Below, one piece after another: positions 1 to 48,724 of a stretch of DNA of 48,724 nucleotides. Source of the stretch: Candidatus Woesearchaeota archaeon (GTDB lineage Archaea > Nanobdellota > Nanobdellia > Woesearchaeales > ARS49); assembly GCA_014729195.1 (NCBI GenBank), contig WJKI01000013.1, positions 1 through 48,724 of the forward strand. Direction: 5' to 3'. Both the position numbers and the translations under genes were made by a program. Each line of letters starts with the position of its first letter. The first letter of the stretch is position 1. The notes beneath the pieces are model-generated. The model was not told the origin of the DNA, ran no database searches, and saw only the letters and a list, made by a program, of their open reading frames with translations.

Positions 1-618
1 TGGCTTAGAAGCAATAGCCAATAAATCGATATCATGCACGGTTTCTTTCATTCGCCTAAGAGAACCAGCAATTTCAATCCTTTGTGTTTTTTTCTTTAAT
101 TTACCCTTCAATTCCTGTGCAATCGGCAAAATATTTCCAAGCAAAGGCCGTTCCTTGCGTTTTGAAACCAATCCAATGCCTTCAAGAATATCCTGTTCAG
201 TCTTTTCACCAAAACCTTCCAGTTTTCTAATCTTTCCTTTTTTGACAGCTTTTTTCAAATCACCAATAGACTTAATCTTAAGCTTCTTATACAATTTCTG
301 AGCTTTCTTAGGGCCCATTCCTGGAATGGAAATAATCTCTTCAAAACCTGCAGGAACATCTTTCTTAAGCTTGGCATATTCTTTAATTTTTCCTTTTTTA
401 ATAAATTCTTCAATCTTCTTGGCCAAACTCTCGCCAACACCAGAAATCTCTTCCAGAGCATCCAAACCGCCTTTTTTGTAAACCGTCTTGACATCCTGTG
501 ACAAGGCTCTTATTGCCCGCGCAGCTTTTCTGTATGCCGCAGGCTTCCATTTAACCTCCTTAACCTCAAAAATATCCGCCATTTCCTCAAAAATATCCGC
601 TATTTGGGAGTTAATCAT
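1..618 (-). CDS. polX: DNA polymerase X family (Pol beta-like), N-terminal part; the rest of the gene lies beyond the window start
   Basis: Not in the ORF track because it is open at the window edge. My translation from ATG at 618-616 reads MINSQIADIFEEMADIFEVKEVKWKPAAYRKAARAI... It has HhH motifs GVGESLAKKI and IPGMGPKKAQKL and the nucleotidyltransferase motif IAGSLRRMKETVHDIDLL. Track ORF 255..494 is an out-of-frame shadow. Confidence 0.8.
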   Translation of the reverse strand, partial: MINSQIADIFEEMADIFEVKEVKWKPAAYRKAARAIRALSQDVKTVYKKGGLDALEEISGVGESLAKKIEEFIKKGKIKEYAKLKKDVPAGFEEIISIPGMGPKKAQKLYKKLKIKSIGDLKKAVKKGKIRKLEGFGEKTEQDILEGIGLVSKRKERPLLGNILPIAQELKGKLKKKTQRIEIAGSLRRMKETVHDIDLLAIASKP

Positions 619-736
619 TAAAACACACCTTTTTAAATATGTTTTACACTATATTATCTATATATAAACCTTACTTAAAAAAAGCAAAATTTATAAACTC
701 AATATAATATAGGGAAGATATTAGGAGGTGATTTAC

Positions 737-1576
737 TTGAAAAAAATAATGATTTTAGCAAGCATACTAACAGTTCTTTTTTTAGTAGGATGCATTCCAC
801 CAGAAGAAATAGAAACACCATGCAAAAAGCCATACACAAAAATAGGAGAAAAATGTTGTATGGACTTAAATGAAAATAAAATATGTGATTCTGATGAACA
901 ACCATTCCAGCCAGAAGAAAAACCTGTTTCTGGAACTGATTTAATGCAGAAATACCAAGATGCCCTCATGGCTGCCGGCGGTTATTCCTATAAATACGAC
1001 GAAGACACATACAAAGTCAATGAACCAATGGTAAAAAGAGAATTAGTACAACTAACCAAAATTCCTGTAGATGAACCAGTAGGGCCAAAAAAGATAACAA
1101 TGCCTTATGCTGATGCAGTATACTTTGACACTGCTGAGAAAAAAGCAGTTGCATATTGTGAAGGATTAGATGACACTTCTGAAAGAATGTGCGCAGGATT
1201 TGAACTATGGGACATAGAAATACCTGTAGATTATGACAAATATTATGCAAAAACACCAACAGACTGGCTTAATCAATTTGCAGACAAAGAGCCATCTGAA
1301 ATAAAGGAAAATTACAGATATGAAGTATCAGGTGTAGAAGTAACAGGACTGGTATTTGTAGAGGAAGGAAAAACAATAATACTGGATATTGATCCTAAAA
1401 CAGGAATAGTATGGAGAGTAACAATTGATGAAGACGGATATGTTGAAGAATACCAGTATTCAGACGTAAAAACTGGAATTGGCGAAGTAATGCACGTATC
1501 CAAAGAAAAACCAGAAAAGCCAGTACTCTCTGAAACAGGAGAACCAGCAGTTCCTGATGCTGCAAATACAGAATAA
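737..1576 (+). CDS. secreted lipoprotein-like protein, paralog A
   Basis: The track ORF starts at GTG 728. I prefer TTG 737, which lies 5 nt after AGGAGGTGA (723-731) and gives the signal peptide MKKIMILASILTVLFLVGC with an LVGC lipobox. It shares the CKKP..(I/V)..KCC.DL.EN.ICD module and a C-terminal TP(T/E)DWL domain with the next gene. Confidence 0.7.
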   Translation: MKKIMILASILTVLFLVGCIPPEEIETPCKKPYTKIGEKCCMDLNENKICDSDEQPFQPEEKPVSGTDLMQKYQDALMAAGGYSYKYDEDTYKVNEPMVKRELVQLTKIPVDEPVGPKKITMPYADAVYFDTAEKKAVAYCEGLDDTSERMCAGFELWDIEIPVDYDKYYAKTPTDWLNQFADKEPSEIKENYRYEVSGVEVTGLVFVEEGKTIILDIDPKTGIVWRVTIDEDGYVEEYQYSDVKTGIGEVMHVSKEKPEKPVLSETGEPAVPDAANTE

Positions 1577-1582
1577 AAATTA

Positions 1583-1597
1583 TTTTTTTTATTTTTT
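1583..1597 (+). terminator. oligo-T tract after paralog A
   Basis: T8 and T6 runs sit directly after the stop codon. Archaeal RNAP terminates at oligo(dT). Confidence 0.4.
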
Positions 1598-1644
1598 AAA
1601 ACATTACGGGGGGATAGAAAATCAATAAAAAAATATTATTCAGT

Positions 1645-2604
1645 ATGTTTATTCTAGCTTTATTGCTGGTGGGATGCTCTGCAGAGAATTTGTGCAAAAA
1701 ACCAATGGTCCAAATAAAGGATAAATGTTGTGTTGATTTAGATGAAAATCAAATTTGTGATATCGAAGAAACAAAAGAAATGGAAAAACCAGAAGTTCAG
1801 GAAACAAAAAATACAGAATCGGAAACAGTAGAAGAAGAGATTCCTGAAGAAAAACCTGTAATCACAGTCGAATCCAAAACAACAAAAACAGAAATCACTG
1901 AAAAACCAAAAGAAGAACCAACAAACCAAATAACAGGAGAAGCAACTGCAGAAGAACCAATAGTAAAAGTAGAAAAATCCGAAGAAAAAATGTCTGATAC
2001 AGAAACATATCAATTTATTGAAATGTACGAAGCTAATGATTTAGGATATCAATACATCTATAATCATAACTGGCATAGAATGAAAGATAATAAAATAAAA
2101 ATAGAACTTAGTGCAACCAAAAAGTTCTACAATGTACGGATAGAAGGAAAGAAATATCCTGTTTTTCACATTGACAGAATATACATCGATCGAAATAAGC
2201 AGGAAGCAACAGGATACTGTGAAAAAGATGTAAACTGCTTTGCAGAAGAATTAACCGATATTCCATTAAAATTAGATTACGCAGAGTTTAATGAAAAAAC
2301 ACCTGAAGACTGGCTTTATGAATATGGTGAAAAACAACCAGATCTATTTGAAGAACGCAAATACTACTTAAAAAGTCAATTAACCACGCGGGCTATATAC
2401 CAAACCGCGACCGGCGAAATCCGATTGTATTACGATCCAAAAATAGGCCTGCCCCTGCGAATAGAAGAAAAGATAGAGGATCATCCTACAAAAATAACAG
2501 AATATTTTGAATTAACTGCAGGAACAGTCCGGGATGTTGATGTAATACATAGAAATCGCGATGAGATACCGCCAGAAGATGTGTTTTACACAACACGATC
2601 ATAA
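1645..2604 (+). CDS. secreted lipoprotein-like protein, paralog B; the true start is possibly upstream at 1621
   Basis: Has an LLLVGC lipobox and the same Cys module as paralog A (CKKPMVQIKDKCCVDLDENQICD). It also has a Glu/Lys/Thr-rich linker and a C-terminal domain with CEKDVNC and TPEDWL, like paralog A. Confidence 0.7.
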   Translation: MFILALLLVGCSAENLCKKPMVQIKDKCCVDLDENQICDIEETKEMEKPEVQETKNTESETVEEEIPEEKPVITVESKTTKTEITEKPKEEPTNQITGEATAEEPIVKVEKSEEKMSDTETYQFIEMYEANDLGYQYIYNHNWHRMKDNKIKIELSATKKFYNVRIEGKKYPVFHIDRIYIDRNKQEATGYCEKDVNCFAEELTDIPLKLDYAEFNEKTPEDWLYEYGEKQPDLFEERKYYLKSQLTTRAIYQTATGEIRLYYDPKIGLPLRIEEKIEDHPTKITEYFELTAGTVRDVDVIHRNRDEIPPEDVFYTTRS

Positions 2605-2626
2605 AAAAAAGAGGGGGGAATAAAAA

Positions 2627-3619
2627 ATGAAAAAAACAATTTTGTTTTTGGTTATCTTAGTATTGCTAAGCTCAACAGCAGCAGCAATATACCAAGAGCC
2701 AGCAAAAATAGAAAATGTTCCGTCAAGAAACATATTAATCAAAACAGTGCAGACAACAGACGGAATAACAAGACAATTTACTACAGGCGGAGCAATAATC
2801 CGCACAGAGCGCGAAGCATGGAGTCCAGCAGGAACTGATGAAACACCTGAAGACAGCAGATATGCAATACCTTATTCCCGCAGACAAAGCTTTGCTGCAG
2901 GAATGGAATACGGAACACAAGCACATGCCGCAGCAATTACATCACAAAAAGACATGAATAGATGGGAAATATTTCGAAGAACAACACCATCTGTTCTGGC
3001 CCGGCAACCCCAAGCAAGAAAAGAAACATCACACTATTTTGAGAAAAAAGAAGAAAATGCAGATATTCCGGCACGTGAACAAAGAGGGATACTACAGCCA
3101 GTAACAATCCCAAAAAACCAAGACACAGAAGGATTCATGAGAATAAATCGTGCAGGAGAAAAAAGACAAATAACAGGCAACACAGTACTTCCAGGAGAAG
3201 AATCAAAATATGAACCAGCATTTGAAGGAAAATATCCTCCATTAATGCCTGGAGAAGCAAGACCATATAATCCCGAAGAAAGCGGATTTACAGATGATTA
3301 CTTATACACCCAAAAAAGAATGAAAATGTCAAAACAGCCAGGAAACTGGATAAGAACAGGAGCAGCAGTAACAACACCGCCAGAATTAATCCAATCACCT
3401 AAAGGAAGCAATCCTTATGCAATAGGCGGAGCAGGAAAAACAGTAACTGCGGGGCAAGCAGTGTCCAGAGGAGAAAAACCATTAACTGCAAGAGAAAATC
3501 CATATGCTCTTGGAGGAACAGGAAAACCTCTTACTGCAGGCCAGGCAGAGATTGATGCAGAATTACGAAGACGGCAATCACGTGCGCAAAGTATACTTGC
3601 ACAGATGCAGTACAGATAA
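2627..3619 (+). CDS. secreted Arg/Gln/Pro/Thr-rich repeat protein
   Basis: SD GAGGGGGGA lies upstream. Signal peptide is MKKTILFLVILVLLSSTAAA. A tandem repeat NPYAIGGAGKTVTAGQA / NPYALGGTGKPLTAGQA sits near the C-terminus. Confidence 0.6.
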   Translation: MKKTILFLVILVLLSSTAAAIYQEPAKIENVPSRNILIKTVQTTDGITRQFTTGGAIIRTEREAWSPAGTDETPEDSRYAIPYSRRQSFAAGMEYGTQAHAAAITSQKDMNRWEIFRRTTPSVLARQPQARKETSHYFEKKEENADIPAREQRGILQPVTIPKNQDTEGFMRINRAGEKRQITGNTVLPGEESKYEPAFEGKYPPLMPGEARPYNPEESGFTDDYLYTQKRMKMSKQPGNWIRTGAAVTTPPELIQSPKGSNPYAIGGAGKTVTAGQAVSRGEKPLTARENPYALGGTGKPLTAGQAEIDAELRRRQSRAQSILAQMQYR

Positions 3620-3623
3620 ATTA

Positions 3624-3643
3624 TTTTTTTTATCTTATTTTTT
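3624..3643 (+). terminator. oligo-T tracts after 2627..3619
   Basis: T-runs follow the stop codon directly. Confidence 0.4.
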
Positions 3644-3687
3644 AAAACACAAAACATATAAATGAGACTTGATTTTTGGAAGATAAT

Positions 3688-4176
3688 ATGGGAAAAAACG
3701 ATTTTGACAGAGAACTAGGAACTTACCTATCCCGCAGAAAAAAAGCAGAAATACCGGATATTATCAAATGGGTAAAAAGCTTTGTTCCCAAGCCCACGCC
3801 ACCGCCTGTTAAAGTACAACTGCCAGAGGATGTGCAAACGTATGAAGAAGAAAAACCTGCAGCAAAACCAAAAGTACAGGAAGTGCAATTAGAAGAATAT
3901 CCTTCTGAGAAACAAAATGTATTATCATTTGTTCTTGACAAACTAAATAAAATAGGATTATTAGCGAAAAAACCAAAAGTGAGCGAGGAAGAACAAGAGA
4001 TTCAAATAAAACAAATCGTTGCCAAAGAAATGGTACAAAAAGACCTGCGTGAACTATCAAAAATAGCGCTGATTGCCATAAAAAAACTGCCAGATGAAGA
4101 CAGAAAAGAATTCAAAGAATCTGCAGAATTCGATGCGCTCAAAAAAATTCTCAAAAAACACGATCTTATAAAATGA
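3688..4176 (+). CDS. hypothetical Lys/Glu/Pro-rich protein
   Basis: Long ORF. I prefer ATG 3688 over the track TTG 3676. Its stop overlaps the next start (ATGA at 4173-4176). Confidence 0.5.
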   Translation: MGKNDFDRELGTYLSRRKKAEIPDIIKWVKSFVPKPTPPPVKVQLPEDVQTYEEEKPAAKPKVQEVQLEEYPSEKQNVLSFVLDKLNKIGLLAKKPKVSEEEQEIQIKQIVAKEMVQKDLRELSKIALIAIKKLPDEDRKEFKESAEFDALKKILKKHDLIK

Positions 4177-4379
4177 ATAAATTCTTTCTATTGATTCTTT
4201 TTTTGATTTTTTTAACTGCATGCCAATGCATTTCTGACGAACCAGTATGCGGAGCAAATCAAAAAACATATGCCAATAAATGTGTTGCTGCGATTGTAGG
4301 GATAGATTCTGTTCGTGGCGAATGCACGCCAGCTCCTGAAGATTCAAACTGCGGATGTTCTGCTCGAGCTTTTAAATAA
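4173..4379 (+). CDS. small lipoprotein with a Kazal-like domain
   Basis: Signal peptide with LTAC lipobox, followed by EPVCGANQKTYANKC...GEC. This matches the Kazal core P(V/L)CG-x3-K-TY-x-N-x-C. Confidence 0.5.
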   Translation: MNKFFLLILFLIFLTACQCISDEPVCGANQKTYANKCVAAIVGIDSVRGECTPAPEDSNCGCSARAFK

Positions 4380-4874
4380 ACCAAATTTAGAACCAGGGTA
4401 TTGTTTTTCCAATTTATCCAAAATTTTTCCCATTTTTGTTTTTTTAACACTCCCTTTTAGTTTTAATATTTTCTTTAATGTTATTATTTCTTCATCAGAA
4501 ACTGTTCTTAGCAAATGAACTTCTTTTGATTGAGTATATGGTTTATTGGTAAATAATGATTCCAGAAATGATTCAATTTCGTAATCCAGATTTGCTGAAG
4601 TTACTATTTTGTCATATTCGCCGGTTTTAATAGATTTAATATGAATATCTAAAGGAATATCTTTTTTGATGCTATCAAGAAAATATCTGCAAATAGCAGC
4701 TTTGACAGATTTGTCATTTATGAGCAAAATATGGTCATTTGGAGCAAAAATCTTGTTAGTTGTTAAGTCTTTTCTCACTCTTTTCTCTATTGTTCGCAGA
4801 AAACACTTGTTACACATAGGACCCAGGTGCTTAAGACCTGTAGTTCCTGAATTTTGACATTTTATGCATTTCAT
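4344..4874 (-). CDS. TtuA/NcsA (Ctu1)-like protein, shortened and lacking the PP-loop
   Basis: N-terminal CxxC...CxxC finger followed by FLRTIEKRVRK. Family-like blocks are present (DKIVTSANLDYEIESFLESLF, LEKQYPGSKF). The SGGKDS position reads INDKSV. Confidence 0.6.
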   Translation of the reverse strand: MKCIKCQNSGTTGLKHLGPMCNKCFLRTIEKRVRKDLTTNKIFAPNDHILLINDKSVKAAICRYFLDSIKKDIPLDIHIKSIKTGEYDKIVTSANLDYEIESFLESLFTNKPYTQSKEVHLLRTVSDEEIITLKKILKLKGSVKKTKMGKILDKLEKQYPGSKFGLFKSSSRTSAV

Positions 4875-5166
4875 TCTTAGTAAAGGGACCTAGTGTTTTG
4901 AGCTAGTTCCCAATCTCTCTTCCTTTACTAATCTGTCATCCTTTTCTATATCCTTTATTAGAAGGAAAAGGACGACATGTTCATAACCTATATTATATAG
5001 TAGTTGTTATACTATATATAAAGGTGGGGGTTACACAGACAAATCCTGCTTCACTACTCCGGAGTAGAGATAAACCGAAAGCTTTATATATAAGTTATAC
5101 TATATATTACACAACAGGGCTGGTGGTAGAAGAATTTTTACCATATTACCAAAATTTTCAATATCT

Positions 5167-5214
5167 ATCACCTCTTTTTCCTGCGCAGATCTCTTAGGGG
5201 ATCTGTGCGGGTTT
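5167..5214 (+). ncRNA. candidate small RNA, unit 1: anti-SD-like 5' tail plus 14-bp hairpin plus U-tract
   Basis: ATCACCTCTTTTTCC is followed by the stem CCTGCGCAGATCTC/GGGATCTGTGCGGG (loop TTAG) and then TTT. The wobble pairs are G-T on the + strand only. A TATA-like CCATATTACC lies at 5141-5150. Confidence 0.35.
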
Positions 5215-5240
5215 ATATTCAAATCTTATGAAATTTTAAA

Positions 5241-5291
5241 ATCACCTCTTTTTCCCTCGCAGACTCCTTCGGGGGTTTGCGCAGGGTTTTT
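5241..5291 (+). ncRNA. candidate small RNA, unit 2: anti-SD-like 5' tail plus 14-bp hairpin plus U-tract
   Basis: ATCACCTCTTTTTCC is followed by the stem CCCTCGCAGACTCC/GGGGTTTG(C)GCAGGG with a TTCG tetraloop and then TTTTT. A TATA-like GTTTATATTC lies at 5211-5220. The stem shows compensatory changes relative to unit 1. Confidence 0.35.
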
Positions 5292-5306
5292 ATAACACAA
5301 TAGAAT

Positions 5307-7037
5307 CTACTTCTTACCCTTAAACCTGCTTGCAGGAAGAACAATAACAAGAATAAAAATACCAATAAAAATTCCAGTTAAGAACGCAAACAATGACTCC
5401 TTGTCAACAGACCAAGAAGGCGTTTTTGCTCTAGTAAAATAAATATCCAAAGTGGAAAACTCCAAAGCATATTCTGAAAATAACAAAGAAGCATAATGAT
5501 CAGTATTTTTCAAACTCTTTGCATATTCATAATAAGAATAACCAATCATAGGAAAAACATCCTTTTTATACGACTTAAACAATGCAAAACGTGCAATATC
5601 CAATTTTAAATCTATATACTCCTGAACCCTATCCTTAGAAACACCAACAGCACTTAAAATAACATCAATCTCAGACTTTGCCTTAGCTGCCTTGAATAAA
5701 CACATAACATAATCATGGTTATTCATCTCAGTATACGCATCATCCAACTCATTCCTTGTCTGAGAAAGATCTGCCTTGAGAAAAGACTTGACATAGTTAT
5801 ATCTTTCCTCTGCTTCAGAAATCTTGCTTGTGCAGGATTCTTTTAATTTTTCCTGATTAATATGAAATCTCTTGCCTTCTAAACCAAAAAACTTGGCCCA
5901 GGCAACACTAGAATAATACCTCTCCTCAGCATAAGCCAAAATATTTGAAGCATCAGTAGAATCAGCAGTATTCTCTGCCTTTGTTAAAGTATGTCCTGCT
6001 TCAGATAATCTCTCCTTGACAGCCATAAATGCTTGCAAATCAGAAATAGTATCAATAGAAGAATTAGAAACAGCAGAATCCAATTTGTCAATTTTTTCTC
6101 TGATAGTCTTAACAGCATCTTTAATCTCTTCTTTAGAATACTCTTTTAAAGAAAAATATTCCCTTTTTAACATAACATTAGACCTAAAACAAAAACTCGC
6201 AGCAGAATAAAAATCATTATTATTATACGCGGATTTCCCCTTTTTTGTGAATTCTATTGCAGAATTCTCATTATTAGAAGACTTTTTGCCCCTGGTTTTT
6301 CTCAAATCAACCAATAAATTTTGAATATCCTCATTTCTCTTGCATAAATCCAAAGCAACAGCCTTCATAGTATAAACATACTTAGGATCCAAAACAATAG
6401 ACTCATTAGAATGGATAACAGTAGTATTAGTAAAATATTCAAAAGCCTCCTCCAAAGTAGCAACTTCAACAACATCAATATCTACAGACTTGCCTAAGGC
6501 AACCAAGTCAATAGTCTTGCCGTCAGATACGTAATGTCTGCTTCCCTTAGGAATCAAAACCAAAGAAATATTCTTCTTAGCTGCGCCTTTTATTTTATAA
6601 TCAATACCGCCGACCAAGCCGATAACTCCGCCGGAATTAATAGTGCCGGTAATGGCAACATCCTTTCTAACAGGAAAACCCTTAACCAAAGCAGCAGCTA
6701 ACACAGCACTTGCTGCACCAGCACTTGGCCCCCCAACAATGCCCGGCATGGCTGAAATAGTATAAAAAAAATCCTTACCAGAACAATCAGCATCAAATTC
6801 AGAACAAGCAATCTGCTGGGCAAACCGCATACTAACCTGAGTCGCAATCTTTGTCAAAGGAAAAGTTTCCAAAAAAACCCTTTCTTTCCCTGGTTTTAAT
6901 TCCAATGACAAATCAACAACTACCCCTCTTTTACCTCCAGATTCGGTTAGCGCCAATAGTTTAATAGTATCTTTCTCAGCCAAAACACAAGGAGTGAAAA
7001 GCACTAATAATAGTATTAATATCAAGCTCTTTTTCAT
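5307..7037 (-). CDS. exported, C-terminally membrane-anchored Lon-like (S16) serine protease domain protein
   Basis: Signal peptide MKKSLILILLLVLFTPCVLA. Lon proteolytic-domain motifs are GGPSAGAA (Ser) and GGIDYKIKGAAKK (Lys). A long helical region follows, and there is a terminal TM helix FLTGIFIGIFILVIVL. Confidence 0.75.
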   Translation of the reverse strand: MKKSLILILLLVLFTPCVLAEKDTIKLLALTESGGKRGVVVDLSLELKPGKERVFLETFPLTKIATQVSMRFAQQIACSEFDADCSGKDFFYTISAMPGIVGGPSAGAASAVLAAALVKGFPVRKDVAITGTINSGGVIGLVGGIDYKIKGAAKKNISLVLIPKGSRHYVSDGKTIDLVALGKSVDIDVVEVATLEEAFEYFTNTTVIHSNESIVLDPKYVYTMKAVALDLCKRNEDIQNLLVDLRKTRGKKSSNNENSAIEFTKKGKSAYNNNDFYSAASFCFRSNVMLKREYFSLKEYSKEEIKDAVKTIREKIDKLDSAVSNSSIDTISDLQAFMAVKERLSEAGHTLTKAENTADSTDASNILAYAEERYYSSVAWAKFFGLEGKRFHINQEKLKESCTSKISEAEERYNYVKSFLKADLSQTRNELDDAYTEMNNHDYVMCLFKAAKAKSEIDVILSAVGVSKDRVQEYIDLKLDIARFALFKSYKKDVFPMIGYSYYEYAKSLKNTDHYASLLFSEYALEFSTLDIYFTRAKTPSWSVDKESLFAFLTGIFIGIFILVIVLPASRFKGKK

Positions 7038-7070
7038 ATACAGAATATTTGAAGAATTAGTATATATAGT

Positions 7071-9320
7071 TTATTGTTTTTTGGCTTTTTTCTTCTTTTT
7101 CTTTTTCTTCTTTTTGGCTTTTTTCTTCTTTTTAACTACTGGAGAACCATCCTGATTAATCTTTTCAATACACCGGCATTTAGGAAACCGATTGCAAGCA
7201 AGAAATGCACCATAAACAGATTTCCTGACAACCATATCTCCTTCACCGCACTTAGGACATTTCTTGGGCTTAACCTTAATCTCAACTTTCTTAGCCGGAC
7301 ACTCAGGATTAATACAAACCTCCTGAGGCCTTTTTCCCTTTTTAATCATCTTAACAACAGGATACTTGCAGTGCTCACAAACCTTGTCAGTAACATCCAC
7401 ACCACCAGACATGGGCAATTTAAAAGTAGTCTTGCACTCAGGATACTTGTCGCAGGCAATAAACCTGCCAAATTTACCTTTTCTTATAGACAACTTACCC
7501 TCCCCACAGGTAGGACAAGGACCAACAGTGGTCATGGCATCTCTTGTCTCTGTAAAAGTAGTATTAAGCCCCTTTCCAATCTCTTTCTGCTTTTTCTTAA
7601 AATCAGCCAAAATATCTTTTAAAACTGTCTTTGCATCTTTTAAAATCTGTTCTTTTTTCTTCTTATTTTCCCTAATCAATTCCATGTCCTTCTCAAACTT
7701 TCTTGTCAATTCCTCGTCTATAATCTTAGAACAATATTTTTCAAGAATGCCAATAATATGAACACCCAAATCAGTAGCTTCCAAAGACTCGCCCTTAACA
7801 TAATTTCTTTTATACAATCTATCAACAATATCTGCTCTTGTGGCTTTAGTACCCAAACTTCTTTTTTCCAATTCTTTAATAATAGAAGAATGAGTATATC
7901 TCTTTGGAGGCTGAGTTTCCTTGCTATGCAAAATAATTTTCTTGACATCAACAACATCATCTTTTTTAACATTTGGCAATTCTGTTTCCTCCAATTTAAC
8001 ATACGGAGCATAAAAAACATGCCAGTTCTTTTCAATCGTCCTTGAACCTTTTGCAATAAAAATTTCCTTTTTAACATCTATATTAATAATCATAGTTTCT
8101 CTAACTGCAGGAGTTGAAAAAGTAGCCATAAACCTCTTGACAATCAAATCATAAATCTTTGCAGGTCGATCTTCCAACCGTCTGCTCACCCCTGTAGGAT
8201 AAATAGCAGGATGCGCAGGATCAGTTTTCTTGCCATTATTCGGCTCCAAATTCTTAATCTTAAGCAAGTCCCCGCATAAATCAGAATATTTTTTATTCTT
8301 TCGCAAAGCAGTAATGATTTTTGCATAACCAATCGCCTTGGGCAATTGCTGAGAAGAAGTTCTTGGATAAGAAATAATGCCGTTAGTATACAAGTTCTGA
8401 GCAATAGACAAAGTCTCCTTGGGTTTGATACCAAAACACCTGTATGCCTCTGTCTGCAATGAAGTCAAGTCAAAAGGATGAGGAGGAGATTGTTTGAATT
8501 TTTTCCTTTCAATATCCGCAACAATGCCAGTTTTTTCATTTTTAACATTTTTCATTACCTTATCTGCTTTTTTCTTGTCCCAAAACTTATCCTCTTTATG
8601 CCAGGCAATAATCGGCGATTTTTTTGCCTCGCCCTGTAATTCAATCTGCCAAAAAGGAACGGGCGTGAATTTTTGAATCTCTTTCTCCCGATCAACAATA
8701 ATCTTCAAAGCCGGTCCCTGCACTCTACCTGTGCTTAAAATCTTAAACATGCCTGTAGAAGTAATCGCAGAAGTCAAAGCCCTGGATAAATTAATACCAT
8801 AAAAATAATCCAAAAAATGTCTGGCCTCGCCTGCCTCTGCCTGCCCCCAATCCAAAGTAGAGCTTGCATTTTCATACGCAGCTATAACATCTGGTTTTGT
8901 CAAAGTAGAAAATTTCATTCTGTTTGCGTCATTTCTGTTGCAGATGAATCTTATGATATTCAAACCGATAACTTCCCCTTCAATATCATAGTCGCAGGCA
9001 ACTGTGAAGGACTTTGCATTTTTTGCCAATTTTTTAAGAACATTAAAATATTTTTTTGAGAAATCAGCAGACTTGGAAACCTCATAATTAGGAACCCACT
9101 CAATATCAAAAACAGGATATTTAAAACCCTTTGACTTAACCTTTTCAGCCAAGCCAAATAAGTGACCTACTGCACAACCAATCACTAAATCCCTGTTTCC
9201 ATGAGTTACTTTATAGTATGGAACACCTTTTAAATTTTCTTTTATTGGTTTTCCATCAGCCAGGGCTTCAGCAATCCTCTTGCTGGCATTAGGCTTCTCT
9301 GTGATAATCAATTCATACAT
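7071..9320 (-). CDS. topA: DNA topoisomerase I (type IA, archaeal TopA) with C-terminal zinc ribbons and a poly-Lys tail
   Basis: Toprim start MYELIITEKPNASKRIAEAL, active-site region ISYPRTSSQQL, and several CxxC...CxxC ribbons. The start is set at ATG 9320. The track extension to 9428 would overlap the divergent gene and encodes a non-homologous hydrophobic peptide. Confidence 0.9.
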   Translation of the reverse strand: MYELIITEKPNASKRIAEALADGKPIKENLKGVPYYKVTHGNRDLVIGCAVGHLFGLAEKVKSKGFKYPVFDIEWVPNYEVSKSADFSKKYFNVLKKLAKNAKSFTVACDYDIEGEVIGLNIIRFICNRNDANRMKFSTLTKPDVIAAYENASSTLDWGQAEAGEARHFLDYFYGINLSRALTSAITSTGMFKILSTGRVQGPALKIIVDREKEIQKFTPVPFWQIELQGEAKKSPIIAWHKEDKFWDKKKADKVMKNVKNEKTGIVADIERKKFKQSPPHPFDLTSLQTEAYRCFGIKPKETLSIAQNLYTNGIISYPRTSSQQLPKAIGYAKIITALRKNKKYSDLCGDLLKIKNLEPNNGKKTDPAHPAIYPTGVSRRLEDRPAKIYDLIVKRFMATFSTPAVRETMIINIDVKKEIFIAKGSRTIEKNWHVFYAPYVKLEETELPNVKKDDVVDVKKIILHSKETQPPKRYTHSSIIKELEKRSLGTKATRADIVDRLYKRNYVKGESLEATDLGVHIIGILEKYCSKIIDEELTRKFEKDMELIRENKKKKEQILKDAKTVLKDILADFKKKQKEIGKGLNTTFTETRDAMTTVGPCPTCGEGKLSIRKGKFGRFIACDKYPECKTTFKLPMSGGVDVTDKVCEHCKYPVVKMIKKGKRPQEVCINPECPAKKVEIKVKPKKCPKCGEGDMVVRKSVYGAFLACNRFPKCRCIEKINQDGSPVVKKKKKAKKKKKKKKKKAKKQ

Positions 9321-9397
9321 ACTTTTAAAAAAAAACAAATAGTTTAAAAAGGTTTGTATATTTGGCATACTATATATAGGCAAAAAAGAGGAAAAAT

Positions 9398-11065
9398 ATG
9401 CAAAAATCCAACCTAAAAAGGGTTTCAAGTATAGTCAATGTTCTTGTAAAACACGGATTAGGTCATTTTGTACAAAAATACGGACTTACAAGACACCTGC
9501 CGTTCCTAAAAAGATTCACAATCACCACAACTGAAACAGGAGACATACCAATACGACTTCGAAAAGCAATGGAAGAATTAGGCGGAGCATATGTAAAATT
9601 AGGACAATTGCTAAGCCTAAGACCGGATTTAGTACCATCCACTTGGTGCGATGAATTCAAAAAATTACTTGATAAAACAACACCTTTTTCTTATGAGCAG
9701 ATTAAAGTGATAGTAGAAAAAGAACTAGGCAAGCCCATTAAAAAAATATTCTCCTCATTTGACAAAAAACCAATTGGTTCAGCATCAATAGCCCAGGTGC
9801 ACAAGGCAACACTTCGCTCCGGCAAAAAAGTAGTAGTCAAAGTCCAAAGACCACAAGTAAGAGAGAAATTCGAATCAGACATCCAAATTCTTTATTATCT
9901 AGCACGAAAAGTTGACAGATATATAAAAAACCATGCAAGCCCCCTGGATATTGTTGAAGAATTTGAAAACTACACAAAAAAAGAACTTGATTTTACAATT
10001 GAAGCAAAAAATGCCGACAAATTTCATAAAAATTTCCGGGAATCATCCAAAGTAGAAATTCCAAAAGTATACTGGCAATATACTACCTCACGCGTATTTG
10101 TAATGGAATATTTTAAAGGAGAGAAATTATCAGAAGCAAAACTGAAAAAATCCCAAAAACCAAAATTGGCCAAGACAATAGCAGAATGTTTTTTCAAACA
10201 AGGAATGGAAGACGGCTTTTTCCATGCAGACCTGCATCCGGGAAACATACTAGTATTACCGAAAGAAAAAATAGCACTGCTCGATTTTGGAATAGTTGCA
10301 GAACTAGATCCAACACTGCAAAAACTTGAACTGGAAATGTACATTGCAATAGTCAATAAAGACGTAAAACAAGTCATAAGAGTATTGCTAAAAGAAGGAA
10401 TGCCAACAGAAGAAACAGACCTGCAGGCATTTGCAATAGACACGGAAAATATACTTGATGAATGGTACGGTGCTGAACTAAAAAGCGCACGCATAACAAG
10501 CATGATGTATCATTTATTCAACAATTGCGTCGCGCATAAAATAAAAATGCCGACAAATTTAATACTGTTGGGAAAAGGAATGCTTACAGCAGAAGGAACC
10601 TGTCTTTATGTAGATCCTCAATTTGATTTTATGGAGTTTTCACGACCGCGAATAGCCAAGCTATTAAAAAAACAAAAAAGACCGGACAAACTAATAAAAA
10701 AATTCATGAGCAAGTCAAGAGATTTAGCATTTAAACTAGCAGATATACCCGATGAGACCATGGATGTTTTAGAAAAATTAAAACACGGAGCAATAAAAGT
10801 AGATATGGCCTATACAGATGTGCGACATGTAGGAATGGACATTAACAAAAGCAGTAATCGTTTGGCCTATGCAATGATAATTGCCGCGTTGATAGTTGCC
10901 GGTTCACTGCTAATACACCTACAGCCATCTATACACGGCTATTCAGTATTCTCAATATTAAGCCTGTCAGGAGCGCTTATATTATTAATCGCCTTATTTG
11001 TATCAGTATTAAGAGAGGGATCAGCTATTTATGACCCTCATAAGAAATGGAAGCCAAGGAGGTGA
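9398..11065 (+). CDS. ABC1/UbiB (aarF-domain) atypical kinase with C-terminal TM helices
   Basis: Contains LGGAYVKLGQLLSLRPDL, GSASIAQVHKA and FFHADLHPGNIL, the typical ABC1 family motifs. Confidence 0.85.
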   Translation: MQKSNLKRVSSIVNVLVKHGLGHFVQKYGLTRHLPFLKRFTITTTETGDIPIRLRKAMEELGGAYVKLGQLLSLRPDLVPSTWCDEFKKLLDKTTPFSYEQIKVIVEKELGKPIKKIFSSFDKKPIGSASIAQVHKATLRSGKKVVVKVQRPQVREKFESDIQILYYLARKVDRYIKNHASPLDIVEEFENYTKKELDFTIEAKNADKFHKNFRESSKVEIPKVYWQYTTSRVFVMEYFKGEKLSEAKLKKSQKPKLAKTIAECFFKQGMEDGFFHADLHPGNILVLPKEKIALLDFGIVAELDPTLQKLELEMYIAIVNKDVKQVIRVLLKEGMPTEETDLQAFAIDTENILDEWYGAELKSARITSMMYHLFNNCVAHKIKMPTNLILLGKGMLTAEGTCLYVDPQFDFMEFSRPRIAKLLKKQKRPDKLIKKFMSKSRDLAFKLADIPDETMDVLEKLKHGAIKVDMAYTDVRHVGMDINKSSNRLAYAMIIAALIVAGSLLIHLQPSIHGYSVFSILSLSGALILLIALFVSVLREGSAIYDPHKKWKPRR

Positions 11066-11070
11066 AACAA

Positions 11071-11343
11071 ATGAAAAAAAGAGTAGCATGCATGTGCGTA
11101 AGAGTGGGAAAATACGCCAAGAAAGAGACAGAAAAAGAAGTAAAATCAATTTTAAAAAAGAGAGGAGTAAAACCGGAAAAAGTAAAAAAAGCCGCAAAAA
11201 AAATAGCAGAACACGGACTAAAAATGGCCAGAGAAATGCAAAAAGTAGCAATGAAAGAAATGAAGACTGCACTCAAAGACGCCAAAAAAACAGTCAAAAA
11301 GAAGAAAACAACAAAAAGGAAAAAGAAGAAAAAGAAAAAATAA
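11071..11343 (+). CDS. small Lys-rich protein with a poly-Lys tail
   Basis: ATG 11071 lies 5 nt after GGAGGTGA (11059-11066). The protein reads MKKRVACMCVRVGKY...KKTTKRKKKKKKK. The track start at 11047 is less likely. Confidence 0.5.
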   Translation: MKKRVACMCVRVGKYAKKETEKEVKSILKKRGVKPEKVKKAAKKIAEHGLKMAREMQKVAMKEMKTALKDAKKTVKKKKTTKRKKKKKKK

Positions 11344-11398
11344 ATTTTTTCTGTGAAAAGAAATAACTTTATAAACTCTCTTTCTTTATTTTTCTTCT

Positions 11399-12466
11399 AT
11401 GATACATGACTTTAGCAAGGAATTTACTGCAGGAGATTGTTTTAGTGATATTTTAGGGCAGGAGGCCACAAAGGAACAGCTAAAATCAGCTCTACTTATG
11501 AACCGGCATGTCATAATAATAGGTTCTCCAGGAATCGGAAAAACAACAATCGCTCGGAACATAGCTAAATTATTACCTTCTGTTGAAGCTAATGACTGCG
11601 AATACCACTGCAATCCATCCAATCCGTTATGTCCGGCATGCAGAAAAGGCAAAACAAAAACCAAAAAGATTGAAGGAATTAATAGATTTATAAGAATACA
11701 AGGGAGTCCGGATTTAACAATAGAAGACCTTATAGGAGACATTGATCCGGCAAAAGCACTTACTCATGGAGCAATGTCTATAGAAGCATTCACTCCGGGC
11801 AAAATTTTCAAAGCAAATAACGGAATACTATTTTTTGATGAAGTAAACAGATGCCCTGAAAAACTACAAAATGCATTATTACAGGTACTGGAAGAAGGAA
11901 AAGCAACCATTGGTTCTTATACTGTTGATTTGCCTGCAAGTTTTATTTTTATCGGAACAATGAATCCACAAGAAACAGCAGCAACAGAAAAACTATCAGA
12001 TGTATTTTTAGACAGATTTGATATTATTCATATGACATATCCTGAAAAAATAGCCATGGAAAAAGAAATAGTGTTAGCACGAGGAGAAAAATGCTCAGTA
12101 ACTCAAAGAGTTCCTGGCACCCATCGAGCTACGCTCTCTGGGAAAGTAGAGTTCCCATCTTTATTATTAGAAGCAACAATAGACTTTGTTCGCATATTAC
12201 GCGAGCATAAAGACTTAATCCGAAAACCAAGTGTTCGCGCATCTATTGGATTATATGAAAGAGCACAAGCAAACGCGGTTTTAGCAGAACGTAAAAAAGT
12301 TAATTCCGAAGATATTGCTAAATCAGTCGTCTCAGTCCTGTCACACAGAATTGAACTAAAACCTTCTGTTAAATATCTACAAACAGAAGAGGAATTCTTA
12401 GCACAAGAGTTTAAAAAATACTGTGCTGAACACCAAGAACTTGAGACGAGTGGTGGTTGTCTTTAG
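11399..12466 (+). CDS. AAA+ ATPase of the ChlI/MoxR (Mg-chelatase-like) type with a Cys4 insert
   Basis: Walker A GSPGIGKTT, Walker B ILFFDEVNR, sensor region FIGTMNP. A CEYHC-x7-CPAC insert follows the P-loop. Confidence 0.8.
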   Translation: MIHDFSKEFTAGDCFSDILGQEATKEQLKSALLMNRHVIIIGSPGIGKTTIARNIAKLLPSVEANDCEYHCNPSNPLCPACRKGKTKTKKIEGINRFIRIQGSPDLTIEDLIGDIDPAKALTHGAMSIEAFTPGKIFKANNGILFFDEVNRCPEKLQNALLQVLEEGKATIGSYTVDLPASFIFIGTMNPQETAATEKLSDVFLDRFDIIHMTYPEKIAMEKEIVLARGEKCSVTQRVPGTHRATLSGKVEFPSLLLEATIDFVRILREHKDLIRKPSVRASIGLYERAQANAVLAERKKVNSEDIAKSVVSVLSHRIELKPSVKYLQTEEEFLAQEFKKYCAEHQELETSGGCL

Positions 12467-13640
12467 CAGTGAGCGGGAAGTTAATGAATTTTCTAAAGCA
12501 GAAGAATATCAAGGCAAACTGCAAATGCAATTACTTGATGACAAACTAATGCATTCTGTTCTTCAAGATGATAACAAAGCAATTGACGACGGCAAAATAA
12601 TAGAAGACGGCATAAACCGCGGAATGAGCGCATTTGTTCCAAACATGATGTTTGAAAATATGGTCAAAAATTTCTCTATAGCCAAGCAACTTTATGGAGA
12701 GAAATTATTGCGGTTAATTTCAGGATATGACCCCAAGTATCTTGAGAGAAATGTCCGAATACCTGAATTCCAGAAAAAATTGAAAAAAGAAATCGAAGAA
12801 AAAATAGAAAATTTACGGCAAAACAAGCTCTTAGACAACGAAGGAAACATTACTGATAAAGGAATTGAACTTGCCTCTCTTTCCTTATATATCGAAGAAA
12901 TAGACAATTTAATTGCAAAAGGAATCATCGGAGAAAAAGTACACAAGCAAATGTCCCATTATGGAGAAAAAAATGAAATTCGCGCTTTTAAAAAAGGAGA
13001 CAGATACAGGGACATCGCAATCCGCAAGTCAATTAAAATGGCAGTCAAAAGAGGACACGACAAAATAAAAAAAGCAGACCTGCGAACACATGAACGGGAA
13101 AGCAAAGGAGCAGTATATATTGTTTATGGTCTTGATAGTTCTGCTTCAATGAAAGGAGACAAAATACACACCTGTAAAAAAGCAGGAGTTGCTTTAGCGT
13201 ATAAGGCCATTTCAGATAAAGATAAAGTTGGCCTTGTTGTGTTTGGAACAGAAATCAAAGATTCAATACCGCCCACGGACGATTTTGGATTTTTTTTGAA
13301 TAGAGTTACAAGAGTCAGGGCTTCCAAGCAAACAGATTTTCAAAAAATGATAGAACACGCATCTGAAATGTTTCCTGCAGAAGATGTTACAAAACATTTG
13401 TTGATTCTCACTGATGCACTCCCTACAGTTGGCAAAGAACCAGAGCAAGAAACACTTGCAGCAGTATCTGGAGCAGCTGCAAAAGGAATAACAATATCTG
13501 TAATTGGAATTAGATTAGATGGAAAAGGAGAAAAACTGGCCAAAAAAATAGTTAAACTGGGAAATGGTAAACTGTATATGATTCGCGATCTTAAAGAAGT
13601 GGATAGGATTGTTCTTGAGGATTACTATAATGTAAGATAA
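12423..13640 (+). CDS. von Willebrand factor A (vWA) domain protein, partner of the AAA+ ATPase
   Basis: C-terminal MIDAS motif VYGLDSSASM and LILTDALPT. The start is uncertain: GTG 12423 overlaps the upstream gene, and the in-frame ATG 12525 is the alternative. Confidence 0.75.
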   Translation: MLNTKNLRRVVVVFSSEREVNEFSKAEEYQGKLQMQLLDDKLMHSVLQDDNKAIDDGKIIEDGINRGMSAFVPNMMFENMVKNFSIAKQLYGEKLLRLISGYDPKYLERNVRIPEFQKKLKKEIEEKIENLRQNKLLDNEGNITDKGIELASLSLYIEEIDNLIAKGIIGEKVHKQMSHYGEKNEIRAFKKGDRYRDIAIRKSIKMAVKRGHDKIKKADLRTHERESKGAVYIVYGLDSSASMKGDKIHTCKKAGVALAYKAISDKDKVGLVVFGTEIKDSIPPTDDFGFFLNRVTRVRASKQTDFQKMIEHASEMFPAEDVTKHLLILTDALPTVGKEPEQETLAAVSGAAAKGITISVIGIRLDGKGEKLAKKIVKLGNGKLYMIRDLKEVDRIVLEDYYNVR

Positions 13641-13688
13641 AAACATTTAAATATGCTAAATTCTAGAAACCAATAAAAAGGAGGTAAT

Positions 13689-14558
13689 ATGGTATTAGAA
13701 CAGATATATTCAGTTGAGTTTCTCAAAAAAAGCCCAAAATACGGTTTTTTACTTGGAATGGCATATACTATCTTTGCAGCCATGTTTTCATTAATGCTTT
13801 TTTCTGAAGACCCCGCACTTGTAATTGTAGGAGTAGTGTCAATGCTGTTAATGCCTTCTTTATACCAAATATCATCATATTACGAATCAAAAGCAAAACA
13901 ACACGCAATAGGAGTATGGAACGTACTAGTAAACAATAAACAATTCATTAAAGTATACATTTACATATTCTTTGGTTCGTTCATTGTTTTTGCATTATTC
14001 TCTTTAGTCATGCCTGCAATGGCCACAAACCATTTATTCAAACAGCAAGTATCAGTAATGGCCGGCGGAGCAACAACAGCAGGAGGAAGTTATTTCTCAA
14101 TACCATTATTCAAAGACCTATTCACACACAACATGTTTGTAATGACAATATGCTTCTTATTATCCCTAATCGCAGGAAATGGAGCAATATTCATGATAAT
14201 ATGGAATGCATCAGTATGGGGAACAGTATTCGGAGTATTAGGAAGAAACACAGCAGTATACTTACAAGCTCACCCAGGAATAATATTCTTTTTAATAATG
14301 CTGAGCGTATTTCCACATGTACTGCTGGAAATAAGCAGCTACATAATCGCGGTAGTGGCAGGAACAATGATATCAGATGCCATGACAAAAGAAAACATAA
14401 TGTCAAAAGCATTTGCAAAAGTCCTTGCAAGCAATCTATTACTGCTCTTATGCGCAATAGGAGTTCTGGCAATAGGCATGATAGTGGAAACGTACGTGCT
14501 TAATAATTTCACAACATACAAAACAATAATACAACTAAGTTCAAGAGCATTACTATGA
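13689..14558 (+). CDS. polytopic membrane protein, SpoIIM-like (DUF95-type)
   Basis: SD AGGAGGTAAT lies upstream. The protein has multiple TM helices. The family call rests on overall topology and sequence feel only. Confidence 0.5.
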   Translation: MVLEQIYSVEFLKKSPKYGFLLGMAYTIFAAMFSLMLFSEDPALVIVGVVSMLLMPSLYQISSYYESKAKQHAIGVWNVLVNNKQFIKVYIYIFFGSFIVFALFSLVMPAMATNHLFKQQVSVMAGGATTAGGSYFSIPLFKDLFTHNMFVMTICFLLSLIAGNGAIFMIIWNASVWGTVFGVLGRNTAVYLQAHPGIIFFLIMLSVFPHVLLEISSYIIAVVAGTMISDAMTKENIMSKAFAKVLASNLLLLLCAIGVLAIGMIVETYVLNNFTTYKTIIQLSSRALL

Positions 14559-15139
14559 AGATTCTGGCATTTGTAGACCTACATGAAAGCCTGACAGCAT
14601 TAAAAGAAATAGAAAAAAAAGCAAAAAAAGCGGATTTGGTAGTATGTGCAGGAGATTTAACAATATTTGAAACACACCTGGAACAATTAATGAACCGATT
14701 AAGCAAAATAAAAAAACCAATATTTATGATTCCAGGAAACCATGAAACTGCCGCAGTACTAAAAAAATACTGCAGTTTTTATAATAACATCACATTTATC
14801 CACAAACGCCTAAAAAAATTCAAAGAGTATTATTTTTTAGGATGGGGTGGAGGAGGATTTGACCCTGTGGAAAAGGAATTTGAAGCACTGGTAAAAAATA
14901 TAGACATAAAAGGAAAAAAAATAGTGCTGGTAACACACGCACCACCAAGCAATACAAAATTAGACCGGATATTCAAAGAACATCACGGCAACAAATCAAT
15001 AACAAGATTTATCAAAAAAAACAAGAATGTAGTCCTTCACATATCAGGACATTTCCATGAAACATGGGGAAAAAAGGACAAAATAAACAATACCCCCATA
15101 CTTAATCCAGGACCAAAAGGAGAGATAATAAAATTATGA
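14555..15139 (+). CDS. calcineurin-like metallophosphoesterase
   Basis: Motifs DLHES, GDLT, GNHE, THAPP and GHFHE occur in the canonical order. The start overlaps the upstream stop. Confidence 0.8.
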   Translation: MKILAFVDLHESLTALKEIEKKAKKADLVVCAGDLTIFETHLEQLMNRLSKIKKPIFMIPGNHETAAVLKKYCSFYNNITFIHKRLKKFKEYYFLGWGGGGFDPVEKEFEALVKNIDIKGKKIVLVTHAPPSNTKLDRIFKEHHGNKSITRFIKKNKNVVLHISGHFHETWGKKDKINNTPILNPGPKGEIIKL

Positions 15140-16446
15140 GATTTGACCGCAATCAAAAAAAGCTAATCATTAATGGAGGACTTTGGGCAGCTTATGAAGG
15201 ATTTACCTCCGCATTTCTAGCAGCATTTGCATTAACACTTGGAGCATCAAATACCGTGATAGGAGCAATAAGCGCAATGCCTTTTGTTGCACTTATCTTC
15301 TCCCAGATTCCCGGGGCAAAACTAATTGAATATGTTTCAAGAAAAAAAATATATGTAACAAGCACCACAATATCCCGGCTACTATGGATATTCATAATAA
15401 TAACACCCTATTTTTTCAAAGAACATCCTTTATTTGTAATAACCTTTACTTACTTTTTAATACGATATACAGAATACGTCACAGACGCATCCTGGACAAC
15501 AACGGCGGCAGACATAACCCCTGTCAAAAAAAGAGGAATATTATTCGGAACCAGAAACATGTTTTTAGTCTTTGGATTAATGGCAGCATCAACAATAGGC
15601 GCGTTTTATCTGGACTTATTTCCAAAAAACAGTCCCCACGGATTTACAACAATATTCACAATGGGAATACTAATTGGACTGCTTGCAACAACACAATTTG
15701 GAAAAATCAAAATACCTCCTTATCAGGATCATAAACACCATCAACTAAAAGAATTTTTTTCACGCAAAACACTAAAACCCTACACATCAATAATATTCTT
15801 TTTTAATTTTGCATATTCCCTTGCATCACCCCTATTTGTTGTATACATACTTAAAAATCTGGGCCTGAGCTACAAAATATACATAGGTACAATAATAATT
15901 ACATCAATACTCAAAATGCTGTCAAACAGGCATTGGGGAATAATAACTGATAGATATGGAGACAAGCCAGTGGCAGTAATCTGTATGTTTGGAACAGCAT
16001 TAGTTCCTCTGACCTACTTATTTGTCACGCCAAATACCTTGTGGCTGATAGTTCCAGCGCAAATAATCTCGGGAATTGCCTGGGCTGGAGTAGATTTATC
16101 AGCATTTAATCTATTATTAGATTTCACCAATCCCAAAAGAAGAGCAACAGAAATTGCACAACACAACATGATAATCGCGATTCCTCTGATAATTTCACCA
16201 ATATTCGGCGGAATACTTGCAGACAACATACAACACTTTGTTATTACAGGAATACCCTTTGTATTCCTTGTATCTGCAATATTGCGGTTAATATCCTCTG
16301 GTCTAATGTATCGAATAAGCGAACCAAGAGCAAAAAGAAAATATGACCTATTATTTGTATTCAAAAGAGCAGTAGCAATCCATCCTGAAAAATTCGCAGA
16401 ACATCTGGTTAACGGAATTGTAGCCAGAGTAAGGAATAGGTTTTAA
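15136..16446 (+). CDS. MFS-type transporter
   Basis: About 12 predicted TM segments arranged in two halves. The start overlaps the upstream stop. Confidence 0.6.
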   Translation: MRFDRNQKKLIINGGLWAAYEGFTSAFLAAFALTLGASNTVIGAISAMPFVALIFSQIPGAKLIEYVSRKKIYVTSTTISRLLWIFIIITPYFFKEHPLFVITFTYFLIRYTEYVTDASWTTTAADITPVKKRGILFGTRNMFLVFGLMAASTIGAFYLDLFPKNSPHGFTTIFTMGILIGLLATTQFGKIKIPPYQDHKHHQLKEFFSRKTLKPYTSIIFFFNFAYSLASPLFVVYILKNLGLSYKIYIGTIIITSILKMLSNRHWGIITDRYGDKPVAVICMFGTALVPLTYLFVTPNTLWLIVPAQIISGIAWAGVDLSAFNLLLDFTNPKRRATEIAQHNMIIAIPLIISPIFGGILADNIQHFVITGIPFVFLVSAILRLISSGLMYRISEPRAKRKYDLLFVFKRAVAIHPEKFAEHLVNGIVARVRNRF

Positions 16447-17387
16447 AACTTCAAAATTCTATTAGGTATATCTTGTTTCATCAATAAAACCACTCTTGAC
16501 TCTGGTTTTTCGTCAATGATTTTCCAGTTTAGTTCTGCTGCTATTCTCTCTGCAAATTGTTTAATATCTTTATGATAAGGCATATTTTGAATTTCCAACC
16601 TGTTTCTTGAATGACCAACCCACATGTAAGCCTTTAATTCAACAAACAAAGGATTTGCTTTCTTGATCAATTCAGCATACTGCTCTGGGCGTGACATATT
16701 AACTCCTTTAACCAAAGTTAATCTAAGACAAGAACGATTGAATTTGTTTATTAAAGATAAAGATTCATTAATTCTTTCCCATCCCTTACTTATTAACGGA
16801 TTACAGGTTTTTTCGTAAATTTCCTTATTCGGAGCAGGCAAAGTAAGATATAACTGAGTGGGCTGATGATTCAAAAGCTTTTTTAACATTTCTGGCTGAG
16901 TTCCATTAGTAACCAAGAATACAGTCATTTTTCTTCTCTTTATTTCATCTACCAATTCCGGCAACTGGGGATACAAAGTCGGCTCTCCTGTCAAAGAAAC
17001 AGCAAAATGCAATGGTCTTTCTATCTGAGCGTATCTTTCTTTGTTTCTGTTCTCATTACCGCCAAAACCATACAGGTATCTTTTATGCTCTTCAATACAA
17101 TTATCAATAATCTGCTCAGGAGTATCCTCAATCTGATTGATTTCATCTGTTTCCTCAATATTTCTCCAGCAAAAAACACACCGATGAGTGCAGGCAAAAA
17201 CAGGAGTCATCTGAATGCACCGCCAGGATTGAATACCATAAAAATCACCCTTATAACAGATTTCATCTCCTCTCAAGGATTTCCTGCACCAATCACAAAC
17301 TTTCATAGCGCTGTGCCTGCCTGTAAATCTATAACCTTGTTTTTCAAGGTCTTTTTGAGTATTTGCTGAAACCATAATATAAACCAT
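16443..17387 (-). CDS. taw1: tRNA wybutosine/wyosine biosynthesis radical SAM enzyme TYW1/Taw1
   Basis: Radical SAM motif CTHRCVFCWR, upstream Cys cluster, and LSLTGEPTLYP. Confidence 0.85.
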   Translation of the reverse strand: MVYIMVSANTQKDLEKQGYRFTGRHSAMKVCDWCRKSLRGDEICYKGDFYGIQSWRCIQMTPVFACTHRCVFCWRNIEETDEINQIEDTPEQIIDNCIEEHKRYLYGFGGNENRNKERYAQIERPLHFAVSLTGEPTLYPQLPELVDEIKRRKMTVFLVTNGTQPEMLKKLLNHQPTQLYLTLPAPNKEIYEKTCNPLISKGWERINESLSLINKFNRSCLRLTLVKGVNMSRPEQYAELIKKANPLFVELKAYMWVGHSRNRLEIQNMPYHKDIKQFAERIAAELNWKIIDEKPESRVVLLMKQDIPNRILKF

Positions 17388-17417
17388 ACAGAAAGAGTTT
17401 AAAAAAGTAATGGAGAA

Positions 17418-17645
17418 TCAGACATCGCCATTTCTAAAGTATAAATCAGCAACTTGTGCTAAATATTTATCCCTTAAAGGACTGGAACTCAGCTTGGGAT
17501 CTTCCCTTAATGTGCCAAAAATATTTTCATTAATTCCAGACTTATCATCTGGACATTTTGAGTTTGCTTCTGTCGCTAAAATAGTAGAAATACTAGATGA
17601 ATCCACGACTTCTCTTAATCCCTTTACCTGATCAAAAATACTCAT
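17418..17645 (-). CDS. hypothetical small protein
   Basis: GAGGTAATATC-ATG is a good RBS on the - strand. The gene is co-oriented with and directly upstream of taw1. The opposite-strand ORF 17410..17631 has no RBS. Confidence 0.45.
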   Translation of the reverse strand: MSIFDQVKGLREVVDSSSISTILATEANSKCPDDKSGINENIFGTLREDPKLSSSPLRDKYLAQVADLYFRNGDV

Positions 17646-17732
17646 GATATTACCTCAAATACTCAAAAATTAAATATTATTTAAATCTTTTGAAAGCATA
17701 CTTTTTTAAGTGATGACTTATTTGCATTTCAT

Positions 17733-18224
17733 ATGGATATTAAAAAAACAGTTGAACAATTAAAAAAAAGCAATGAGTTTAAAACATGGCAAAAAGACCA
17801 TCCTGATTTCTATCTAGCGCATATATTTGTAATGAAAGATGAAGCAAACAAAGGAACGTTCCAAATAGGATATTACAATCCATCAAAAGATAAAATGATA
17901 ACTTTTATTATTTCTTCTGACAAAATAGATATTACCGGCGAACAAGAAATAATGAAATCCAAGCAAACAATTGCAGAACTGGATATCGACAAAATCAAAA
18001 TACTTACAGAACACGCGCTTGATATTGCAAAAAAGTGCCGGGAAGAAAAATATTCAAAAGAAATAATAATGAAAACATTCTTCATAATACAGGAAATTGA
18101 AGGAATACCTGTTTTTAATATAACCTATTTAACCCAGGGATTTAAGACAATCAATATTAAAATCAATGCTATTGACGGAACAGTAATTAAGCATACAATC
18201 GGGACAATAGCAGAATTCTCTTAA
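17733..18224 (+). CDS. hypothetical protein (two PepSY-like repeats?)
   Basis: Clean ORF. The fold guess rests only on the repeated pattern ending in ...IDGTVIKH. Confidence 0.5.
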   Translation: MDIKKTVEQLKKSNEFKTWQKDHPDFYLAHIFVMKDEANKGTFQIGYYNPSKDKMITFIISSDKIDITGEQEIMKSKQTIAELDIDKIKILTEHALDIAKKCREEKYSKEIIMKTFFIIQEIEGIPVFNITYLTQGFKTINIKINAIDGTVIKHTIGTIAEFS

Positions 18225-18382
18225 TTCATTAACAAGTAGTAATGTGTTGTTTTTTGATAAAGTACTGACATGAATGATTAAGAATATATTTTTGACTTGC
18301 AATTTATTTAAATATAAGATGTGTTTTCTAAACATTGCGTGAGGAGAGAGCTGGTGATAGAAACAAAAAGAGGTGAATTATT

Positions 18383-18526
18383 ATGGGTGCAATAGGAATA
18401 AGCTTTTTAAAGAAAAAACAAAATCGGGACCTTGGAGATTTCTTTGATGCCTCTAAAGAAGAAGGATATACTGAAATTCAGGATGCAGAACTGGAACAGT
18501 ATGATGAAACAGATTATATTAATTAA
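18383..18526 (+). CDS. possible 47-aa acidic protein (below the track cutoff)
   Basis: AAAAAGAGGTGA (18365-18376) lies 6 nt before the ATG. The protein reads MGAIGISFLKKKQNRDLGDFFDASKEEGYTEIQDAELEQYDETDYIN. Confidence 0.3.
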   Translation: MGAIGISFLKKKQNRDLGDFFDASKEEGYTEIQDAELEQYDETDYIN

Positions 18527-19158
18527 TTATTCTTTTCTACTAGTTTTAAAACGTGACTAAGAATTTGCTGATGCATTTGTTCTGGCTGGTTTTCTAAGTA
18601 AGGAATAACTTTCATCCTATCCGGATCAAGTTTAGCTTCTTGTAAAAATCCCTGATTAACCTGTTCATGAAAATTTAACGGTTCTTGCTCCAAGCGGTCT
18701 TTTTCACCAAACTCATCAGTCGACATCTTTTCCAGACCTTTTTTTGCAGAAATATCCAAAATAATAGTCAAATCAGGAACTATTCCCTGAGTAGCAATCT
18801 CATTGCATTGTTTAACTTCTTTCAGCAATCCTCGGCCGTATCCTTGATAACCCACGCTGGATAATGCATATCTATCAGAAATATAGAAATCATACTCTTT
18901 CAGCTTTGAAATAATCCATTCCTCAGTGTGCTGGGCCCGTGCAACCATATACAAAAACATTTCAGTTCTTGCCCCAATTTTTCCCTTGTACTTAGGATTC
19001 ATCACTAGCTCTCTTACTTTTTCAGAAATTTCAGGTCCTCCTGGTTCTCTTGCGTTGAAAACAGAAAATCCTTTCTGCTCTAATGCTTTGGTAATCAATT
19101 TAATCTGGGTGCTTTTACCATTACCTTCTCCGCCCTCAAATACAATGAAAAAACCCAT
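18523..19158 (-). CDS. tmk: thymidylate kinase
   Basis: P-loop FEGGEGNGKST, DRY motif SDRYALSS, and a lid region. Confidence 0.9.
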   Translation of the reverse strand: MGFFIVFEGGEGNGKSTQIKLITKALEQKGFSVFNAREPGGPEISEKVRELVMNPKYKGKIGARTEMFLYMVARAQHTEEWIISKLKEYDFYISDRYALSSVGYQGYGRGLLKEVKQCNEIATQGIVPDLTIILDISAKKGLEKMSTDEFGEKDRLEQEPLNFHEQVNQGFLQEAKLDPDRMKVIPYLENQPEQMHQQILSHVLKLVEKNN

Positions 19159-19169
19159 CTTAAGAAAAA

Positions 19170-19267
19170 CCTGAGGCAGCTTGAAACATCACCAGTTGCT
19201 AAGCACGATTTAAACTTTCTTTGGGGGAAAGTAAAATGTTTTATAGCAGACGTCAAGGCTGCCCAGG
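19170..19267 (-). promoter_or_regulatory. candidate structured 5' leader of tmk
   Basis: A 14-bp interrupted long-range helix CCTGAGGCAGCTTGA (19170-19184) / TCAAGGCTGCCCAGG (19253-19267) is stacked on AAACAT/ATGTTT. In tmk sense it ends ...CCTCAGGTTTTTCTTAAG-ATG. Confidence 0.3.
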
Positions 19268-19380
19268 CGCGTTGTTATATACTGATAAAAGTACAGCTAG
19301 TTTATATACATTTATTTGATTAGTAATATGTTTTACAGTATGAAAAAGCATATAAAGGAATAAACTTCAAAGTAGATACG

Positions 19381-20124
19381 ATGTGGGACATAACAGAATA
19401 CAGAACACTTCTCCAGGACGCCCTGAAACGCAATGAAACAGTCATAATAACCTGCAAATGCTCTGTAAAATATTCTGGCAGAGCCGAAAGTAAGCTGGCA
19501 GAAGGAGATCGAATAGTTCTAATAAAAGCAGATAATACTCTATTAGTTCATCAGCCCAAAGGCAATGCTCCTGTAAATTACATGAAAGCACAAACATCGC
19601 ATGATTTAGTATTAGAAGATGGTAAAATAATTTTAAAAGCCAAAAATCAATTATTGAAGGAAAGTATGGACATTAAAATCAACAGGATTTATTTCTTTAA
19701 TTCTTACAAACTAGAAGACAGCCAGAATATTTTAGTCACAGGAACAGAAGCAGACATGGCAAATATGCTGTATGAACAACCTGAGAAGATTGAAAAAGGA
19801 TTTAAACCGGTTTCCCAAGAAGAACAAACTAAATACGGGTTTATAGATGTTCTTGGTGTTGATTCAAACGGAGTTTTAACAGTAGTTGAGTGTAAAAGAT
19901 ATTCTGCAGATTTAAGTGCTGTAACACAACTACGCCGTTATGTTGAAAAACTGATGGTAAGCAAAGGAATTTCCAAAGTTCGAGGAATAATTGCTGCTCC
20001 GAAAATAACTCCAAATGCACTAAAAATGCTGGAAGATTGGGGATATTCTTTTGTATCAGTTATACCACCAAAATACATGGAAGAAGCAAGTAAGAAGCAG
20101 AGTAAGCTGGATTATTTTAAGTGA
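19381..20124 (+). CDS. nucS: endonuclease NucS/EndoMS
   Basis: About 250 aa. The N-terminal half-barrel region has GDRIVLIKADNTLLVH. The C-terminal RecB-like nuclease has IDVLGVD...VVECKR. Confidence 0.85.
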   Translation: MWDITEYRTLLQDALKRNETVIITCKCSVKYSGRAESKLAEGDRIVLIKADNTLLVHQPKGNAPVNYMKAQTSHDLVLEDGKIILKAKNQLLKESMDIKINRIYFFNSYKLEDSQNILVTGTEADMANMLYEQPEKIEKGFKPVSQEEQTKYGFIDVLGVDSNGVLTVVECKRYSADLSAVTQLRRYVEKLMVSKGISKVRGIIAAPKITPNALKMLEDWGYSFVSVIPPKYMEEASKKQSKLDYFK

Positions 20125-20181
20125 AAATAATAACATTTTTAAAAAGAATAATAATACTAATATTATTGGGAGGGAGATAAA

Positions 20182-20529
20182 ATGAATACACATATAAGTG
20201 ATTTAGTTGTATTGGTTGTTGATCCAACACATGCGCAATATGGGCAATTAGGTGAACTAACATGGCATGATTGGAGAGAGTCAGGAATGATGGGAGTGAA
20301 ATTTGCAGACGGAACAGAAGTTGATTTTCCTGATGGAAAAATAGAAGGAGATCAGTGGAAGCCGGTTAAATCTTTTTATCGACATGATAATGAAATTGGG
20401 CAAGCATTTGATGAAGATCGAAAAGCAGGGATAGAAGGACTAAAAGAAATATATTCTGCCTTAAACATAGGTGGTTTAGAAACATTGCAAGAAAAATATT
20501 TTGAAGTATTTGGAGAGTATATAGAATAA
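20182..20529 (+). CDS. hypothetical protein
   Basis: SD GGGAGGGAG lies upstream of a clean ORF. Confidence 0.5.
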   Translation: MNTHISDLVVLVVDPTHAQYGQLGELTWHDWRESGMMGVKFADGTEVDFPDGKIEGDQWKPVKSFYRHDNEIGQAFDEDRKAGIEGLKEIYSALNIGGLETLQEKYFEVFGEYIE

Positions 20530-20530
20530 T

Positions 20531-21166
20531 TTATTTTAAATGATTCTCAACCGCTTCTAATGCGATTTCTGACCAGCCTTCTAAAGTTGAGTTTGGGTCA
20601 TCTTTTATTTTCTTTATTTCTTCTAAAGACATCATTTCGCCATGAACAGATTCGCTGTCGTTAGGAAAAACATCATCAGAATCAGTTTCAACTAAATACA
20701 AAACACCAAAATGAACTTTTCCCACACTATCTCTATCATCGTTAATATAACCTATCACCTTAATTTCCTGCGAACCATTAATAACAGTTTCTTCATCAAT
20801 CTCTCTAATTAAACTAGAATGAATTGGATTATCTTCTGCTTCTTCATCTTTTTCAATATGACCTCCAATACCAATAGACCATTTATTGTATAATCTTTGT
20901 TCATTATAATCTGCTTTATCTGCTGCTCTTTTGTAAGCATAAATCTTTTTTGTTTCAGGATTATAAATAACTGCATAACCAATCGGCTGCTTATGAGAAG
21001 GATCGATTTCTAAATCTCCTCTTCTTAAGAATTTTTTATACTCTAAAATTCTAGATTCATAATCTTCAATTTGAGAATGAGGTTTAAAACCTTGAAAATG
21101 ACTATTATTAACAAATAAAATATCAACAGGCACAGCCATTATGATATGATCGTCTTTACCACCCAT
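20531..21166 (-). CDS. Nudix-family hydrolase (long form)
   Basis: Nudix box GGHIEKDEEAEDNPIHSSLIREIDEET. Confidence 0.7.
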   Translation of the reverse strand: MGGKDDHIIMAVPVDILFVNNSHFQGFKPHSQIEDYESRILEYKKFLRRGDLEIDPSHKQPIGYAVIYNPETKKIYAYKRAADKADYNEQRLYNKWSIGIGGHIEKDEEAEDNPIHSSLIREIDEETVINGSQEIKVIGYINDDRDSVGKVHFGVLYLVETDSDDVFPNDSESVHGEMMSLEEIKKIKDDPNSTLEGWSEIALEAVENHLK

Positions 21167-21203
21167 AGAATAATCAAGGATATTTTCTTGTTTTTAAGCT
21201 TTT

Positions 21204-21677
21204 CTATAATATAGAAGAAGAATTACTCTTTATTTTTTCATATTCTTCGAATGCTTTTTTTAGAATCTTTTTAATCTCTGCAGGAATAAAATCATTATCT
21301 ACCTCTTCTTTAGAAATCCATTTATAATCTATAGATTCTTTATTAATCTTTAAATTCTCAGGATTCAATGCTTTACATAAATAGAAGAAACAACAATGAT
21401 CATGATCACCAACAGAATGCAAATTAGAATGAAATGGAACTGCGAGATTTCTTCTGGTATTCCCTTCAGGCAGCAATTGGCAATTATTTATTATCTCCAC
21501 ATCCAACTGAGTTTCTTCTTTGATTTCCCTTAATAAGGCATCATCTGGAACTTCGTTTTCATCTATGTGTCCTCCGGCAGGAACCCATATGTTTAATTTT
21601 CTATGATGAATTAAAAGAGTTTTATTATTATTCATTATTACTCCCTCTACAACAAGATCTGTTTTCATAAGGAGCAA
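21204..21677 (-). CDS. Nudix hydrolase
   Basis: Nudix box GGHIDENEVPDDALLREIKEETQL. Confidence 0.8.
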   Translation of the reverse strand: MLLMKTDLVVEGVIMNNNKTLLIHHRKLNIWVPAGGHIDENEVPDDALLREIKEETQLDVEIINNCQLLPEGNTRRNLAVPFHSNLHSVGDHDHCCFFYLCKALNPENLKINKESIDYKWISKEEVDNDFIPAEIKKILKKAFEEYEKIKSNSSSIL

Positions 21678-21703
21678 TAGTCTAATAAACTATTTAATCT
21701 TTT

Positions 21704-21982
21704 CTATAATATAGAAATCACTTTTTCCCTAGAAGTCAAACCTGATTTAATCCTGACTTTTCTTTTTAATTTCTTTGAAAGGAATTTAATTAGTTCTATA
21801 TTTGCCTTGTTTTTATCAGCAGATTCTTTGATTGCTATTACTACTGCTTGTTTTTCTTTATTATAACTTAGAACTTCTGTTTTGTTTGAATTAGGCTTAA
21901 CAATAATTCTTAATTTGTCATCTTTAATAAATTCACCTAAATTCATCTTTGGTCGCGCCATTTGTGATGACATTTTTGGCAC
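21704..21982 (-). CDS. YggU/DUF167 family protein
   Basis: Contains VKPNSNKTEV...DKNKANIELIKFLSKKL...IKSGLTSREKVI. The start is probably an internal Met (21961 or 21946), which reduces the overlap with tfs. Confidence 0.7.
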   Translation of the reverse strand: MPKMSSQMARPKMNLGEFIKDDKLRIIVKPNSNKTEVLSYNKEKQAVVIAIKESADKNKANIELIKFLSKKLKRKVRIKSGLTSREKVISIL

Positions 21983-22248
21983 TCAAAAAATCTTGTTGCA
22001 GGCTCATCTGCAGCCCTCATTTGAATCTCCCAGGTATAACACTTCATGTGCCCGCACTTAGGGCATTGTTCTTCAACAACTGAACGAACATCACCTGAAC
22101 CTGCTTCTGCAACTTCTATTTTGTGATCTTCATCCTTAGCTTTTTCAGATACTTTAGTTTCAGTAGCAGCTTCCTTGTACCCGCAGGAACAAACCAAAAA
22201 TTTTCCCTTAGGCATTAAAATTGAACCACACTTAGGACAAAACTTCAT
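21943..22248 (-). CDS. tfs: transcription factor S (TFS / RpoM-like)
   Basis: N-terminal ribbon MKFCPKCGSIL...CSCG. C-terminal ribbon CPKCG...MRAADEP...CQKCHHKW. The start is set at ATG 22248, one base after the upstream stop. Confidence 0.85.
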   Translation of the reverse strand: MKFCPKCGSILMPKGKFLVCSCGYKEAATETKVSEKAKDEDHKIEVAEAGSGDVRSVVEEQCPKCGHMKCYTWEIQMRAADEPATRFFECQKCHHKWRDQR

Positions 22249-22249
22249 T

Positions 22250-22852
22250 TTAAGCAAACCCCGCAAGCTTAAGCAGTTCAACAAAACCAATCTTAATCCA
22301 GCCAAGCAAAGGAACCTTAAACAAAGACTTGCCAATCAATTGCTCTTCAGAAATTGTTTGTTCAAAATCAGCAGAACCGCAGTTATTATCACCTTTTGTT
22401 TTATACATTATATCTCCATTGTTTTTCCTGACCTCTACAACCCTGTGAATGATTGGCTCAGGTCTTTTATCTGTCATAAAAACAATAACTTCACCAATCT
22501 CCACCTTTTTAGCAGACCGCAACAACATAATATCTCCTTTATTAAAACCATTCTTGTACTCAAAACCCTCAAACGCAGTTTTGCTAATACCTGATTTAGA
22601 ATAAATATCCTTCTGTCTTTCCTGGCCACATTCCCTGTTCCACCAATCATCAAAAGAACCTTCTGGATGCTCCATGCTGGAAGAAACAACAGCAACAATA
22701 GGATGTGAAGTTCCCAAAACAAATCCCAAACCAGGATAAACCAGAAATTTTATCAAAATAAACGCTAAAATAATGTTAACAATCCAAGACCAAATACTAT
22801 TGTCTTCCCAAATAAAATGCCAAGTTTTTCTTAAAAAAGTCTTAAACTTCAT
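22250..22852 (-). CDS. signal peptidase I, archaeal/Sec11 type
   Basis: TM anchor, catalytic Ser region VVSSSMEHP, and YKTKGDNN. Confidence 0.8.
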   Translation of the reverse strand: MKFKTFLRKTWHFIWEDNSIWSWIVNIILAFILIKFLVYPGLGFVLGTSHPIVAVVSSSMEHPEGSFDDWWNRECGQERQKDIYSKSGISKTAFEGFEYKNGFNKGDIMLLRSAKKVEIGEVIVFMTDKRPEPIIHRVVEVRKNNGDIMYKTKGDNNCGSADFEQTISEEQLIGKSLFKVPLLGWIKIGFVELLKLAGFA

Positions 22853-22997
22853 TATTATACCGAATTAAGTATTATATTTTAAAAAGGTTTGGTTTGCTTT
22901 TTAAAGAAAAACCTTTATATATTGTTAAACGTAGATTCTAATATGAAACAACAAAAAAGCTCTGCTTTTTTGAGCTTCATTTTTACCAGAGGCAAAA

Positions 22998-23444
22998 ATG
23001 AAAAAACCAGACAAACACTCCAAATACTTTGAAGGAATACTGCAGTTAAGAAATCCAAGCGAAGAATTAATTAATTATGTTTACAAGCGAATAGACAAAG
23101 ACAATCAGGCATGGATTTCACAAGAAAAAAAAGTAAGAGGGGGAATTGATTTGTACTTATCCTCGCAAAAATATTTGCGGCAATTAGGCAAAAAACTAAA
23201 GGAAAGATTCCCTGGCTCATTAAAAACAAGCAGAAAATTATTCACAGTCCAAAGAGGAACAGGAAAAAAACTATACCGAGTTACAGTATTGTTCAGATTA
23301 TACCCCTTTAAAGTAGGGGGTATAATAGAAATTTCAGGAGAAAAATACAAAGTACTGAAAATAGACAAGCAAGTGACAGTGCAAAACCTTAAAAGCGGAA
23401 AAAAAGAACAAATAAAACCAGAGGAAATTGAAAGATGGATTTAA
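22998..23444 (+). CDS. NMD3-domain-like small protein lacking the N-terminal Zn clusters
   Basis: Contains YFEGILQLRN...GGIDLYLSS...SRKLFTVQRGTGKKLYRVTVLFRL, which resembles the NMD3 core. Confidence 0.45.
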   Translation: MKKPDKHSKYFEGILQLRNPSEELINYVYKRIDKDNQAWISQEKKVRGGIDLYLSSQKYLRQLGKKLKERFPGSLKTSRKLFTVQRGTGKKLYRVTVLFRLYPFKVGGIIEISGEKYKVLKIDKQVTVQNLKSGKKEQIKPEEIERWI

Positions 23445-24160
23445 CTCAACACAATAATATTTCCACGTCCTTTCTTAATCCTCTTGATAACCCCCTTGTC
23501 CTCTAATTCAGTAATCATCAATGAAACTTTTGCTTCGGACTTAGGAAAATTCTTCCGTATATCTTTTTGAGTTGTTCTTCCACCTTCCTTTTTTATGAAA
23601 GTATATAATTCATTTAAATCCTTGTCTAAGACCGGCTTTTGCTTTTCTTTGACCTTTTTGGCAGTCTTGTCAACCTCTTTTCTAAGCTCTTCTGTCTTAG
23701 ACTTAAATTTATACCACATAAAGAAAATAAGAACGATAATACTAACAAGTCCTGCAGCAAAACCCAATCTACCCAATGTATTGACATCTTCTTCAACAAA
23801 AGTCTTAGTAATATTAATATCAGATGCTTCACTTAATATTTCCTCTTCTGCCTCCAAATTTGGCAAAAGAATAAGATCCAAAGTATATGCACCATGCTCT
23901 TCGATAGTAACACTTTCTTTAATCTTAAGATCCTCAGGAGGATAAGTGGCAGTAATAGTATATATGCCTAATGGAAGACTAAAAGAATACTCCCCATCAG
24001 ACGCAACCAGAACCTGTTTTGGAACAGTATCAATTTCCACTCGTGCGTTATCAATGGTATTTAATTCAAAATCATAAATTCTTCCTCTGATTTCAGCTGC
24101 ATTAGCAATAGAACTAATCAAAATCATGAAAAATAAGCCAAAAATCAGTTTTCTAAGCAT
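23441..24160 (-). CDS. membrane-tethered winged-helix regulator with an extracytoplasmic beta-sandwich domain
   Basis: Signal/anchor sequence, then a carboxypeptidase-regulatory-like domain (IRGRIYD...VEIDT...DGEYSFSLPLGIYTI). A TM helix and a Lys/Glu linker follow. The C-terminal wHTH reads TQKDIRKNFPKSEAKVSLMITELEDKGVIKR. Confidence 0.6.
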   Translation of the reverse strand: MLRKLIFGLFFMILISSIANAAEIRGRIYDFELNTIDNARVEIDTVPKQVLVASDGEYSFSLPLGIYTITATYPPEDLKIKESVTIEEHGAYTLDLILLPNLEAEEEILSEASDINITKTFVEEDVNTLGRLGFAAGLVSIIVLIFFMWYKFKSKTEELRKEVDKTAKKVKEKQKPVLDKDLNELYTFIKKEGGRTTQKDIRKNFPKSEAKVSLMITELEDKGVIKRIKKGRGNIIVLS

Positions 24161-24338
24161 ACTGCTCCTTTAATAGTCTAAAACTATATAAATATTGCGT
24201 AAAGTATTAAGAGCTTTTTTAGGGCGCTATAAAGCATTAGACGGTCAAAAAACGCCCCTTTTTTGGATGATTGAAAGTATCTTTATAAATAAAACCCACT
24301 ACTAAAGTACTAATGTTTGTTAATAATTAAAACAAACG

Positions 24339-24383
24339 GAGGTATCGCCAAATAAAATTTGGCGGAACCTCAAAACGGAGGTA
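24339..24383 (+). promoter_or_regulatory. leader hairpin with a decoy SD, an anti-SD and the real SD
   Basis: GAGGT-AT-CGCCAAA-TAAAA-TTTGGCG-GA-ACCTC is followed by AAAACGGAGGTAAAAACA-ATG. ACGGAGGTA occurs twice (24336-24344 and 24375-24383). Confidence 0.35.
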
Positions 24384-24389
24384 AAAACA

Positions 24390-25631
24390 ATGAAAAAGAT
24401 ATTAAGTTTGTTGGTAATGGCAATATTTCTAATCAGTTTAGTACCTGCAGCATTAGCAGCAGGAAATGGCAATGGAAATAGTGCAGAACCTACTAAATAT
24501 CAAGTAGGCGGAGAAAGAGAAGAATTTATTTCCCAAGCAGAACAAAAACGGCAGGAACTAAAAGAAAAAAGAGTCAAAGCAATAACTGGCAGGACAAGAG
24601 AAAGAGTAGAAGTTGCAACAAAAAGAATGGGACTGCTAAGAAAATTCCAGGAAAACAAGCAGGACTTAAGACAAGTAGTCCAAAAAGCAGTCCAACGAAG
24701 AGAACAGGCAATAGAAAACTATAAAAAATCAAGACAAAAAATCGAACAAATGAAAAACAAACTGCAACAGTGCAAAGGAAAAACAAAAATAGACTGCACA
24801 GAAGCAAGAAAACAAGCAAGAAAACACTCTCAAGACTTTTTGTTTAATGCAGCAGACAGAGCATTGGCACTTGTTGAAAAAACAAGAGAAAGAATTGAGA
24901 ATTCTGACATGAGCGAGGAAGACAAAGCAGATGCACTTGCAGATCTTGAAGAAAGAGCTGCTGAAATCGCAAGCGCAAGAGAAACAATAGATGCAATTGG
25001 TGAAAATCCGTCAAAAGACGAAATCAAGGAAGCTACAAAAGTCCTAAGAGAATCATGGACAAAAGCAAACAAGGAAATCAAACAAAAAGCTGCAAAAAAC
25101 GCAGCAGGAAAAATCGGCGGAACACTGGTGAAAATTGAGCGGTTAAACGCAAAACTGGAAAGAACTGTTGAACAACTGAAGTCAAGAGGACTTGATACAA
25201 CTCCAATTGAAACAATGATGCAACAGTTTGAAAATAAAATCCAAGAAGCAAAAGATAAACATGCTGAAGCTGAACAAAAATTTAGCCAAGGCAAAGCAAA
25301 TGAAGCAGCTCAAAAAATCCGCGAAGCTCATTCCAAAGTAAAAGAAGCTCACATGCTTTTGAAGGATGTTGTTCGTAAAATCCGAAAAGCAAATCAAGGG
25401 CAGGAAATTCGGGAAGGACTAGAACCAGAAACAAAAGCAGAAGAAGAAGCTGAAGAAGCAGCTGAAGAGGCAGCTGAGGCAGCTGAGGCAGCTGAAGAAG
25501 CAGCTGAAGAAGAAGCTGAAGAGGCAGAAGAAGAAGCTGAGGAAGAACAAGAAGAAACAGCCGAAATTGAAGACTCAGACGACTCAGAAGAAGAAACTGA
25601 AGAAGAGCAAGAAGAAGAAACTGCAGAATAA
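24390..25631 (+). CDS. secreted coiled-coil protein with an acidic Glu/Ala tail
   Basis: Signal peptide ...LVPAALAA, Lys/Glu/Gln-rich heptad-like body, and a C-terminal EEAAEEAAEAAEAAEE tract. Confidence 0.6.
   Translation: MKKILSLLVMAIFLISLVPAALAAGNGNGNSAEPTKYQVGGEREEFISQAEQKRQELKEKRVKAITGRTRERVEVATKRMGLLRKFQENKQDLRQVVQKAVQRREQAIENYKKSRQKIEQMKNKLQQCKGKTKIDCTEARKQARKHSQDFLFNAADRALALVEKTRERIENSDMSEEDKADALADLEERAAEIASARETIDAIGENPSKDEIKEATKVLRESWTKANKEIKQKAAKNAAGKIGGTLVKIERLNAKLERTVEQLKSRGLDTTPIETMMQQFENKIQEAKDKHAEAEQKFSQGKANEAAQKIREAHSKVKEAHMLLKDVVRKIRKANQGQEIREGLEPETKAEEEAEEAAEEAAEAAEAAEEAAEEEAEEAEEEAEEEQEETAEIEDSDDSEEETEEEQEEETAE
25441..25560 (+). repeat. imperfect tandem GCAGCTGA(A/G)GA(A/G) repeats encoding the acidic tail
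   Basis: Direct reading of repeated gaagaagcagctgaagaggcagctgaggcagctgagg... Confidence 0.7.
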
Positions 25632-25671
25632 ATCGCAAGATTTATATAATGCAGAAACGAGGTAAATTAAA

Positions 25672-25890
25672 ATGAAAAAAACAGCAATAATACTTGCTCT
25701 AATCGTACTTGGTTTAGCAATTACCGGCTGCATGCCTGAAGAAAAAACACCAACAGCACCAGCAGACGAATCTGTTGAAGACATAAGCGAAGAAGTTGCA
25801 GAAATCGACTCAACTTTGGACGGCGAACTAGCTGAACTAGACCAACTAGACCAGGAACTGGCAGAACTAGAATCCTTGGATTTAGGATAA
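25672..25890 (+). CDS. small acidic lipoprotein
   Basis: SD GAGGT lies upstream. Signal peptide MKKTAIILALIVLGLAITGC has a lipobox. The C-terminus carries a LDxELAEL repeat. Confidence 0.5.
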   Translation: MKKTAIILALIVLGLAITGCMPEEKTPTAPADESVEDISEEVAEIDSTLDGELAELDQLDQELAELESLDLG

Positions 25891-25897
25891 GAATTTA

Positions 25898-25911
25898 TTT
25901 TTTTTCTTTTT
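25898..25911 (+). terminator. oligo-T tract
   Basis: TTTTTTTTCTTTTT sits directly after the stop codon. Confidence 0.4.
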
Positions 25912-25979
25912 CCCTTGAAAACTGAAATTTTTCCAGTGTTTAGACAAAATTTAAATAGACCAATGTTAATTCTTGAATT

Positions 25980-27071
25980 ATGCTCAAACTAGACGGCAAT
26001 TACGGAGAGGGAGGGGGACAAATAGTCAGAAATGCACTTGCACTTTCCTGTATAACCAGAAAACCCTTTGAGATAAATAAAATACGACAAGGACGCAAGA
26101 AGTCCGGACTAAAAGCACAACACCTGCATTGCATAAAAGCACTTGAGAAGTTATGCAATGCAAAAGCAGAAGGAGCAAAACTCGGCTCTGATTATCTTAA
26201 ATTCTATCCCGGAGAAATTAAAGGAGGGAAATTAGAAATTGACATAGGAACAGCAGGTTCAACAACACTATTATTACAGGCAGTATTACTTCCATCTTTT
26301 TTTGCAGCAAAACCAGCAACGTTACGAATAAAAGGAGGAACAAACAATCCATGGTCAATGCCAATTGAATATTTACAAGAAGTTTTTGTACCTCATGTTG
26401 CAAAATTCTGCGAAAAAATCAATGCAAAACTAATCAAAAGAGGACATTATCCAAAAGGCGGCGGGGAAATAGAAATTAAAATTAAACCCAAGTATAAACT
26501 GAATGATTACTTAAATTTTGAAGAATTTTGGAGAGTTTTGCAAGAGAACAAACATATTAATTCTACTGAAAAAGGATACTTGATTAGTATTAAAGGAGTA
26601 TCACATGCTTCAAAACAACTGGAAAACAAACAAGTGGCAGAAAGACAGGCAAAAGCAGCAAAACAGATATTATCCAAATACTGCGATACAATACACATAA
26701 CAAAAGAATACTGTGATACATTATCAATAGGAACAGGAATTACACTATGGGCAATATATTCCCGGCAAAAAGATGATATTAATACAGAAAACCCAATACG
26801 ATTAGGAGGAGATGCATTAGGAGAACGCGGCAAATTAGCTGAAAAAGTAGGAGAAGAAGCAGCGAAAATGCTGTTAAGAGCGATGCAATCAGGAGCACCT
26901 GTTGATAAACACTTAGGAGACAATTTAATACCCTGGATGGCCTTGTTTAAACCAAGTAAAATAAAAGTGCAGGAAATAACAAATCATTTAAGAACAAATA
27001 TTTACACAACAGAACGGTTTTTAGGAAAATTGTTTAAAATTGATGAGACGAAAAAAACTATTCTAACGTAA
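25980..27071 (+). CDS. rtcA: RNA 3'-terminal phosphate cyclase
   Basis: Contains DGNYGEGGGQIVRNALALS, and the length and architecture are typical of RtcA. Confidence 0.85.
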   Translation: MLKLDGNYGEGGGQIVRNALALSCITRKPFEINKIRQGRKKSGLKAQHLHCIKALEKLCNAKAEGAKLGSDYLKFYPGEIKGGKLEIDIGTAGSTTLLLQAVLLPSFFAAKPATLRIKGGTNNPWSMPIEYLQEVFVPHVAKFCEKINAKLIKRGHYPKGGGEIEIKIKPKYKLNDYLNFEEFWRVLQENKHINSTEKGYLISIKGVSHASKQLENKQVAERQAKAAKQILSKYCDTIHITKEYCDTLSIGTGITLWAIYSRQKDDINTENPIRLGGDALGERGKLAEKVGEEAAKMLLRAMQSGAPVDKHLGDNLIPWMALFKPSKIKVQEITNHLRTNIYTTERFLGKLFKIDETKKTILT

Positions 27072-27163
27072 TAGCACACTACATATGTTGCTTAATCTAA
27101 ATAAGACTAATATCACAAGCCATCTATTTAGAAATAAAAATAAAGACTTCGCTGTGTTATTGT

Positions 27164-29725
27164 TTACAACGAAGCAAGCTTAATACTTGTTTTCAAATCC
27201 TTCAAATCGTAATTAATATTCCTTCTCTCGTCTGTATTCAACTGCAATTTCTTTAGCCAGACTTCAATTTCTGCAACTCGTCTTATCGCATCATCAATCT
27301 TGCCAGCATTTAATAATTCCCTTGCTTCTTGCAGTTTATCATGGATTTCTGGACGGCTTACTGCGGCACTATACGGTCCTTCTTCAATCTCTGTCATTTC
27401 TCTCTTCAGATAAGTCTTGAATGCAGCATCTTTCATGCTTCTTAATCTCTCAAGCTCTCTGCGCTCCTTTTCCAGCACATTATACTCCTTATGAATTGCC
27501 TGCTCTTTTTGGTCTAATTCTTTTTCATATTTCTTTACCTTGGATTTCTTACTTAATTTTCTTGCTTTATTCAATGCCTCTGTAGTCAATTTCTGAACTT
27601 CATCTTTTAAATTAAAATATTTCTTTTCCAAAGCAGGAAGACTCTGTTTCAATTCCTTAACACGCGCTATCTTAAACTTCTGCTTGGCAATTTTCTTTTT
27701 CTCTGCTTCAACATGCTTTAAAACCTTTGCAGCAACACGCTCCCTTGATTTAAGCTGTCTTTCTGCAGTCTTAAATTTCTTGAGTTTTTTATCAAACATC
27801 TTTCTTTCTCTAAGAAGCTTTCTTGCCTTTTCAGCAGCGGCTTTTTCTTCTTTTTCCAGATGCTCAGCATCTTTTTCCAGATTCTTAACTGCATCAGAAA
27901 CTTCTTTTTCCTTGCTTTTTAACAGATCAAGATCCTTTTCAATAACTGATTTAACCTTGCGTTTTTCATTATTAAGCTCCTGCAGCTGCTGTTTTAACAA
28001 ATTTTCCTTGGCAGTCCACTCCTCTTTAACCAGCGCCAGTTCATTCTTAAGTACTTTAAGTTCATCCTCCATTTTTTTCTTTTCAGCAGCAAGATCTTCA
28101 CTTATTTTTTCCATTTTTTCTTTGTTTTCAACCCATTTGCGCTCTCGCGTCAATAAGTCAGTTTCCCGCGCAGCCAATTCTGTTTCCATCTTTTTCCTGG
28201 CCTTTGTAATTTCTTTTTCTGCTTTGTCTCTCTTGGAAGTTATTTCTTTTTCAGCAGTTTTCTTTTTATTCTCAAATTCCTTTTCAGCTTTTTGAACCGC
28301 TTTTAATTTATCATCAACTTCTTTTTTAAGATTGGTAAGCGCTTTTTCCTGTTTTTTCAATTCTTTTAGCTTATCATCTTTTTCCTTGATTACTGAAGAA
28401 AGCTTAACAAGCTCTTTTCTTTTAGCATCTAATGATTCCTGCGCCTGTTTTTCAACAGCAAGCAATTGCTTCAACTTTTTTTCTTTGTCAACAACCTTTT
28501 TTTCACGAGCCAAGATTGCTTTTTCCTTGGATGCAAGAACTTTTTCCTGAGTCTGAATCTTGTTAAACTCTTTGTTCACTTTTTTCTCTTCAGCTTTTAA
28601 AGCATTAATCTTTTTTTCTGTATCTTTTTGTAAATTCTTCAGGGCTTTTTCCTGTTGTTTCATTTCTTTTAATTGCTCTTCTTTCCGCGCAACTAATTTT
28701 GAAAGAGCATCTGCAGTCCTTTTTTTCTCTTCTAATGCGGCCTCTGTGTCTATCTTGATTTGCTTTAAGCTTTCCAATTCTTTTGCTTTATCTTTGACTT
28801 TATCTTCCCGTTCCAGCAGGGCTTTTTCCTGTGCCTGCAATAATTTTTCTTTGATCTTAAGCTTAGATACTTTCTTTGACAATTTTTTTTGCTCTTGTTC
28901 TATCTGTTTAAGCATTTCCTTGTCTTTCTTGATTTTATCAGAAATGGCTTTTTCTTCTTTTTTTAGATTTTCAGCAATTTTAATCTTGGCAGCCATCTCT
29001 TTTTCTTTTTCCTGTATATTTTTTCTAAATTCCTCTAATTCTTTTTCAAGAGCCCTTTTTCTTTCCCTGAAATTGGATTCCAGTTCTGTGCGTTCCTTAG
29101 ATAACTTATTGGTTAATTCTTTTTTCTTTTTTTGAATCTGTTTTTCTGTTTTTGATATTTCAGAACGTATTTTTTGACGGGATTTTGCCAAATCGCTATC
29201 AAGTTCTGATTTTTTAGAAGAATACTTTTGTTTTAATTTTGCCAGTTTTTTCTCTAAAGCAGCAACTTCTTTTTCAACAGCATTTTTCTTTTTGCCAATA
29301 TTTGATTCTCTTGTAGCGACTGATTTTAGTTTTTGGGTTGCTTCTTTTTCTCTTTTCTGCAATGCCTGTTCTTTTCGGGCCAACGCTTTTTTCTGGCGAT
29401 CAATTGCCTGTTTTTCCTTAAGAATATCCTTTTCAATAGCCTCAATTTCTGCTTTTTTGGTTCCCAGGTTGGATTCAAATTTCTTGTAATTCTCAAGTTG
29501 TTCTGCTGTCTCTTTTTGCAGAGTCTTGAAGAGATCCTTGGATTCGCCGATTTTGCTTTTAAGTTCTGCTTCTTCGTTCTTGAGTAATTCTATTTTTTTT
29601 ACTTTCTGCTCTCTGGATTTTAGATCAGCGGCCCGATTTTCTAGATCTTTCCTGAGTTCCTTGATTTTCTGCAGTTCTGCATCTGGATTAGATGCAAAAA
29701 TCCCTAAAAATATTGAACATAACAT
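27164..29725 (-). CDS. 853-aa Lys/Glu-rich coiled-coil protein with ~100-aa internal repeats
   Basis: Continuous ORF with a short hydrophobic N-terminus. LKEMKQQEKALKNLQKD recurs about 101 aa later as LKELKKQEKALTNLKKE. There is a distinct non-repetitive C-terminal ~100 aa. Confidence 0.7.
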   Translation of the reverse strand: MLCSIFLGIFASNPDAELQKIKELRKDLENRAADLKSREQKVKKIELLKNEEAELKSKIGESKDLFKTLQKETAEQLENYKKFESNLGTKKAEIEAIEKDILKEKQAIDRQKKALARKEQALQKREKEATQKLKSVATRESNIGKKKNAVEKEVAALEKKLAKLKQKYSSKKSELDSDLAKSRQKIRSEISKTEKQIQKKKKELTNKLSKERTELESNFRERKRALEKELEEFRKNIQEKEKEMAAKIKIAENLKKEEKAISDKIKKDKEMLKQIEQEQKKLSKKVSKLKIKEKLLQAQEKALLEREDKVKDKAKELESLKQIKIDTEAALEEKKRTADALSKLVARKEEQLKEMKQQEKALKNLQKDTEKKINALKAEEKKVNKEFNKIQTQEKVLASKEKAILAREKKVVDKEKKLKQLLAVEKQAQESLDAKRKELVKLSSVIKEKDDKLKELKKQEKALTNLKKEVDDKLKAVQKAEKEFENKKKTAEKEITSKRDKAEKEITKARKKMETELAARETDLLTRERKWVENKEKMEKISEDLAAEKKKMEDELKVLKNELALVKEEWTAKENLLKQQLQELNNEKRKVKSVIEKDLDLLKSKEKEVSDAVKNLEKDAEHLEKEEKAAAEKARKLLRERKMFDKKLKKFKTAERQLKSRERVAAKVLKHVEAEKKKIAKQKFKIARVKELKQSLPALEKKYFNLKDEVQKLTTEALNKARKLSKKSKVKKYEKELDQKEQAIHKEYNVLEKERRELERLRSMKDAAFKTYLKREMTEIEEGPYSAAVSRPEIHDKLQEARELLNAGKIDDAIRRVAEIEVWLKKLQLNTDERRNINYDLKDLKTSIKLASL

Positions 29726-29874
29726 GATACCATCCCCTTTTACAGTATATCAAGACCGGCGGCATTTATATACTTTCGTTATCTCTTTAGAGTGAAAACA
29801 GAAAGATCAAGGAATTAAGAAACCATAATCTTTTTAAGTGCATACTCAACAATAGCTATAAGGAGGGATAACCT

Positions 29875-30045
29875 ATGAACAAGCTAAGATGTTCATCCTG
29901 TAAAGAAGAAATAACAAATCAGAGAGGCACTGTCAAATTCAAGTGCCCAAAATGCGGAAAAACAGAAATAATCAGATGTCCACATTGCAAGAAAATCGCA
30001 GCAAAATACAAATGTTCTGCCTGCGGATTTGAAGGACCAAACTAA
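29875..30045 (+). CDS. 56-aa four-CxxC zinc-ribbon protein (the type usually found next to aEF-1beta)
   Basis: Below the track cutoff. SD AAGGAGGGA lies upstream. The protein reads MNKLRCSSCKEEITNQRGTVKFKCPKCGKTEIIRCPHCKKIAAKYKCSACGFEGPN. Confidence 0.6.
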   Translation: MNKLRCSSCKEEITNQRGTVKFKCPKCGKTEIIRCPHCKKIAAKYKCSACGFEGPN

Positions 30046-30058
30046 AAAAGGTAATATA

Positions 30059-30334
30059 ATGGCAAAAGTAATTGTGACACTGGAAATAATGCCTGAAAAC
30101 AATGAAGTAAACTTAGACGAGATAGAAACAAAAGCCAAAAAAGCAGTAAAAGAAAAAGAAGGAATAATAAATTCAGTAAATAGAGAGGACGTGGCATTTG
30201 GCCTTAAAAAGATAATAATCAAGTTTGCAGTAGATGAAAACAAGGGAAGTCCTGATCCAATCGCAGAAGGACTTGAAAAAGAACCAGATGTTGCATCTGC
30301 ACAAATAACAATGGTATCTCGGGCACTGGGATAG
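30059..30334 (+). CDS. ef1b: translation elongation factor aEF-1 beta
   Basis: Reads MAKVIVTLEIMPENNEVNLDEIE...VAFGLKKIIIKF.... Length is ~91 aa. ATG 30059 is preferred over the track start. Confidence 0.85.
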   Translation: MAKVIVTLEIMPENNEVNLDEIETKAKKAVKEKEGIINSVNREDVAFGLKKIIIKFAVDENKGSPDPIAEGLEKEPDVASAQITMVSRALG

Positions 30335-30338
30335 AAAA

Positions 30339-31301
30339 ATGAATAAAAAAACAAGAGTGGTGATAGGAGTCTTATTCTTGATACTATTAATTATCACTGC
30401 ATGTTCCAAGGAAAATGTTATACAGATAACAGAAGAAACACCAGAAATACCTGAAACAACAGAAAATCAGCCGACAACAGGAATACAAGAAGGAGACTTG
30501 ATAGAGATGAACTTTGTTTTATACGGAGAAGATGGAAGAGTAATAGACACAAATAACAAAGAAAAAGCACAAGAAGCAGAATTAAAAACATACAGCACAG
30601 GAACATATAAATTCATAGTAGGCCAAAGCGGAAAAGTAGAAGGATTTGATAAGGCGATTATTGGTCTTGAAAAAGGCGACAAGACAACACTTGAAATTCC
30701 TCCAAGCACAGACAAAGTCAAAATAGAATTTAAATTAGAAAATGTGCAATCCAGAATAAAAACAATACCAAAAAAACAAACTTTTAGTATCAAGAATTTT
30801 GAAAAAATTTTTGGTAAAAAACCAATAAAAGGAGATGTAATAGCCAACAGGGATATGTTCCCCTGGCCTTACAAACTGATTGCAGTTACAAATAATAGCG
30901 CAGCAGGAGAAATAATAATCAAGCAAGGAGACAAAGTAGAACTTCCGGGAACACAATGGCAATCACAGGCAACAGCAATATCTGATAGAGTAATACAATT
31001 TCTCCAGATGCCTAAAGAAAACCAAACAATAGAAACTGAATTTGGAACCGCGACAGTCGATGTTGGCAGAAGCCAAATGAAAATAATCCATGAACCAGAG
31101 TTAGGCAAGGAATTTTTTTATACAATGCCTTCAGAGCAATTAATATCTCCAAGATATGAATTTACAGTATCTGATATCGGCGAAAAAACATTCACAATAA
31201 AAAGGATAAACTATCCAGAACAAGAAAAACTAAAATTAGAAGTTGAAATAATCGAGGTCATGCCAAACACAGAAATCAAAAAAGTGAAATCTTCTGAATA
31301 G
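30339..31301 (+). CDS. FKBP-type peptidyl-prolyl isomerase lipoprotein
   Basis: ITAC lipobox, GDLIEMNFVLYGEDGRVIDTN, and FIVGQSGKVEGFDKAIIGLEKGDKTTLEIPP. Confidence 0.7.
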   Translation: MNKKTRVVIGVLFLILLIITACSKENVIQITEETPEIPETTENQPTTGIQEGDLIEMNFVLYGEDGRVIDTNNKEKAQEAELKTYSTGTYKFIVGQSGKVEGFDKAIIGLEKGDKTTLEIPPSTDKVKIEFKLENVQSRIKTIPKKQTFSIKNFEKIFGKKPIKGDVIANRDMFPWPYKLIAVTNNSAAGEIIIKQGDKVELPGTQWQSQATAISDRVIQFLQMPKENQTIETEFGTATVDVGRSQMKIIHEPELGKEFFYTMPSEQLISPRYEFTVSDIGEKTFTIKRINYPEQEKLKLEVEIIEVMPNTEIKKVKSSE

Positions 31302-32379
31302 GAATATTAGTTCTTATAGCAGTAATATCAAAATGAGTAACTGCTGCTTTAAAACCCTTTTTTTTAATCTTTTTAAGCAGCAAATCGTACTTAGGAACCG
31401 GTTTTTTCCTAATTTTAGCCAACCGATGCAGATCAACAAAACCAAGAGTATTAATTTTTACCTCTTTGTTAATTATTGACAGCAAGTTAAACAACTCTGT
31501 ATTTGCTATTTTTGCATTCTTAAACATTTTACCAACCAGTTTAGCATCCCATAACTTTCCAGTCCATAAAGGACCCGCCCAAATCATTTTCTTTTTACAA
31601 CAAGTATCAAGATTATGATGAGATTTTTTAATACTGAGACATCTGCTACAATACAACAAAAACAAATGCTCTTTTTGCAATTTATCAACTTTTGTTTTTT
31701 GTTTTTTACAAGAAAAATAAACCCGATAATAATGCCCAGATGCGTGAGAAAAAACCGGAATCAATGCTTTTTCAAACTGTGCACCAATCAACTGAACTTT
31801 TCTAATCAAAATTCGAATACCTATTTCATGCATTAACTCATTTTTCAATGGCTTTGCCCAATACTTCCTTTTACAAGCATTTTCATGAGATCCAGCCAAT
31901 GCAGAAGTATCAGTGGCAGTAACAGCCAAAATACCATCCCTTGCCAGCCGTACAACTGCAGAATTAATAAACGGATTAGGAGAACCGAAAGGATCAACAT
32001 CAATATAATCAAAACCATTGCTTTCCAGCAAGAATTGATTGGCGTCCTTGTTATGAACCGTTATTTTTCCCACATTATTTAGCCGAACATTCTTCTTTAT
32101 AAGAGATGCAGCAGTTTTACTAATATCATTAGCATCAATAGACCTGATCTTGCTTTTTTTTAACTCCTGAGCAAATCTTATAGTCCTTATACCAGATCCT
32201 GCGAGAATATCAGCAATCTGCATATTTGATTTGTCAATGGAATTCAGTAAAAGAATGGAAATATCCCTGTTAAGCTTCATGACCGGATTATAAAATACTT
32301 TCAACTCTTTAGAAATACTGCCTGTGCCTGCATAAAACACAGCATCTGCTTCATTCAGTTTTTTTACCTTTTTTTGCAT
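31276..32379 (-). CDS. trm1: tRNA (guanine26-N2)-dimethyltransferase Trm1
   Basis: Contains VFYNPVMKLNRD, DILAGSGIRTIRFA and DVDPFGSP, plus a Cys cluster CSRC...C. The start is set at ATG 32379. Confidence 0.85.
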   Translation of the reverse strand: MQKKVKKLNEADAVFYAGTGSISKELKVFYNPVMKLNRDISILLLNSIDKSNMQIADILAGSGIRTIRFAQELKKSKIRSIDANDISKTAASLIKKNVRLNNVGKITVHNKDANQFLLESNGFDYIDVDPFGSPNPFINSAVVRLARDGILAVTATDTSALAGSHENACKRKYWAKPLKNELMHEIGIRILIRKVQLIGAQFEKALIPVFSHASGHYYRVYFSCKKQKTKVDKLQKEHLFLLYCSRCLSIKKSHHNLDTCCKKKMIWAGPLWTGKLWDAKLVGKMFKNAKIANTELFNLLSIINKEVKINTLGFVDLHRLAKIRKKPVPKYDLLLKKIKKKGFKAAVTHFDITAIRTNIPIQKISLF

Positions 32380-32716
32380 GTTCTTCAGAACAGAACCAAA
32401 CCTTTTCTCCGTCAATCTCTTTTTCAACAACTTTTTCAGGATCCTGGCTCAGCGGCTTGCCGCAATAAGCACAAGTTCCTAATTCTCCCTTGTCTTCTGC
32501 ACCTTCTGCAAAAGCCTCTTCCTGAGGGGAGATTTCATCATTTTTAATCAATTCTTCCCTGCCTTCCTCACTAGTGATATCTGCATCTCTTTCCCCTTTG
32601 CGCATTTCTTTATTTTTTTCCCCAGAAGTCGGTTCTTTCTGCAAAAACTTTGCTTTTTCCTCTTCAATACCTTCTTTTTCAAGGTCTGTGTCCAAAACTG
32701 TTTTTTTATCAGCCAT
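32351..32716 (-). CDS. acidic protein with a C-terminal L24e/TRASH-like zinc motif
   Basis: CAYCGKPL...DGEKVWFCSEEH follows an acidic, disordered N-terminal region. Confidence 0.45.
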   Translation of the reverse strand: MADKKTVLDTDLEKEGIEEEKAKFLQKEPTSGEKNKEMRKGERDADITSEEGREELIKNDEISPQEEAFAEGAEDKGELGTCAYCGKPLSQDPEKVVEKEIDGEKVWFCSEEHAKKGKKTE

Positions 32717-32727
32717 AGAAACAAAAT

Positions 32728-34593
32728 TTACTGGTGATTATTTAAACTTTGTTGTTCTGAAAAAAATCCCTTGATTTCCTCAAGATAATCAATACTGATC
32801 TTTAGATTCCAATCAGAAGGGAAACACCTGAAATAATTGGGCCAAGTATATCGTTCATCCAAAAAGACCAAAGCACCTTTGTCTTTCTCAGTCCGGATAC
32901 ATCGTCCAGCATTCTGCATAGTCTTGGTTAAAGCAGGCATTATATAACCATAATCCCATCCCTTACTGAACTTATTATCATAGTACTTAATTAATTCCTT
33001 TGTTTCCAAATCTGGCCGGTCCAGCGGAAGTCCGACAACGATAACAGATTTAAGAACACCAGGTAAATCAATACCCTCACCAAAACTTCCTGCAGCAACA
33101 CCCAATAAAACAGCATTCTTATACTTGCAGAATTTATCCAACAATTCCTGTTTTTCCTCTTTGGTCAATCTGGGCTGTTCATTAAAAACAGTCTTTTTAC
33201 ATCGGGTTTCCAAAAATTTGGCAATTTCATTTCTCAAATAATAAGATGGAAAGAAAATCGCAGCATTGCCAGGAACCCTATCAACAATATCTGCACAAAT
33301 ATTAGCAATTCTCAAATATTGTTCAGGATTTCTCTTTGTAAACTTAGTTGTAGTTTTAGGAATAACCAAAGCAAGAGTATTCTTTTTAGGAAAAGGACTT
33401 GGAAATTCCTGGGTAATTGTCTTATCTGGAAAACCCAACAAATCTTTATACATTTCAACAGGAGACAAAGTACCAGACATCATTATGGTGGTGTCAGAAG
33501 CATCAATAATATCCTTTGTTGCAATAGAAGGATCCAAACACCGATGCGTTAAAACAACATAAGAATCCTTTTTTGAAAGAATCCTTGTAAAACCAATGTC
33601 ACCATACGGCCAGGCCTCTAAAAAAGCAGCAATTCCTCCAATAGAACTTTTTTTCTGATTCTCCCGGACAATTTCTGCGGCAGATTTTAATTCAGCAATG
33701 AATTCCTCATACTTTTTAATACTCTCCACTTTTTCCAGAAACAACTCCTTACTGATTAATTTTTCATCGTTAACAGCAAGCTCCTGCGCCAACCGATATA
33801 ATGCACTTTCCATTTCCACCAAAGACACTGCCAAATCATCAAAATCATACTTTTTCGCCTCTTTTAATGCCCGTTTAATCATCCTATCAGACAATTTTTT
33901 AGTTAACAAAGACCTGATTCTCTGAGGAAGATTATGCGCTTCATCAACAATAATAATAGAATCCTGAATAGACTTATTTGTTTTTGCAAAAAAAGTTTCA
34001 CTAATACCGGGGCTAAATAAGTAGTAATAATCACAAATAATAACTTTTGATTTTGAAGCTAAAAGCATTGAAAACTCATACGGACAAATATTATTTTTTT
34101 TACACAATTCAATAATTTTCTCAGTGGGCAGTGGAGAAGATTTCTTAATTTCTTCCAGAAGATGATTTTTTTTAACATTATCCTTTGCTTTGATATTGGT
34201 GTAAAAATCACACTTGCCTTCATCTTTCAAAGTCCTGCAAAACTCTGAAAAATCATTTGTCATCATTATTTCCGCTCCTGGCTGCAAGCACATCCATTTT
34301 TTTCCAATAATAGAAGAAGCAATGAAATCAAGATTAAATTTCTTTTTTATATCTCTTAAGGTATCCAATATAATCTTATGCTGGGTATGCCTTGAAGTCA
34401 AGAAAAAAATAGTAATATCTTTATTAACTGCTGCTTTTAATGCAGGAGCAATCGAAGCAGCGGTTTTGCCCAAACCTGTTGGAGCATGGATAATTGCATG
34501 ATTCTTATTTTGGATTGCATTGCTTACCAAAGCAATTAACTCATCCTGCACTGGCCTTATTTTTTCATGAGGAAAGAAAAACTCTTTGTTCAT
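32728..34593 (-). CDS. xpd: XPD/Rad3-family Fe-S DNA helicase
   Basis: Contains HAPTGLGKT and VDEAHNL. The four Cys of the Fe-S domain are present (C...C...C...C between motifs I and II). C-terminal QNAGRCIR. Confidence 0.85.
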   Translation of the reverse strand: MNKEFFFPHEKIRPVQDELIALVSNAIQNKNHAIIHAPTGLGKTAASIAPALKAAVNKDITIFFLTSRHTQHKIILDTLRDIKKKFNLDFIASSIIGKKWMCLQPGAEIMMTNDFSEFCRTLKDEGKCDFYTNIKAKDNVKKNHLLEEIKKSSPLPTEKIIELCKKNNICPYEFSMLLASKSKVIICDYYYLFSPGISETFFAKTNKSIQDSIIIVDEAHNLPQRIRSLLTKKLSDRMIKRALKEAKKYDFDDLAVSLVEMESALYRLAQELAVNDEKLISKELFLEKVESIKKYEEFIAELKSAAEIVRENQKKSSIGGIAAFLEAWPYGDIGFTRILSKKDSYVVLTHRCLDPSIATKDIIDASDTTIMMSGTLSPVEMYKDLLGFPDKTITQEFPSPFPKKNTLALVIPKTTTKFTKRNPEQYLRIANICADIVDRVPGNAAIFFPSYYLRNEIAKFLETRCKKTVFNEQPRLTKEEKQELLDKFCKYKNAVLLGVAAGSFGEGIDLPGVLKSVIVVGLPLDRPDLETKELIKYYDNKFSKGWDYGYIMPALTKTMQNAGRCIRTEKDKGALVFLDERYTWPNYFRCFPSDWNLKISIDYLEEIKGFFSEQQSLNNHQ

Positions 34594-34852
34594 TAATTTT
34601 GCAAAGTAAGATTAGTTTAAATGTTTTTCGTCTGTAAACTGATTTTTTTTCCGGATAATTAAGATGTTAAAAATTTTGCTTTTTTAGGCTCTAAAAAACC
34701 CTGTTTTTTAGAAAGGTTTAAATAGAAAGTATGATTTGTAAAATACATAACAAAAAGGGGCTAAATCTTTTAAACCGATTTAAACCATAAATCGAAAGGT
34801 TTAAATATATGGTATAAAATACATATTTTGATATATCCGTTGGGGTGGTTGT

Positions 34853-35122
34853 GTGAAAAATAAAGAAATATTCAAGGTTTTTTTCAGGGAAAAACCATCA
34901 ATGATGTTGGTGGAATTACGCAATGCAAAATCAGAAGTATATGCTTCTTCGTTAGCAAAACAAATAGACTGTACATATTCACATGTTGTTAAGATCCTGC
35001 AGGAAATGGAAAAAGAAGGACTGATTAATTTTGACAAACAAGGAAGACTTAAATTGTTAACCTTAACCAAAAAAGGACAGGAAATAGCTTCTAGAATAGA
35101 CGATGTCAGAGGAATGCTTTAA
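34853..35122 (+). CDS. small winged-helix transcription regulator
   Basis: GTG start 4 nt after GGGGTGG. Contains SSLAKQIDCTYSHVVKILQEMEKEGLI...LTKKG. Confidence 0.6.
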   Translation: MKNKEIFKVFFREKPSMMLVELRNAKSEVYASSLAKQIDCTYSHVVKILQEMEKEGLINFDKQGRLKLLTLTKKGQEIASRIDDVRGML

Positions 35123-35266
35123 GCAAGGTTTACAAATTCTTTAAATTTTTATATTACTATGAAAATTTTTGTATCATACACTTTCCTGCATGCAATGACA
35201 GATCAAACAATAGAATTTAAAAATCCTGAAGAATTATACGAAAAATTAAAAAAAATAGAATAAATC

Positions 35267-35722
35267 CTATTCAGTATACATCTTCAACTTATTAGGATCA
35301 TACTTCCATGAAACCGGAATTCTTCCAGATTCCTTATAATATTTGATTAATCGCTTGATTTTAGACTCAGTCAATTGATGACCCCTCTTAGCAGTCATAT
35401 CCTGCGTGTTATTCGCCAAATGGGACTTAACTGCAACCAATTTTCTCATTAAAGCAATTAAATCCTCTGGCAAATCCTTTGTCAGTTTTTTCTCAGCCAT
35501 AATCTTGGTAATGGTCTTGCCAGTAAGCATCTTAATGTCAGGAACACCATAAACATCTCTTAAAATAACCCCAATCTCAGAAGCAGTTTTATCATCTTTT
35601 GCTAATTTAGCAATTAACATTTCAATCTCTTTATCACCATACCTAATCCAATTAGATTTCTGCCTAAGCAACGGCTTATGAGAGCCGGATTTTCCCTTCT
35701 TTCTTGAATGCATTCTAGCCAT
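35267..35722 (-). CDS. rps15: 30S ribosomal protein uS15 (S13e type)
   Basis: Starts MARMHSRKKGKSGSHKP. The C-terminal S15 fold has RLIKYYK. Confidence 0.9.
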   Translation of the reverse strand: MARMHSRKKGKSGSHKPLLRQKSNWIRYGDKEIEMLIAKLAKDDKTASEIGVILRDVYGVPDIKMLTGKTITKIMAEKKLTKDLPEDLIALMRKLVAVKSHLANNTQDMTAKRGHQLTESKIKRLIKYYKESGRIPVSWKYDPNKLKMYTE

Positions 35723-35838
35723 GTTTGTTCACCTGTATTGTATATGGAGAAAATCTTAATTTCTCCAGCATAAACAAGCCATATTAGACCGGTTTATCTC
35801 TTGAATAGGAAATAGTAGTATATGGTGGTTTATAAAGT

Positions 35839-36549
35839 TTACTCTTCGTGACAGATACCGCCAGCAGACTCTGTTGCTTCTATGTATAACTTTGCATTAG
35901 GATTTAAAGTATACGGCGCTCCAACAGGATGGCCATTTACTTCCTTATCATTGATTTTCAAAGAAACAAAATCCTCAGAAACACTTTTAACTTCAATATC
36001 AGTTCCCTTGCCGTTAACAGTAAAATACGCATTCTGGCCCTCTAAAATACTCCGGCACTTTTCCCTGCCATCATCAACACACACTGAAGTCCAAAAATAA
36101 GTAGGACTACAAGCACGATTATTACCGCAATCAGAATGAACACAGCAATTGTTTAAAGGAATACATTTATTCTGGGAAATACACCAATTAGAATCTTTAT
36201 CACAAACACAAGATTCTTTTTTAGAATCATATATTTGATTAAATGGACAAACATGCTTGACGCATTTATTATTTTCACAAAACTCTCCCAAACCGCAATC
36301 GCCGGAATCACAGCATAATCCCTGGTCAATACAGTCACCCTTGCACATCTTTAAATCATCATTACAAACGCATTCACCATTAACACAATATTGATTCTCT
36401 TTGCATTGTATTTCATCACATAGTTTTTCCTTAACATTAATTTCAACATCAACAACTTTCGCATCAATCGGCCTTGCTTCAATAGTTCCATTAGAACAAG
36501 CACTAACCAAAAGCAAGCCAATGATTAAAAAAGGCATAATAAACTTCAT
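35839..36549 (-). CDS. Cys-rich secreted lipoprotein
   Basis: VSAC lipobox. Repeated C-x-x-N-Q/K-x-C-V/I-x-x-x-C modules. Confidence 0.6.
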   Translation of the reverse strand: MKFIMPFLIIGLLLVSACSNGTIEARPIDAKVVDVEINVKEKLCDEIQCKENQYCVNGECVCNDDLKMCKGDCIDQGLCCDSGDCGLGEFCENNKCVKHVCPFNQIYDSKKESCVCDKDSNWCISQNKCIPLNNCCVHSDCGNNRACSPTYFWTSVCVDDGREKCRSILEGQNAYFTVNGKGTDIEVKSVSEDFVSLKINDKEVNGHPVGAPYTLNPNAKLYIEATESAGGICHEE

Positions 36550-36613
36550 TCCCCCAACCTATATATGATAAAGCAAGGTAATTTATAAAAGTTGCGTATA
36601 TAAAAGAGAAATA

Positions 36614-36716
36614 TAGCTCCCCGCGGACATTCGCAAAAGCTATATTACAACTTTAAATTCGAACCGCGGTCTACGGGGCCAGAACCCGCAATGCTTGGCC
36701 ACTACACCAGGGAGCT
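36614..36716 (-). tRNA. tRNA-Gln (CUG) with a 30-nt insertion in the T-loop/T-stem junction
   Basis: Hand fold: AGCTCCC-TG-GTGT-AGTGGCCAA-GCAT-T-GCGGG-TTCTGGC-CCCGT-AGAC-CGCGG-TTCGAAT-[30 nt, ~36627-36656]-CCGCG-GGGAGCT-A. Confidence 0.8.
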
Positions 36717-36813
36717 ATTTGTAATATGATGAATATACTTGATTTTAAAAAGCTTTATACAAAAAGCTTAAATATAAGAATGCCTCAATATAGCATATCA
36801 AAGAGGTGAAAAA

Positions 36814-37074
36814 ATGGACAGGCAAGAAATAATCATTCTTTTTATCGTAGCAATATTAGCAGTAATAGGACTTGTATTAATGTATAAAAATATTGATGCA
36901 ACAGGAGAAGCAACATATCCTCAATTACAGAGAACAAATGTTATTGGCTGCAATACAAATGCAGACTGCTACTGGGCGCTAAACAGCCTGGATTATGAAT
37001 GCCGGGTAGGACTGTGCAGACCAAAAAACGCAATAGGACCTCCGCAGTATGCGCCTAAGTTAAAGATTAGGTAA
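36814..37074 (+). CDS. small membrane-anchored Cys-containing protein
   Basis: SD AGAGGTGA lies upstream. N-terminal TM helix, then CNTNADCYW...CRVGLC. Confidence 0.45.
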   Translation: MDRQEIIILFIVAILAVIGLVLMYKNIDATGEATYPQLQRTNVIGCNTNADCYWALNSLDYECRVGLCRPKNAIGPPQYAPKLKIR

Positions 37075-37953
37075 TTAACAATATTTATCTAATATTTTCA
37101 CTATTTTTTCTGTAGCTTTTTTTATCTTTGGTTCTAAACTTTTAGGAGTTTTAGCAACCCTGCCTTCAGTGAATAAATGCATCGGTCTTTTAGGAGAAAC
37201 AAATAACATGCTGCCGGCATAGTTTCCATTAACTGCCATGCTTCTGATTTCATAGAATTCATTTTTGAATATATTATCGCAAGTTATTAGCTCTTCTAAT
37301 AAATAAGGTTCTTTAATTTTTAAGTTTTTAGGAATATCCTTAACTGATTTACAAATCTTTAAACCTCGACTCTTTTGTCCTTTCCTGGGCTTTAAAATAA
37401 AGGGATTATTTAGTATTGTTTTTGGTACTTTTTTAATATCTTTTTTGTTCTCTATTAAAAACGCTCTAGGAACTTTAACATCAGTATATTTGTTAACCAA
37501 TCTTTTTGTTCTTAACTTATCAACAGTTAATTCAACAACTTTATACGAATTAATAACTTTAATGCCTGCTTTTTCCTGAGCCAAAGCATGATTGGCAGAA
37601 ACTCTTAAGACAACATCTGGTTTAATTATTTTATTTTTATTATCAATTAAAGAACCATCGCCCTGTTTCATTCTTGCTTTGTTTTTGTCATGAGGACACA
37701 CACTAACCTTTCCTTTGAAATGCTTTTTGAACTCCTTTGCGACCTCAAATTTGCCCCAATCATACCGCGTAATAACTGCTAAGTGTTTGTATTTTTTATT
37801 TAAGAAATCACATAATTCCTTAACTGGCGGCATATGATTGTAAACTTCTTTGTATTTGCCCAACGCTCCAGGAGTGGAATTGACTTCTAAGAAATATAGG
37901 TTTTTATCCTTTCCATATATGAAATCTAGACCTAAGTATATACAGTGCTTCAT
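37075..37953 (-). CDS. RimK-like ATP-grasp ligase, circularly permuted
   Basis: The N-terminus carries the normally C-terminal Mg-binding strand GLDFIYGKDKNLYFLEVNSTPG. The normal N-terminal and central blocks follow (HLAVITR, DKLRTKRL, PFILKPRKGQKSRG, LLEELI, YEIRSMAVNG). Confidence 0.7.
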   Translation of the reverse strand: MKHCIYLGLDFIYGKDKNLYFLEVNSTPGALGKYKEVYNHMPPVKELCDFLNKKYKHLAVITRYDWGKFEVAKEFKKHFKGKVSVCPHDKNKARMKQGDGSLIDNKNKIIKPDVVLRVSANHALAQEKAGIKVINSYKVVELTVDKLRTKRLVNKYTDVKVPRAFLIENKKDIKKVPKTILNNPFILKPRKGQKSRGLKICKSVKDIPKNLKIKEPYLLEELITCDNIFKNEFYEIRSMAVNGNYAGSMLFVSPKRPMHLFTEGRVAKTPKSLEPKIKKATEKIVKILDKYC

Positions 37954-37977
37954 TGATCACCTCTATTAAAAAATTGA

Positions 37978-38065
37978 TAGCCCCGGGCAGATCCAAACTA
38001 AGCCTTAGGAAGGCTTAGGAGCCCAAAAGGTCAGTTAAACAAAGTTTAACTGCCCAAGTTAATCA
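37978..38065 (-). repeat. 88-nt tRNA-Gln trailer module: two hairpins plus a degenerate copy of the tRNA 3' end
   Basis: ATCTGCCCGGGGCTAT of the tRNA is repeated identically. The repeat 3' ends are exactly 88 nt apart. A 9-bp hairpin lies at 38032-38052 and a 7-bp hairpin at 37998-38018. Confidence 0.6.
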
Positions 38066-38168
38066 TAGCCCCGGGCAGATTCGAACTGCCGTCTGCGCAT
38101 CCAAAGTGCACAATGACTGGCCTTCTTTGGTACAAACCATAAGAATTTGACCACTACACTACGGGGCT
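38066..38168 (-). tRNA. tRNA-Gln (UUG) with a ~31-nt insertion in the D arm
   Basis: Hand fold: AGCCCCG-TA-GTGT-AGTGGTCA-A[~31 nt, ~38116-38146]CAT-T-GTGCA-CTTTGGA-TGCGC-AGAC-GGCAG-TTCGAAT-CTGCC-CGGGGCT-A. Confidence 0.8.
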
Positions 38169-38226
38169 GTAAAATGGATCAACCACTAATGATTAAGAAC
38201 GATTTGGTATTTATAAAAGTTGCTTT

Positions 38227-38988
38227 TTATTCCTTGAACTGCTGAACAACTTCTTGCTCTACAAAATGCATTTCATCAGGAACTATTAAGCACTGCAGTC
38301 CTTGGAATTCTGCTTTCAACAACTGCTCTGCAGTTCCTGCCTTTATAATCTGATTATCAGAACCAAGATTAGCACAACCAATACAAAAAGTATCCTTGTC
38401 AAAAACATTCTCCTTTCTTTTTGCTTCAATATCCAACAAGTTTTTAATTGCTTCATTAACAGACATGAATCGATTTTCAACCGGATTCAGGTCTAAAAGA
38501 ATTAAAGTATGCAAATTTAATTCCTGATTATCCTTCAACGCATCATAATGAGTTTCTGGCTCAAAACCTTTAGAAGGAAATGGTAAACTAGTTGTTTTAC
38601 CGAACTTGTATAGTTGCAATCCTGTAACTGCAATAGCTGTAAGAATTGATGCATTATGTATAATTTTTGTTTCAATATTTAGTTCTTTAGCCCTGTTGAG
38701 TAAGTCAAAATGAGTTGTGGCTGCAAACGGATCACCAACAACCAGAAAAGAAACTTTTTTTCCTTGGGCGTCTTTTAAAATTGTTTCTTCTGCTTTTTTT
38801 TCCACTAAATTCCGATCTGCCAAGATGATTTTCTTATCGTACAAATCTTCCAGTTTTGAAACTGATACTGAAAGGACTGAAGTATAGTTCTCTAAATATA
38901 CAATATCTGAATCTTTAATTAGATTCAATCCCTTCAAAGTGATGTCTGTTTCATCACTCAATCCGATGCCAATAAAGTACAATGCCAT
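38227..38988 (-). CDS. dph5: diphthine synthase
   Basis: Starts MALYFIGIGLSDETDITLKGL. Contains VSFLVVGDPFAATTH. Length is ~253 aa. Confidence 0.9.
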   Translation of the reverse strand: MALYFIGIGLSDETDITLKGLNLIKDSDIVYLENYTSVLSVSVSKLEDLYDKKIILADRNLVEKKAEETILKDAQGKKVSFLVVGDPFAATTHFDLLNRAKELNIETKIIHNASILTAIAVTGLQLYKFGKTTSLPFPSKGFEPETHYDALKDNQELNLHTLILLDLNPVENRFMSVNEAIKNLLDIEAKRKENVFDKDTFCIGCANLGSDNQIIKAGTAEQLLKAEFQGLQCLIVPDEMHFVEQEVVQQFKE

Positions 38989-39020
38989 ATAAGAACATAG
39001 AATTTGAGAGTTTAAAAAGC

Positions 39021-39449
39021 TTAAGGATTGATTTTTTTCTTGTGAAACCAGTATTTTTCCAAAGAATAACCGCCTGAAAGCACAATAATGGATAAAATGA
39101 CAACAACAAAACCAAGGGCGAATTCCTTAATCGCAGCCATTAATCCAATGCCGGCAGCAATCCATAAAGTAGTTGCAGTAGTCAAGCCCACAATCTTATT
39201 TCTTTCCTTGAAAATAACCCCGCCACCGATAAAACCAATACCAACAACAACCTGGCCGGCAATACGGGAAATATCAACTCCAGGACCTGCAAAAGAAATA
39301 GAGGTCAAGGCAAAAACAGTTGCTCCAAGACAAACCAAAGCGTGAGTTCTTAGACCTGCAGGACAATCACGAAATTCCCTTTCCAAGCCAAGAATTGCTC
39401 CTAAAGCTAGACTAATCAAAACGCGAACCAAAATATCCTGTGTTATCAT
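39021..39449 (-). CDS. mgtC: MgtC/SapB-family membrane protein
   Basis: About 140 aa with 4-5 TM helices. Contains GLEREFRDCPAGLRTHALV. Confidence 0.8.
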   Translation of the reverse strand: MITQDILVRVLISLALGAILGLEREFRDCPAGLRTHALVCLGATVFALTSISFAGPGVDISRIAGQVVVGIGFIGGGVIFKERNKIVGLTTATTLWIAAGIGLMAAIKEFALGFVVVILSIIVLSGGYSLEKYWFHKKKINP

Positions 39450-39593
39450 CTTGAAAAAAAAGAAATCCCTCCTCTAGGGAGGGCAAAAAGTTTTTTGCCT
39501 TCAATATACGATTGGGGGTGGTATGAATGAAGGCAAAGAAACACACCCGACCTCGTATGGGGTCGTAACCAAAGACCAAAGGGGGTGAGCATT
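39450..39593 (-). promoter_or_regulatory. GC-rich structured spacer between ftsZ and mgtC (candidate leader or attenuator)
   Basis: There are three hairpins: CGACC.../...GGTCG at 39548-39565, the 9-12 bp TTGCCTTCA/TGAAGGCAA at 39495-39536, and CCCTCC/GGAGGG at 39467-39483. In mgtC sense the last hairpin is followed by ATTTCTTTTTTTTCAAG-ATG. Confidence 0.3.
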
Positions 39594-40664
39594 TTAATTG
39601 ATCACTTCAATACCCAGGCCATCTTCCATTTGCTTGACCGCTTCTGCCTTTCTTTTAACAGCAGTTTGCTGGCCAACAATCCATGGAGAATTAACGCCGG
39701 TAATAATTGTCATAACCATAAGCTTGCCTTTCATATCATCTGCAATCCTTGCGCCCCAAATAACATTAGCGTCTTCATCTAAATGATTAGTTACTAATTC
39801 TCCTGCTTTACTAATCTCTTCCAGAGTCATATCAGGACCACCGCAAATATGAATCAAAGCTCCGGTTGCTCCTTCATATTGAATATCCAACAACGGATTT
39901 TCCAAAGCTCCTTTTACTGCCTCAACAACCCGGTTGTTGGTATCAGAACTGCCAACACCAATTGCGGCAACTCCTCCATTTTTCATTATTGCCTTGACAT
40001 CTGCAAAATCAAGATTCACTAATGAAGGAACAGCAATTGTTTCAACAATTCCCTTGAGCATTGTAGAAATTAATTCATTTGCAACTGCAAAAGCCTGCTG
40101 AATAGGCAAGTTACCTGCAATCTCAACTAATCTGTTATTGTCAATAACAATAACAGTATCAGAATGTTCTCTTAACTGCTCCAGGCCAAACTCTGCTTTT
40201 TCAACTCTTGCTCTTTCAATATTAAAAGGCATTGTTACAGTGCCAATCACAATAGAACCCATATCTCTTGCCAATTGTGCGATAATAGGAGCACTCCCTG
40301 TTCCGGTTCCTCCACCCATTCCTGCACATATAAAAACCATGTCTGAATTTTTCAAAACATCTTTTAAGTCGTTAATACTTTCCTGAGCAGCTTCTGCACC
40401 TTTTTGAGGAAAACCACCACAACCAAGACCGCGGGTTACCTCTTTGCCGATAATGAATTTTTTATCAGCTTCAGTAATATTCAAATGCTGCTGATCTGTA
40501 TTGCATGCAATAATCTCAGCACCTTTGATTCCCCGTTTGTACAACCAGGAAATCATGTTGTTTCCACCACCGCCTGAACCAATCACTTTTATATTTGCCT
40601 GACCAACTTGCAAACCAGCATTTGGGTTTGCGTTTTTTTGCGCGTTTTGCACAAGTATGTCCAT
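39594..40664 (-). CDS. ftsZ: cell division GTPase FtsZ
   Basis: Tubulin signature GGGTGTGSAP, NTDQQHL, and the T7 loop region. Confidence 0.95.
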   Translation of the reverse strand: MDILVQNAQKNANPNAGLQVGQANIKVIGSGGGGNNMISWLYKRGIKGAEIIACNTDQQHLNITEADKKFIIGKEVTRGLGCGGFPQKGAEAAQESINDLKDVLKNSDMVFICAGMGGGTGTGSAPIIAQLARDMGSIVIGTVTMPFNIERARVEKAEFGLEQLREHSDTVIVIDNNRLVEIAGNLPIQQAFAVANELISTMLKGIVETIAVPSLVNLDFADVKAIMKNGGVAAIGVGSSDTNNRVVEAVKGALENPLLDIQYEGATGALIHICGGPDMTLEEISKAGELVTNHLDEDANVIWGARIADDMKGKLMVMTIITGVNSPWIVGQQTAVKRKAEAVKQMEDGLGIEVIN

Positions 40665-40768
40665 ATCTCATCCCCCCTTTTTGGTTTTTGTTATATAATT
40701 CAATCTATATATTCAACTTGCGAAATGTTTATATGCAAGTGGAGTATAATACTTTTTAGAACGAGTTT

Positions 40769-40881
40769 GGGGTGTTTGCGCCAACAAATATCTCAAGAAA
40801 AACCGTCTAACTATCTTAGAACGCCAAACTAAGATTACCAAAATTTTAACGCCAAATTTTAAACGAGTCCGCCAAAACTCG
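40769..40881 (+). ncRNA. candidate RNA with four hairpins, each presenting CGCCAA in the loop
   Basis: The hairpins lie at 40769-40794, 40813-40835, 40845-40863 and 40864-40881. The stems are unrelated in sequence and the loops are CGCCAA, AACGCCAAA, CGCCAAATT and CCGCCAAA. The first stem has three G-T pairs on the + strand. A TATA-like GAGTATAATA lies at 40742-40751. Confidence 0.35.
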
Positions 40882-40963
40882 ATTTAAAATCAATATTTCT
40901 TTATATTTATAAAACAAGTATATAAATATTTTTATGGTAAGAAATATATTTTACAGAATATAA

Positions 40964-41617
40964 TTAAGATTTTCTCGACGGAGATTTTTTTTCTCCCGAC
41001 GCCATTTTTCTAAAAATCTCCTTGCCTTTTTCAGCAGCTTTCTTTATATGCTCTCCGTAATAACCCATGTATGCTGCAATATCCTTGATTCTATTGCCCC
41101 ATTTGTCGATAAAAACAACATCAGTCAAAGGATACTTGTCAGGAACCCTTGGTTCTTCAGCAGGATATCCAATTGGAACCACGCCCAAAATTCGGATATT
41201 ATCTGGGGCACCAATTGCAGAACGCAACTGATCTTCTTCACACGCACCAACCCAACAGGCACCAAGACCTTGAGCATGCGCAGCCAACAAAATATTTTCA
41301 ATCGCAGCAGCAGCATTCTGCAAACAATATAATTTCTCCCCTTTTTCTCCATAAAATCTCTCTGCTTTTCCCGGGTCAGAACAAACAACAATATAAATAG
41401 GAGCATCATTCATCCAGGTCTGCATGCACGCAGCCATGGAAATTTTCTCCCTAATCTTATACTCTGTAACCAAAATAAAATTCCATTCCTGAATATTGCC
41501 TGCCGAAGGAGCTAATCTTGCAGAATCCAAAATATTTCCTATTAATTCAAAAGGAACAGGACGATCCTTGAATCGTCTTATACTCCGCCGGGTCTTAATA
41601 CACTCTAATGCATCCAT
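40964..41617 (-). CDS. nitroreductase-family flavoprotein
   Basis: Contains TRRSIRRF, APSAGNIQ and the fold-typical LAAHAQGLGACWVG. Confidence 0.8.
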   Translation of the reverse strand: MDALECIKTRRSIRRFKDRPVPFELIGNILDSARLAPSAGNIQEWNFILVTEYKIREKISMAACMQTWMNDAPIYIVVCSDPGKAERFYGEKGEKLYCLQNAAAAIENILLAAHAQGLGACWVGACEEDQLRSAIGAPDNIRILGVVPIGYPAEEPRVPDKYPLTDVVFIDKWGNRIKDIAAYMGYYGEHIKKAAEKGKEIFRKMASGEKKSPSRKS

Positions 41618-41724
41618 TTAATAACCTCTTTTAACATAAAGTTTTTATATACTACTCCTTTATAATCTTTTCGTATGAAAAACGGCCAAAACATATTTGG
41701 CAAGCTTCATTTTTGGAGAACAAA

Positions 41725-43482
41725 ATGAAATACGCGGAATTGGTGGGAGTATACAATAAATTAGAAAATACTTCAAAACGATTGGAAAAAGCATATCATC
41801 TTTCTGAATTTCTTAAAAAAGTAGACAGCGCAGAACTGGATAAAGTAATGTTATTAGTCCAAGGAAAAGTGTTTCCATCATGGGATGAAAGAAAAATAGG
41901 TGTTGCAGCAAGAATACTTATTAAGGCAATACAAACATCAACAGGAATAAATGCAGAAAAAACATGGAGAGAAACAGGAGACATAGGAAAAGCAGCAGAA
42001 AAATTAACAGCATGCAAAGAACAAGCAACCCTGTTCTCCCAGGAATTAAGCGTGGATAAAGTATTTGACAACCTCCAAAAACTCGCAACATTAGAAGGAA
42101 CAGGCACAGTAGACAAAAAAATAAAACTAATCTCAGAATTATTAACCAGCGCAAGCCCTATAGAAGCACGATACATAATACGAACAACAATAGAAGAATT
42201 AAGAGTGGGACTGGGAGAAGGAACAATAAGAGATGCAATAGTATGGGCATATTTTGGAGAACAAGCCAAGATAAATTATTCCGTGGAAGAAAACAAATTA
42301 AAAGTGGAAAACCGCGGGGAATACATGAAATATGTGGATGCTGTGCAGGAAGCATATGATGTAGTAAATGATTTCTCAATTATTGCAAAAATCGTAAAAC
42401 AAAAAGGATTTGAAGGACTCTCTGAAATAAAAATGAAGCCAGGAATACCGATAAAGGTAATGCTTTATCCTAAAGCAAAAGGAATAGAAGATGCCTATAC
42501 AATTGTGGGCAAGCCCGCGGCCCTGGAATACAAATATGACGGATTCAGAATGCAAATCCACAAAAAAAACAAAACAATAAAAATATTTACCCGGCGCCTG
42601 GAAGACGTCACTGCACAATTTCCAGATGTATGTGAATATGTTTCTGAAAAAATCGAAGGAGAATCATTTATTATTGATTCAGAAGCAGTAGGATATGACC
42701 GATTCAGCAAGAAATACATCGCATTCCAGCATATCTCCCAACGAATAAAAAGAAAATATGATATTGAAGAAATGGCAAAAAGATATCCTGTCGAGTTAAA
42801 CGTGTTTGATGTAATTTATTACAACGGCGAAAACTTGATTAAAAAACCGTTTTCTGAACGCAGAAAAATACTGGTTTCAATGATAAAAGAACCAGAATAT
42901 CTTAAACTAAAACCTGCAGAACAAGTAATGACCGAAAATACTGCTGATGCAGAATCATTTTATCAAAAAAGTCTTGACGCAGGAAATGAAGGGATAATGG
43001 TAAAAAATTTACAAGGAATATATAAACCCGGGGCACGAGTAGGATACGGAGTAAAAGTAAAACCAACAATGGAAACAGTAGACGCAGTAATCACTGGTGC
43101 AGAATGGGGAGAAGGAAAACGCTCAGCATGGCTCGCAAGTTTTATTGTTGCGGTGCGTAATACAGAAACCGACGAATTTGTAGAAATAGGGCGAGTGGGA
43201 ACAGGAATAAAAGAAAAATCAGAAGAAGGAGTGAGTTTTGGACAATTAACAGAAATGCTCAAACCAATAATAATAAAAGAAGAAGGAAGAATAGTGCAGA
43301 TAAAACCAGAAATAGTAATAGAGCTTGATTATGAAGAAATACAAAAAAGTCCCACGTATAGCTCAGGATATGCACTTAGGTTTCCTCGCTTGGTTAATCT
43401 GCGCGAAGAACGCAGTCCTGAAGAGATAACCACTCTTGAAGACATAGAAATTTTATATGAATCCCAAAGAGGAAGAGGGTAA
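41725..43482 (+). CDS. lig: ATP-dependent DNA ligase
   Basis: Adenylation motif EYKYDGFRMQIH, motif V GIMVKN, and a C-terminal OB domain. ATG 41725 is preferred over the track TTG. Confidence 0.9.
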   Translation: MKYAELVGVYNKLENTSKRLEKAYHLSEFLKKVDSAELDKVMLLVQGKVFPSWDERKIGVAARILIKAIQTSTGINAEKTWRETGDIGKAAEKLTACKEQATLFSQELSVDKVFDNLQKLATLEGTGTVDKKIKLISELLTSASPIEARYIIRTTIEELRVGLGEGTIRDAIVWAYFGEQAKINYSVEENKLKVENRGEYMKYVDAVQEAYDVVNDFSIIAKIVKQKGFEGLSEIKMKPGIPIKVMLYPKAKGIEDAYTIVGKPAALEYKYDGFRMQIHKKNKTIKIFTRRLEDVTAQFPDVCEYVSEKIEGESFIIDSEAVGYDRFSKKYIAFQHISQRIKRKYDIEEMAKRYPVELNVFDVIYYNGENLIKKPFSERRKILVSMIKEPEYLKLKPAEQVMTENTADAESFYQKSLDAGNEGIMVKNLQGIYKPGARVGYGVKVKPTMETVDAVITGAEWGEGKRSAWLASFIVAVRNTETDEFVEIGRVGTGIKEKSEEGVSFGQLTEMLKPIIIKEEGRIVQIKPEIVIELDYEEIQKSPTYSSGYALRFPRLVNLREERSPEEITTLEDIEILYESQRGRG

Positions 43483-43506
43483 TTAATCTTAATTATTTTT
43501 CGTCAC

Positions 43507-44610
43507 TCAATCTAAAAGAGCCAACAACTTTTTTTTGTTATACTTTCTTAACTTTTTTATCGCAACATCCTCTATTTGCCCTATTCGCGCACGAGTAAGA
43601 CCCAATAAAGCACCAATCTCGTCCAGCGTCCTCTTATAATAGCCATCAAGGCCAAAACGCATCTTTACAATATCTCCGGATCTCTTGTCAAGAGTATCTA
43701 TAACTTCCAAAACTCTTTCAGAAAGAGATTTATTGGCTGCAATTTGTTCAGGAGATTCAGATTTTTCATCCGGTATAAGAGACACGAATTCGCCAGAGTC
43801 ATCATCAGCATAAGTTATAAAATTATTCAAAACAGGTTTAACTCTGGAATCATAACCACGAAGATACTGACGTATTTTTTGTTTAATCCACCATACCGCC
43901 AAAGTAGAAAAATGAAATCCAAGAGAAAAATCAAATTTATCTACAGCATCCATCAATCCCAAAGTGCCCTCTTGAATAAGATCGGGGTAAATATCCGTAT
44001 CATCAACTTCAAACATTTTGGCTGTAAAAATAACCAGACGCAAATTCGACTGTACCAGTTTATCCCGAGCATTTCTGTATTTTTCAGCTAACTGATTGAT
44101 ATACGCAACAGTCTTTTTTTCTTTTTCTAAGTAAACAGCATACTTATTAACACGATTAACCTGTTCTTCAAGAAATTTTCCTTTAAAATCCAAAGGAGAC
44201 AAAAGCGCACGTTTATGCATATATTTTGAATGTATCATCTTTTTTAATTTTACTGGATTTTCTTCACAATTGTTTGATACAAACAAACTTCTGTTTTCTG
44301 CGATATATTGATTAATTTTGTATAGAGTGGGCAATATTGATTTCAAAAATTCATGCATTTTATCTTTGCGCAGAGGTTTGTGAAATGTTGCCCGAGTATT
44401 GCTCGTATTTGACGAAACATAAATTCTGGACAATTCTTCCTCTATATTTCCCGGGTATTCTGGAAGTTTTAATAAATAAAAGAGAAGTCTTTGTTTTGTA
44501 AATCGAATCTTCTTACCTAAAGCAATTTCTTCCTGATGCAGAAGTGTGCAGGGCAAATCAGACTCATACATTTTTTGATTATTAAGATATTTTCCATTAC
44601 CTCGGCGCAT
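43507..44610 (-). CDS. sigma-70 family RNA polymerase sigma factor homolog
   Basis: Region 2: LVQSNLRLVIFTAKMF...PDLIQEGTLGLMDAVDKFDFSLGFHFSTLAVWWIKQKI. Region 4: IVKMRFGLDG..TLDEIGALLGLTRARIGQIEDVAIKKLR. Confidence 0.8.
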   Translation of the reverse strand: MRRGNGKYLNNQKMYESDLPCTLLHQEEIALGKKIRFTKQRLLFYLLKLPEYPGNIEEELSRIYVSSNTSNTRATFHKPLRKDKMHEFLKSILPTLYKINQYIAENRSLFVSNNCEENPVKLKKMIHSKYMHKRALLSPLDFKGKFLEEQVNRVNKYAVYLEKEKKTVAYINQLAEKYRNARDKLVQSNLRLVIFTAKMFEVDDTDIYPDLIQEGTLGLMDAVDKFDFSLGFHFSTLAVWWIKQKIRQYLRGYDSRVKPVLNNFITYADDDSGEFVSLIPDEKSESPEQIAANKSLSERVLEVIDTLDKRSGDIVKMRFGLDGYYKRTLDEIGALLGLTRARIGQIEDVAIKKLRKYNKKKLLALLD

Positions 44611-44729
44611 ATTTTGTTCCCCCTGCCAGTAAAAAGCATTAAAGTTATAATAATCAACAGATTACTTAAAAAGTTATTTGTTATAAAAAACATAGTTTTT
44701 TAAGCCCAAATAGGTTATGTATTCTCAAA

Positions 44730-44803
44730 GCCCCTGTAGTATAGCTTGGATAGTACGCACGGTTGCGGTCCGTGAAACCGGAGTTCAAATCTTCGCAGGG
44801 GCA
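44730..44803 (+). tRNA. tRNA-Arg (GCG), no intron
   Basis: Hand fold: GCCCCTG-TA-GTAT-AGCTTGGATA-GTAC-G-CACGG-TTGCGGT-CCGTG-AAAC-CGGAG-TTCAAAT-CTTCG-CAGGGGC-A. Confidence 0.9.
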
Positions 44804-44891
44804 TTAGGCCATTAAGTGCATTGCGCTTAATGGACTGTTTTTCTATCAAATCTTTTTCTAAAAGATTTGGTTCCAAATCTGCGCAGGGGCA
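44804..44891 (+). repeat. 88-nt tRNA-Arg trailer module: two hairpins plus a degenerate copy of the tRNA 3' end
   Basis: GTTCAAATCTTCGCAGGGGCAT (44783-44804) recurs as GTTCCAAATCTGCGCAGGGGCAT (44870-44892). The 3' ends are exactly 88 nt apart. An 8-bp hairpin lies at 44809-44833 and a 10-bp hairpin at 44847-44869. Confidence 0.6.
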
Positions 44892-44932
44892 TAATTAGTT
44901 TATTTTGAATAAATAAAAAAAACAGAAATAGA

Positions 44933-45631
44933 TCAGAATAATTCTTCTGCCTGTGATGTCCACTGACCGCATTCCCTGCTTTTGGTATCAATATCCCAAT
45001 AATAATCAGCGCAATCTGGGACAGTTGAAGCCAGACAAATACCAACATGATTAGAACTAATATCTCCGACTTTAATACCTACTTGTTCACCAATAAAAGT
45101 CTGGCCATAACCAAGATAAGGAGTTTCAACGCCATTTACCCTAAACGCGGCCTTCCTGTTTTTAATATCCAATAACATTACATTACCTTCAATACCTCTA
45201 AACTGAAAATCCTGCGAATAACTAGCACTTAAGCCACTAGGACTCATGTAAGGAATGACATACCCTCCTTTACAACCAGATAATTGTCTAACTGCCTGGC
45301 CAGTACCGGAATAAGCAAAATACAAACCACCAATAGCAACCAACAATACTGCAACAAAAACAACAGCTTCAAGTCTTCTGGAACTAAACCGCTGAAAAAA
45401 ACCAGAACTCCTTGCTGTTTGAGCCTGTCTTCTTTTCCGGCGTGCTGCCTGCACCCGACTCTTTGATCTTGTCTGAGTTCTTCTCTGACGTGCAGCCTGT
45501 GCACGAGCTCTTGTCTTTTTCCCTGATTGCGCCCGACGTCTTGCCCTTGCCTGTTTCTTTGATTGGGTTCGGGTATTGGCTTGTTTCCGGGCGCCGGCCC
45601 GCCTTTTTGCACGAGATTGAGTCTTCATCAA
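44933..45631 (-). CDS. single-pass membrane protein with an Arg-rich cytoplasmic N-tail
   Basis: About two dozen Arg residues occur in the first ~85 aa (RAKRRAGARK...ARARRRAQ...AARRKRRQ). A TM helix AVVFVAVLLVAIGGLYFAY follows, then a ~120-aa Cys-containing ectodomain. Confidence 0.55.
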   Translation of the reverse strand: MMKTQSRAKRRAGARKQANTRTQSKKQARARRRAQSGKKTRARAQAARQRRTQTRSKSRVQAARRKRRQAQTARSSGFFQRFSSRRLEAVVFVAVLLVAIGGLYFAYSGTGQAVRQLSGCKGGYVIPYMSPSGLSASYSQDFQFRGIEGNVMLLDIKNRKAAFRVNGVETPYLGYGQTFIGEQVGIKVGDISSNHVGICLASTVPDCADYYWDIDTKSRECGQWTSQAEELF

Positions 45632-45719
45632 ATCACCTCTTAATATACTATAATCAGAAGAACTTCTTTATAAACTTTACCTAAAATTTGTTTTATATAT
45701 CTAAACAACTTTTGTTAAA

Positions 45720-46376
45720 TTATCTTTTGTGAAAAAGATATTTTACCCCAATTTTTCTGAGCATAGACATTCCTCTTGCCCAAGGCAAAGGAGCAATCCT
45801 GCCATCTCCTTTTGTTGTTTTGTTCCTGATTGCTTTTTTTAAACTGCCCTTGAATAAAGTATATCCTTTACCTATTTCATAATAAAAATGAGCATCAGAA
45901 CCGCCAGTTTCTGCTAACTTATATTTTCTCGCAGCCACCAAAGCATAAAAATTCTCCCAATGAAAAGTATTTCTTGAATTATGAACTTCAACACCATCCA
46001 AATTTTTTAATTCTTTCAAGTCAACCTTTGCACACTTTCTTATGATTCCATGGCCGAAGGGATGGGCAATAACCGCAATACCGCCCTGCTTATGAATTTC
46101 CTTGATGACTTTTAACGGTTCTCTTTCTTTGATTTCTCTTTTAAGATAATATCCTATTATTTCTCCTGCTTTTGTTTTTATTTCAGCGCCAATAATCACT
46201 TCAAAGTTTTTATCCTTGTTTAATTTCTTTGCCTCTAAACCGCCTTTAATCGTATTATGATCAGTAATTGCAATACCATTAAGTTTCCTTTTTTTAGCAA
46301 TTCTAAGAATTTTAGAAGGCCGCATATTACTGCAGCTGGAAAAATGAGAATGAATGTGAAGATCGTATTTTTTCAT
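45720..46376 (-). CDS. PHP-domain metal-dependent phosphoesterase
   Basis: Starts MKKYDLHIHSHFSS. Contains ITDHNT, IAHP and GGSDAH. ATG 46376 is preferred over the track TTG 46397. Confidence 0.8.
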   Translation of the reverse strand: MKKYDLHIHSHFSSCSNMRPSKILRIAKKRKLNGIAITDHNTIKGGLEAKKLNKDKNFEVIIGAEIKTKAGEIIGYYLKREIKEREPLKVIKEIHKQGGIAVIAHPFGHGIIRKCAKVDLKELKNLDGVEVHNSRNTFHWENFYALVAARKYKLAETGGSDAHFYYEIGKGYTLFKGSLKKAIRNKTTKGDGRIAPLPWARGMSMLRKIGVKYLFHKR

Positions 46377-46398
46377 TGTATTGATAAGGTTAACCAAG

Positions 46399-47049
46399 TT
46401 ATTTAAAGATTGCTATAGTTGATGCACTTTTTCTTCCAAAAATCGGTCCATCTTTTACCTGAAATTCCAATTTTTTTAATTTTTCTCTCAAATGAGTTGC
46501 GCAGGAATATGTTGCGAGAATTGAACCCGGCTTCATAACTTGTTTTATGCTCTTTAAGAAATCTAAAGTCCACAATCCCGGGCATTTTTTAGGAGAAAAA
46601 GGATCAAGGAAAACCGCATCAAACTTTTGATTAATTTTCTTAATAGTTTCTTTTGCATCTCCTAACAGGATTTTGATTTGAATGTTCTTGTCAATTATCA
46701 CCGAATTAAATTTATCCAATTTTTGAATCAATCTGAATGATTTGAACGGAGCTTTAATTTCTTTTATCAAATCAAACAATTTTACATCTTCTTCCAAGCC
46801 GATAACATTAATCTTACAATCAGGATTAGACTCAAGTGCTGCATCTATTGCCGCAGCAGTGTTGTATCCTAAACCGAAACATATATCAAGAATAGAAATG
46901 CTCCCTGATTCAGCCAATTTCTTGATATTACACGGCTCTACAAACTTGATTTTGGCTTCAGAAACTGCGCCCGCCAAACAATGATAAGTCTCATCAAACT
47001 TTTCATTATGAAAAGTTATTGAGTTGTCCTTTGTTATTATTTGTTTCAT
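46399..47049 (-). CDS. MnmC-like SAM-dependent methyltransferase domain protein
   Basis: Contains DETYHCLAGAVSEA, ILDICFGLGYN and DAVFLDPFSPKKCPGLWT. The start at MKQII (47049) overlaps the end of the hel308 fragment. Confidence 0.6.
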   Translation of the reverse strand: MKQIITKDNSITFHNEKFDETYHCLAGAVSEAKIKFVEPCNIKKLAESGSISILDICFGLGYNTAAAIDAALESNPDCKINVIGLEEDVKLFDLIKEIKAPFKSFRLIQKLDKFNSVIIDKNIQIKILLGDAKETIKKINQKFDAVFLDPFSPKKCPGLWTLDFLKSIKQVMKPGSILATYSCATHLREKLKKLEFQVKDGPIFGRKSASTIAIFK

Positions 47050-48511
47050 TTTTAATACCCACCTGTTCCAAAATGTTTTCTGCAACTTTTTTACTTCCCA
47101 ATACTTGAGTTAAAAATTCAGGTTTTGCTTTTCTTAGATCAGATAATTTCTTTAGATTTGCTTTGAACAGCTTTCTGGCTCTAACTCTACCAATATTTTT
47201 CAACTTTAATAATGACAGCAATTCCTCTTTAACACCGTATCTTAATCTAAACTTTAATTTTATAATATCCTTTAAAATTTCCTGTTTTTGCTGAATTCTG
47301 GCTATTTCATACAAAGCATATAACAGCCAATTTGCAGTTTCTATTTTCATTCTGACAATGCCCGGTCCGACATCATAATTTTCCATAAGATAATCATCAT
47401 CTTTTTCCTCAATCCACTCATTTAACATAAAACTAGTTTTTATTGAATTTAGATAAACATCATACTCTGGATCAAACATAGAAGGTTCATTGGTAATGAA
47501 ACTTTCATCATATTTTGCTATCTCTTCCTGAAAATCATCATATTCTCTTAATTTTACTCTCAACAATGGACGCATTTCCAGAGTATTTGAGATAAGTTGC
47601 AATAAAGACAAGGCATTCACCTTGCTACCTGTTTTTTCCAAAGCAACAACAAACTCATGAGCAGTAAAAGGATCAATATATAACTCAGCAATTCTCCTGC
47701 CCAACACAGTTGCCCGAAACTTACTATCCGTGTATTGAATAAACTCCCAGGATTCTAGAAGTTTCAACATTCTAACAATAGTCTGTTCTAATTTCTTTAA
47801 ATCCTTAAACTGAAATGCCCAAAAAGTCTTTTCAAAAAAACTTAAAATCTGTTCCTTGGTCTGGATAACTTTTGTTGCAATCAGAGATAATAGATATGTT
47901 CTTAACACAGGCTCAACAGCCAGCTTAGAATAAATATCTTCCGGCTCACCTTGCACATATTTTTCTGTTAATGCATCTTTTTGACCATCACTTGAAGAAA
48001 CCAAAATTGCTTCACCAAAAGTATCATAATTAGGTCTTCCTGCTCTGCCAGACATCTGCAAATATTCCAAAACAGGAATGTCAGTCATGCCTCTTCCGGT
48101 GTATCTTTTAGTATCTCGTATGATCGCTCTGAAAGCTGGGAGATCTAACCCCGCTGCTAAAGTAGGAGTACAGCAAATAATTTTTATATTACCCTGCCTA
48201 AAATTAGATTCAATCAATTCTTTTTGTTTAGAATGCAAACTCGCATGATGAAACGCAATACCTTTTTCTAGACACACAGATAATCTTCTGCATTGTTTAG
48301 TGGGTTTTTGGACTGCTTTTAATGCAGTTGAAGACAATTCATTCAATTCTTTACTCGTCTGTTTTAATTTCTTAGCTATCTCTTCTGCACATTTCTCAGC
48401 TGATTTTTTAGTATTTACAAAAACCAGGGCCTGCTTGTTACTCTTCAGAGTATCCAAAGCAAGATTAACAATAGAATCTGCATATTTTTTCTCTACTTTT
48501 AAAACAGACAT
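47006..48511 (-). CDS. Hel308/Ski2-like helicase, C-terminal portion only (RecA2, WH, ratchet, HhH)
   Basis: Begins at motif IV (QALVFVNTKKSAE). Has motif V TPTLAAGLDLPA and motif VI QMSGRAGRP, and a C-terminal HhH NIGRVRARKL. There is no Walker A or DEAH. A TATA-like CTATATAAA lies ~30 nt upstream of the ATG. Confidence 0.8.
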   Translation of the reverse strand: MSVLKVEKKYADSIVNLALDTLKSNKQALVFVNTKKSAEKCAEEIAKKLKQTSKELNELSSTALKAVQKPTKQCRRLSVCLEKGIAFHHASLHSKQKELIESNFRQGNIKIICCTPTLAAGLDLPAFRAIIRDTKRYTGRGMTDIPVLEYLQMSGRAGRPNYDTFGEAILVSSSDGQKDALTEKYVQGEPEDIYSKLAVEPVLRTYLLSLIATKVIQTKEQILSFFEKTFWAFQFKDLKKLEQTIVRMLKLLESWEFIQYTDSKFRATVLGRRIAELYIDPFTAHEFVVALEKTGSKVNALSLLQLISNTLEMRPLLRVKLREYDDFQEEIAKYDESFITNEPSMFDPEYDVYLNSIKTSFMLNEWIEEKDDDYLMENYDVGPGIVRMKIETANWLLYALYEIARIQQKQEILKDIIKLKFRLRYGVKEELLSLLKLKNIGRVRARKLFKANLKKLSDLRKAKPEFLTQVLGSKKVAENILEQVGIKNETNNNKGQLNNFS

Positions 48512-48635
48512 AAACAGTATTATTTATAGAACATTTATATAGGTTGTGGAGGGTTGAGCAGTGGGTATATACATTTTTAGCGCGAACGGCATAATTAGTT
48601 GTAAGAAATAGAGAAAATAAAAATAGCATAAAAAA

Positions 48636-48723
48636 TGGGCCTGCGGAGATTTGAACTCCGGACCTCACGATTTCTATCTTTTTGATATCAGTCGTGCGCT
48701 CCACCAGGCTAAGCTACAGGCCC
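48636..48723 (-). tRNA. tRNA-Ile (GAU) with a canonical 14-nt intron after position 37
   Basis: Hand fold: GGGCCTG-TA-GCTT-AGCCTGGTG-GAGC-G-CACGA-CTGATA[TCAAAAAGATAGAA, 48672-48685]A-TCGTG-AGGTC-CGGAG-TTCAAAT-CTCCG-CAGGCCC-A. Confidence 0.85.
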
Positions 48724-48724
48724 A

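Follow-up and report, generated by a model that had tools for sequence, protein, structure and literature searches.

A predicted single-copy small-RNA gene with an anti-Shine-Dalgarno hairpin module in the Woesearchaeota

The window, which is the whole stretch of 48,724 nucleotides that was analyzed, derives from a Candidatus Woesearchaeota archaeon and contains an intergenic region of 432 nt (4875-5306) between two genes of the minus strand. One of these genes encodes a 176-aa protein (4344-4874), and the other encodes a 576-aa Lon_C-domain protein (5307-7037). Two hairpin units lie in this region on the plus strand, unit 1 at 5167-5214 and unit 2 at 5241-5291. An earlier sequence-only reading of the window had assigned both units a common architecture, with ATCACCTCTTTTTCC followed by a 14-bp hairpin and a T-run, and this description was confirmed at the same positions. 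Each unit begins with a copy of an invariant 15-mer (5167..5181 and 5241..5255, both +) composed of ATCACCTC, which is the anti-Shine-Dalgarno (anti-SD) core, then TTTTT and CC. Exact matches to ATCACCTCTTTTT occur in the window only at 5167-5179 and 5241-5253, both on the plus strand, and matches with up to two mismatches number 14 versus 4.1 expected. Hairpin 1 (5180-5193/5198-5211) has 14 bp and a TTAG loop and is followed by TTT up to 5214. Hairpin 2 (5254-5267/5272-5286) has 14 bp and one bulged C, carries a cUUCGg loop and is followed by TTTTT up to 5291; together with this T-run it probably forms the main 3' end of the RNA. The 3' part of the element is thus a GC-rich stem-loop with a T-run, and a consensus scan called both hairpins terminator-like.

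The predicted folds of the two units favor the plus strand. Their energies are -25.0 kcal/mol for unit 1 and -23.2 kcal/mol for unit 2 (z about -6, with none of 200 shuffles as good), compared with -13.3 and -15.0 kcal/mol on the minus strand, a difference of about 10 kcal/mol. The minus strand folds are weaker because every non-canonical pair is a G-U pair on the plus strand, where the non-Watson-Crick pairs, three in unit 1 and two in unit 2, are all G-T. When the units are folded in isolation, AUCACCUCUUUUU is unpaired. A covariance model built from 26 gapless units of the family and run over the 48.7-kb window with filters off returned only the two known units, at 5159-5214 (73.6 bits) and 5233-5289 (62.8 bits).

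A protein-anchored search with the Lon_C-like protein against species-representative genomes identified two Woesearchaeota loci, L001 and L002, with protein identities of 79 and 82%, and both units were found at the equivalent place. The closest relatives of the window are MAGs labelled Candidatus Woesearchaeota. Unit 2 shows no difference at all among the window, L001 and L002 (100% identity), although the adjoining protein has an identity of only 79-82%. The differences in unit 1 among these three loci preserve pairing by means of G-U on the plus strand, its loop reads UUAG, GCAA or UUCG, and the units are separated by spacers of different length and sequence. A DNA-pattern scan of metagenomes with ATCACCTCTTTTTCCNNCGCAG yielded 72 stretches, 67 of which contain true units; the remaining five (L013, L022, L035, L038 and L061) have no hairpin and were dropped as false positives. 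The exact 15-mer also recurred in units of all four further loci that had been fetched solely by their Lon_C-like homologues (42-53% identity), so that units were present in six of the six loci reached only through the protein (42-82% identity) and not through the DNA pattern. The same pattern had no match in viral contigs.

Altogether, the covariance model recovered 97 units in 67 loci, and every named locus belongs to the Woesearchaeota. No contig has more than one locus, not even those of 875, 784, 497 and 463 kb. About 30 of the 67 loci possess two modules and the rest possess one, with two as the maximum. A single unit among the 97, the second one of L025/L030, departs from the common 15-mer and reads AACACCUCUUUCC. 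As predicted from these comparisons, the two hairpin units are part of one single-copy small-RNA gene found across the Woesearchaeota.

The sequence-only reading had named in advance, as a test on which it could fail, the presence of homologous units with covarying stems in related genomes, and the family of 97 units has precisely this property. Among 84 distinct units, 96% of cells were paired and 11 of the 14 pairs showed double changes, values reached by none of 500 shuffles, while slid controls gave only 36-57% pairing. The 908 stem pairs of 65 non-redundant units comprise 776 Watson-Crick pairs and 132 G-U pairs on the unit strand, and the latter (14.5% of the stem pairs) would become A-C mismatches on the opposite strand. 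Loops in these 65 units are UUCG in 33 cases and GCAA in 15. The base of the stem is nearly fixed as CCCGCGCAG...CUGCG(A/U)GGG or CCCUCGCAG...UGCAGGG, with a recurrent G-A pair, G-U pair or bulge at the fourth position; the upper stem is free to vary. All units end in GGGUUU, and the 3' U-run is often just 3 nt (range U3-7). The module therefore consists of a single-stranded AUCACCUCUUUUUCC, a covarying GC-rich hairpin and a U-run. That the RNA is read from the plus strand had been argued from the G-T pairs of the window alone, and it now gains support from the G-U pairs of the family, the UUCG and GCAA tetraloops and a conserved promoter of plus orientation. The locus is very likely a genuine plus strand structured RNA gene.

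The only promoter conserved in the family consists of a BRE (CCGAAAG) and a TATA box (TTTATATA) at 5075..5090 of the plus strand, and it is invariant in the window's clade. Almost every locus has this promoter: in 59 non-redundant loci, a TTTAWAWA box, nearly always after (A/C)GAAA, is located 44-149 nt upstream of the first unit, with the canonical archaeal consensus a(A/C)CGAAAGnTTTAWATA. Transcription on the plus strand is predicted to begin at 5113..5117, which is 22-26 nt past the TATA box and corresponds to the standard archaeal TATA-to-start distance. With the 3' end likewise predicted, this implies an RNA of about 100 nt if it ends at 5214 or about 175 nt if it ends at 5291. The sequence-only reading had proposed two separately promoter-led RNAs of about 50 nt, and this part is not supported by the comparison. 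The two units of a locus start 51 to 159 nt apart, and in some pairs only 3-9 nt lie between hairpin 1 and the second 15-mer, which leaves too little room for a promoter. Since the BRE and TATA box are kept only ahead of the first unit, the units appear to form the 3' part of one longer RNA, as one module or two. The TATA-like box formerly placed before each unit survives insofar as AT-rich strings do exist 19-22 nt upstream of both, but their position is not conserved in relatives. The string earlier taken as the TATA box of unit 1 overlaps a ACCATATTA block (5140..5148, +) in the 5' domain, which is conserved in L001, L002 and L044 at a variable distance from unit 1. In L002, an insertion of about 34 nt that bears a hairpin separates this block from unit 1.

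Just upstream of the BRE lies an operator-like palindrome, ACTACTCC/GGAGTAG (5053..5067, no strand assigned), of which CTTCACTACT..AGTAG does not vary within the window's clade. An inverted repeat of ACTACT upstream of the BRE and AGTAGTAACA at the start site occurs in 29 of 60 loci, and its mismatches are without strand bias. The AGUAGU motif in this promoter-flanking repeat is therefore as likely to be a DNA operator as an RNA motif. At the other end of the transcript, the tRNA genes of the window are likewise followed by a hairpin and a T-run, which indicates a local terminator style for stable RNAs. A T5 run, such as that within the RNA, could itself terminate archaeal transcription. Judged from sequence features, the region has its own promoter and terminator and no conserved downstream gene, as an independent transcription unit should, and 5113-5291 (+) is predicted to be a stand-alone, single-copy non-coding RNA gene with a strong BRE/TATA promoter, a variable 5' domain and a fixed module present once or twice.

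The 5' domain varies in both length and sequence among loci. In the window it contains a G-rich, SD-like element, GGGCTGGTGGTAG (5117..5129, +), that is paired with the anti-SD in the minimum-energy fold. Specifically, GGTGGTAG / GGUGGUAG at 5122-5129 pairs with CTATCACC / CUAUCACC at 5165-5172 in the predicted RNA, and TGGTGGT is invariant in the window's clade. A G-rich GGGGUGGU-like stretch occurs in 30 of 59 non-redundant RNAs, where its complementarity to AUCACCUCUU exceeds that of shuffles (p<=0.05), and in 30 of 59 full-length folds the anti-SD segment is sequestered by the 5' G-rich stretch. The shortest members (L014, L056 and L068) are without this stretch and their anti-SD is predicted to be free, which suggests that the masking of the anti-SD seed is optional.

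Several other identities were considered for the element and rejected. It is not the leader of a downstream gene, as the downstream genes are convergent or unrelated (e.g., a DinB-like polymerase and a saccharopine-dehydrogenase-like protein). It is not a coding region, since neither strand has a conserved ORF and the minus strand ORFs are unrelated and 1-40 codons long, nor is it a type I toxin-antitoxin system, for which a conserved small ORF on the opposite strand was lacking. An rRNA operon or 16S fragment was dismissed because there is no SSU match, neither GTCGTAACAAGGTA nor any other universal rRNA motif occurs in any locus, and the interval upstream of the anti-SD is variable. The ORF-free gaps of 1-1.8 kb found downstream in some loci were searched for rRNA genes and contained none; they exist because ORF calling was crude. 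A dispersed REP/MITE element or CRISPR-like array was rejected as well, since the window has two units, contigs as long as 875 kb have a single locus each and no locus has more than two units.

The 3' tail of 16S rRNA carries the anti-SD GAUCACCUCCU, and the earlier identification of the unpaired tail of the units with its core agrees with the present comparison. On this basis, it is tentatively proposed, with confidence somewhat short of even, that the RNA is a trans-acting sRNA directed against SD sequences and initiation regions and equipped with a module of U-rich stretch, hairpin and U-tail. Such an RNA would act in trans on translation initiation regions. Because AUCACCUC has the sequence of the 16S anti-SD core, it could pair with any SD of the GAGGUGAU type, and the U5 run would lengthen this duplex through the A-run often found ahead of the SDs here. 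At a site with an A-run and GAGGUGAU, the sRNA might form up to 13 bp, as against about 8 bp for the 16S tail. In addition, CAU, CAA or CAC located 0-6 nt upstream of the anti-SD in most first units could pair with the start codon. By binding in this way, the RNA would deny 30S subunits access to SD-led cistrons. The U5 run, hairpin and 3' U-tail would serve as terminator and 3' stabilizer and possibly as a site for an archaeal Sm-like protein, and masking of the anti-SD seed by the 5' G-rich stretch in about half of the members would make the activity switchable.

A start-codon complement at offset 0-6 is present in 41 of 63 first units, compared with 14-25 in control windows, a count in which the sampled lineages are not independent; the signal is absent from second units. 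The features of an Sm/Hfq module, namely U5, a hairpin and U3-7, are present, and protein binding to them is hypothetical. SD pairing does not account for the fixed UUUUUCC and stem base CGCAG/CUGCG, whose invariance suggests a protein partner. With respect to targets, complementary ribosome-binding sites had been described as used throughout the window. SD-led genes do exist and read (A)nGAGGTGAT or GGAGGT, but the claim was overstated, as the SD-motif screen flagged 10 of 43 long ORFs, about five more have purine-rich SD-like sequences by eye and most have no SD. The near-match previously noted at 18365 is real, with one mismatch at 18365-18377, and is the ribosome-binding site of a 47-aa ORF; real gene starts seldom carry the full 13-nt complement. 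A duplex-energy scan of the 48.7-kb window for trans targets gave no outstanding site, the best (about -20 to -24 kcal/mol) being generic purine-rich sites, and an SD logo drawn from every GGTGA site of the loci was too noisy without proper gene calls.

The same invariant sequences could instead point to an RNA that imitates the 16S rRNA 3' tail, possibly as the relic of a mini rRNA operon, and presents AUCACCUC to proteins rather than pairing with mRNA. The KH-domain factor Dim2/Pno1, the endonuclease Nob1 or a nuclease that targets the anti-SD would then be titrated by the RNA or would process it. Protein recognition would fit a 15-mer and stem base that are invariant across lineages whose neighboring proteins are only 35-50% identical, and a single copy with a strong promoter of the stable-RNA type in every genome sampled resembles a housekeeping gene. 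Further, many members begin with AGUAGUAACA(A/G)GG, similar to the GUCGUAACAAGG of 16S and likewise upstream of the anti-SD, and the helix between the 5' G-rich stretch and the anti-SD is reminiscent of an SD:anti-SD duplex or of a stem for pre-rRNA processing. Other details speak against this reading. No conserved element like helix 45 lies between the AGUAGUAACA motif and the anti-SD, where the interval ranges from 14 to >100 nt and has no structure in the shortest members. AGUAGUAACA is missing from the window's clade itself, and its place in the promoter-flanking inverted repeat of 29 of 60 loci suggests a DNA operator. The bases directly 5' of AUCACCUC are AUCU or UUCAAR rather than the GG of 16S, CUCUUUUU stands where 16S has CUCCU, no SSU model matches even at E<=10, and none of the fetched loci contains an rRNA gene. 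Imitation of the 16S tail is the main alternative, although an unlikely one.

The position of the gene opposite a convergent minus strand transcript (topoisomerase, Lon_C-like and Zn176 genes) would suit a cis-antisense regulator or transcriptional roadblock that, by strong plus strand transcription and stable hairpins, pairs with the 3' end of the Lon_C-like mRNA or stops read-through from reaching the next gene. In about 29 loci, the end of the last hairpin lies -8 to +60 nt from a convergent stop codon, usually that of the Lon_C-like gene, and the unit of L077 overlaps the 3' end of this gene. Sixty-one loci have the Lon_C-like gene and 40 have the Zn176 gene, and read-through is plausible since the minus strand has no T5 run past the Lon_C-like stop codon. 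Yet in one clade (L005, L006, L019, L036, L041 and L063) the Lon_C-like gene is 1.3-4 kb away and the neighbors are different while the RNA is unchanged, in L078 the distance is about 2.3 kb, and pure antisense action would not need an invariant 15-mer, so the probability of this function is small. A functional minus strand, on which the hairpin would accompany a genuine ribosome-binding site driving a micro-ORF (a leader peptide, type I toxin or ribosome standby site), is very unlikely. This strand does read AAAAAGAGGUGAU, with a start codon 0-6 nt further on in 41 of 63 first units and often AAA thereafter, but the encoded peptides are unrelated, 1-40 residues long and shifted in frame among close relatives. 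A start codon is lacking in about a quarter of the units (unit 2 of the window and 24 others). Additionally, 14.5% of its stem pairs would be A-C mismatches, the loops are special on the plus strand only and the conserved promoter faces the opposite way. It is also highly improbable that the units are mere transcription terminators, single or doubled, or a short dispersed repeat of the REP/MITE type. A terminator could account for the hairpin and T-run, given the similar ends of the window's tRNA genes and the label from the consensus scan, but it needs neither an upstream invariant 15-mer, nor a dedicated promoter 44-149 nt upstream, nor lineage-wide synteny. A repeat would not be confined to one locus per genome-sized contig, and terminal repeats and target duplications are absent.

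The proposed anti-initiation-region sRNA has parallels among known systems. The Hfq-binding module of bacterial sRNAs is composed of a U-rich stretch, a terminator hairpin and a 3' U tail. The Woesearchaeota RNA is similar in that U5 directly precedes a GC-rich hairpin ending in a U-run, but its host is archaeal, the putative partner is an Sm-like protein and the 3' U-run is often only 3 nt. Two papers concern this module in bacterial sRNAs (PMC4509938, PMC5558911). Compared with the 16S 3' tail, the core AUCACCUC is identical, single-stranded and able to pair with the same SDs. In the Woesearchaeota RNA, in contrast, the anti-SD is internal to a transcript of about 100-175 nt and followed by U5 and a hairpin, not placed at a 3' end after helix 45, and there is no SSU context.

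The cia-dependent csRNAs of streptococci (ccnA-E) possess an unpaired region with anti-SD and anti-AUG/GUG/UUG sequences (PMC3091779). They share with the Woesearchaeota RNA the format of a short RNA with its own strong promoter, an unpaired complement of the SD and start codon, a terminator hairpin and a proposed block of initiation, and several similar copies per genome are a further point in common. Nevertheless, the csRNAs are bacterial RNAs of unrelated sequence. They carry the anti-SD between two hairpins and are encoded by separate genes, whereas one or two modules occur here in a single archaeal transcript, and the Woesearchaeota 15-mer is invariant across an order-level lineage and equal to the 16S tail over 8 nt. 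Within the Archaea, sRNA41 and sRNA154 of Methanosarcina mazei mask ribosome-binding sites, and the archaeal Lsm protein binds sRNAs (PMC5867862). Like the Woesearchaeota RNA, they are archaeal intergenic RNAs associated with masking of ribosome-binding sites, which is proposed in the present case. They differ in being lineage-specific and condition-regulated with defined targets, while the Woesearchaeota gene appears to be constitutive and universal in its lineage, and there is no similarity in sequence or structure.

Anti-SD riboregulators are therefore already known, and it is the Woesearchaeota family that is new to Rfam 15 and to the literature searched. It is set apart by its lineage-wide single copy, a virtually invariant 15-mer, tandem modules per transcript and an optional self-masking SD-like element. 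The regulatory and structural RNAs of DPANN archaea, organisms that are uncultured or hard to culture, are nearly unexplored, and in this case a covarying RNA gene extends through a whole lineage, its invariant anti-SD copy offers a functional handle and its covariance model is ready for genome annotation. If masking of ribosome-binding sites is correct, anti-SD riboregulation would extend to DPANN archaea with very small genomes; if the RNA instead mimics the 16S tail, it would represent a new kind of component of translation or ribosome biogenesis. A bolder idea, rather improbable but with a real chance of being right, is that Woesearchaeota keep a dedicated, constitutively promoted free copy of the anti-SD as a core part of translation, either as a universal 30S competitor at SD-led cistrons or as a decoy or substrate of factors or nucleases that recognize the 16S 3' end. 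Were this true, a universal competitor RNA could set the balance between SD-led and leaderless translation, and the free anti-SD copy would belong to the core translation apparatus of reduced genomes rather than being a condition-specific regulator.

The novelty claimed here agrees with the sequence-only reading, which had not recognized a described RNA family. The literature searched on anti-SD or structured RNAs of DPANN archaea and Woesearchaeota contained nothing on this element. A search of region 4700-5450 against Rfam at E<=10 gave only chance matches, the best being RsaOG with 21.8 bits against a gathering score of 50. Only tRNAs were found by Rfam in 13 related loci, and the whole window searched with Rfam 15 at the gathering threshold contained three tRNAs and no other match. 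Two tRNA genes of the window contain introns and were detected by Rfam but missed by ARAGORN.

The arrangement in which topoisomerase I is followed by a Lon_C protease-like gene and then by the RNA (5307-9428, with the genes on the - strand) is kept in the loci fetched by means of the Lon_C-like protein (L077-L080), and this order persists across loci at protein identities of 42-82%. An ABC1 kinase gene lies upstream of the arrangement and is divergent from it. The Lon_C (S16) protease-like protein possesses a signal peptide and a C-terminal transmembrane helix, as in a secreted or membrane protein.

On the other side of the RNA, the divergent neighbour (4344-4874, - strand) encodes a 176-aa protein which is a truncated and degenerate TtuA/NcsA-like protein. 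A zinc-finger region is retained at the N-terminus, where residues 1-76 match the U34 tRNA thiolase 6scy (E 7e-5), and a TIGR00269-like stretch is found at the C-terminus. Inspection of the protein by eye revealed no intact PP-loop motif. Because a homologue is present in 40 of the RNA loci, this protein could be a partner that binds the RNA, or it could be syntenic only.

The region between this gene and the RNA promoter contains an inverted repeat, GTCATCCTTTTC / GAAAAGGACGAC (4935-4946 / 4965-4976). In the related loci L001 and L002 its arms differ in ways that preserve pairing, the wobble pairs lying on the - strand, so the 176-aa gene may have a hairpin in its 5' UTR; L034, L037 and L044 lack the repeat. 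Closer to the RNA, a second TATA-like block with a G-run, TTATACTATATATAAAGGTGGGGG (5007-5031), is a duplicate of the stretch just after the main TATA box (5096-5129), and its ACTATATATAAA is without variation in the window's clade. In loci of another clade (L005, L006, L011, L019, L027 and L063), an upstream TATA is followed by GGGGGTTAGGA. The block is a candidate second promoter on the + strand, from which either an isoform extended at its 5' end or a short RNA of its own would arise; alternatively, it may serve as a promoter for the divergent 176-aa gene.

The palindrome ACTACT(N)AGTAG (5053-5067) flanks the RNA promoter and also occurs around the BRE/TATA in related loci. In 29 of 60 loci, the ACTACT 5' of the BRE forms an inverted repeat of 7-13 bp with AGTAGTAACA at the predicted start. 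Mismatches in these repeats comprise 22 G-T versus 14 A-C, and thus indicate no strand bias. The repeat is a candidate operator-like DNA site or, alternatively, a candidate RNA stem.

Within the 5' domain of the RNA, L002 carries an insertion of ~34 nt (2655-2700, - strand of the locus) with its own hairpin, TATAATCCAACGCCAAC...GTTGGCGAGGATTATA, placed in the loop of the predicted helix between the G-rich stretch and the anti-SD. Similar hairpin insertions occupy the same position in L037, L053 and L067.

Elsewhere in the window, two tRNA genes on the - strand (38066-38168, 103 nt; 48636-48723, 88 nt) were found by Rfam and missed by ARAGORN, and both presumably contain introns. A hairpin and T-run follow the tRNAs at 44730-44803 and 38066-38168; a bare T6 follows that at 48636-48723. 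An unannotated 47-aa ORF (MGAIGISFLKKKQNRDLGDFF...; 18383-18526, + strand), for which there was no Pfam match, is preceded by AAAAAGAGGTGAA, which comes nearer than any other site in the window to being complementary to the 13-mer of the RNA.

What the first reader, a model, noticed from the sequence alone, without database searches (positions are those of the whole stretch)
40769..40881. Four consecutive hairpins that each display CGCCAA in the loop, upstream of ftsZ
Within ~110 nt there are four stem-loops with unrelated stems: GGGGTGTTTG/CAAATATCTC, ATCTTAG/CTAAGAT, TTTAA/TTAAA and CGAGT/ACTCG. Their loops all contain CGCCAA(A). A conserved loop with variable stems is the signature of an RNA-level (or ssDNA-level) motif, not of a duplex DNA operator. 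The first stem has three G-T pairs on the + strand, and a TATA-like GAGTATAATA lies ~25 nt upstream. Both favour a + strand transcript, antisense to ftsZ and the nitroreductase gene. The layout resembles protein-sponge RNAs such as CsrB/RsmZ, which present a repeated motif in many loops. It would also suit a multivalent kissing-loop RNA. The complementary TTTGGCG occurs in the leader hairpin at 24358-24364.
Basis: partly seen in the sequence, partly recalled or inferred. Interest (0 to 1): 0.6.

Follow-up and report, generated by a model that had tools for sequence, protein, structure and literature searches.

The report
Hairpin-array small RNA beside archaeal ftsZ
The four hairpins are this tiny DPANN archaeon's copy of an undescribed small RNA that its whole class keeps next to the cell-division gene ftsZ. 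The RNA sits between two promoters that face each other, and its loops carry the same six letters that plasmids use for antisense "kissing" control, so it is probably an RNA brake or switch on ftsZ.

Summary
CGCCAA occurs four times on the + strand at 40779-40875, and this is the only such cluster in the 806-kb genome. Three copies sit in solid hairpin loops; the third hairpin is weak.

It is a conserved RNA gene. Covariance models find one copy per genome in many Woesearchaeales, and motif searches find it in other Nanoarchaeia orders. In every locus where the flank could be read it lies 72-180 nt upstream of ftsZ and points away from it. Stems covary: 25 of 26 pairs show compensatory changes, and 88-89% of cells pair against 33-52% in slid controls. 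G·U pairs place the first hairpin on the + strand (73 against 5). The other hairpins are almost purely Watson-Crick.

Two canonical BRE/TATA promoters face each other across the array, about 45 nt outside the first and last loops. The loop word is the same within one RNA but differs between lineages (CGCCAA, GCCCAA, ACCCAA, CACCAA, AGCCGA).

The CGCCAA/UUGGCG pair matches the loops of plasmid CopA and the ColIb-P9 repZ leader, which I checked here. My best reading (0.45) is a convergent sense/antisense pair that controls a distal-promoter ftsZ leader. The main rival is a protein-binding platform.

The element is not in Rfam. This scan has noted it before in other genomes.

The parts
39594..40664 (-). 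ftsZ (356 aa), the gene the element is always linked to
   Evidence: Pfam Tubulin/FtsZ GTPase and FtsZ_C domains. An ftsZ homologue lies 72-180 nt from the RNA in 60 of 61 model-found loci; the exception is cut by a contig end.
40705..40714 (-). Probable proximal ftsZ TATA box (reads GAATATATAG on the - strand), back to back with P1
   Evidence: A TATA-like box sits at the same place in relatives. This is inferred from sequence; it does not fit the strict promoter pattern.
40722..40735 (+). P1: BRE/TATA promoter of the small RNA (GAAATGTTTATATG)
   Evidence: It fits [AG]AAA..TTTATAT, which occurs only 51 times in the genome, 48 of them non-coding and 30 within 120 nt upstream of an ORF. It is conserved in relatives and lies 46 nt (IQR 45-47) before the first loop.
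40758..40902 (+). Predicted ~145-nt small RNA, from the conserved tAGAAc start to the T-rich end
   Evidence: Covariance-model match at 40756-40904, 168 bits with R1 and 146 bits with R2. The ends are inferred from promoter spacing and the T-rich tract; there are no transcript data.
40758..40808 (+). 5' domain: a basal helix (AGAACG with CGUCU) that encloses hairpin 1
   Evidence: It appears in the minimum-energy fold. The equivalent pairing (AGAAGUC/GACUUC, GAACGA/UCGUUC) was seen by eye in relatives and was not tested statistically.
40767..40796 (+). Hairpin 1: 12-bp stem with three G·U pairs, hexaloop CGCCAA at 40779-40784
   Evidence: All 13 modelled pairs show compensatory changes. G·U 73 against A·C 5 over 50 first hairpins among 61 RNAs.
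40813..40835 (+). Hairpin 2: ATCTTAG/CTAAGAT, 9-nt loop holding CGCCAA at 40822-40827
   Evidence: Middle hairpins show no strand bias (G·U 14, A·C 15).
40845..40863 (+). Third CGCCAA (40850-40855). The proposed TTTAA/TTAAA stem is weak.
   Evidence: The stem is absent from the predicted folds. In close relatives this site is CGCCAA or decayed.
40857..40889 (+). Terminal hairpin: TTTTAAACGAGT/ACTCGATTTAAAA, loop with CGCCAA at 40870-40875
   Evidence: 12 of 13 modelled pairs show compensatory changes. It is almost purely Watson-Crick (G·U 12, A·C 9 over 61 RNAs).
40893..40902 (+). T-rich tract ATATTTCTTT, the likely + strand termination signal. It overlaps the predicted start of the opposite transcript.
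   Evidence: AATATTTCTTT-like tracts are conserved after the last hairpin. That archaeal RNA polymerase stops at oligo-T tracts is established knowledge.
40919..40932 (-). P2: convergent BRE/TATA promoter (reads AAAATATTTATATA on the - strand). Predicted start is near 40896-40899, heading through the array towards ftsZ.
   Evidence: It fits the same 51-site promoter pattern. A - strand BRE/TATA lies 45 nt (IQR 42-46) beyond the last loop in 45 of 61 loci, while the same pattern on the + strand there occurs in 0 of 61.
40964..41617 (-). Nitroreductase-family gene that flanks the element in about 60% of loci
   Evidence: Pfam PF00881. Synteny is partial.

Best explanation
Window 40758-40902 (+) encodes a ~145-nt structured small RNA. 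It is one member of an undescribed family that Nanoarchaeia (Woesearchaeales and sister orders) keep immediately upstream of ftsZ, pointing away from it. The RNA is an array of 2-6 hairpins with unrelated, covarying stems that all display one lineage-specific hexamer, here CGCCAA.

Shown:
- The RNA-level structure, the + strand polarity of the first hairpin, the single copy per genome and the fixed link to ftsZ.
- Two canonical promoters that face each other, at mirror-image distances from the outermost loops.

Inferred:
- Promoter P2 fires the ftsZ-sense strand through the array. This would give a long ftsZ leader (or a short countertranscript) whose hairpins display UUGGCG.
- The small RNA and this transcript meet through loop-loop kissing, as CopA/CopT and Inc RNA/repZ do with the same loop pair.
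- The pairing, and/or collision of the converging polymerases, sets how much distal-promoter transcript reaches or expresses ftsZ.
For: - One covariance-model hit per genome: 35 of 77 genomes of the family and 34 of 151 of the order. Every hit whose flank could be read lies beside ftsZ.
- The same arrangement occurs in other orders of the class and in records named Candidatus Woesearchaeota or Nanoarchaeia.
- Covariation: 88-89% of cells pair against 33-52% when the partner is slid. 25 of 26 pairs show compensatory changes. 0 of 500 shuffles reach the observed score.
- Strand: the first hairpin has G·U 73 and A·C 5. Middle hairpins (14/15) and last hairpins (12/9) are nearly all Watson-Crick, as expected if they must fold on both strands.
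- P1 and P2 both fit a 13-nt BRE/TATA pattern that occurs only 51 times in the genome, almost always in front of genes.
- Mirror symmetry: P1 lies 46 nt before the first loop and P2 45 nt after the last loop. The wrong-strand control gives 0 of 61.
- The ColIb-P9 repZ leader loop holds UUGGCG and the R100 CopA loop consensus is UCGCCAAA. So the sense/antisense assignment of the two words is the same as here. The paper on the rUUGGCG loop motif is Asano et al. 1998, J Biol Chem 273:11826; only its citation was seen.
- No trans target was found.
Against: - There are no transcript data, so both promoters, both ends and read-through to ftsZ are predictions.
- ftsZ has its own probable proximal promoter, so a long leader is not required.
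- Cis-antisense pairing does not need all loops of one RNA to be identical. It also does not explain why the full hexamer is held constant across an order and then changes in concert between lineages. That pattern suggests a separate co-evolving partner.
- Some lineages have UCGG rather than the YUNR-type UUGG on the ftsZ-sense strand.
- On the - strand the first hairpin would carry C·A mismatches.
- Archaea generally lack RNase III (established knowledge), so the plasmid-type outcome is not assured.
Confidence: 0.45

Rival explanations
1. The small RNA is a multivalent platform for a dedicated RNA-binding protein, acting as scaffold, sponge or RNP. Each loop binds one protein or subunit. The protein's specificity has drifted between lineages, and all loops have followed it.
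For: - 2-6 identical loops per RNA on unrelated stems.
- The hexamer changes in concert within an RNA between lineages: CGCCAA, CACCAA, GCCCAA, ACCCAA, YCCCAA, AGCCGA, UGCCGA. The shared core is NNCCRA. This is what co-evolution with a trans partner predicts.
- The first hairpin is under + strand-only selection.
Against: - No candidate protein was found. The Arg-rich membrane protein nearby occurs in only 6 of 41 relatives, and in the two hits from other genera the match covers only its C-terminal part.
- There is no other pool of loop-displayed CGCCAA in the genome for a sponge to compete with.
- This reading does not explain the conserved convergent promoter P2 or the pure Watson-Crick character of the other hairpins.
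Confidence: 0.3
2. The loops base-pair in trans with another cellular RNA (mRNA start regions, rRNA or tRNA) that carries UUGGCG, as the C-rich loops of RsaE/6C or RNAIII do with Shine-Dalgarno sequences.
For: - The loops are C-rich and partly resemble an anti-Shine-Dalgarno sequence. In G028 the loops are CACCAA and the ftsZ start region holds GGGGGUUGGUGAAAAAUG.
- The archaeal 16S '915' site reads AAUUGGCGGGGG.
Against: - TTGGCG lies near 3 of 813 start codons, rank 32 of 60 among permutations of the word. The wobble-tolerant form lies near 4 of 818.
- There is no consistent complement in ftsZ mRNAs across lineages.
- G028 keeps UUGGCG at the 16S 915 site although its loops are CACCAA.
- 16S helix 11 reads UUGGUG in most lineages (UUGGCG in two genomes) and does not track the loop word.
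Confidence: 0.1
3. Only the ftsZ-sense (-) strand matters. The array is a cis-acting leader of a distal ftsZ transcript, read by an antiterminator-type protein, much as ANTAR proteins read tandem hexaloop hairpins.
For: - P2 is conserved at a fixed distance from the array.
- The hexaloops sit in tandem hairpins, and U-tracts precede UUGGCG on the - strand.
Against: - The first hairpin has 73 G·U against 5 A·C on the + strand, so it would be mismatched on the - strand.
- The - strand of the window does not fold better than shuffles (z = -0.58 and -1.18).
- P1 is as canonical and as well placed as P2.
- ANTAR loops have A at position 1 and G at position 4 (from my own knowledge). UUGGCG fits only the G.
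Confidence: 0.08
4. It is a duplex-DNA operator array, a cruciform, or a chance cluster.
For: The position upstream of the ftsZ promoter would suit a regulator's binding sites.
Against: - The stems vary freely while keeping complementarity, and only the centre is conserved. That is the reverse of a palindromic operator.
- There is a G·U strand bias.
- About 1e-4 such clusters are expected by chance.
- The element is conserved across a class.
Confidence: 0.02

Closest known systems
CopA/CopT of IncFII plasmids (Rfam RF00042) and Inc RNA/repZ leader of IncI-alpha ColIb-P9 (Rfam RF01087 PK-repZ)
   Same: - The loop pair is identical. The R100 CopA loop consensus is UCGCCAAA and the repZ leader loop holds UUGGCG.
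- In both the plasmids and this locus the countertranscript carries CGCCAA and the strand running into the gene carries UUGGCG.
- The promoters converge and the transcripts overlap.
   Different: - This locus is chromosomal and archaeal and is tied to ftsZ rather than a replication gene.
- It has 2-6 hairpins with the same loop, not one main kissing hairpin.
- The loop word changes between lineages.
- There is no sequence or covariance-model similarity.
- No leader peptide or pseudoknot partner was found.
CsrB/CsrC and RsmX/Y/Z protein-sequestering RNAs
   Same: There are many hairpins on unrelated stems that display one short motif, and their number varies between species.
   Different: - The motif is NNCCRA, not GGA.
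- No pool of the same motif exists in mRNA leaders.
- No CsrA-like partner is known.
- The genomic position is fixed beside one gene, with a convergent promoter.
C-rich-loop sRNAs: 6C of Actinobacteria (PMC6486639), RsaE/RoxS, RNAIII
   Same: These are small RNAs with two or more hairpins whose identical C-rich loops are the active sites. From my own knowledge, 6C has been linked to cell-division phenotypes.
   Different: Those loops pair with G-rich ribosome-binding sites of many mRNAs. No such target set was found here.
DicF sRNA of E. coli (inhibits ftsZ translation; established knowledge)
   Same: It is an RNA-level brake on ftsZ.
   Different: DicF is trans-encoded on a prophage and pairs with the ftsZ ribosome-binding site. 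No complementarity to the proximal ftsZ mRNA was found here.

Membership tests
CopA-like RNA (RF00042) / PK-repZ (RF01087) | Match to the family covariance model | tested here: not met
   An Rfam scan of 40650-40980 at E up to 10 gave only two chance-level hits, PrfA and RAGATH-11. The whole window at gathering scores gave only tRNAs.
CopA-like RNA (RF00042) / PK-repZ (RF01087) | Loop hexamer CGCCAA on the countertranscript and UUGGCG on the leader of the regulated gene | tested here: met
   The R100 CopA loop is UCGCCAAA and the ColIb-P9 repZ leader loop is UUGGCG. In the window, CGCCAA is on the + strand and UUGGCG on the ftsZ-sense strand.
CopA-like RNA (RF00042) / PK-repZ (RF01087) | Cis-encoded countertranscript that overlaps the leader of the regulated gene | tested here: inconclusive
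   Convergent canonical promoters are conserved at mirror-image distances. No transcript data exist, and read-through to ftsZ is not shown.
CopA-like RNA (RF00042) / PK-repZ (RF01087) | Control of a plasmid replication initiator via a leader peptide or pseudoknot | tested here: not met
   The neighbour is chromosomal ftsZ. No conserved pseudoknot partner lies near the ftsZ start.
CsrB/Rsm-type protein sponge | Repeated GGA-containing loops bound by CsrA/RsmA, with the same motif in target mRNA leaders | tested here: not met
   The loops are NNCCRA. Loop-displayed CGCCAA elsewhere in the genome is at background, 10 of 218 against a mean of 4.6% for permuted words. I did not search for a CsrA homologue.
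5S rRNA (RF00001) | Replaces a missing 5S rRNA | tested here: not met
   No 5S rRNA was found in G000. However, 33 of 41 family genomes have one, including genomes that carry the hairpin RNA.
ANTAR-type dual-hexaloop leader | Tandem hexaloops with A at position 1 and G at position 4, on the sense strand, overlapping a terminator | tested here: not met
   The sense-strand loop is UUGGCG, which has only the G at position 4. The first hairpin is selected on the opposite strand. I did not search for an ANTAR protein.

The most novel reading that the evidence does not exclude
An ancient RNA-level control of archaeal cell division. Across a whole DPANN class, FtsZ synthesis would be gated by a pair of convergent transcripts whose hairpin arrays meet through several identical kissing loops, possibly together with a co-evolving loop-binding factor. 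The plasmid copy-number loop pair CGCCAA/UUGGCG would then have arisen independently as a fast-pairing device.
Probability: 0.3. Interest if true: 0.8.

Novelty: new variant of a known kind. Interest (0 to 1): 0.66.

Why it matters
Little is known about how archaea, and DPANN archaea in particular, regulate FtsZ. These organisms have reduced genomes of roughly 0.5-2 Mb, yet across the class they keep a dedicated non-coding RNA, plus an extra promoter facing it, next to ftsZ. That argues for an important function.

The element gives a concrete, testable handle on cell-division control in uncultivated episymbionts. Metatranscriptomes can test it, as can in vitro kissing assays and reporter constructs in a tractable archaeon.

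If the antisense reading holds, it is also a striking case of convergence on one loop pair between enterobacterial plasmids and archaeal chromosomes. It would also be, as far as I know, an unusual example of an array of identical kissing hairpins.

Tried and rejected
1. Known RNA families: no Rfam match.
2. A 5S rRNA substitute: relatives have both RNAs.
3. Pairing with the archaeal 16S '915' site UUGGCG: G028 has CACCAA loops but an unchanged 16S.
4. Covariation with 16S helix 11: it looked promising in two genomes, but the helix reads UUGGUG in most lineages and does not track the loop word.
5. Pairing with the ftsZ mRNA, from -70 to the stop codon: no consistent site in 12 lineages.
6. Targets at start codons or Shine-Dalgarno sites: background only.
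7. A regulon of loop-displayed CGCCAA: background only.
8. The Arg-rich membrane protein (44933-45631) as the loop binder: too narrow a distribution.
9. A repZ-like pseudoknot partner: CCAAAA before the ftsZ Shine-Dalgarno site occurs in only some genera.
10. The leader hairpin at 24346-24364: it is a local stem, and its gene has no Pfam match.
11. Occurrence outside Nanoarchaeia: the Bathyarchaeota and Huberarchaeum pattern hits are unrelated direct repeats.
12. Literature: no description was found.

Ideas considered but not tested: the loops as a T-loop mimic, as a proline codon plus A read by tRNA-Pro, or as a mimic of the tRNA CCA end. The variants share only the core CCRA.

Full report
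**The observation**

The window reads CGCCAA four times on the + strand, at 40779, 40822, 40850 and 40870. Three copies sit in the loops of hairpins that appear in the minimum-energy fold:
- H1 at 40767-40796: 12 bp with three G·U pairs and a hexaloop.
- H2 at 40813-40835: 7 bp.
- H4 at 40857-40889: 13 bp.

The + strand folds much better than shuffled sequence (z = -4.05) and the - strand does not (z = -0.58).

The word is not enriched genome-wide: 103 CGCCAAA against 122 for the reversed control. This is, however, the only place in the 806-kb genome with three or more copies within 200 nt. About 1e-4 such clusters are expected by chance. Elsewhere, CGCCAA sits in hairpin loops only at background rate.

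**Context**

- The array lies in the 299-nt spacer between a nitroreductase-family gene (40964-41617, -) and ftsZ (39594-40664, -).
Homologous loci in public records are indeed named Candidatus Woesearchaeota or Candidatus Nanoarchaeia archaeon.
- Rfam has no family for the element.

**Conservation**

- BLAST found the spacer in relatives, and the CGCCAA cluster came with it.
- A covariance model built from 7 sequences found exactly one hit per genome in 35 of 77 genomes of the family.
- A second model built from 31 sequences found one hit per genome in 34 of 151 genomes sampled across the order. Both searches ran with strict filters, so these numbers are lower bounds.
- In 60 of 61 model-found loci an ftsZ homologue lies 72-180 nt upstream on the opposite strand. 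The exception is cut by a contig end. The nitroreductase gene is a neighbour in only about 60%.
- A plain pattern of three CGCCAA copies matched 102 of 401 genomes of the phylum sample, against about 13 for the reversed control. Some of the matches are coding-sequence false positives. 12 of 13 hits in other orders again lie beside ftsZ.
- Pattern hits outside Nanoarchaeia were unrelated repeats.

**Structure and strand**

| Alignment | Cells paired | Slid controls | Pairs with compensatory change | Shuffles reaching the score |
|---|---|---|---|---|
| 31 sequences | 87.7% | 33-48% | 25 of 26 | 0 of 500 |
| 42 sequences, order-wide | 89.4% | 38-52% | 25 of 26 | 0 of 500 |

These alignments were fitted to the model, which favours the structure. 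The size of the effect, and the raw sequences, leave no doubt.

Strand polarity differs by position over 61 RNAs:

| Hairpin | G·U | A·C |
|---|---|---|
| First | 73 | 5 |
| Middle | 14 | 15 |
| Last | 12 | 9 |

The first hairpin is therefore selected on the + strand only. The others avoid both kinds of wobble, as expected if they must fold on both strands.

**Promoters**

GAAATGTTTATAT (40722-40734, +) fits [AG]AAA..TTTATAT. That pattern occurs only 51 times in the genome. 48 of the sites are non-coding, and 30 lie within 120 nt upstream of an ORF on the same strand. It puts the RNA start at the conserved tAGAAc near 40758. The RNA would end in the conserved T-rich tract at 40893-40902.

The same pattern occurs on the - strand at 40920-40932 (P2), pointing through the array towards ftsZ. 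Across 61 loci:
- A + strand BRE/TATA lies 46 nt (IQR 45-47) before the first loop in 37 loci.
- A - strand BRE/TATA lies 45 nt (IQR 42-46) after the last loop in 45 loci.
- The same pattern on the + strand in that stretch occurs in 0 loci.

The array is therefore framed by two promoters that face each other in mirror symmetry. A further TATA-like box (40705-40714, - strand) lies back to back with P1 and is probably the proximal ftsZ promoter.

**The loop word**

Within one RNA all loops share a hexamer, but the hexamer differs between lineages:
- CGCCAA in Woesearchaeales and several other families.
- CACCAA in G028, in three loops.
- GCCCAA in three families.
- ACCCAA, YCCCAA, AGCCGA and UGCCG(A) in one family each.

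The common core is NNCCRA on the + strand, which is UYGGNN on the ftsZ-sense strand.

**Search for a partner**

None of these held:
- The archaeal 16S '915' site, which is unchanged in G028.
- 16S helix 11.
- The ftsZ mRNA.
- Start-codon regions.
- A neighbouring Arg-rich membrane protein.
- A repZ-like pseudoknot partner.

The RNA is also not a 5S rRNA substitute.

**Link to plasmid antisense RNAs**

Earlier notes of this scan on other genomes describe the same element and point to plasmid countertranscripts. I tested that lead here.
- In ColIb-P9, Rfam's PK-repZ match shows UUGGCG in the loop of the repZ leader hairpin.
- In R100, the CopA match shows UCGCCAAA as the loop consensus of the antisense RNA.
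- The literature names the 5'-rUUGGCG-3' loop motif (Asano et al. 1998, J Biol Chem 273:11826). I saw only the citation.

The assignment is the same here: CGCCAA on the countertranscript and UUGGCG on the strand that runs into the regulated gene.

**Reading**

The most economical account is a convergent sense/antisense pair. It explains the mirror-image promoters, the pure Watson-Crick hairpins, the plasmid-type loop pair, the fixed place before ftsZ and the lack of trans targets. The + strand small RNA would meet, by loop-loop kissing and/or polymerase collision, a distal-promoter ftsZ-sense transcript, and so tune ftsZ expression.

This account leaves three things unexplained: why all loops of an RNA are identical, why the whole hexamer is conserved and then changes in concert, and why the first hairpin is + strand only. 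Those features favour an additional or alternative loop-binding partner, most simply a protein. I put 0.45 on the antisense mechanism and 0.30 on a protein platform. That the + strand RNA gene is real I put at about 0.9.

**Provenance**

Alignments A1-A3 and the tallies include unpublished genomes (G003, G012, G027, G097, G098, G099, G474). No conclusion rests on them alone. Every pattern is also seen in the other genomes and in public records.

Noticed in passing
G000 contigs C19:5424-10743 and C46:509-6495: The genome bin holds two 16S/23S rRNA sets whose 16S genes are only about 81% identical. The C46 copy is closer to a family relative (86%). One set probably comes from a second organism or a misbinned contig.
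   Followed up: partly
G000 C5:7137-8192 and upstream (L294); also G086 L252:300-480: A second ftsZ (75% identical) has no CGCCAA array. It is preceded instead by a different large hairpin (AAGAGGCUC...GAGAGCCUCUU). That hairpin recurs upstream of an ftsZ fragment in G086. It has no Rfam match.
   Followed up: partly
whole genome G000: No 5S rRNA was detected even at E <= 1, although 33 of 41 family genomes have one. It is probably missing from this 90%-complete assembly.
   Followed up: yes
window 44933-45631 (-): A membrane protein has an ~85-residue Arg/Gln/Ala-rich N-terminal tail that resembles arginine-rich RNA-binding motifs. It was found in 6 of 41 relatives, and in the two hits from other genera (G007, G012) the match covers only the C-terminal domain.
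   Followed up: partly
window 24346-24364: CGCCAAA and TTTGGCG form the two arms of a 7-bp hairpin in the leader of a 413-aa gene with no Pfam match. I found no link to the ftsZ element.
   Followed up: partly
genome-wide, e.g. C53:5089 (+) and C60:1393-2251 (four sites within 900 nt): The strict BRE/TATA pattern [AG]AAA..TTTATAT occurs only 51 times. Sites with no ORF within 120 nt may mark further non-coding RNA genes.
   Followed up: no
L184 (CAZSRD010000006.1, labelled uncultured Methanosarcinales archaeon) 4560-4880: This contig carries a typical hairpin array and an ftsZ 72% identical to the window's. It is probably a Woesearchaeal contig binned into a Methanosarcinales MAG.
   Followed up: no
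window 40758-40762 with 40896-40900, and the same ends in relatives: The conserved 5' UAGAA and 3' UUUCUA of the RNA are complementary, with some apparent covariation (UAAGAA/UUCUUA, AUAGAAA/UUUCUAU). This could be a closing helix. It could also simply reflect the start region of P2 on the other strand.
   Followed up: partly

Follow-up and report, generated by a model that had tools for sequence, protein, structure and literature searches.

A native, trimmed and fast-evolving sigma-70-family gene of a DPANN subfamily in a Woesearchaeota genome

Introduction

Sigma factors and TBP/TFB are the textbook markers that divide bacterial from archaeal and eukaryotic transcription initiation. The locus described here raises the question of what a bacterial-type sigma-70 gene is, and what it may do, in Woesearchaeota, organisms whose core initiation machinery remains TBP/TFB/TFE. 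We know of no bacterial core RNA polymerase in the host archaeon, an absence that is assumed from the literature, and no bacterial core polymerase genes lie within the window, that is, the whole stretch of 48,724 nucleotides that was analysed (contig WJKI01000013.1).

Sigma-70 genes located beside archaeal genes in Woesearchaeota genomes were described as family fam00359 by Castelle et al. 2021, who excluded mis-binning, noted that no anti-sigma factor is present, and reported presence alone (PMC8204110). This report bears out the statement, in the original prediction made for this DNA, that sigma-like genes have drawn comment in some DPANN metagenome bins, and the DPANN/Woesearchaeota subfamily delineated below is probably the same as fam00359. 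The gene studied here shares with those sigmas the Woesearchaeota taxon label in NCBI and the archaeal gene context; what goes beyond them is the subfamily module of region 1.2 plus NCR, a copy devoid of sigma3 and sigma1.1, the slot between a tRNA-Arg and a DNA ligase gene, an extreme divergence with an excess of silent changes, and the loss of the gene in a sister species.

Results

A genuine sigma-70-family protein

The gene and its two canonical domains are positioned as follows:

43507..44610, minus strand: sigma-70-family gene encoding protein P0001 (intact open reading frame, ATG start, 367 aa)
43852..44085, minus strand: sigma2 domain (regions 2.1-2.4), aa 176-253, placed by Pfam r2 and by alignment to B. 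subtilis SigA and E. coli RpoD
43510..43752, minus strand: sigma4 domain (regions 4.1-4.2), aa 287-367, placed by Pfam r4

The open reading frame encodes a genuine sigma-70-family protein. Pfam Sigma70_r2 (PF04542) matches aa 185-253 (E 1.9e-13, 50.5 bits vs a cutoff of 24) and Sigma70_r4 (PF04545) matches aa 304-356 (E 4e-12, 45.9 bits vs 24.1), the cutoff of the NCBIfam sigma-70 superfamily model TIGR02937 ('sigma70-ECF') is exceeded (97.6 vs 42.9), and the motifs DLIQEG (aa 210), FSTLAVWWIKQ (aa 234), MRFGLDG (aa 317) and TRARIGQIE (aa 339) are all present. The RpoD equivalog cutoffs are missed (NF004208, 158.4 bits vs 555; TIGR02393, 145.9 vs 354), and B. subtilis SigA matches with an E of 4e-35. 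Moreover, the AF2 model has a confident fold (mean pLDDT 87.6), and its top structural matches by Foldseek are E. coli sigma70 within holoenzyme structures. From base composition alone, a frame of 367 codons is estimated to stay open by chance in DNA of 35 % GC with a probability of ~1e-12, and the identical NCBI entry is named 'sigma-70 family RNA polymerase sigma factor [Candidatus Woesearchaeota archaeon]'.

A native gene in an archaeal neighbourhood

The original prediction of a bacterial-type sigma-70 gene amid archaeal ones holds on both counts, as the Pfam and NCBIfam matches are accompanied by archaeal-type neighbours: an ATP-dependent DNA ligase with its N domain, a Hel308-type helicase with archaeal domain 4, XPD, Trm1, RtcA and FtsZ. 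The gene is indistinct from the other window genes in GC (0.341 vs 0.352 +/- 0.031) and GC3 (0.274 vs 0.278 +/- 0.038), and its codon-usage correlation is 0.856 vs a mean of 0.775. A sigma gene occupies this slot in five independent assemblies, within the recurring order Hel308, MTase_30, PHP, orfX, [tRNA-Arg], sigma, ligase, nitroreductase, FtsZ, which is seen in L009, L010, L063/L064 and L158 (independent samples) as far as each contig reaches. Because this gene order repeats in five independent assemblies, a chimera is excluded, and the sigma gene is native to the genome. The contig is thus not chimeric at this position, the outcome that would have undone the original prediction, and the companion claim that the gene is not a recent import agrees with the native composition, the shared slot and the DPANN-specific subfamily described below.

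Upstream of the gene, two putative expression signals can be read:

44611..44729, minus strand: upstream intergenic region, with a GGGGG Shine-Dalgarno-like run 8 nt ahead of the ATG
within 44611..44729, minus strand: candidate TATA-like TTATAA/TTTAAT about 30-40 nt upstream, by direct reading of an AT-rich region

Sites resembling sigma70 promoters are not enriched in the window (63 vs 65.3 +/- 8.6 expected).

The N-terminal module defines a DPANN subfamily

Ahead of sigma2, two further elements are found:

44503..44544, minus strand: region 1.2, aa 23-36, LLHQEEIALGKKI, aligned to the LLTREEEIxLxKxI consensus and backed by hhalign
44086..44502, minus strand: NCR-like all-helical insertion, aa 37-175, with the subfamily motif L.LP.Y.G.IE (hhalign, AF2)

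The N-terminus of about 170 aa, which the original prediction had left as unrecognised, is, as judged by profile comparison, a region 1.2 plus an NCR insertion common to a DPANN-specific sigma subfamily, and this assignment is new. Specifically, hhalign aligns window aa 10-188 with the subfamily N-terminal profile (98.9 %, E 1.4e-17, 176 columns), and the match of two bacterial RpoDs to the same module is confined to region 1.2 and the first helix (46-71 columns). Pfam r1_2 has no match in the window protein at E <= 1, and Sigma70_r1_2 matches the subfamily member P0197 at the segment aligned to the window region 1.2. The insertion is modelled by AF2 with a pLDDT of 83-97.

Among 1.84 billion representative proteins, the best two matches of the window protein are P0121, which is syntenic, and P0122 ('Nanoarchaeota archaeon', in L068), while a profile search of a 5.8-billion-protein set with the subfamily alignment is dominated by bacterial RpoD and contributes P0273 as the sole added member. 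Subfamily members score at least 446 bits with the subfamily profile, and the best bacterial RpoD scores at most 398. Outside the subfamily, the best matches are bacterial RpoD/SigA at about 35 % identity, and no bacterial protein exceeds 35-40 %. P0002, P0003, P0018 and P0125 were considered as near relatives and rejected, being ordinary bacterial sigma genes in bacterial contexts; scanning the GTDB genomes with the window protein as the single query gave no match. As far as sampled, the subfamily is restricted to DPANN archaea (Woesearchaeota/Nanoarchaeota), and it descends from a full-length bacterial primary (RpoD-type) sigma comprising sigma1.1, region 1.2, NCR, sigma2, sigma3 and sigma4. 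This layout is carried by the full-length relatives P0121, P0237 and P0124, which have sigma1.1 and sigma3 and, with 535-546 aa, the size of RpoD of Gram-negative phyla.

In a neighbour-joining tree of the conserved core columns, the nine other members cluster and the window protein stands apart, probably because of its long branch; the case for its membership is accordingly made by the N-terminal module, by synteny and by full-length scores. In the databases searched, the window allele is a singleton (100 % self-match, next word-index match at 35 %, no relative above 36 %), so that it could have become non-functional recently. Elsewhere the subfamily is under constraint. The copies P0197 and P0273 lie three genes away from an archaeal TFB gene, and the sigma of this TFB locus shows housekeeping-like evolution; dN/dS of the sigma gene is 0.43 and 0.18 at two other loci, and other Woesearchaeota copies of the subfamily are likewise constrained (pN/pS 0.18).

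The window copy is trimmed and altered at promoter-contact positions

Between its two domains, the window protein carries a tether instead of a folded domain:

43753..43851, minus strand: flexible linker of about 33 aa, aa 254-286, in place of sigma3, with the acidic region 3.2 motif DDDSGEFVSLIPD kept

The window copy is a trimmed derivative, without sigma1.1 and with sigma3 lost to a deletion of about 50 aa that kept the frame, which leaves a compact 1.2-NCR-sigma2 module, a disordered linker and sigma4. The absence of sigma3 was overlooked in the original prediction. Window aa 258 and 268 align to SigA 210 and 271 of B. subtilis, about 50 aa being absent in between; alignment A1 has a 57-column gap at sigma3 found only in the window sequence, PF04539 (sigma3) has no match in the window protein, and the linker has a pLDDT below 50 at aa 261-276 in the AF2 model. 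As for sigma1.1, the window frame begins just ahead of region 1.2, with 119 bp between it and the tRNA, while a region 1.1-like N-terminus is aligned in P0121, P0237 and P0124 and is matched by Pfam r1_1 in P0121 and, weakly, in P0237.

Regions 2 and 4 had been called well preserved, and this stands as far as the Pfam domains and the quoted motifs go; what does not stand is the integrity of the DNA-contact surface and of the protein as a whole, as several E. coli DNA-contact positions are substituted, and sigma3 and region 1.1 are gone. The window sigma retains the DLIQEG core-binding helix, W240/W241 (E. coli W433/W434), Q244 (Q437) and R584, and is substituted at K414D, Y430L, T440R, R441Q, E585A and R588G (E. 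coli sigma70 numbering), several of these positions being in contact with the -10/-12 and -35 elements in E. coli. In the HTH, the sequence of the recognition helix is TRARIGQIE, whereas bacterial group 1 and the majority of the subfamily have TRERIRQIE. Hallmark residues are also hit in other lineages, each in its own way (W433I in P0121, W433T/W434R in P0237, E407I in L010).

A slot of exceptional divergence between tRNA-Arg and DNA ligase genes

The sigma gene occupies a slot delimited by the following features:

44730..44803, plus strand: tRNA-Arg(GCG) gene, one slot boundary
44809-44833: hairpin and T-run, ahead of the copy of the tRNA 3' end
44875..44891, plus strand: 17-nt copy of the tRNA-Arg 3' end with 1 mismatch, 88 bp downstream of the original
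41713..43482, plus strand: ATP-dependent DNA ligase gene, convergent with sigma, its 3' end being the other slot boundary

The adjacency of the sigma gene to a tRNA-Arg repeat module, proposed from the sequence, is accounted for by the tRNA-Arg(GCG) at 44730-44803 and its 3'-end copy at 44875-44891; the orientation of this tRNA gene in the window is inverted with respect to L009, L010, L011 and L063.

No other gene at the locus changes nearly as fast as the sigma gene, whose domain content also varies between relatives. Sigma alleles in the slot are 29-45 % identical and the flanking genes 65-97 %, the amino acid divergence of sigma being several-fold to more than 10-fold that of the flanks. 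Between the window and L009, identity is 74 % for ligase, 72 % for nitroreductase, 71 % for Hel308, 68 % for PHP, 67 % for MTase and 35 % for sigma; between L009 and L063, it is 87-97 % for the flanks, which evolve at a dN/dS of 0.02-0.12 in this pair, and 45 % for sigma. The identity matrices of sigma and ligase disagree, and the window sigma is only 29-36 % identical to the relatives' alleles, though the ligases are 74-82 % identical. Conservation in close relatives, on which the original prediction was staked, is therefore partial: the position is kept, but the sequence is retained at no more than these values and the gene is absent in the sister species L011, which has the same flanks (ligase 79 %, FtsZ 90 %) and a slot of about 620 bp with tiny open reading frames. 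Beside the L010 sigma lies an extra open reading frame that looks receiver-like by eye and has no match in Pfam or PADLOC.

The divergence extends to silent sites. Four-fold-site differences between L009 and L063, counted at identical residues in place of NG86 dS (saturated, and possibly inflated, for this sigma pair), amount to 217/672 = 0.32 in the flanks and 52/85 = 0.61 in sigma (Fisher p = 5e-7). This excess is drawn from a single pair of close genomes, is seen in milder form in a second pair, and may in part be due to alignment error or local hypermutation. In the L009/L063 pair, DNA identity is 0.85-0.93 on either side and falls to 0.45-0.65 over a stretch whose limits coincide exactly with the tRNA 3' end and the ligase stop. 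The silent-site excess and the sharp boundaries point to recombinational replacement by divergent alleles, atop weakened constraint. Even so, the five slot alleles remain open for 367-546 codons in DNA of 35-42 % GC despite 55-70 % amino acid divergence, dN is lower than dS in the slot sigma, and pN is lowest in sigma2 and sigma4, which favours a protein that still functions.

Discussion

Comparison with known sigma factors

The window sigma shares region 1.2, an insertion at the NCR position, regions 2.1-2.4, the 3.2 motif and regions 4.1-4.2 with the bacterial group 1 factors RpoD/SigA, from which it differs by its archaeal host, the missing sigma1.1 and sigma3, the substituted contact residues and an evolution many times faster than that of its neighbours, RpoD being one of the best-conserved proteins of bacteria. 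With group 4 (ECF) factors it has in common the sigma2-linker-sigma4 layout without sigma3 and sigma1.1, and the passing of the TIGR02937 cutoff. Unlike these, it carries a 140-aa NCR as well as region 1.2, its sequence is nearest to group 1, and its loss of sigma3 is a recent lineage-specific deletion rather than an ancestral state. No anti-sigma gene lies beside it, the neighbours being ligase and tRNA. A third comparison is offered by the rpoS-like sigma genes reported in DPANN viruses and a DPANN prophage (PMC12647753): here too a sigma-70-family gene is associated with DPANN-linked elements, and the window protein matches PHROG 351, but no viral genes surround the window gene, and the IMG/VR relatives are about 30 % identical over sigma2-sigma4 and do not have the N-terminal module.

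Function of the slot gene and alternative explanations

The explanation that we favour, and hold to be somewhat probable, is that of a native, trimmed, fast-evolving, dispensable and possibly recombining accessory regulator of the DPANN sigma subfamily. The sharply bounded, twofold silent-site divergence, the fast change and the loss in L011 indicate that the gene is accessory and dispensable and therefore not part of the core initiation machinery. The window sigma would most likely be an accessory transcription regulator, in which sigma4, with its HTH, and sigma2 may serve as two DNA-binding heads joined by a flexible tether. In bacteria, the region 2.2 helix grips the clamp coiled-coil of RNA polymerase; by analogy, the conserved helix may touch the clamp coiled-coil of the archaeal polymerase, the structural equivalent of the bacterial one. 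Given the altered recognition residues, any DNA target would differ from the bacterial TTGACA/TATAAT consensus. A bolder proposal, which we regard as doubtful, is that Woesearchaeota keep their own RpoD-derived sigma lineage for engaging an RNA polymerase, either the archaeal one (through the clamp coiled-coil, in hybrid sigma/TFB initiation or regulation) or that of a bacterial partner (as an inter-domain effector), the slot gene being an exchangeable cassette under diversifying selection that reflects molecular conflict and not decay.

Decay is the core of an alternative that we consider unlikely, although it deserves serious attention: a gene functional in the ancestor, as it apparently still is in the TFB-locus clade, would have been dismantled in the window clade to leave a frame without current function. 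The loss of sigma1.1 and sigma3, the erosion of hallmark residues (Y430L in the window, together with those of P0121, P0237 and L010), the disappearance from L011 and the amino acid divergence relative to the flanks are what such a relic would show; the five long open alleles, the dN below dS with the lowest pN in sigma2/sigma4, the native codon usage and the confident AF2 fold speak against it, and a silent-site divergence above that of the flanks is not producible by neutral decay. It is less likely still that the protein is an inter-domain effector acting on the RNA polymerase of a bacterial partner, phage-style or as a dominant negative, with an arms race driving its speed. The retained DLIQEG helix and W433/W434 would suit this role, a bacterial holoenzyme could in principle accommodate the linker architecture, as it does in ECF sigmas, and conflict genes show a similar combination of hypervariability, apparent turnover of alleles and patchy presence; conversely, no signal peptide and no secretion-associated neighbour are seen, the TFB-locus copy evolves like an ordinary housekeeping gene, dN/dS above 1 is measured nowhere, and the known DPANN hosts are archaea. 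For action on a bacterial host, which the original prediction had suggested alongside a role as DNA-binding regulator, the fast evolution of the gene is the one point found in favour.

A small mobile or viral element targeting the tRNA-Arg gene, with sigma as its cargo, appears very unlikely. The gene lies directly 3' of tRNA-Arg in L009, L010 and L063, which is the classical integration side, the divergence boundaries are sharp, the L011 slot holds alternative cargo, the tRNA gene is inverted and partly duplicated in the window, and DPANN viruses and a prophage do carry rpoS-like sigma genes (PMC12647753). Nevertheless, neither an integrase nor any other mobile-element gene lies in the slot, the cassette consists of just one gene of 1.1-1.7 kb, the ligase-side boundary has no att-like repeat at any locus, and the scan of viral contigs for relatives retrieved generic phage sigmas only, with no viral contig bearing the subfamily-specific N-terminal module and PHROG matches to generic sigma families. 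An artefact of assembly or binning, or else a gene acquired very recently from a bacterium, could be argued from the bacterial RpoD/SigA among the best matches outside the subfamily; it is refuted by synteny and composition and is thus highly implausible, as the contig is contiguous and archaeal, GC, GC3 and codon usage are native, the slot sigma recurs in five independent assemblies, and no closer bacterial protein is found. The probability that the gene belongs to an MZA-type anti-phage system as an MzaA-like sigma is practically negligible: MzaA is the top NCBIfam and PADLOC match, but it scores 165.6 bits vs a cutoff of 800, the match is limited to the generic sigma part (positions 420-670 of 683), and no MzaB-E homologues are adjacent, so that membership was rejected.

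Significance for DPANN archaea

A sigma lineage under purifying selection in archaea without a known bacterial core polymerase is a puzzle first noted in 2021. To this puzzle, one conserved slot offers five alleles, ranging from full-length (sigma1.1-1.2-NCR-2-3-4) to trimmed (1.2-NCR-2-linker-4), and an absence in a sister species. Within this clade at least, the sigma gene is dispensable and has a fast turnover; another clade keeps it under as much constraint as TFB. The surfaces that survive, namely the core-binding helix 2.2, W433/W434 and the sigma4 HTH, point to the RNA polymerase clamp and to DNA binding; and if the gene is merely decaying in this clade, it would document the dismantling of a transferred master regulator in a reduced genome.

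A sigma-70 gene in an archaeal setting

43507-44610, (-) strand: sigma-70-family ORF of 367 aa, ATG start

Pfam finds two domains in the product of this ORF and no others: Sigma70_r2 at aa 185-253 (E 1.9e-13) and Sigma70_r4 at aa 304-356 (E 4e-12), each scoring well over its gathering threshold. Among the NCBIfam models, the protein passes the cutoff of TIGR02937 (sigma-70 superfamily) alone and falls far under those of the RpoD, RpoS, and MzaA equivalogs. The neighbouring ATP-dependent DNA ligase, with its N-terminal domain, and Hel308-type helicase, with archaeal domain 4, are archaeal in character, as are the XPD, Trm1, RtcA, FtsZ, and topoisomerase genes of the window. These matches and neighbours confirm the original prediction of a bacterial-type sigma-70 gene among archaeal genes, whose interpretation is partly supported. 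The gene is mid-distribution among the window genes in GC, GC3, and codon usage, in keeping with the predicted native composition, and the claim that it is not a recent import likewise holds. Synteny in five assemblies, together with the composition, rules out a chimera or contaminant. The same protein stands in NCBI under "Candidatus Woesearchaeota archaeon", labelled as a sigma-70 family factor. Elsewhere in the window, ORFs of 853 aa (27164-29725, (-)) and 413 aa (24390-25631, (+)) have no Pfam-A or PHROG match.

As a bare phenomenon, sigma-70 in Woesearchaeota is known: Castelle et al. 2021 (PMC8204110) called family fam00359 "particularly prevalent in Woesearchaeota", bearing out the original remark on such genes in DPANN bins, and a 2025 study (PMC12647753) reported that DPANN viruses carry two rpoS-like genes, of which one lies in a DPANN prophage. 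In the former study, mis-binning of the sigma-70 genes was excluded, anti-sigma factors were not found, and no mechanism was settled on; the known initiation machinery of these organisms is TBP/TFB/TFE. Our literature search found no functional study.

A trimmed member of a DPANN-specific subfamily

A word-index search gave, as its nearest matches, ordinary bacterial sigmas whose neighbouring genes are bacterial too. In an exhaustive HMMER search of 1.84 billion cluster representatives, the best matches align to the window protein from residue 7-22 onwards, headed by P0121, a 535-aa protein with regions 1.1, 2, 3, and 4 encoded on contig L009 of a relative. The ~170-aa N-terminus, originally described as unrecognised, is not an orphan: region 1.2 occupies residues 23-36 (LLHQEEIALGKKI), and residues 1-188 align with the N-terminal parts of six relatives (hhalign 98.9 %, E 1.4e-17, 176 columns), while the match of two bacterial RpoDs to this module is confined to region 1.2 and the next helix. 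A subfamily profile scores the members at 446 bits or more and the top bacterial RpoD at 398 bits, and a neighbour-joining tree of core columns clusters the other nine members, with the window protein alone on a long branch. By its N-terminal module, synteny, and full-length scores, the window protein is a trimmed member of this DPANN-specific subfamily.

Aligned with B. subtilis SigA (7ckq_F), residues 161-258 correspond to SigA 114-210 and residues 268-363 to SigA 271-366; the sigma3 domain (regions 3.0/3.1, ~50 residues) is missing and the acidic motif of region 3.2 (DDDSGEFVSLIPD) survives. The resulting 57-column gap is exclusive to the window protein in a 12-sequence alignment. The AlphaFold2 model (mean pLDDT 87.6, from 53 aligned sequences) comprises two confidently predicted parts, an all-helical 1.2-NCR-sigma2 module (aa 20-252) and sigma4, joined by a disordered linker (pLDDT <50 at aa 261-276); its closest PDB structures are E. 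coli sigma70 chains within holoenzymes. In the E. coli numbering (alignment offsets of +193 in sigma2 and +244 in sigma4), the protein retains D403, Q406, E407, W433, W434, Q437, R584, R586, and Q589 and carries N409T, K414D, Y425F, Y430L, T440R, R441Q, E585A, and R588G.

Other members lie in different archaeal surroundings. In a "Nanoarchaeota archaeon", the genes for P0122 and P0268 have ParE, HD, and kinase genes as neighbours; the sigma gene of the P0122-type locus adjoins the ParE toxin and HD-domain genes, with an intein-bearing GyrB gene nearby (L006 9943-10155, (+), and L066 19063-21275, (+), Nanoarchaeota MAG). P0197 and P0273 are encoded three genes from an archaeal TFB gene, which may be a coincidental adjacency; this TFB has a faint Sigma70_r4 match in the precomputed Pfam list.

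L157 13477-14418, (-), and L065 3923-4867, (-): TFB gene, three genes downstream of the P0197/P0273-type sigma, convergent

A variable slot between tRNA-Arg and the DNA ligase

The window and L009 share the order Hel308, Methyltransf_30, PHP, small ORF, tRNA-Arg(GCG), sigma, ligase (convergent), nitroreductase, and FtsZ, and the sigma gene occupies a slot running from the tRNA to the ligase 3' end.

Window 44730-44803, divergent from sigma: tRNA-Arg(GCG)
L009 4097-4170 and L011 10384-10459, co-directional: tRNA-Arg(GCG)
L010 5221-5313, (-), co-directional: tRNA-Arg(GCG)
L158 1-12, divergent from sigma: tRNA-Arg(GCG)
Window 44809-44833: strong hairpin and T-run between the tRNA-Arg 3' end and its copy
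Window 44875-44891: 17-nt copy of the tRNA-Arg 3' end, 88 bp downstream of the original
Window 44933-45631, (-): 232-aa ORF adjoining the tRNA, gene GC 0.44
Window 48636-48723, (-): second tRNA gene, 88 nt (Rfam RF00005, 57 bits; missed by ARAGORN)
L010 3227-3682, (+): extra ORF of 133-151 aa separating sigma from the ligase, in the nearest relative that has a sigma gene
L011 9768-10383: two or three tiny, partly hydrophobic ORFs in the slot of a sister species without sigma

Among ~27 Woesearchaeota/Nanoarchaeota loci anchored on the ligase in GTDB genomes, only L010 has a sigma gene in the slot (ligase 82 % identical to that of the window; sigma of 434 aa with sigma3 present and 1.1 absent). 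L011 has the same flanks and tRNA (ligase 79 %, FtsZ 90 % identical) and no sigma gene, just ~620 bp with tiny ORFs, so that its slot holds alternative cargo and is not simply empty. Further ligase-adjacent alleles are those of L063/L064 (P0237, 546 aa) and L158 (P0124, 541 aa). Conservation in close relatives is mixed: it holds for position (L009, L010, L063/L064, and L158), is low for sequence, at 29-36 % identity to alleles of relatives whose ligase is 74-82 % identical, and does not extend to L011, which has no sigma gene.

In L009, L010, L011, and L063, the tRNA is co-directional, with sigma, where present, immediately 3' of it; set against the divergent arrangement in the window and L158, this implies at least one inversion of the tRNA gene. 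Behind its anticodon loop, the L010 tRNA carries a 19-nt insert that looks like an archaeal tRNA intron and that the copies in the window, L009, and L011 lack. The second tRNA gene of the window probably contains an intron, and in its 3' T-arm and acceptor segment it is closely similar to tRNA-Arg (inverted repeat I1, 89 % complementary). The 232-aa ORF bears a ~85-aa Arg/Lys/Gln/Ala-rich N-terminal extension absent from its 149-150-aa orthologues in L009, L010, and L063, and its conserved part has no Pfam or PHROG match. The extra ORF of L010 appears receiver-like by eye (KKDILLVDDEE...) and has no Pfam or PADLOC match. Several records resemble Woesearchaeota in the synteny of ligase, nitroreductase, and FtsZ (L012, L014, L016, L018, L020, L026, and L035; FtsZ, where present, 75-80 % identical to that of the window) yet bear the title 'uncultured Methanosarcinales archaeon'; they are probably DPANN MAGs with a wrong taxonomic label.

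Divergence of the sigma gene and its flanks

Table. Identity of sigma and flanking genes
Window vs L009: ligase 74 %, nitroreductase 72 %, Hel308 71 %, PHP 68 %, MTase 67 %; sigma 35 %
Window vs L010: ligase 82 %; sigma 29 %
L009 vs L063: flanks 87-97 % (dN/dS 0.02-0.12); sigma 45 % (dN 0.49)

Between L009 and L063, the stretch of low DNA identity (0.45-0.65) begins precisely at the tRNA 3' end and finishes at the ligase stop, with 0.85-0.93 on either side. At third positions of four-fold codons, counted at aligned identical residues only (saturation ~0.73), differences amount to 0.61 in sigma (52/85), against individual values of 0.31-0.36 for six flanking genes (217/672 pooled; Fisher p = 5e-7). 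Silent divergence cannot be raised by relaxed constraint, which leaves two options: sigma alleles older than the surrounding genome, through recombinational replacement or long-lived polymorphism, or faster mutation of the gene. The sigma and ligase identity matrices are incongruent: the L158 ligase is nearest L009/L063 (84 %), whereas its sigma is nearest L010 (38 %) and the window (36 %), against 30 % to L009/L063. A second locus, L006 vs L068, shows the same tendency, unsaturated, with flank DNA 99-100 % identical (sigma pN 0.030 vs <=0.013 in flanks, pS 0.069 vs 0.016-0.056, dN/dS 0.43); a third, L065 vs L157, has no excess (sigma 89 %, pN/pS 0.18; nearby TFB 91 %, 0.15). In some Woesearchaeota, then, the subfamily is a genuine protein under constraint. 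In the clade of the window, the sigma is an accessory gene in rapid flux: sigma1.1 is lost in the window and L010, sigma3 in the window, and the whole gene in L011, and hallmark residues are altered per lineage (W433I in P0121, W433T/W434R in P0237, E407I in L010, and Y430L in the window).

Possible roles of the sigma protein

Retained across the subfamily are the W433/W434 pair, the HTH of sigma4, and the region 2.2 helix, whose bacterial counterpart binds the clamp coiled-coil of the polymerase. In most members the HTH helix reads TRERIRQIEAK, as in bacterial primary sigmas. The window protein, whose heads are joined by an ECF-like linker, would most simply be a two-headed DNA-binding factor that may still contact an RNA polymerase clamp, with specificity residues altered. 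Sigma70-type promoter-like sites are not enriched at 30000-48724 of the window (63 vs 65.3 +/- 8.6). Since TBP/TFB/TFE is the known initiation machinery and the gene is dispensable in the sister species, an accessory regulatory role is rated likeliest, although tentatively, at somewhat under an even chance. An effector acting between domains of life seems improbable.

Ongoing decay of the gene is a lesser candidate, rather unlikely on our estimate. Cargo of a mobile element is the most doubtful of these readings; the slot has no integrase and its ligase side no att-like repeat, no viral relatives with the N-terminal module were found, and the gene is not demonstrably a mobile element. The remaining probability falls to some other explanation. 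A component of MZA defence is rejected, the MzaA match covering the generic sigma part alone and the partner genes being absent.

To our knowledge, the structurally unusual trimmed copy and the hypervariable slot are new, and both are testable.
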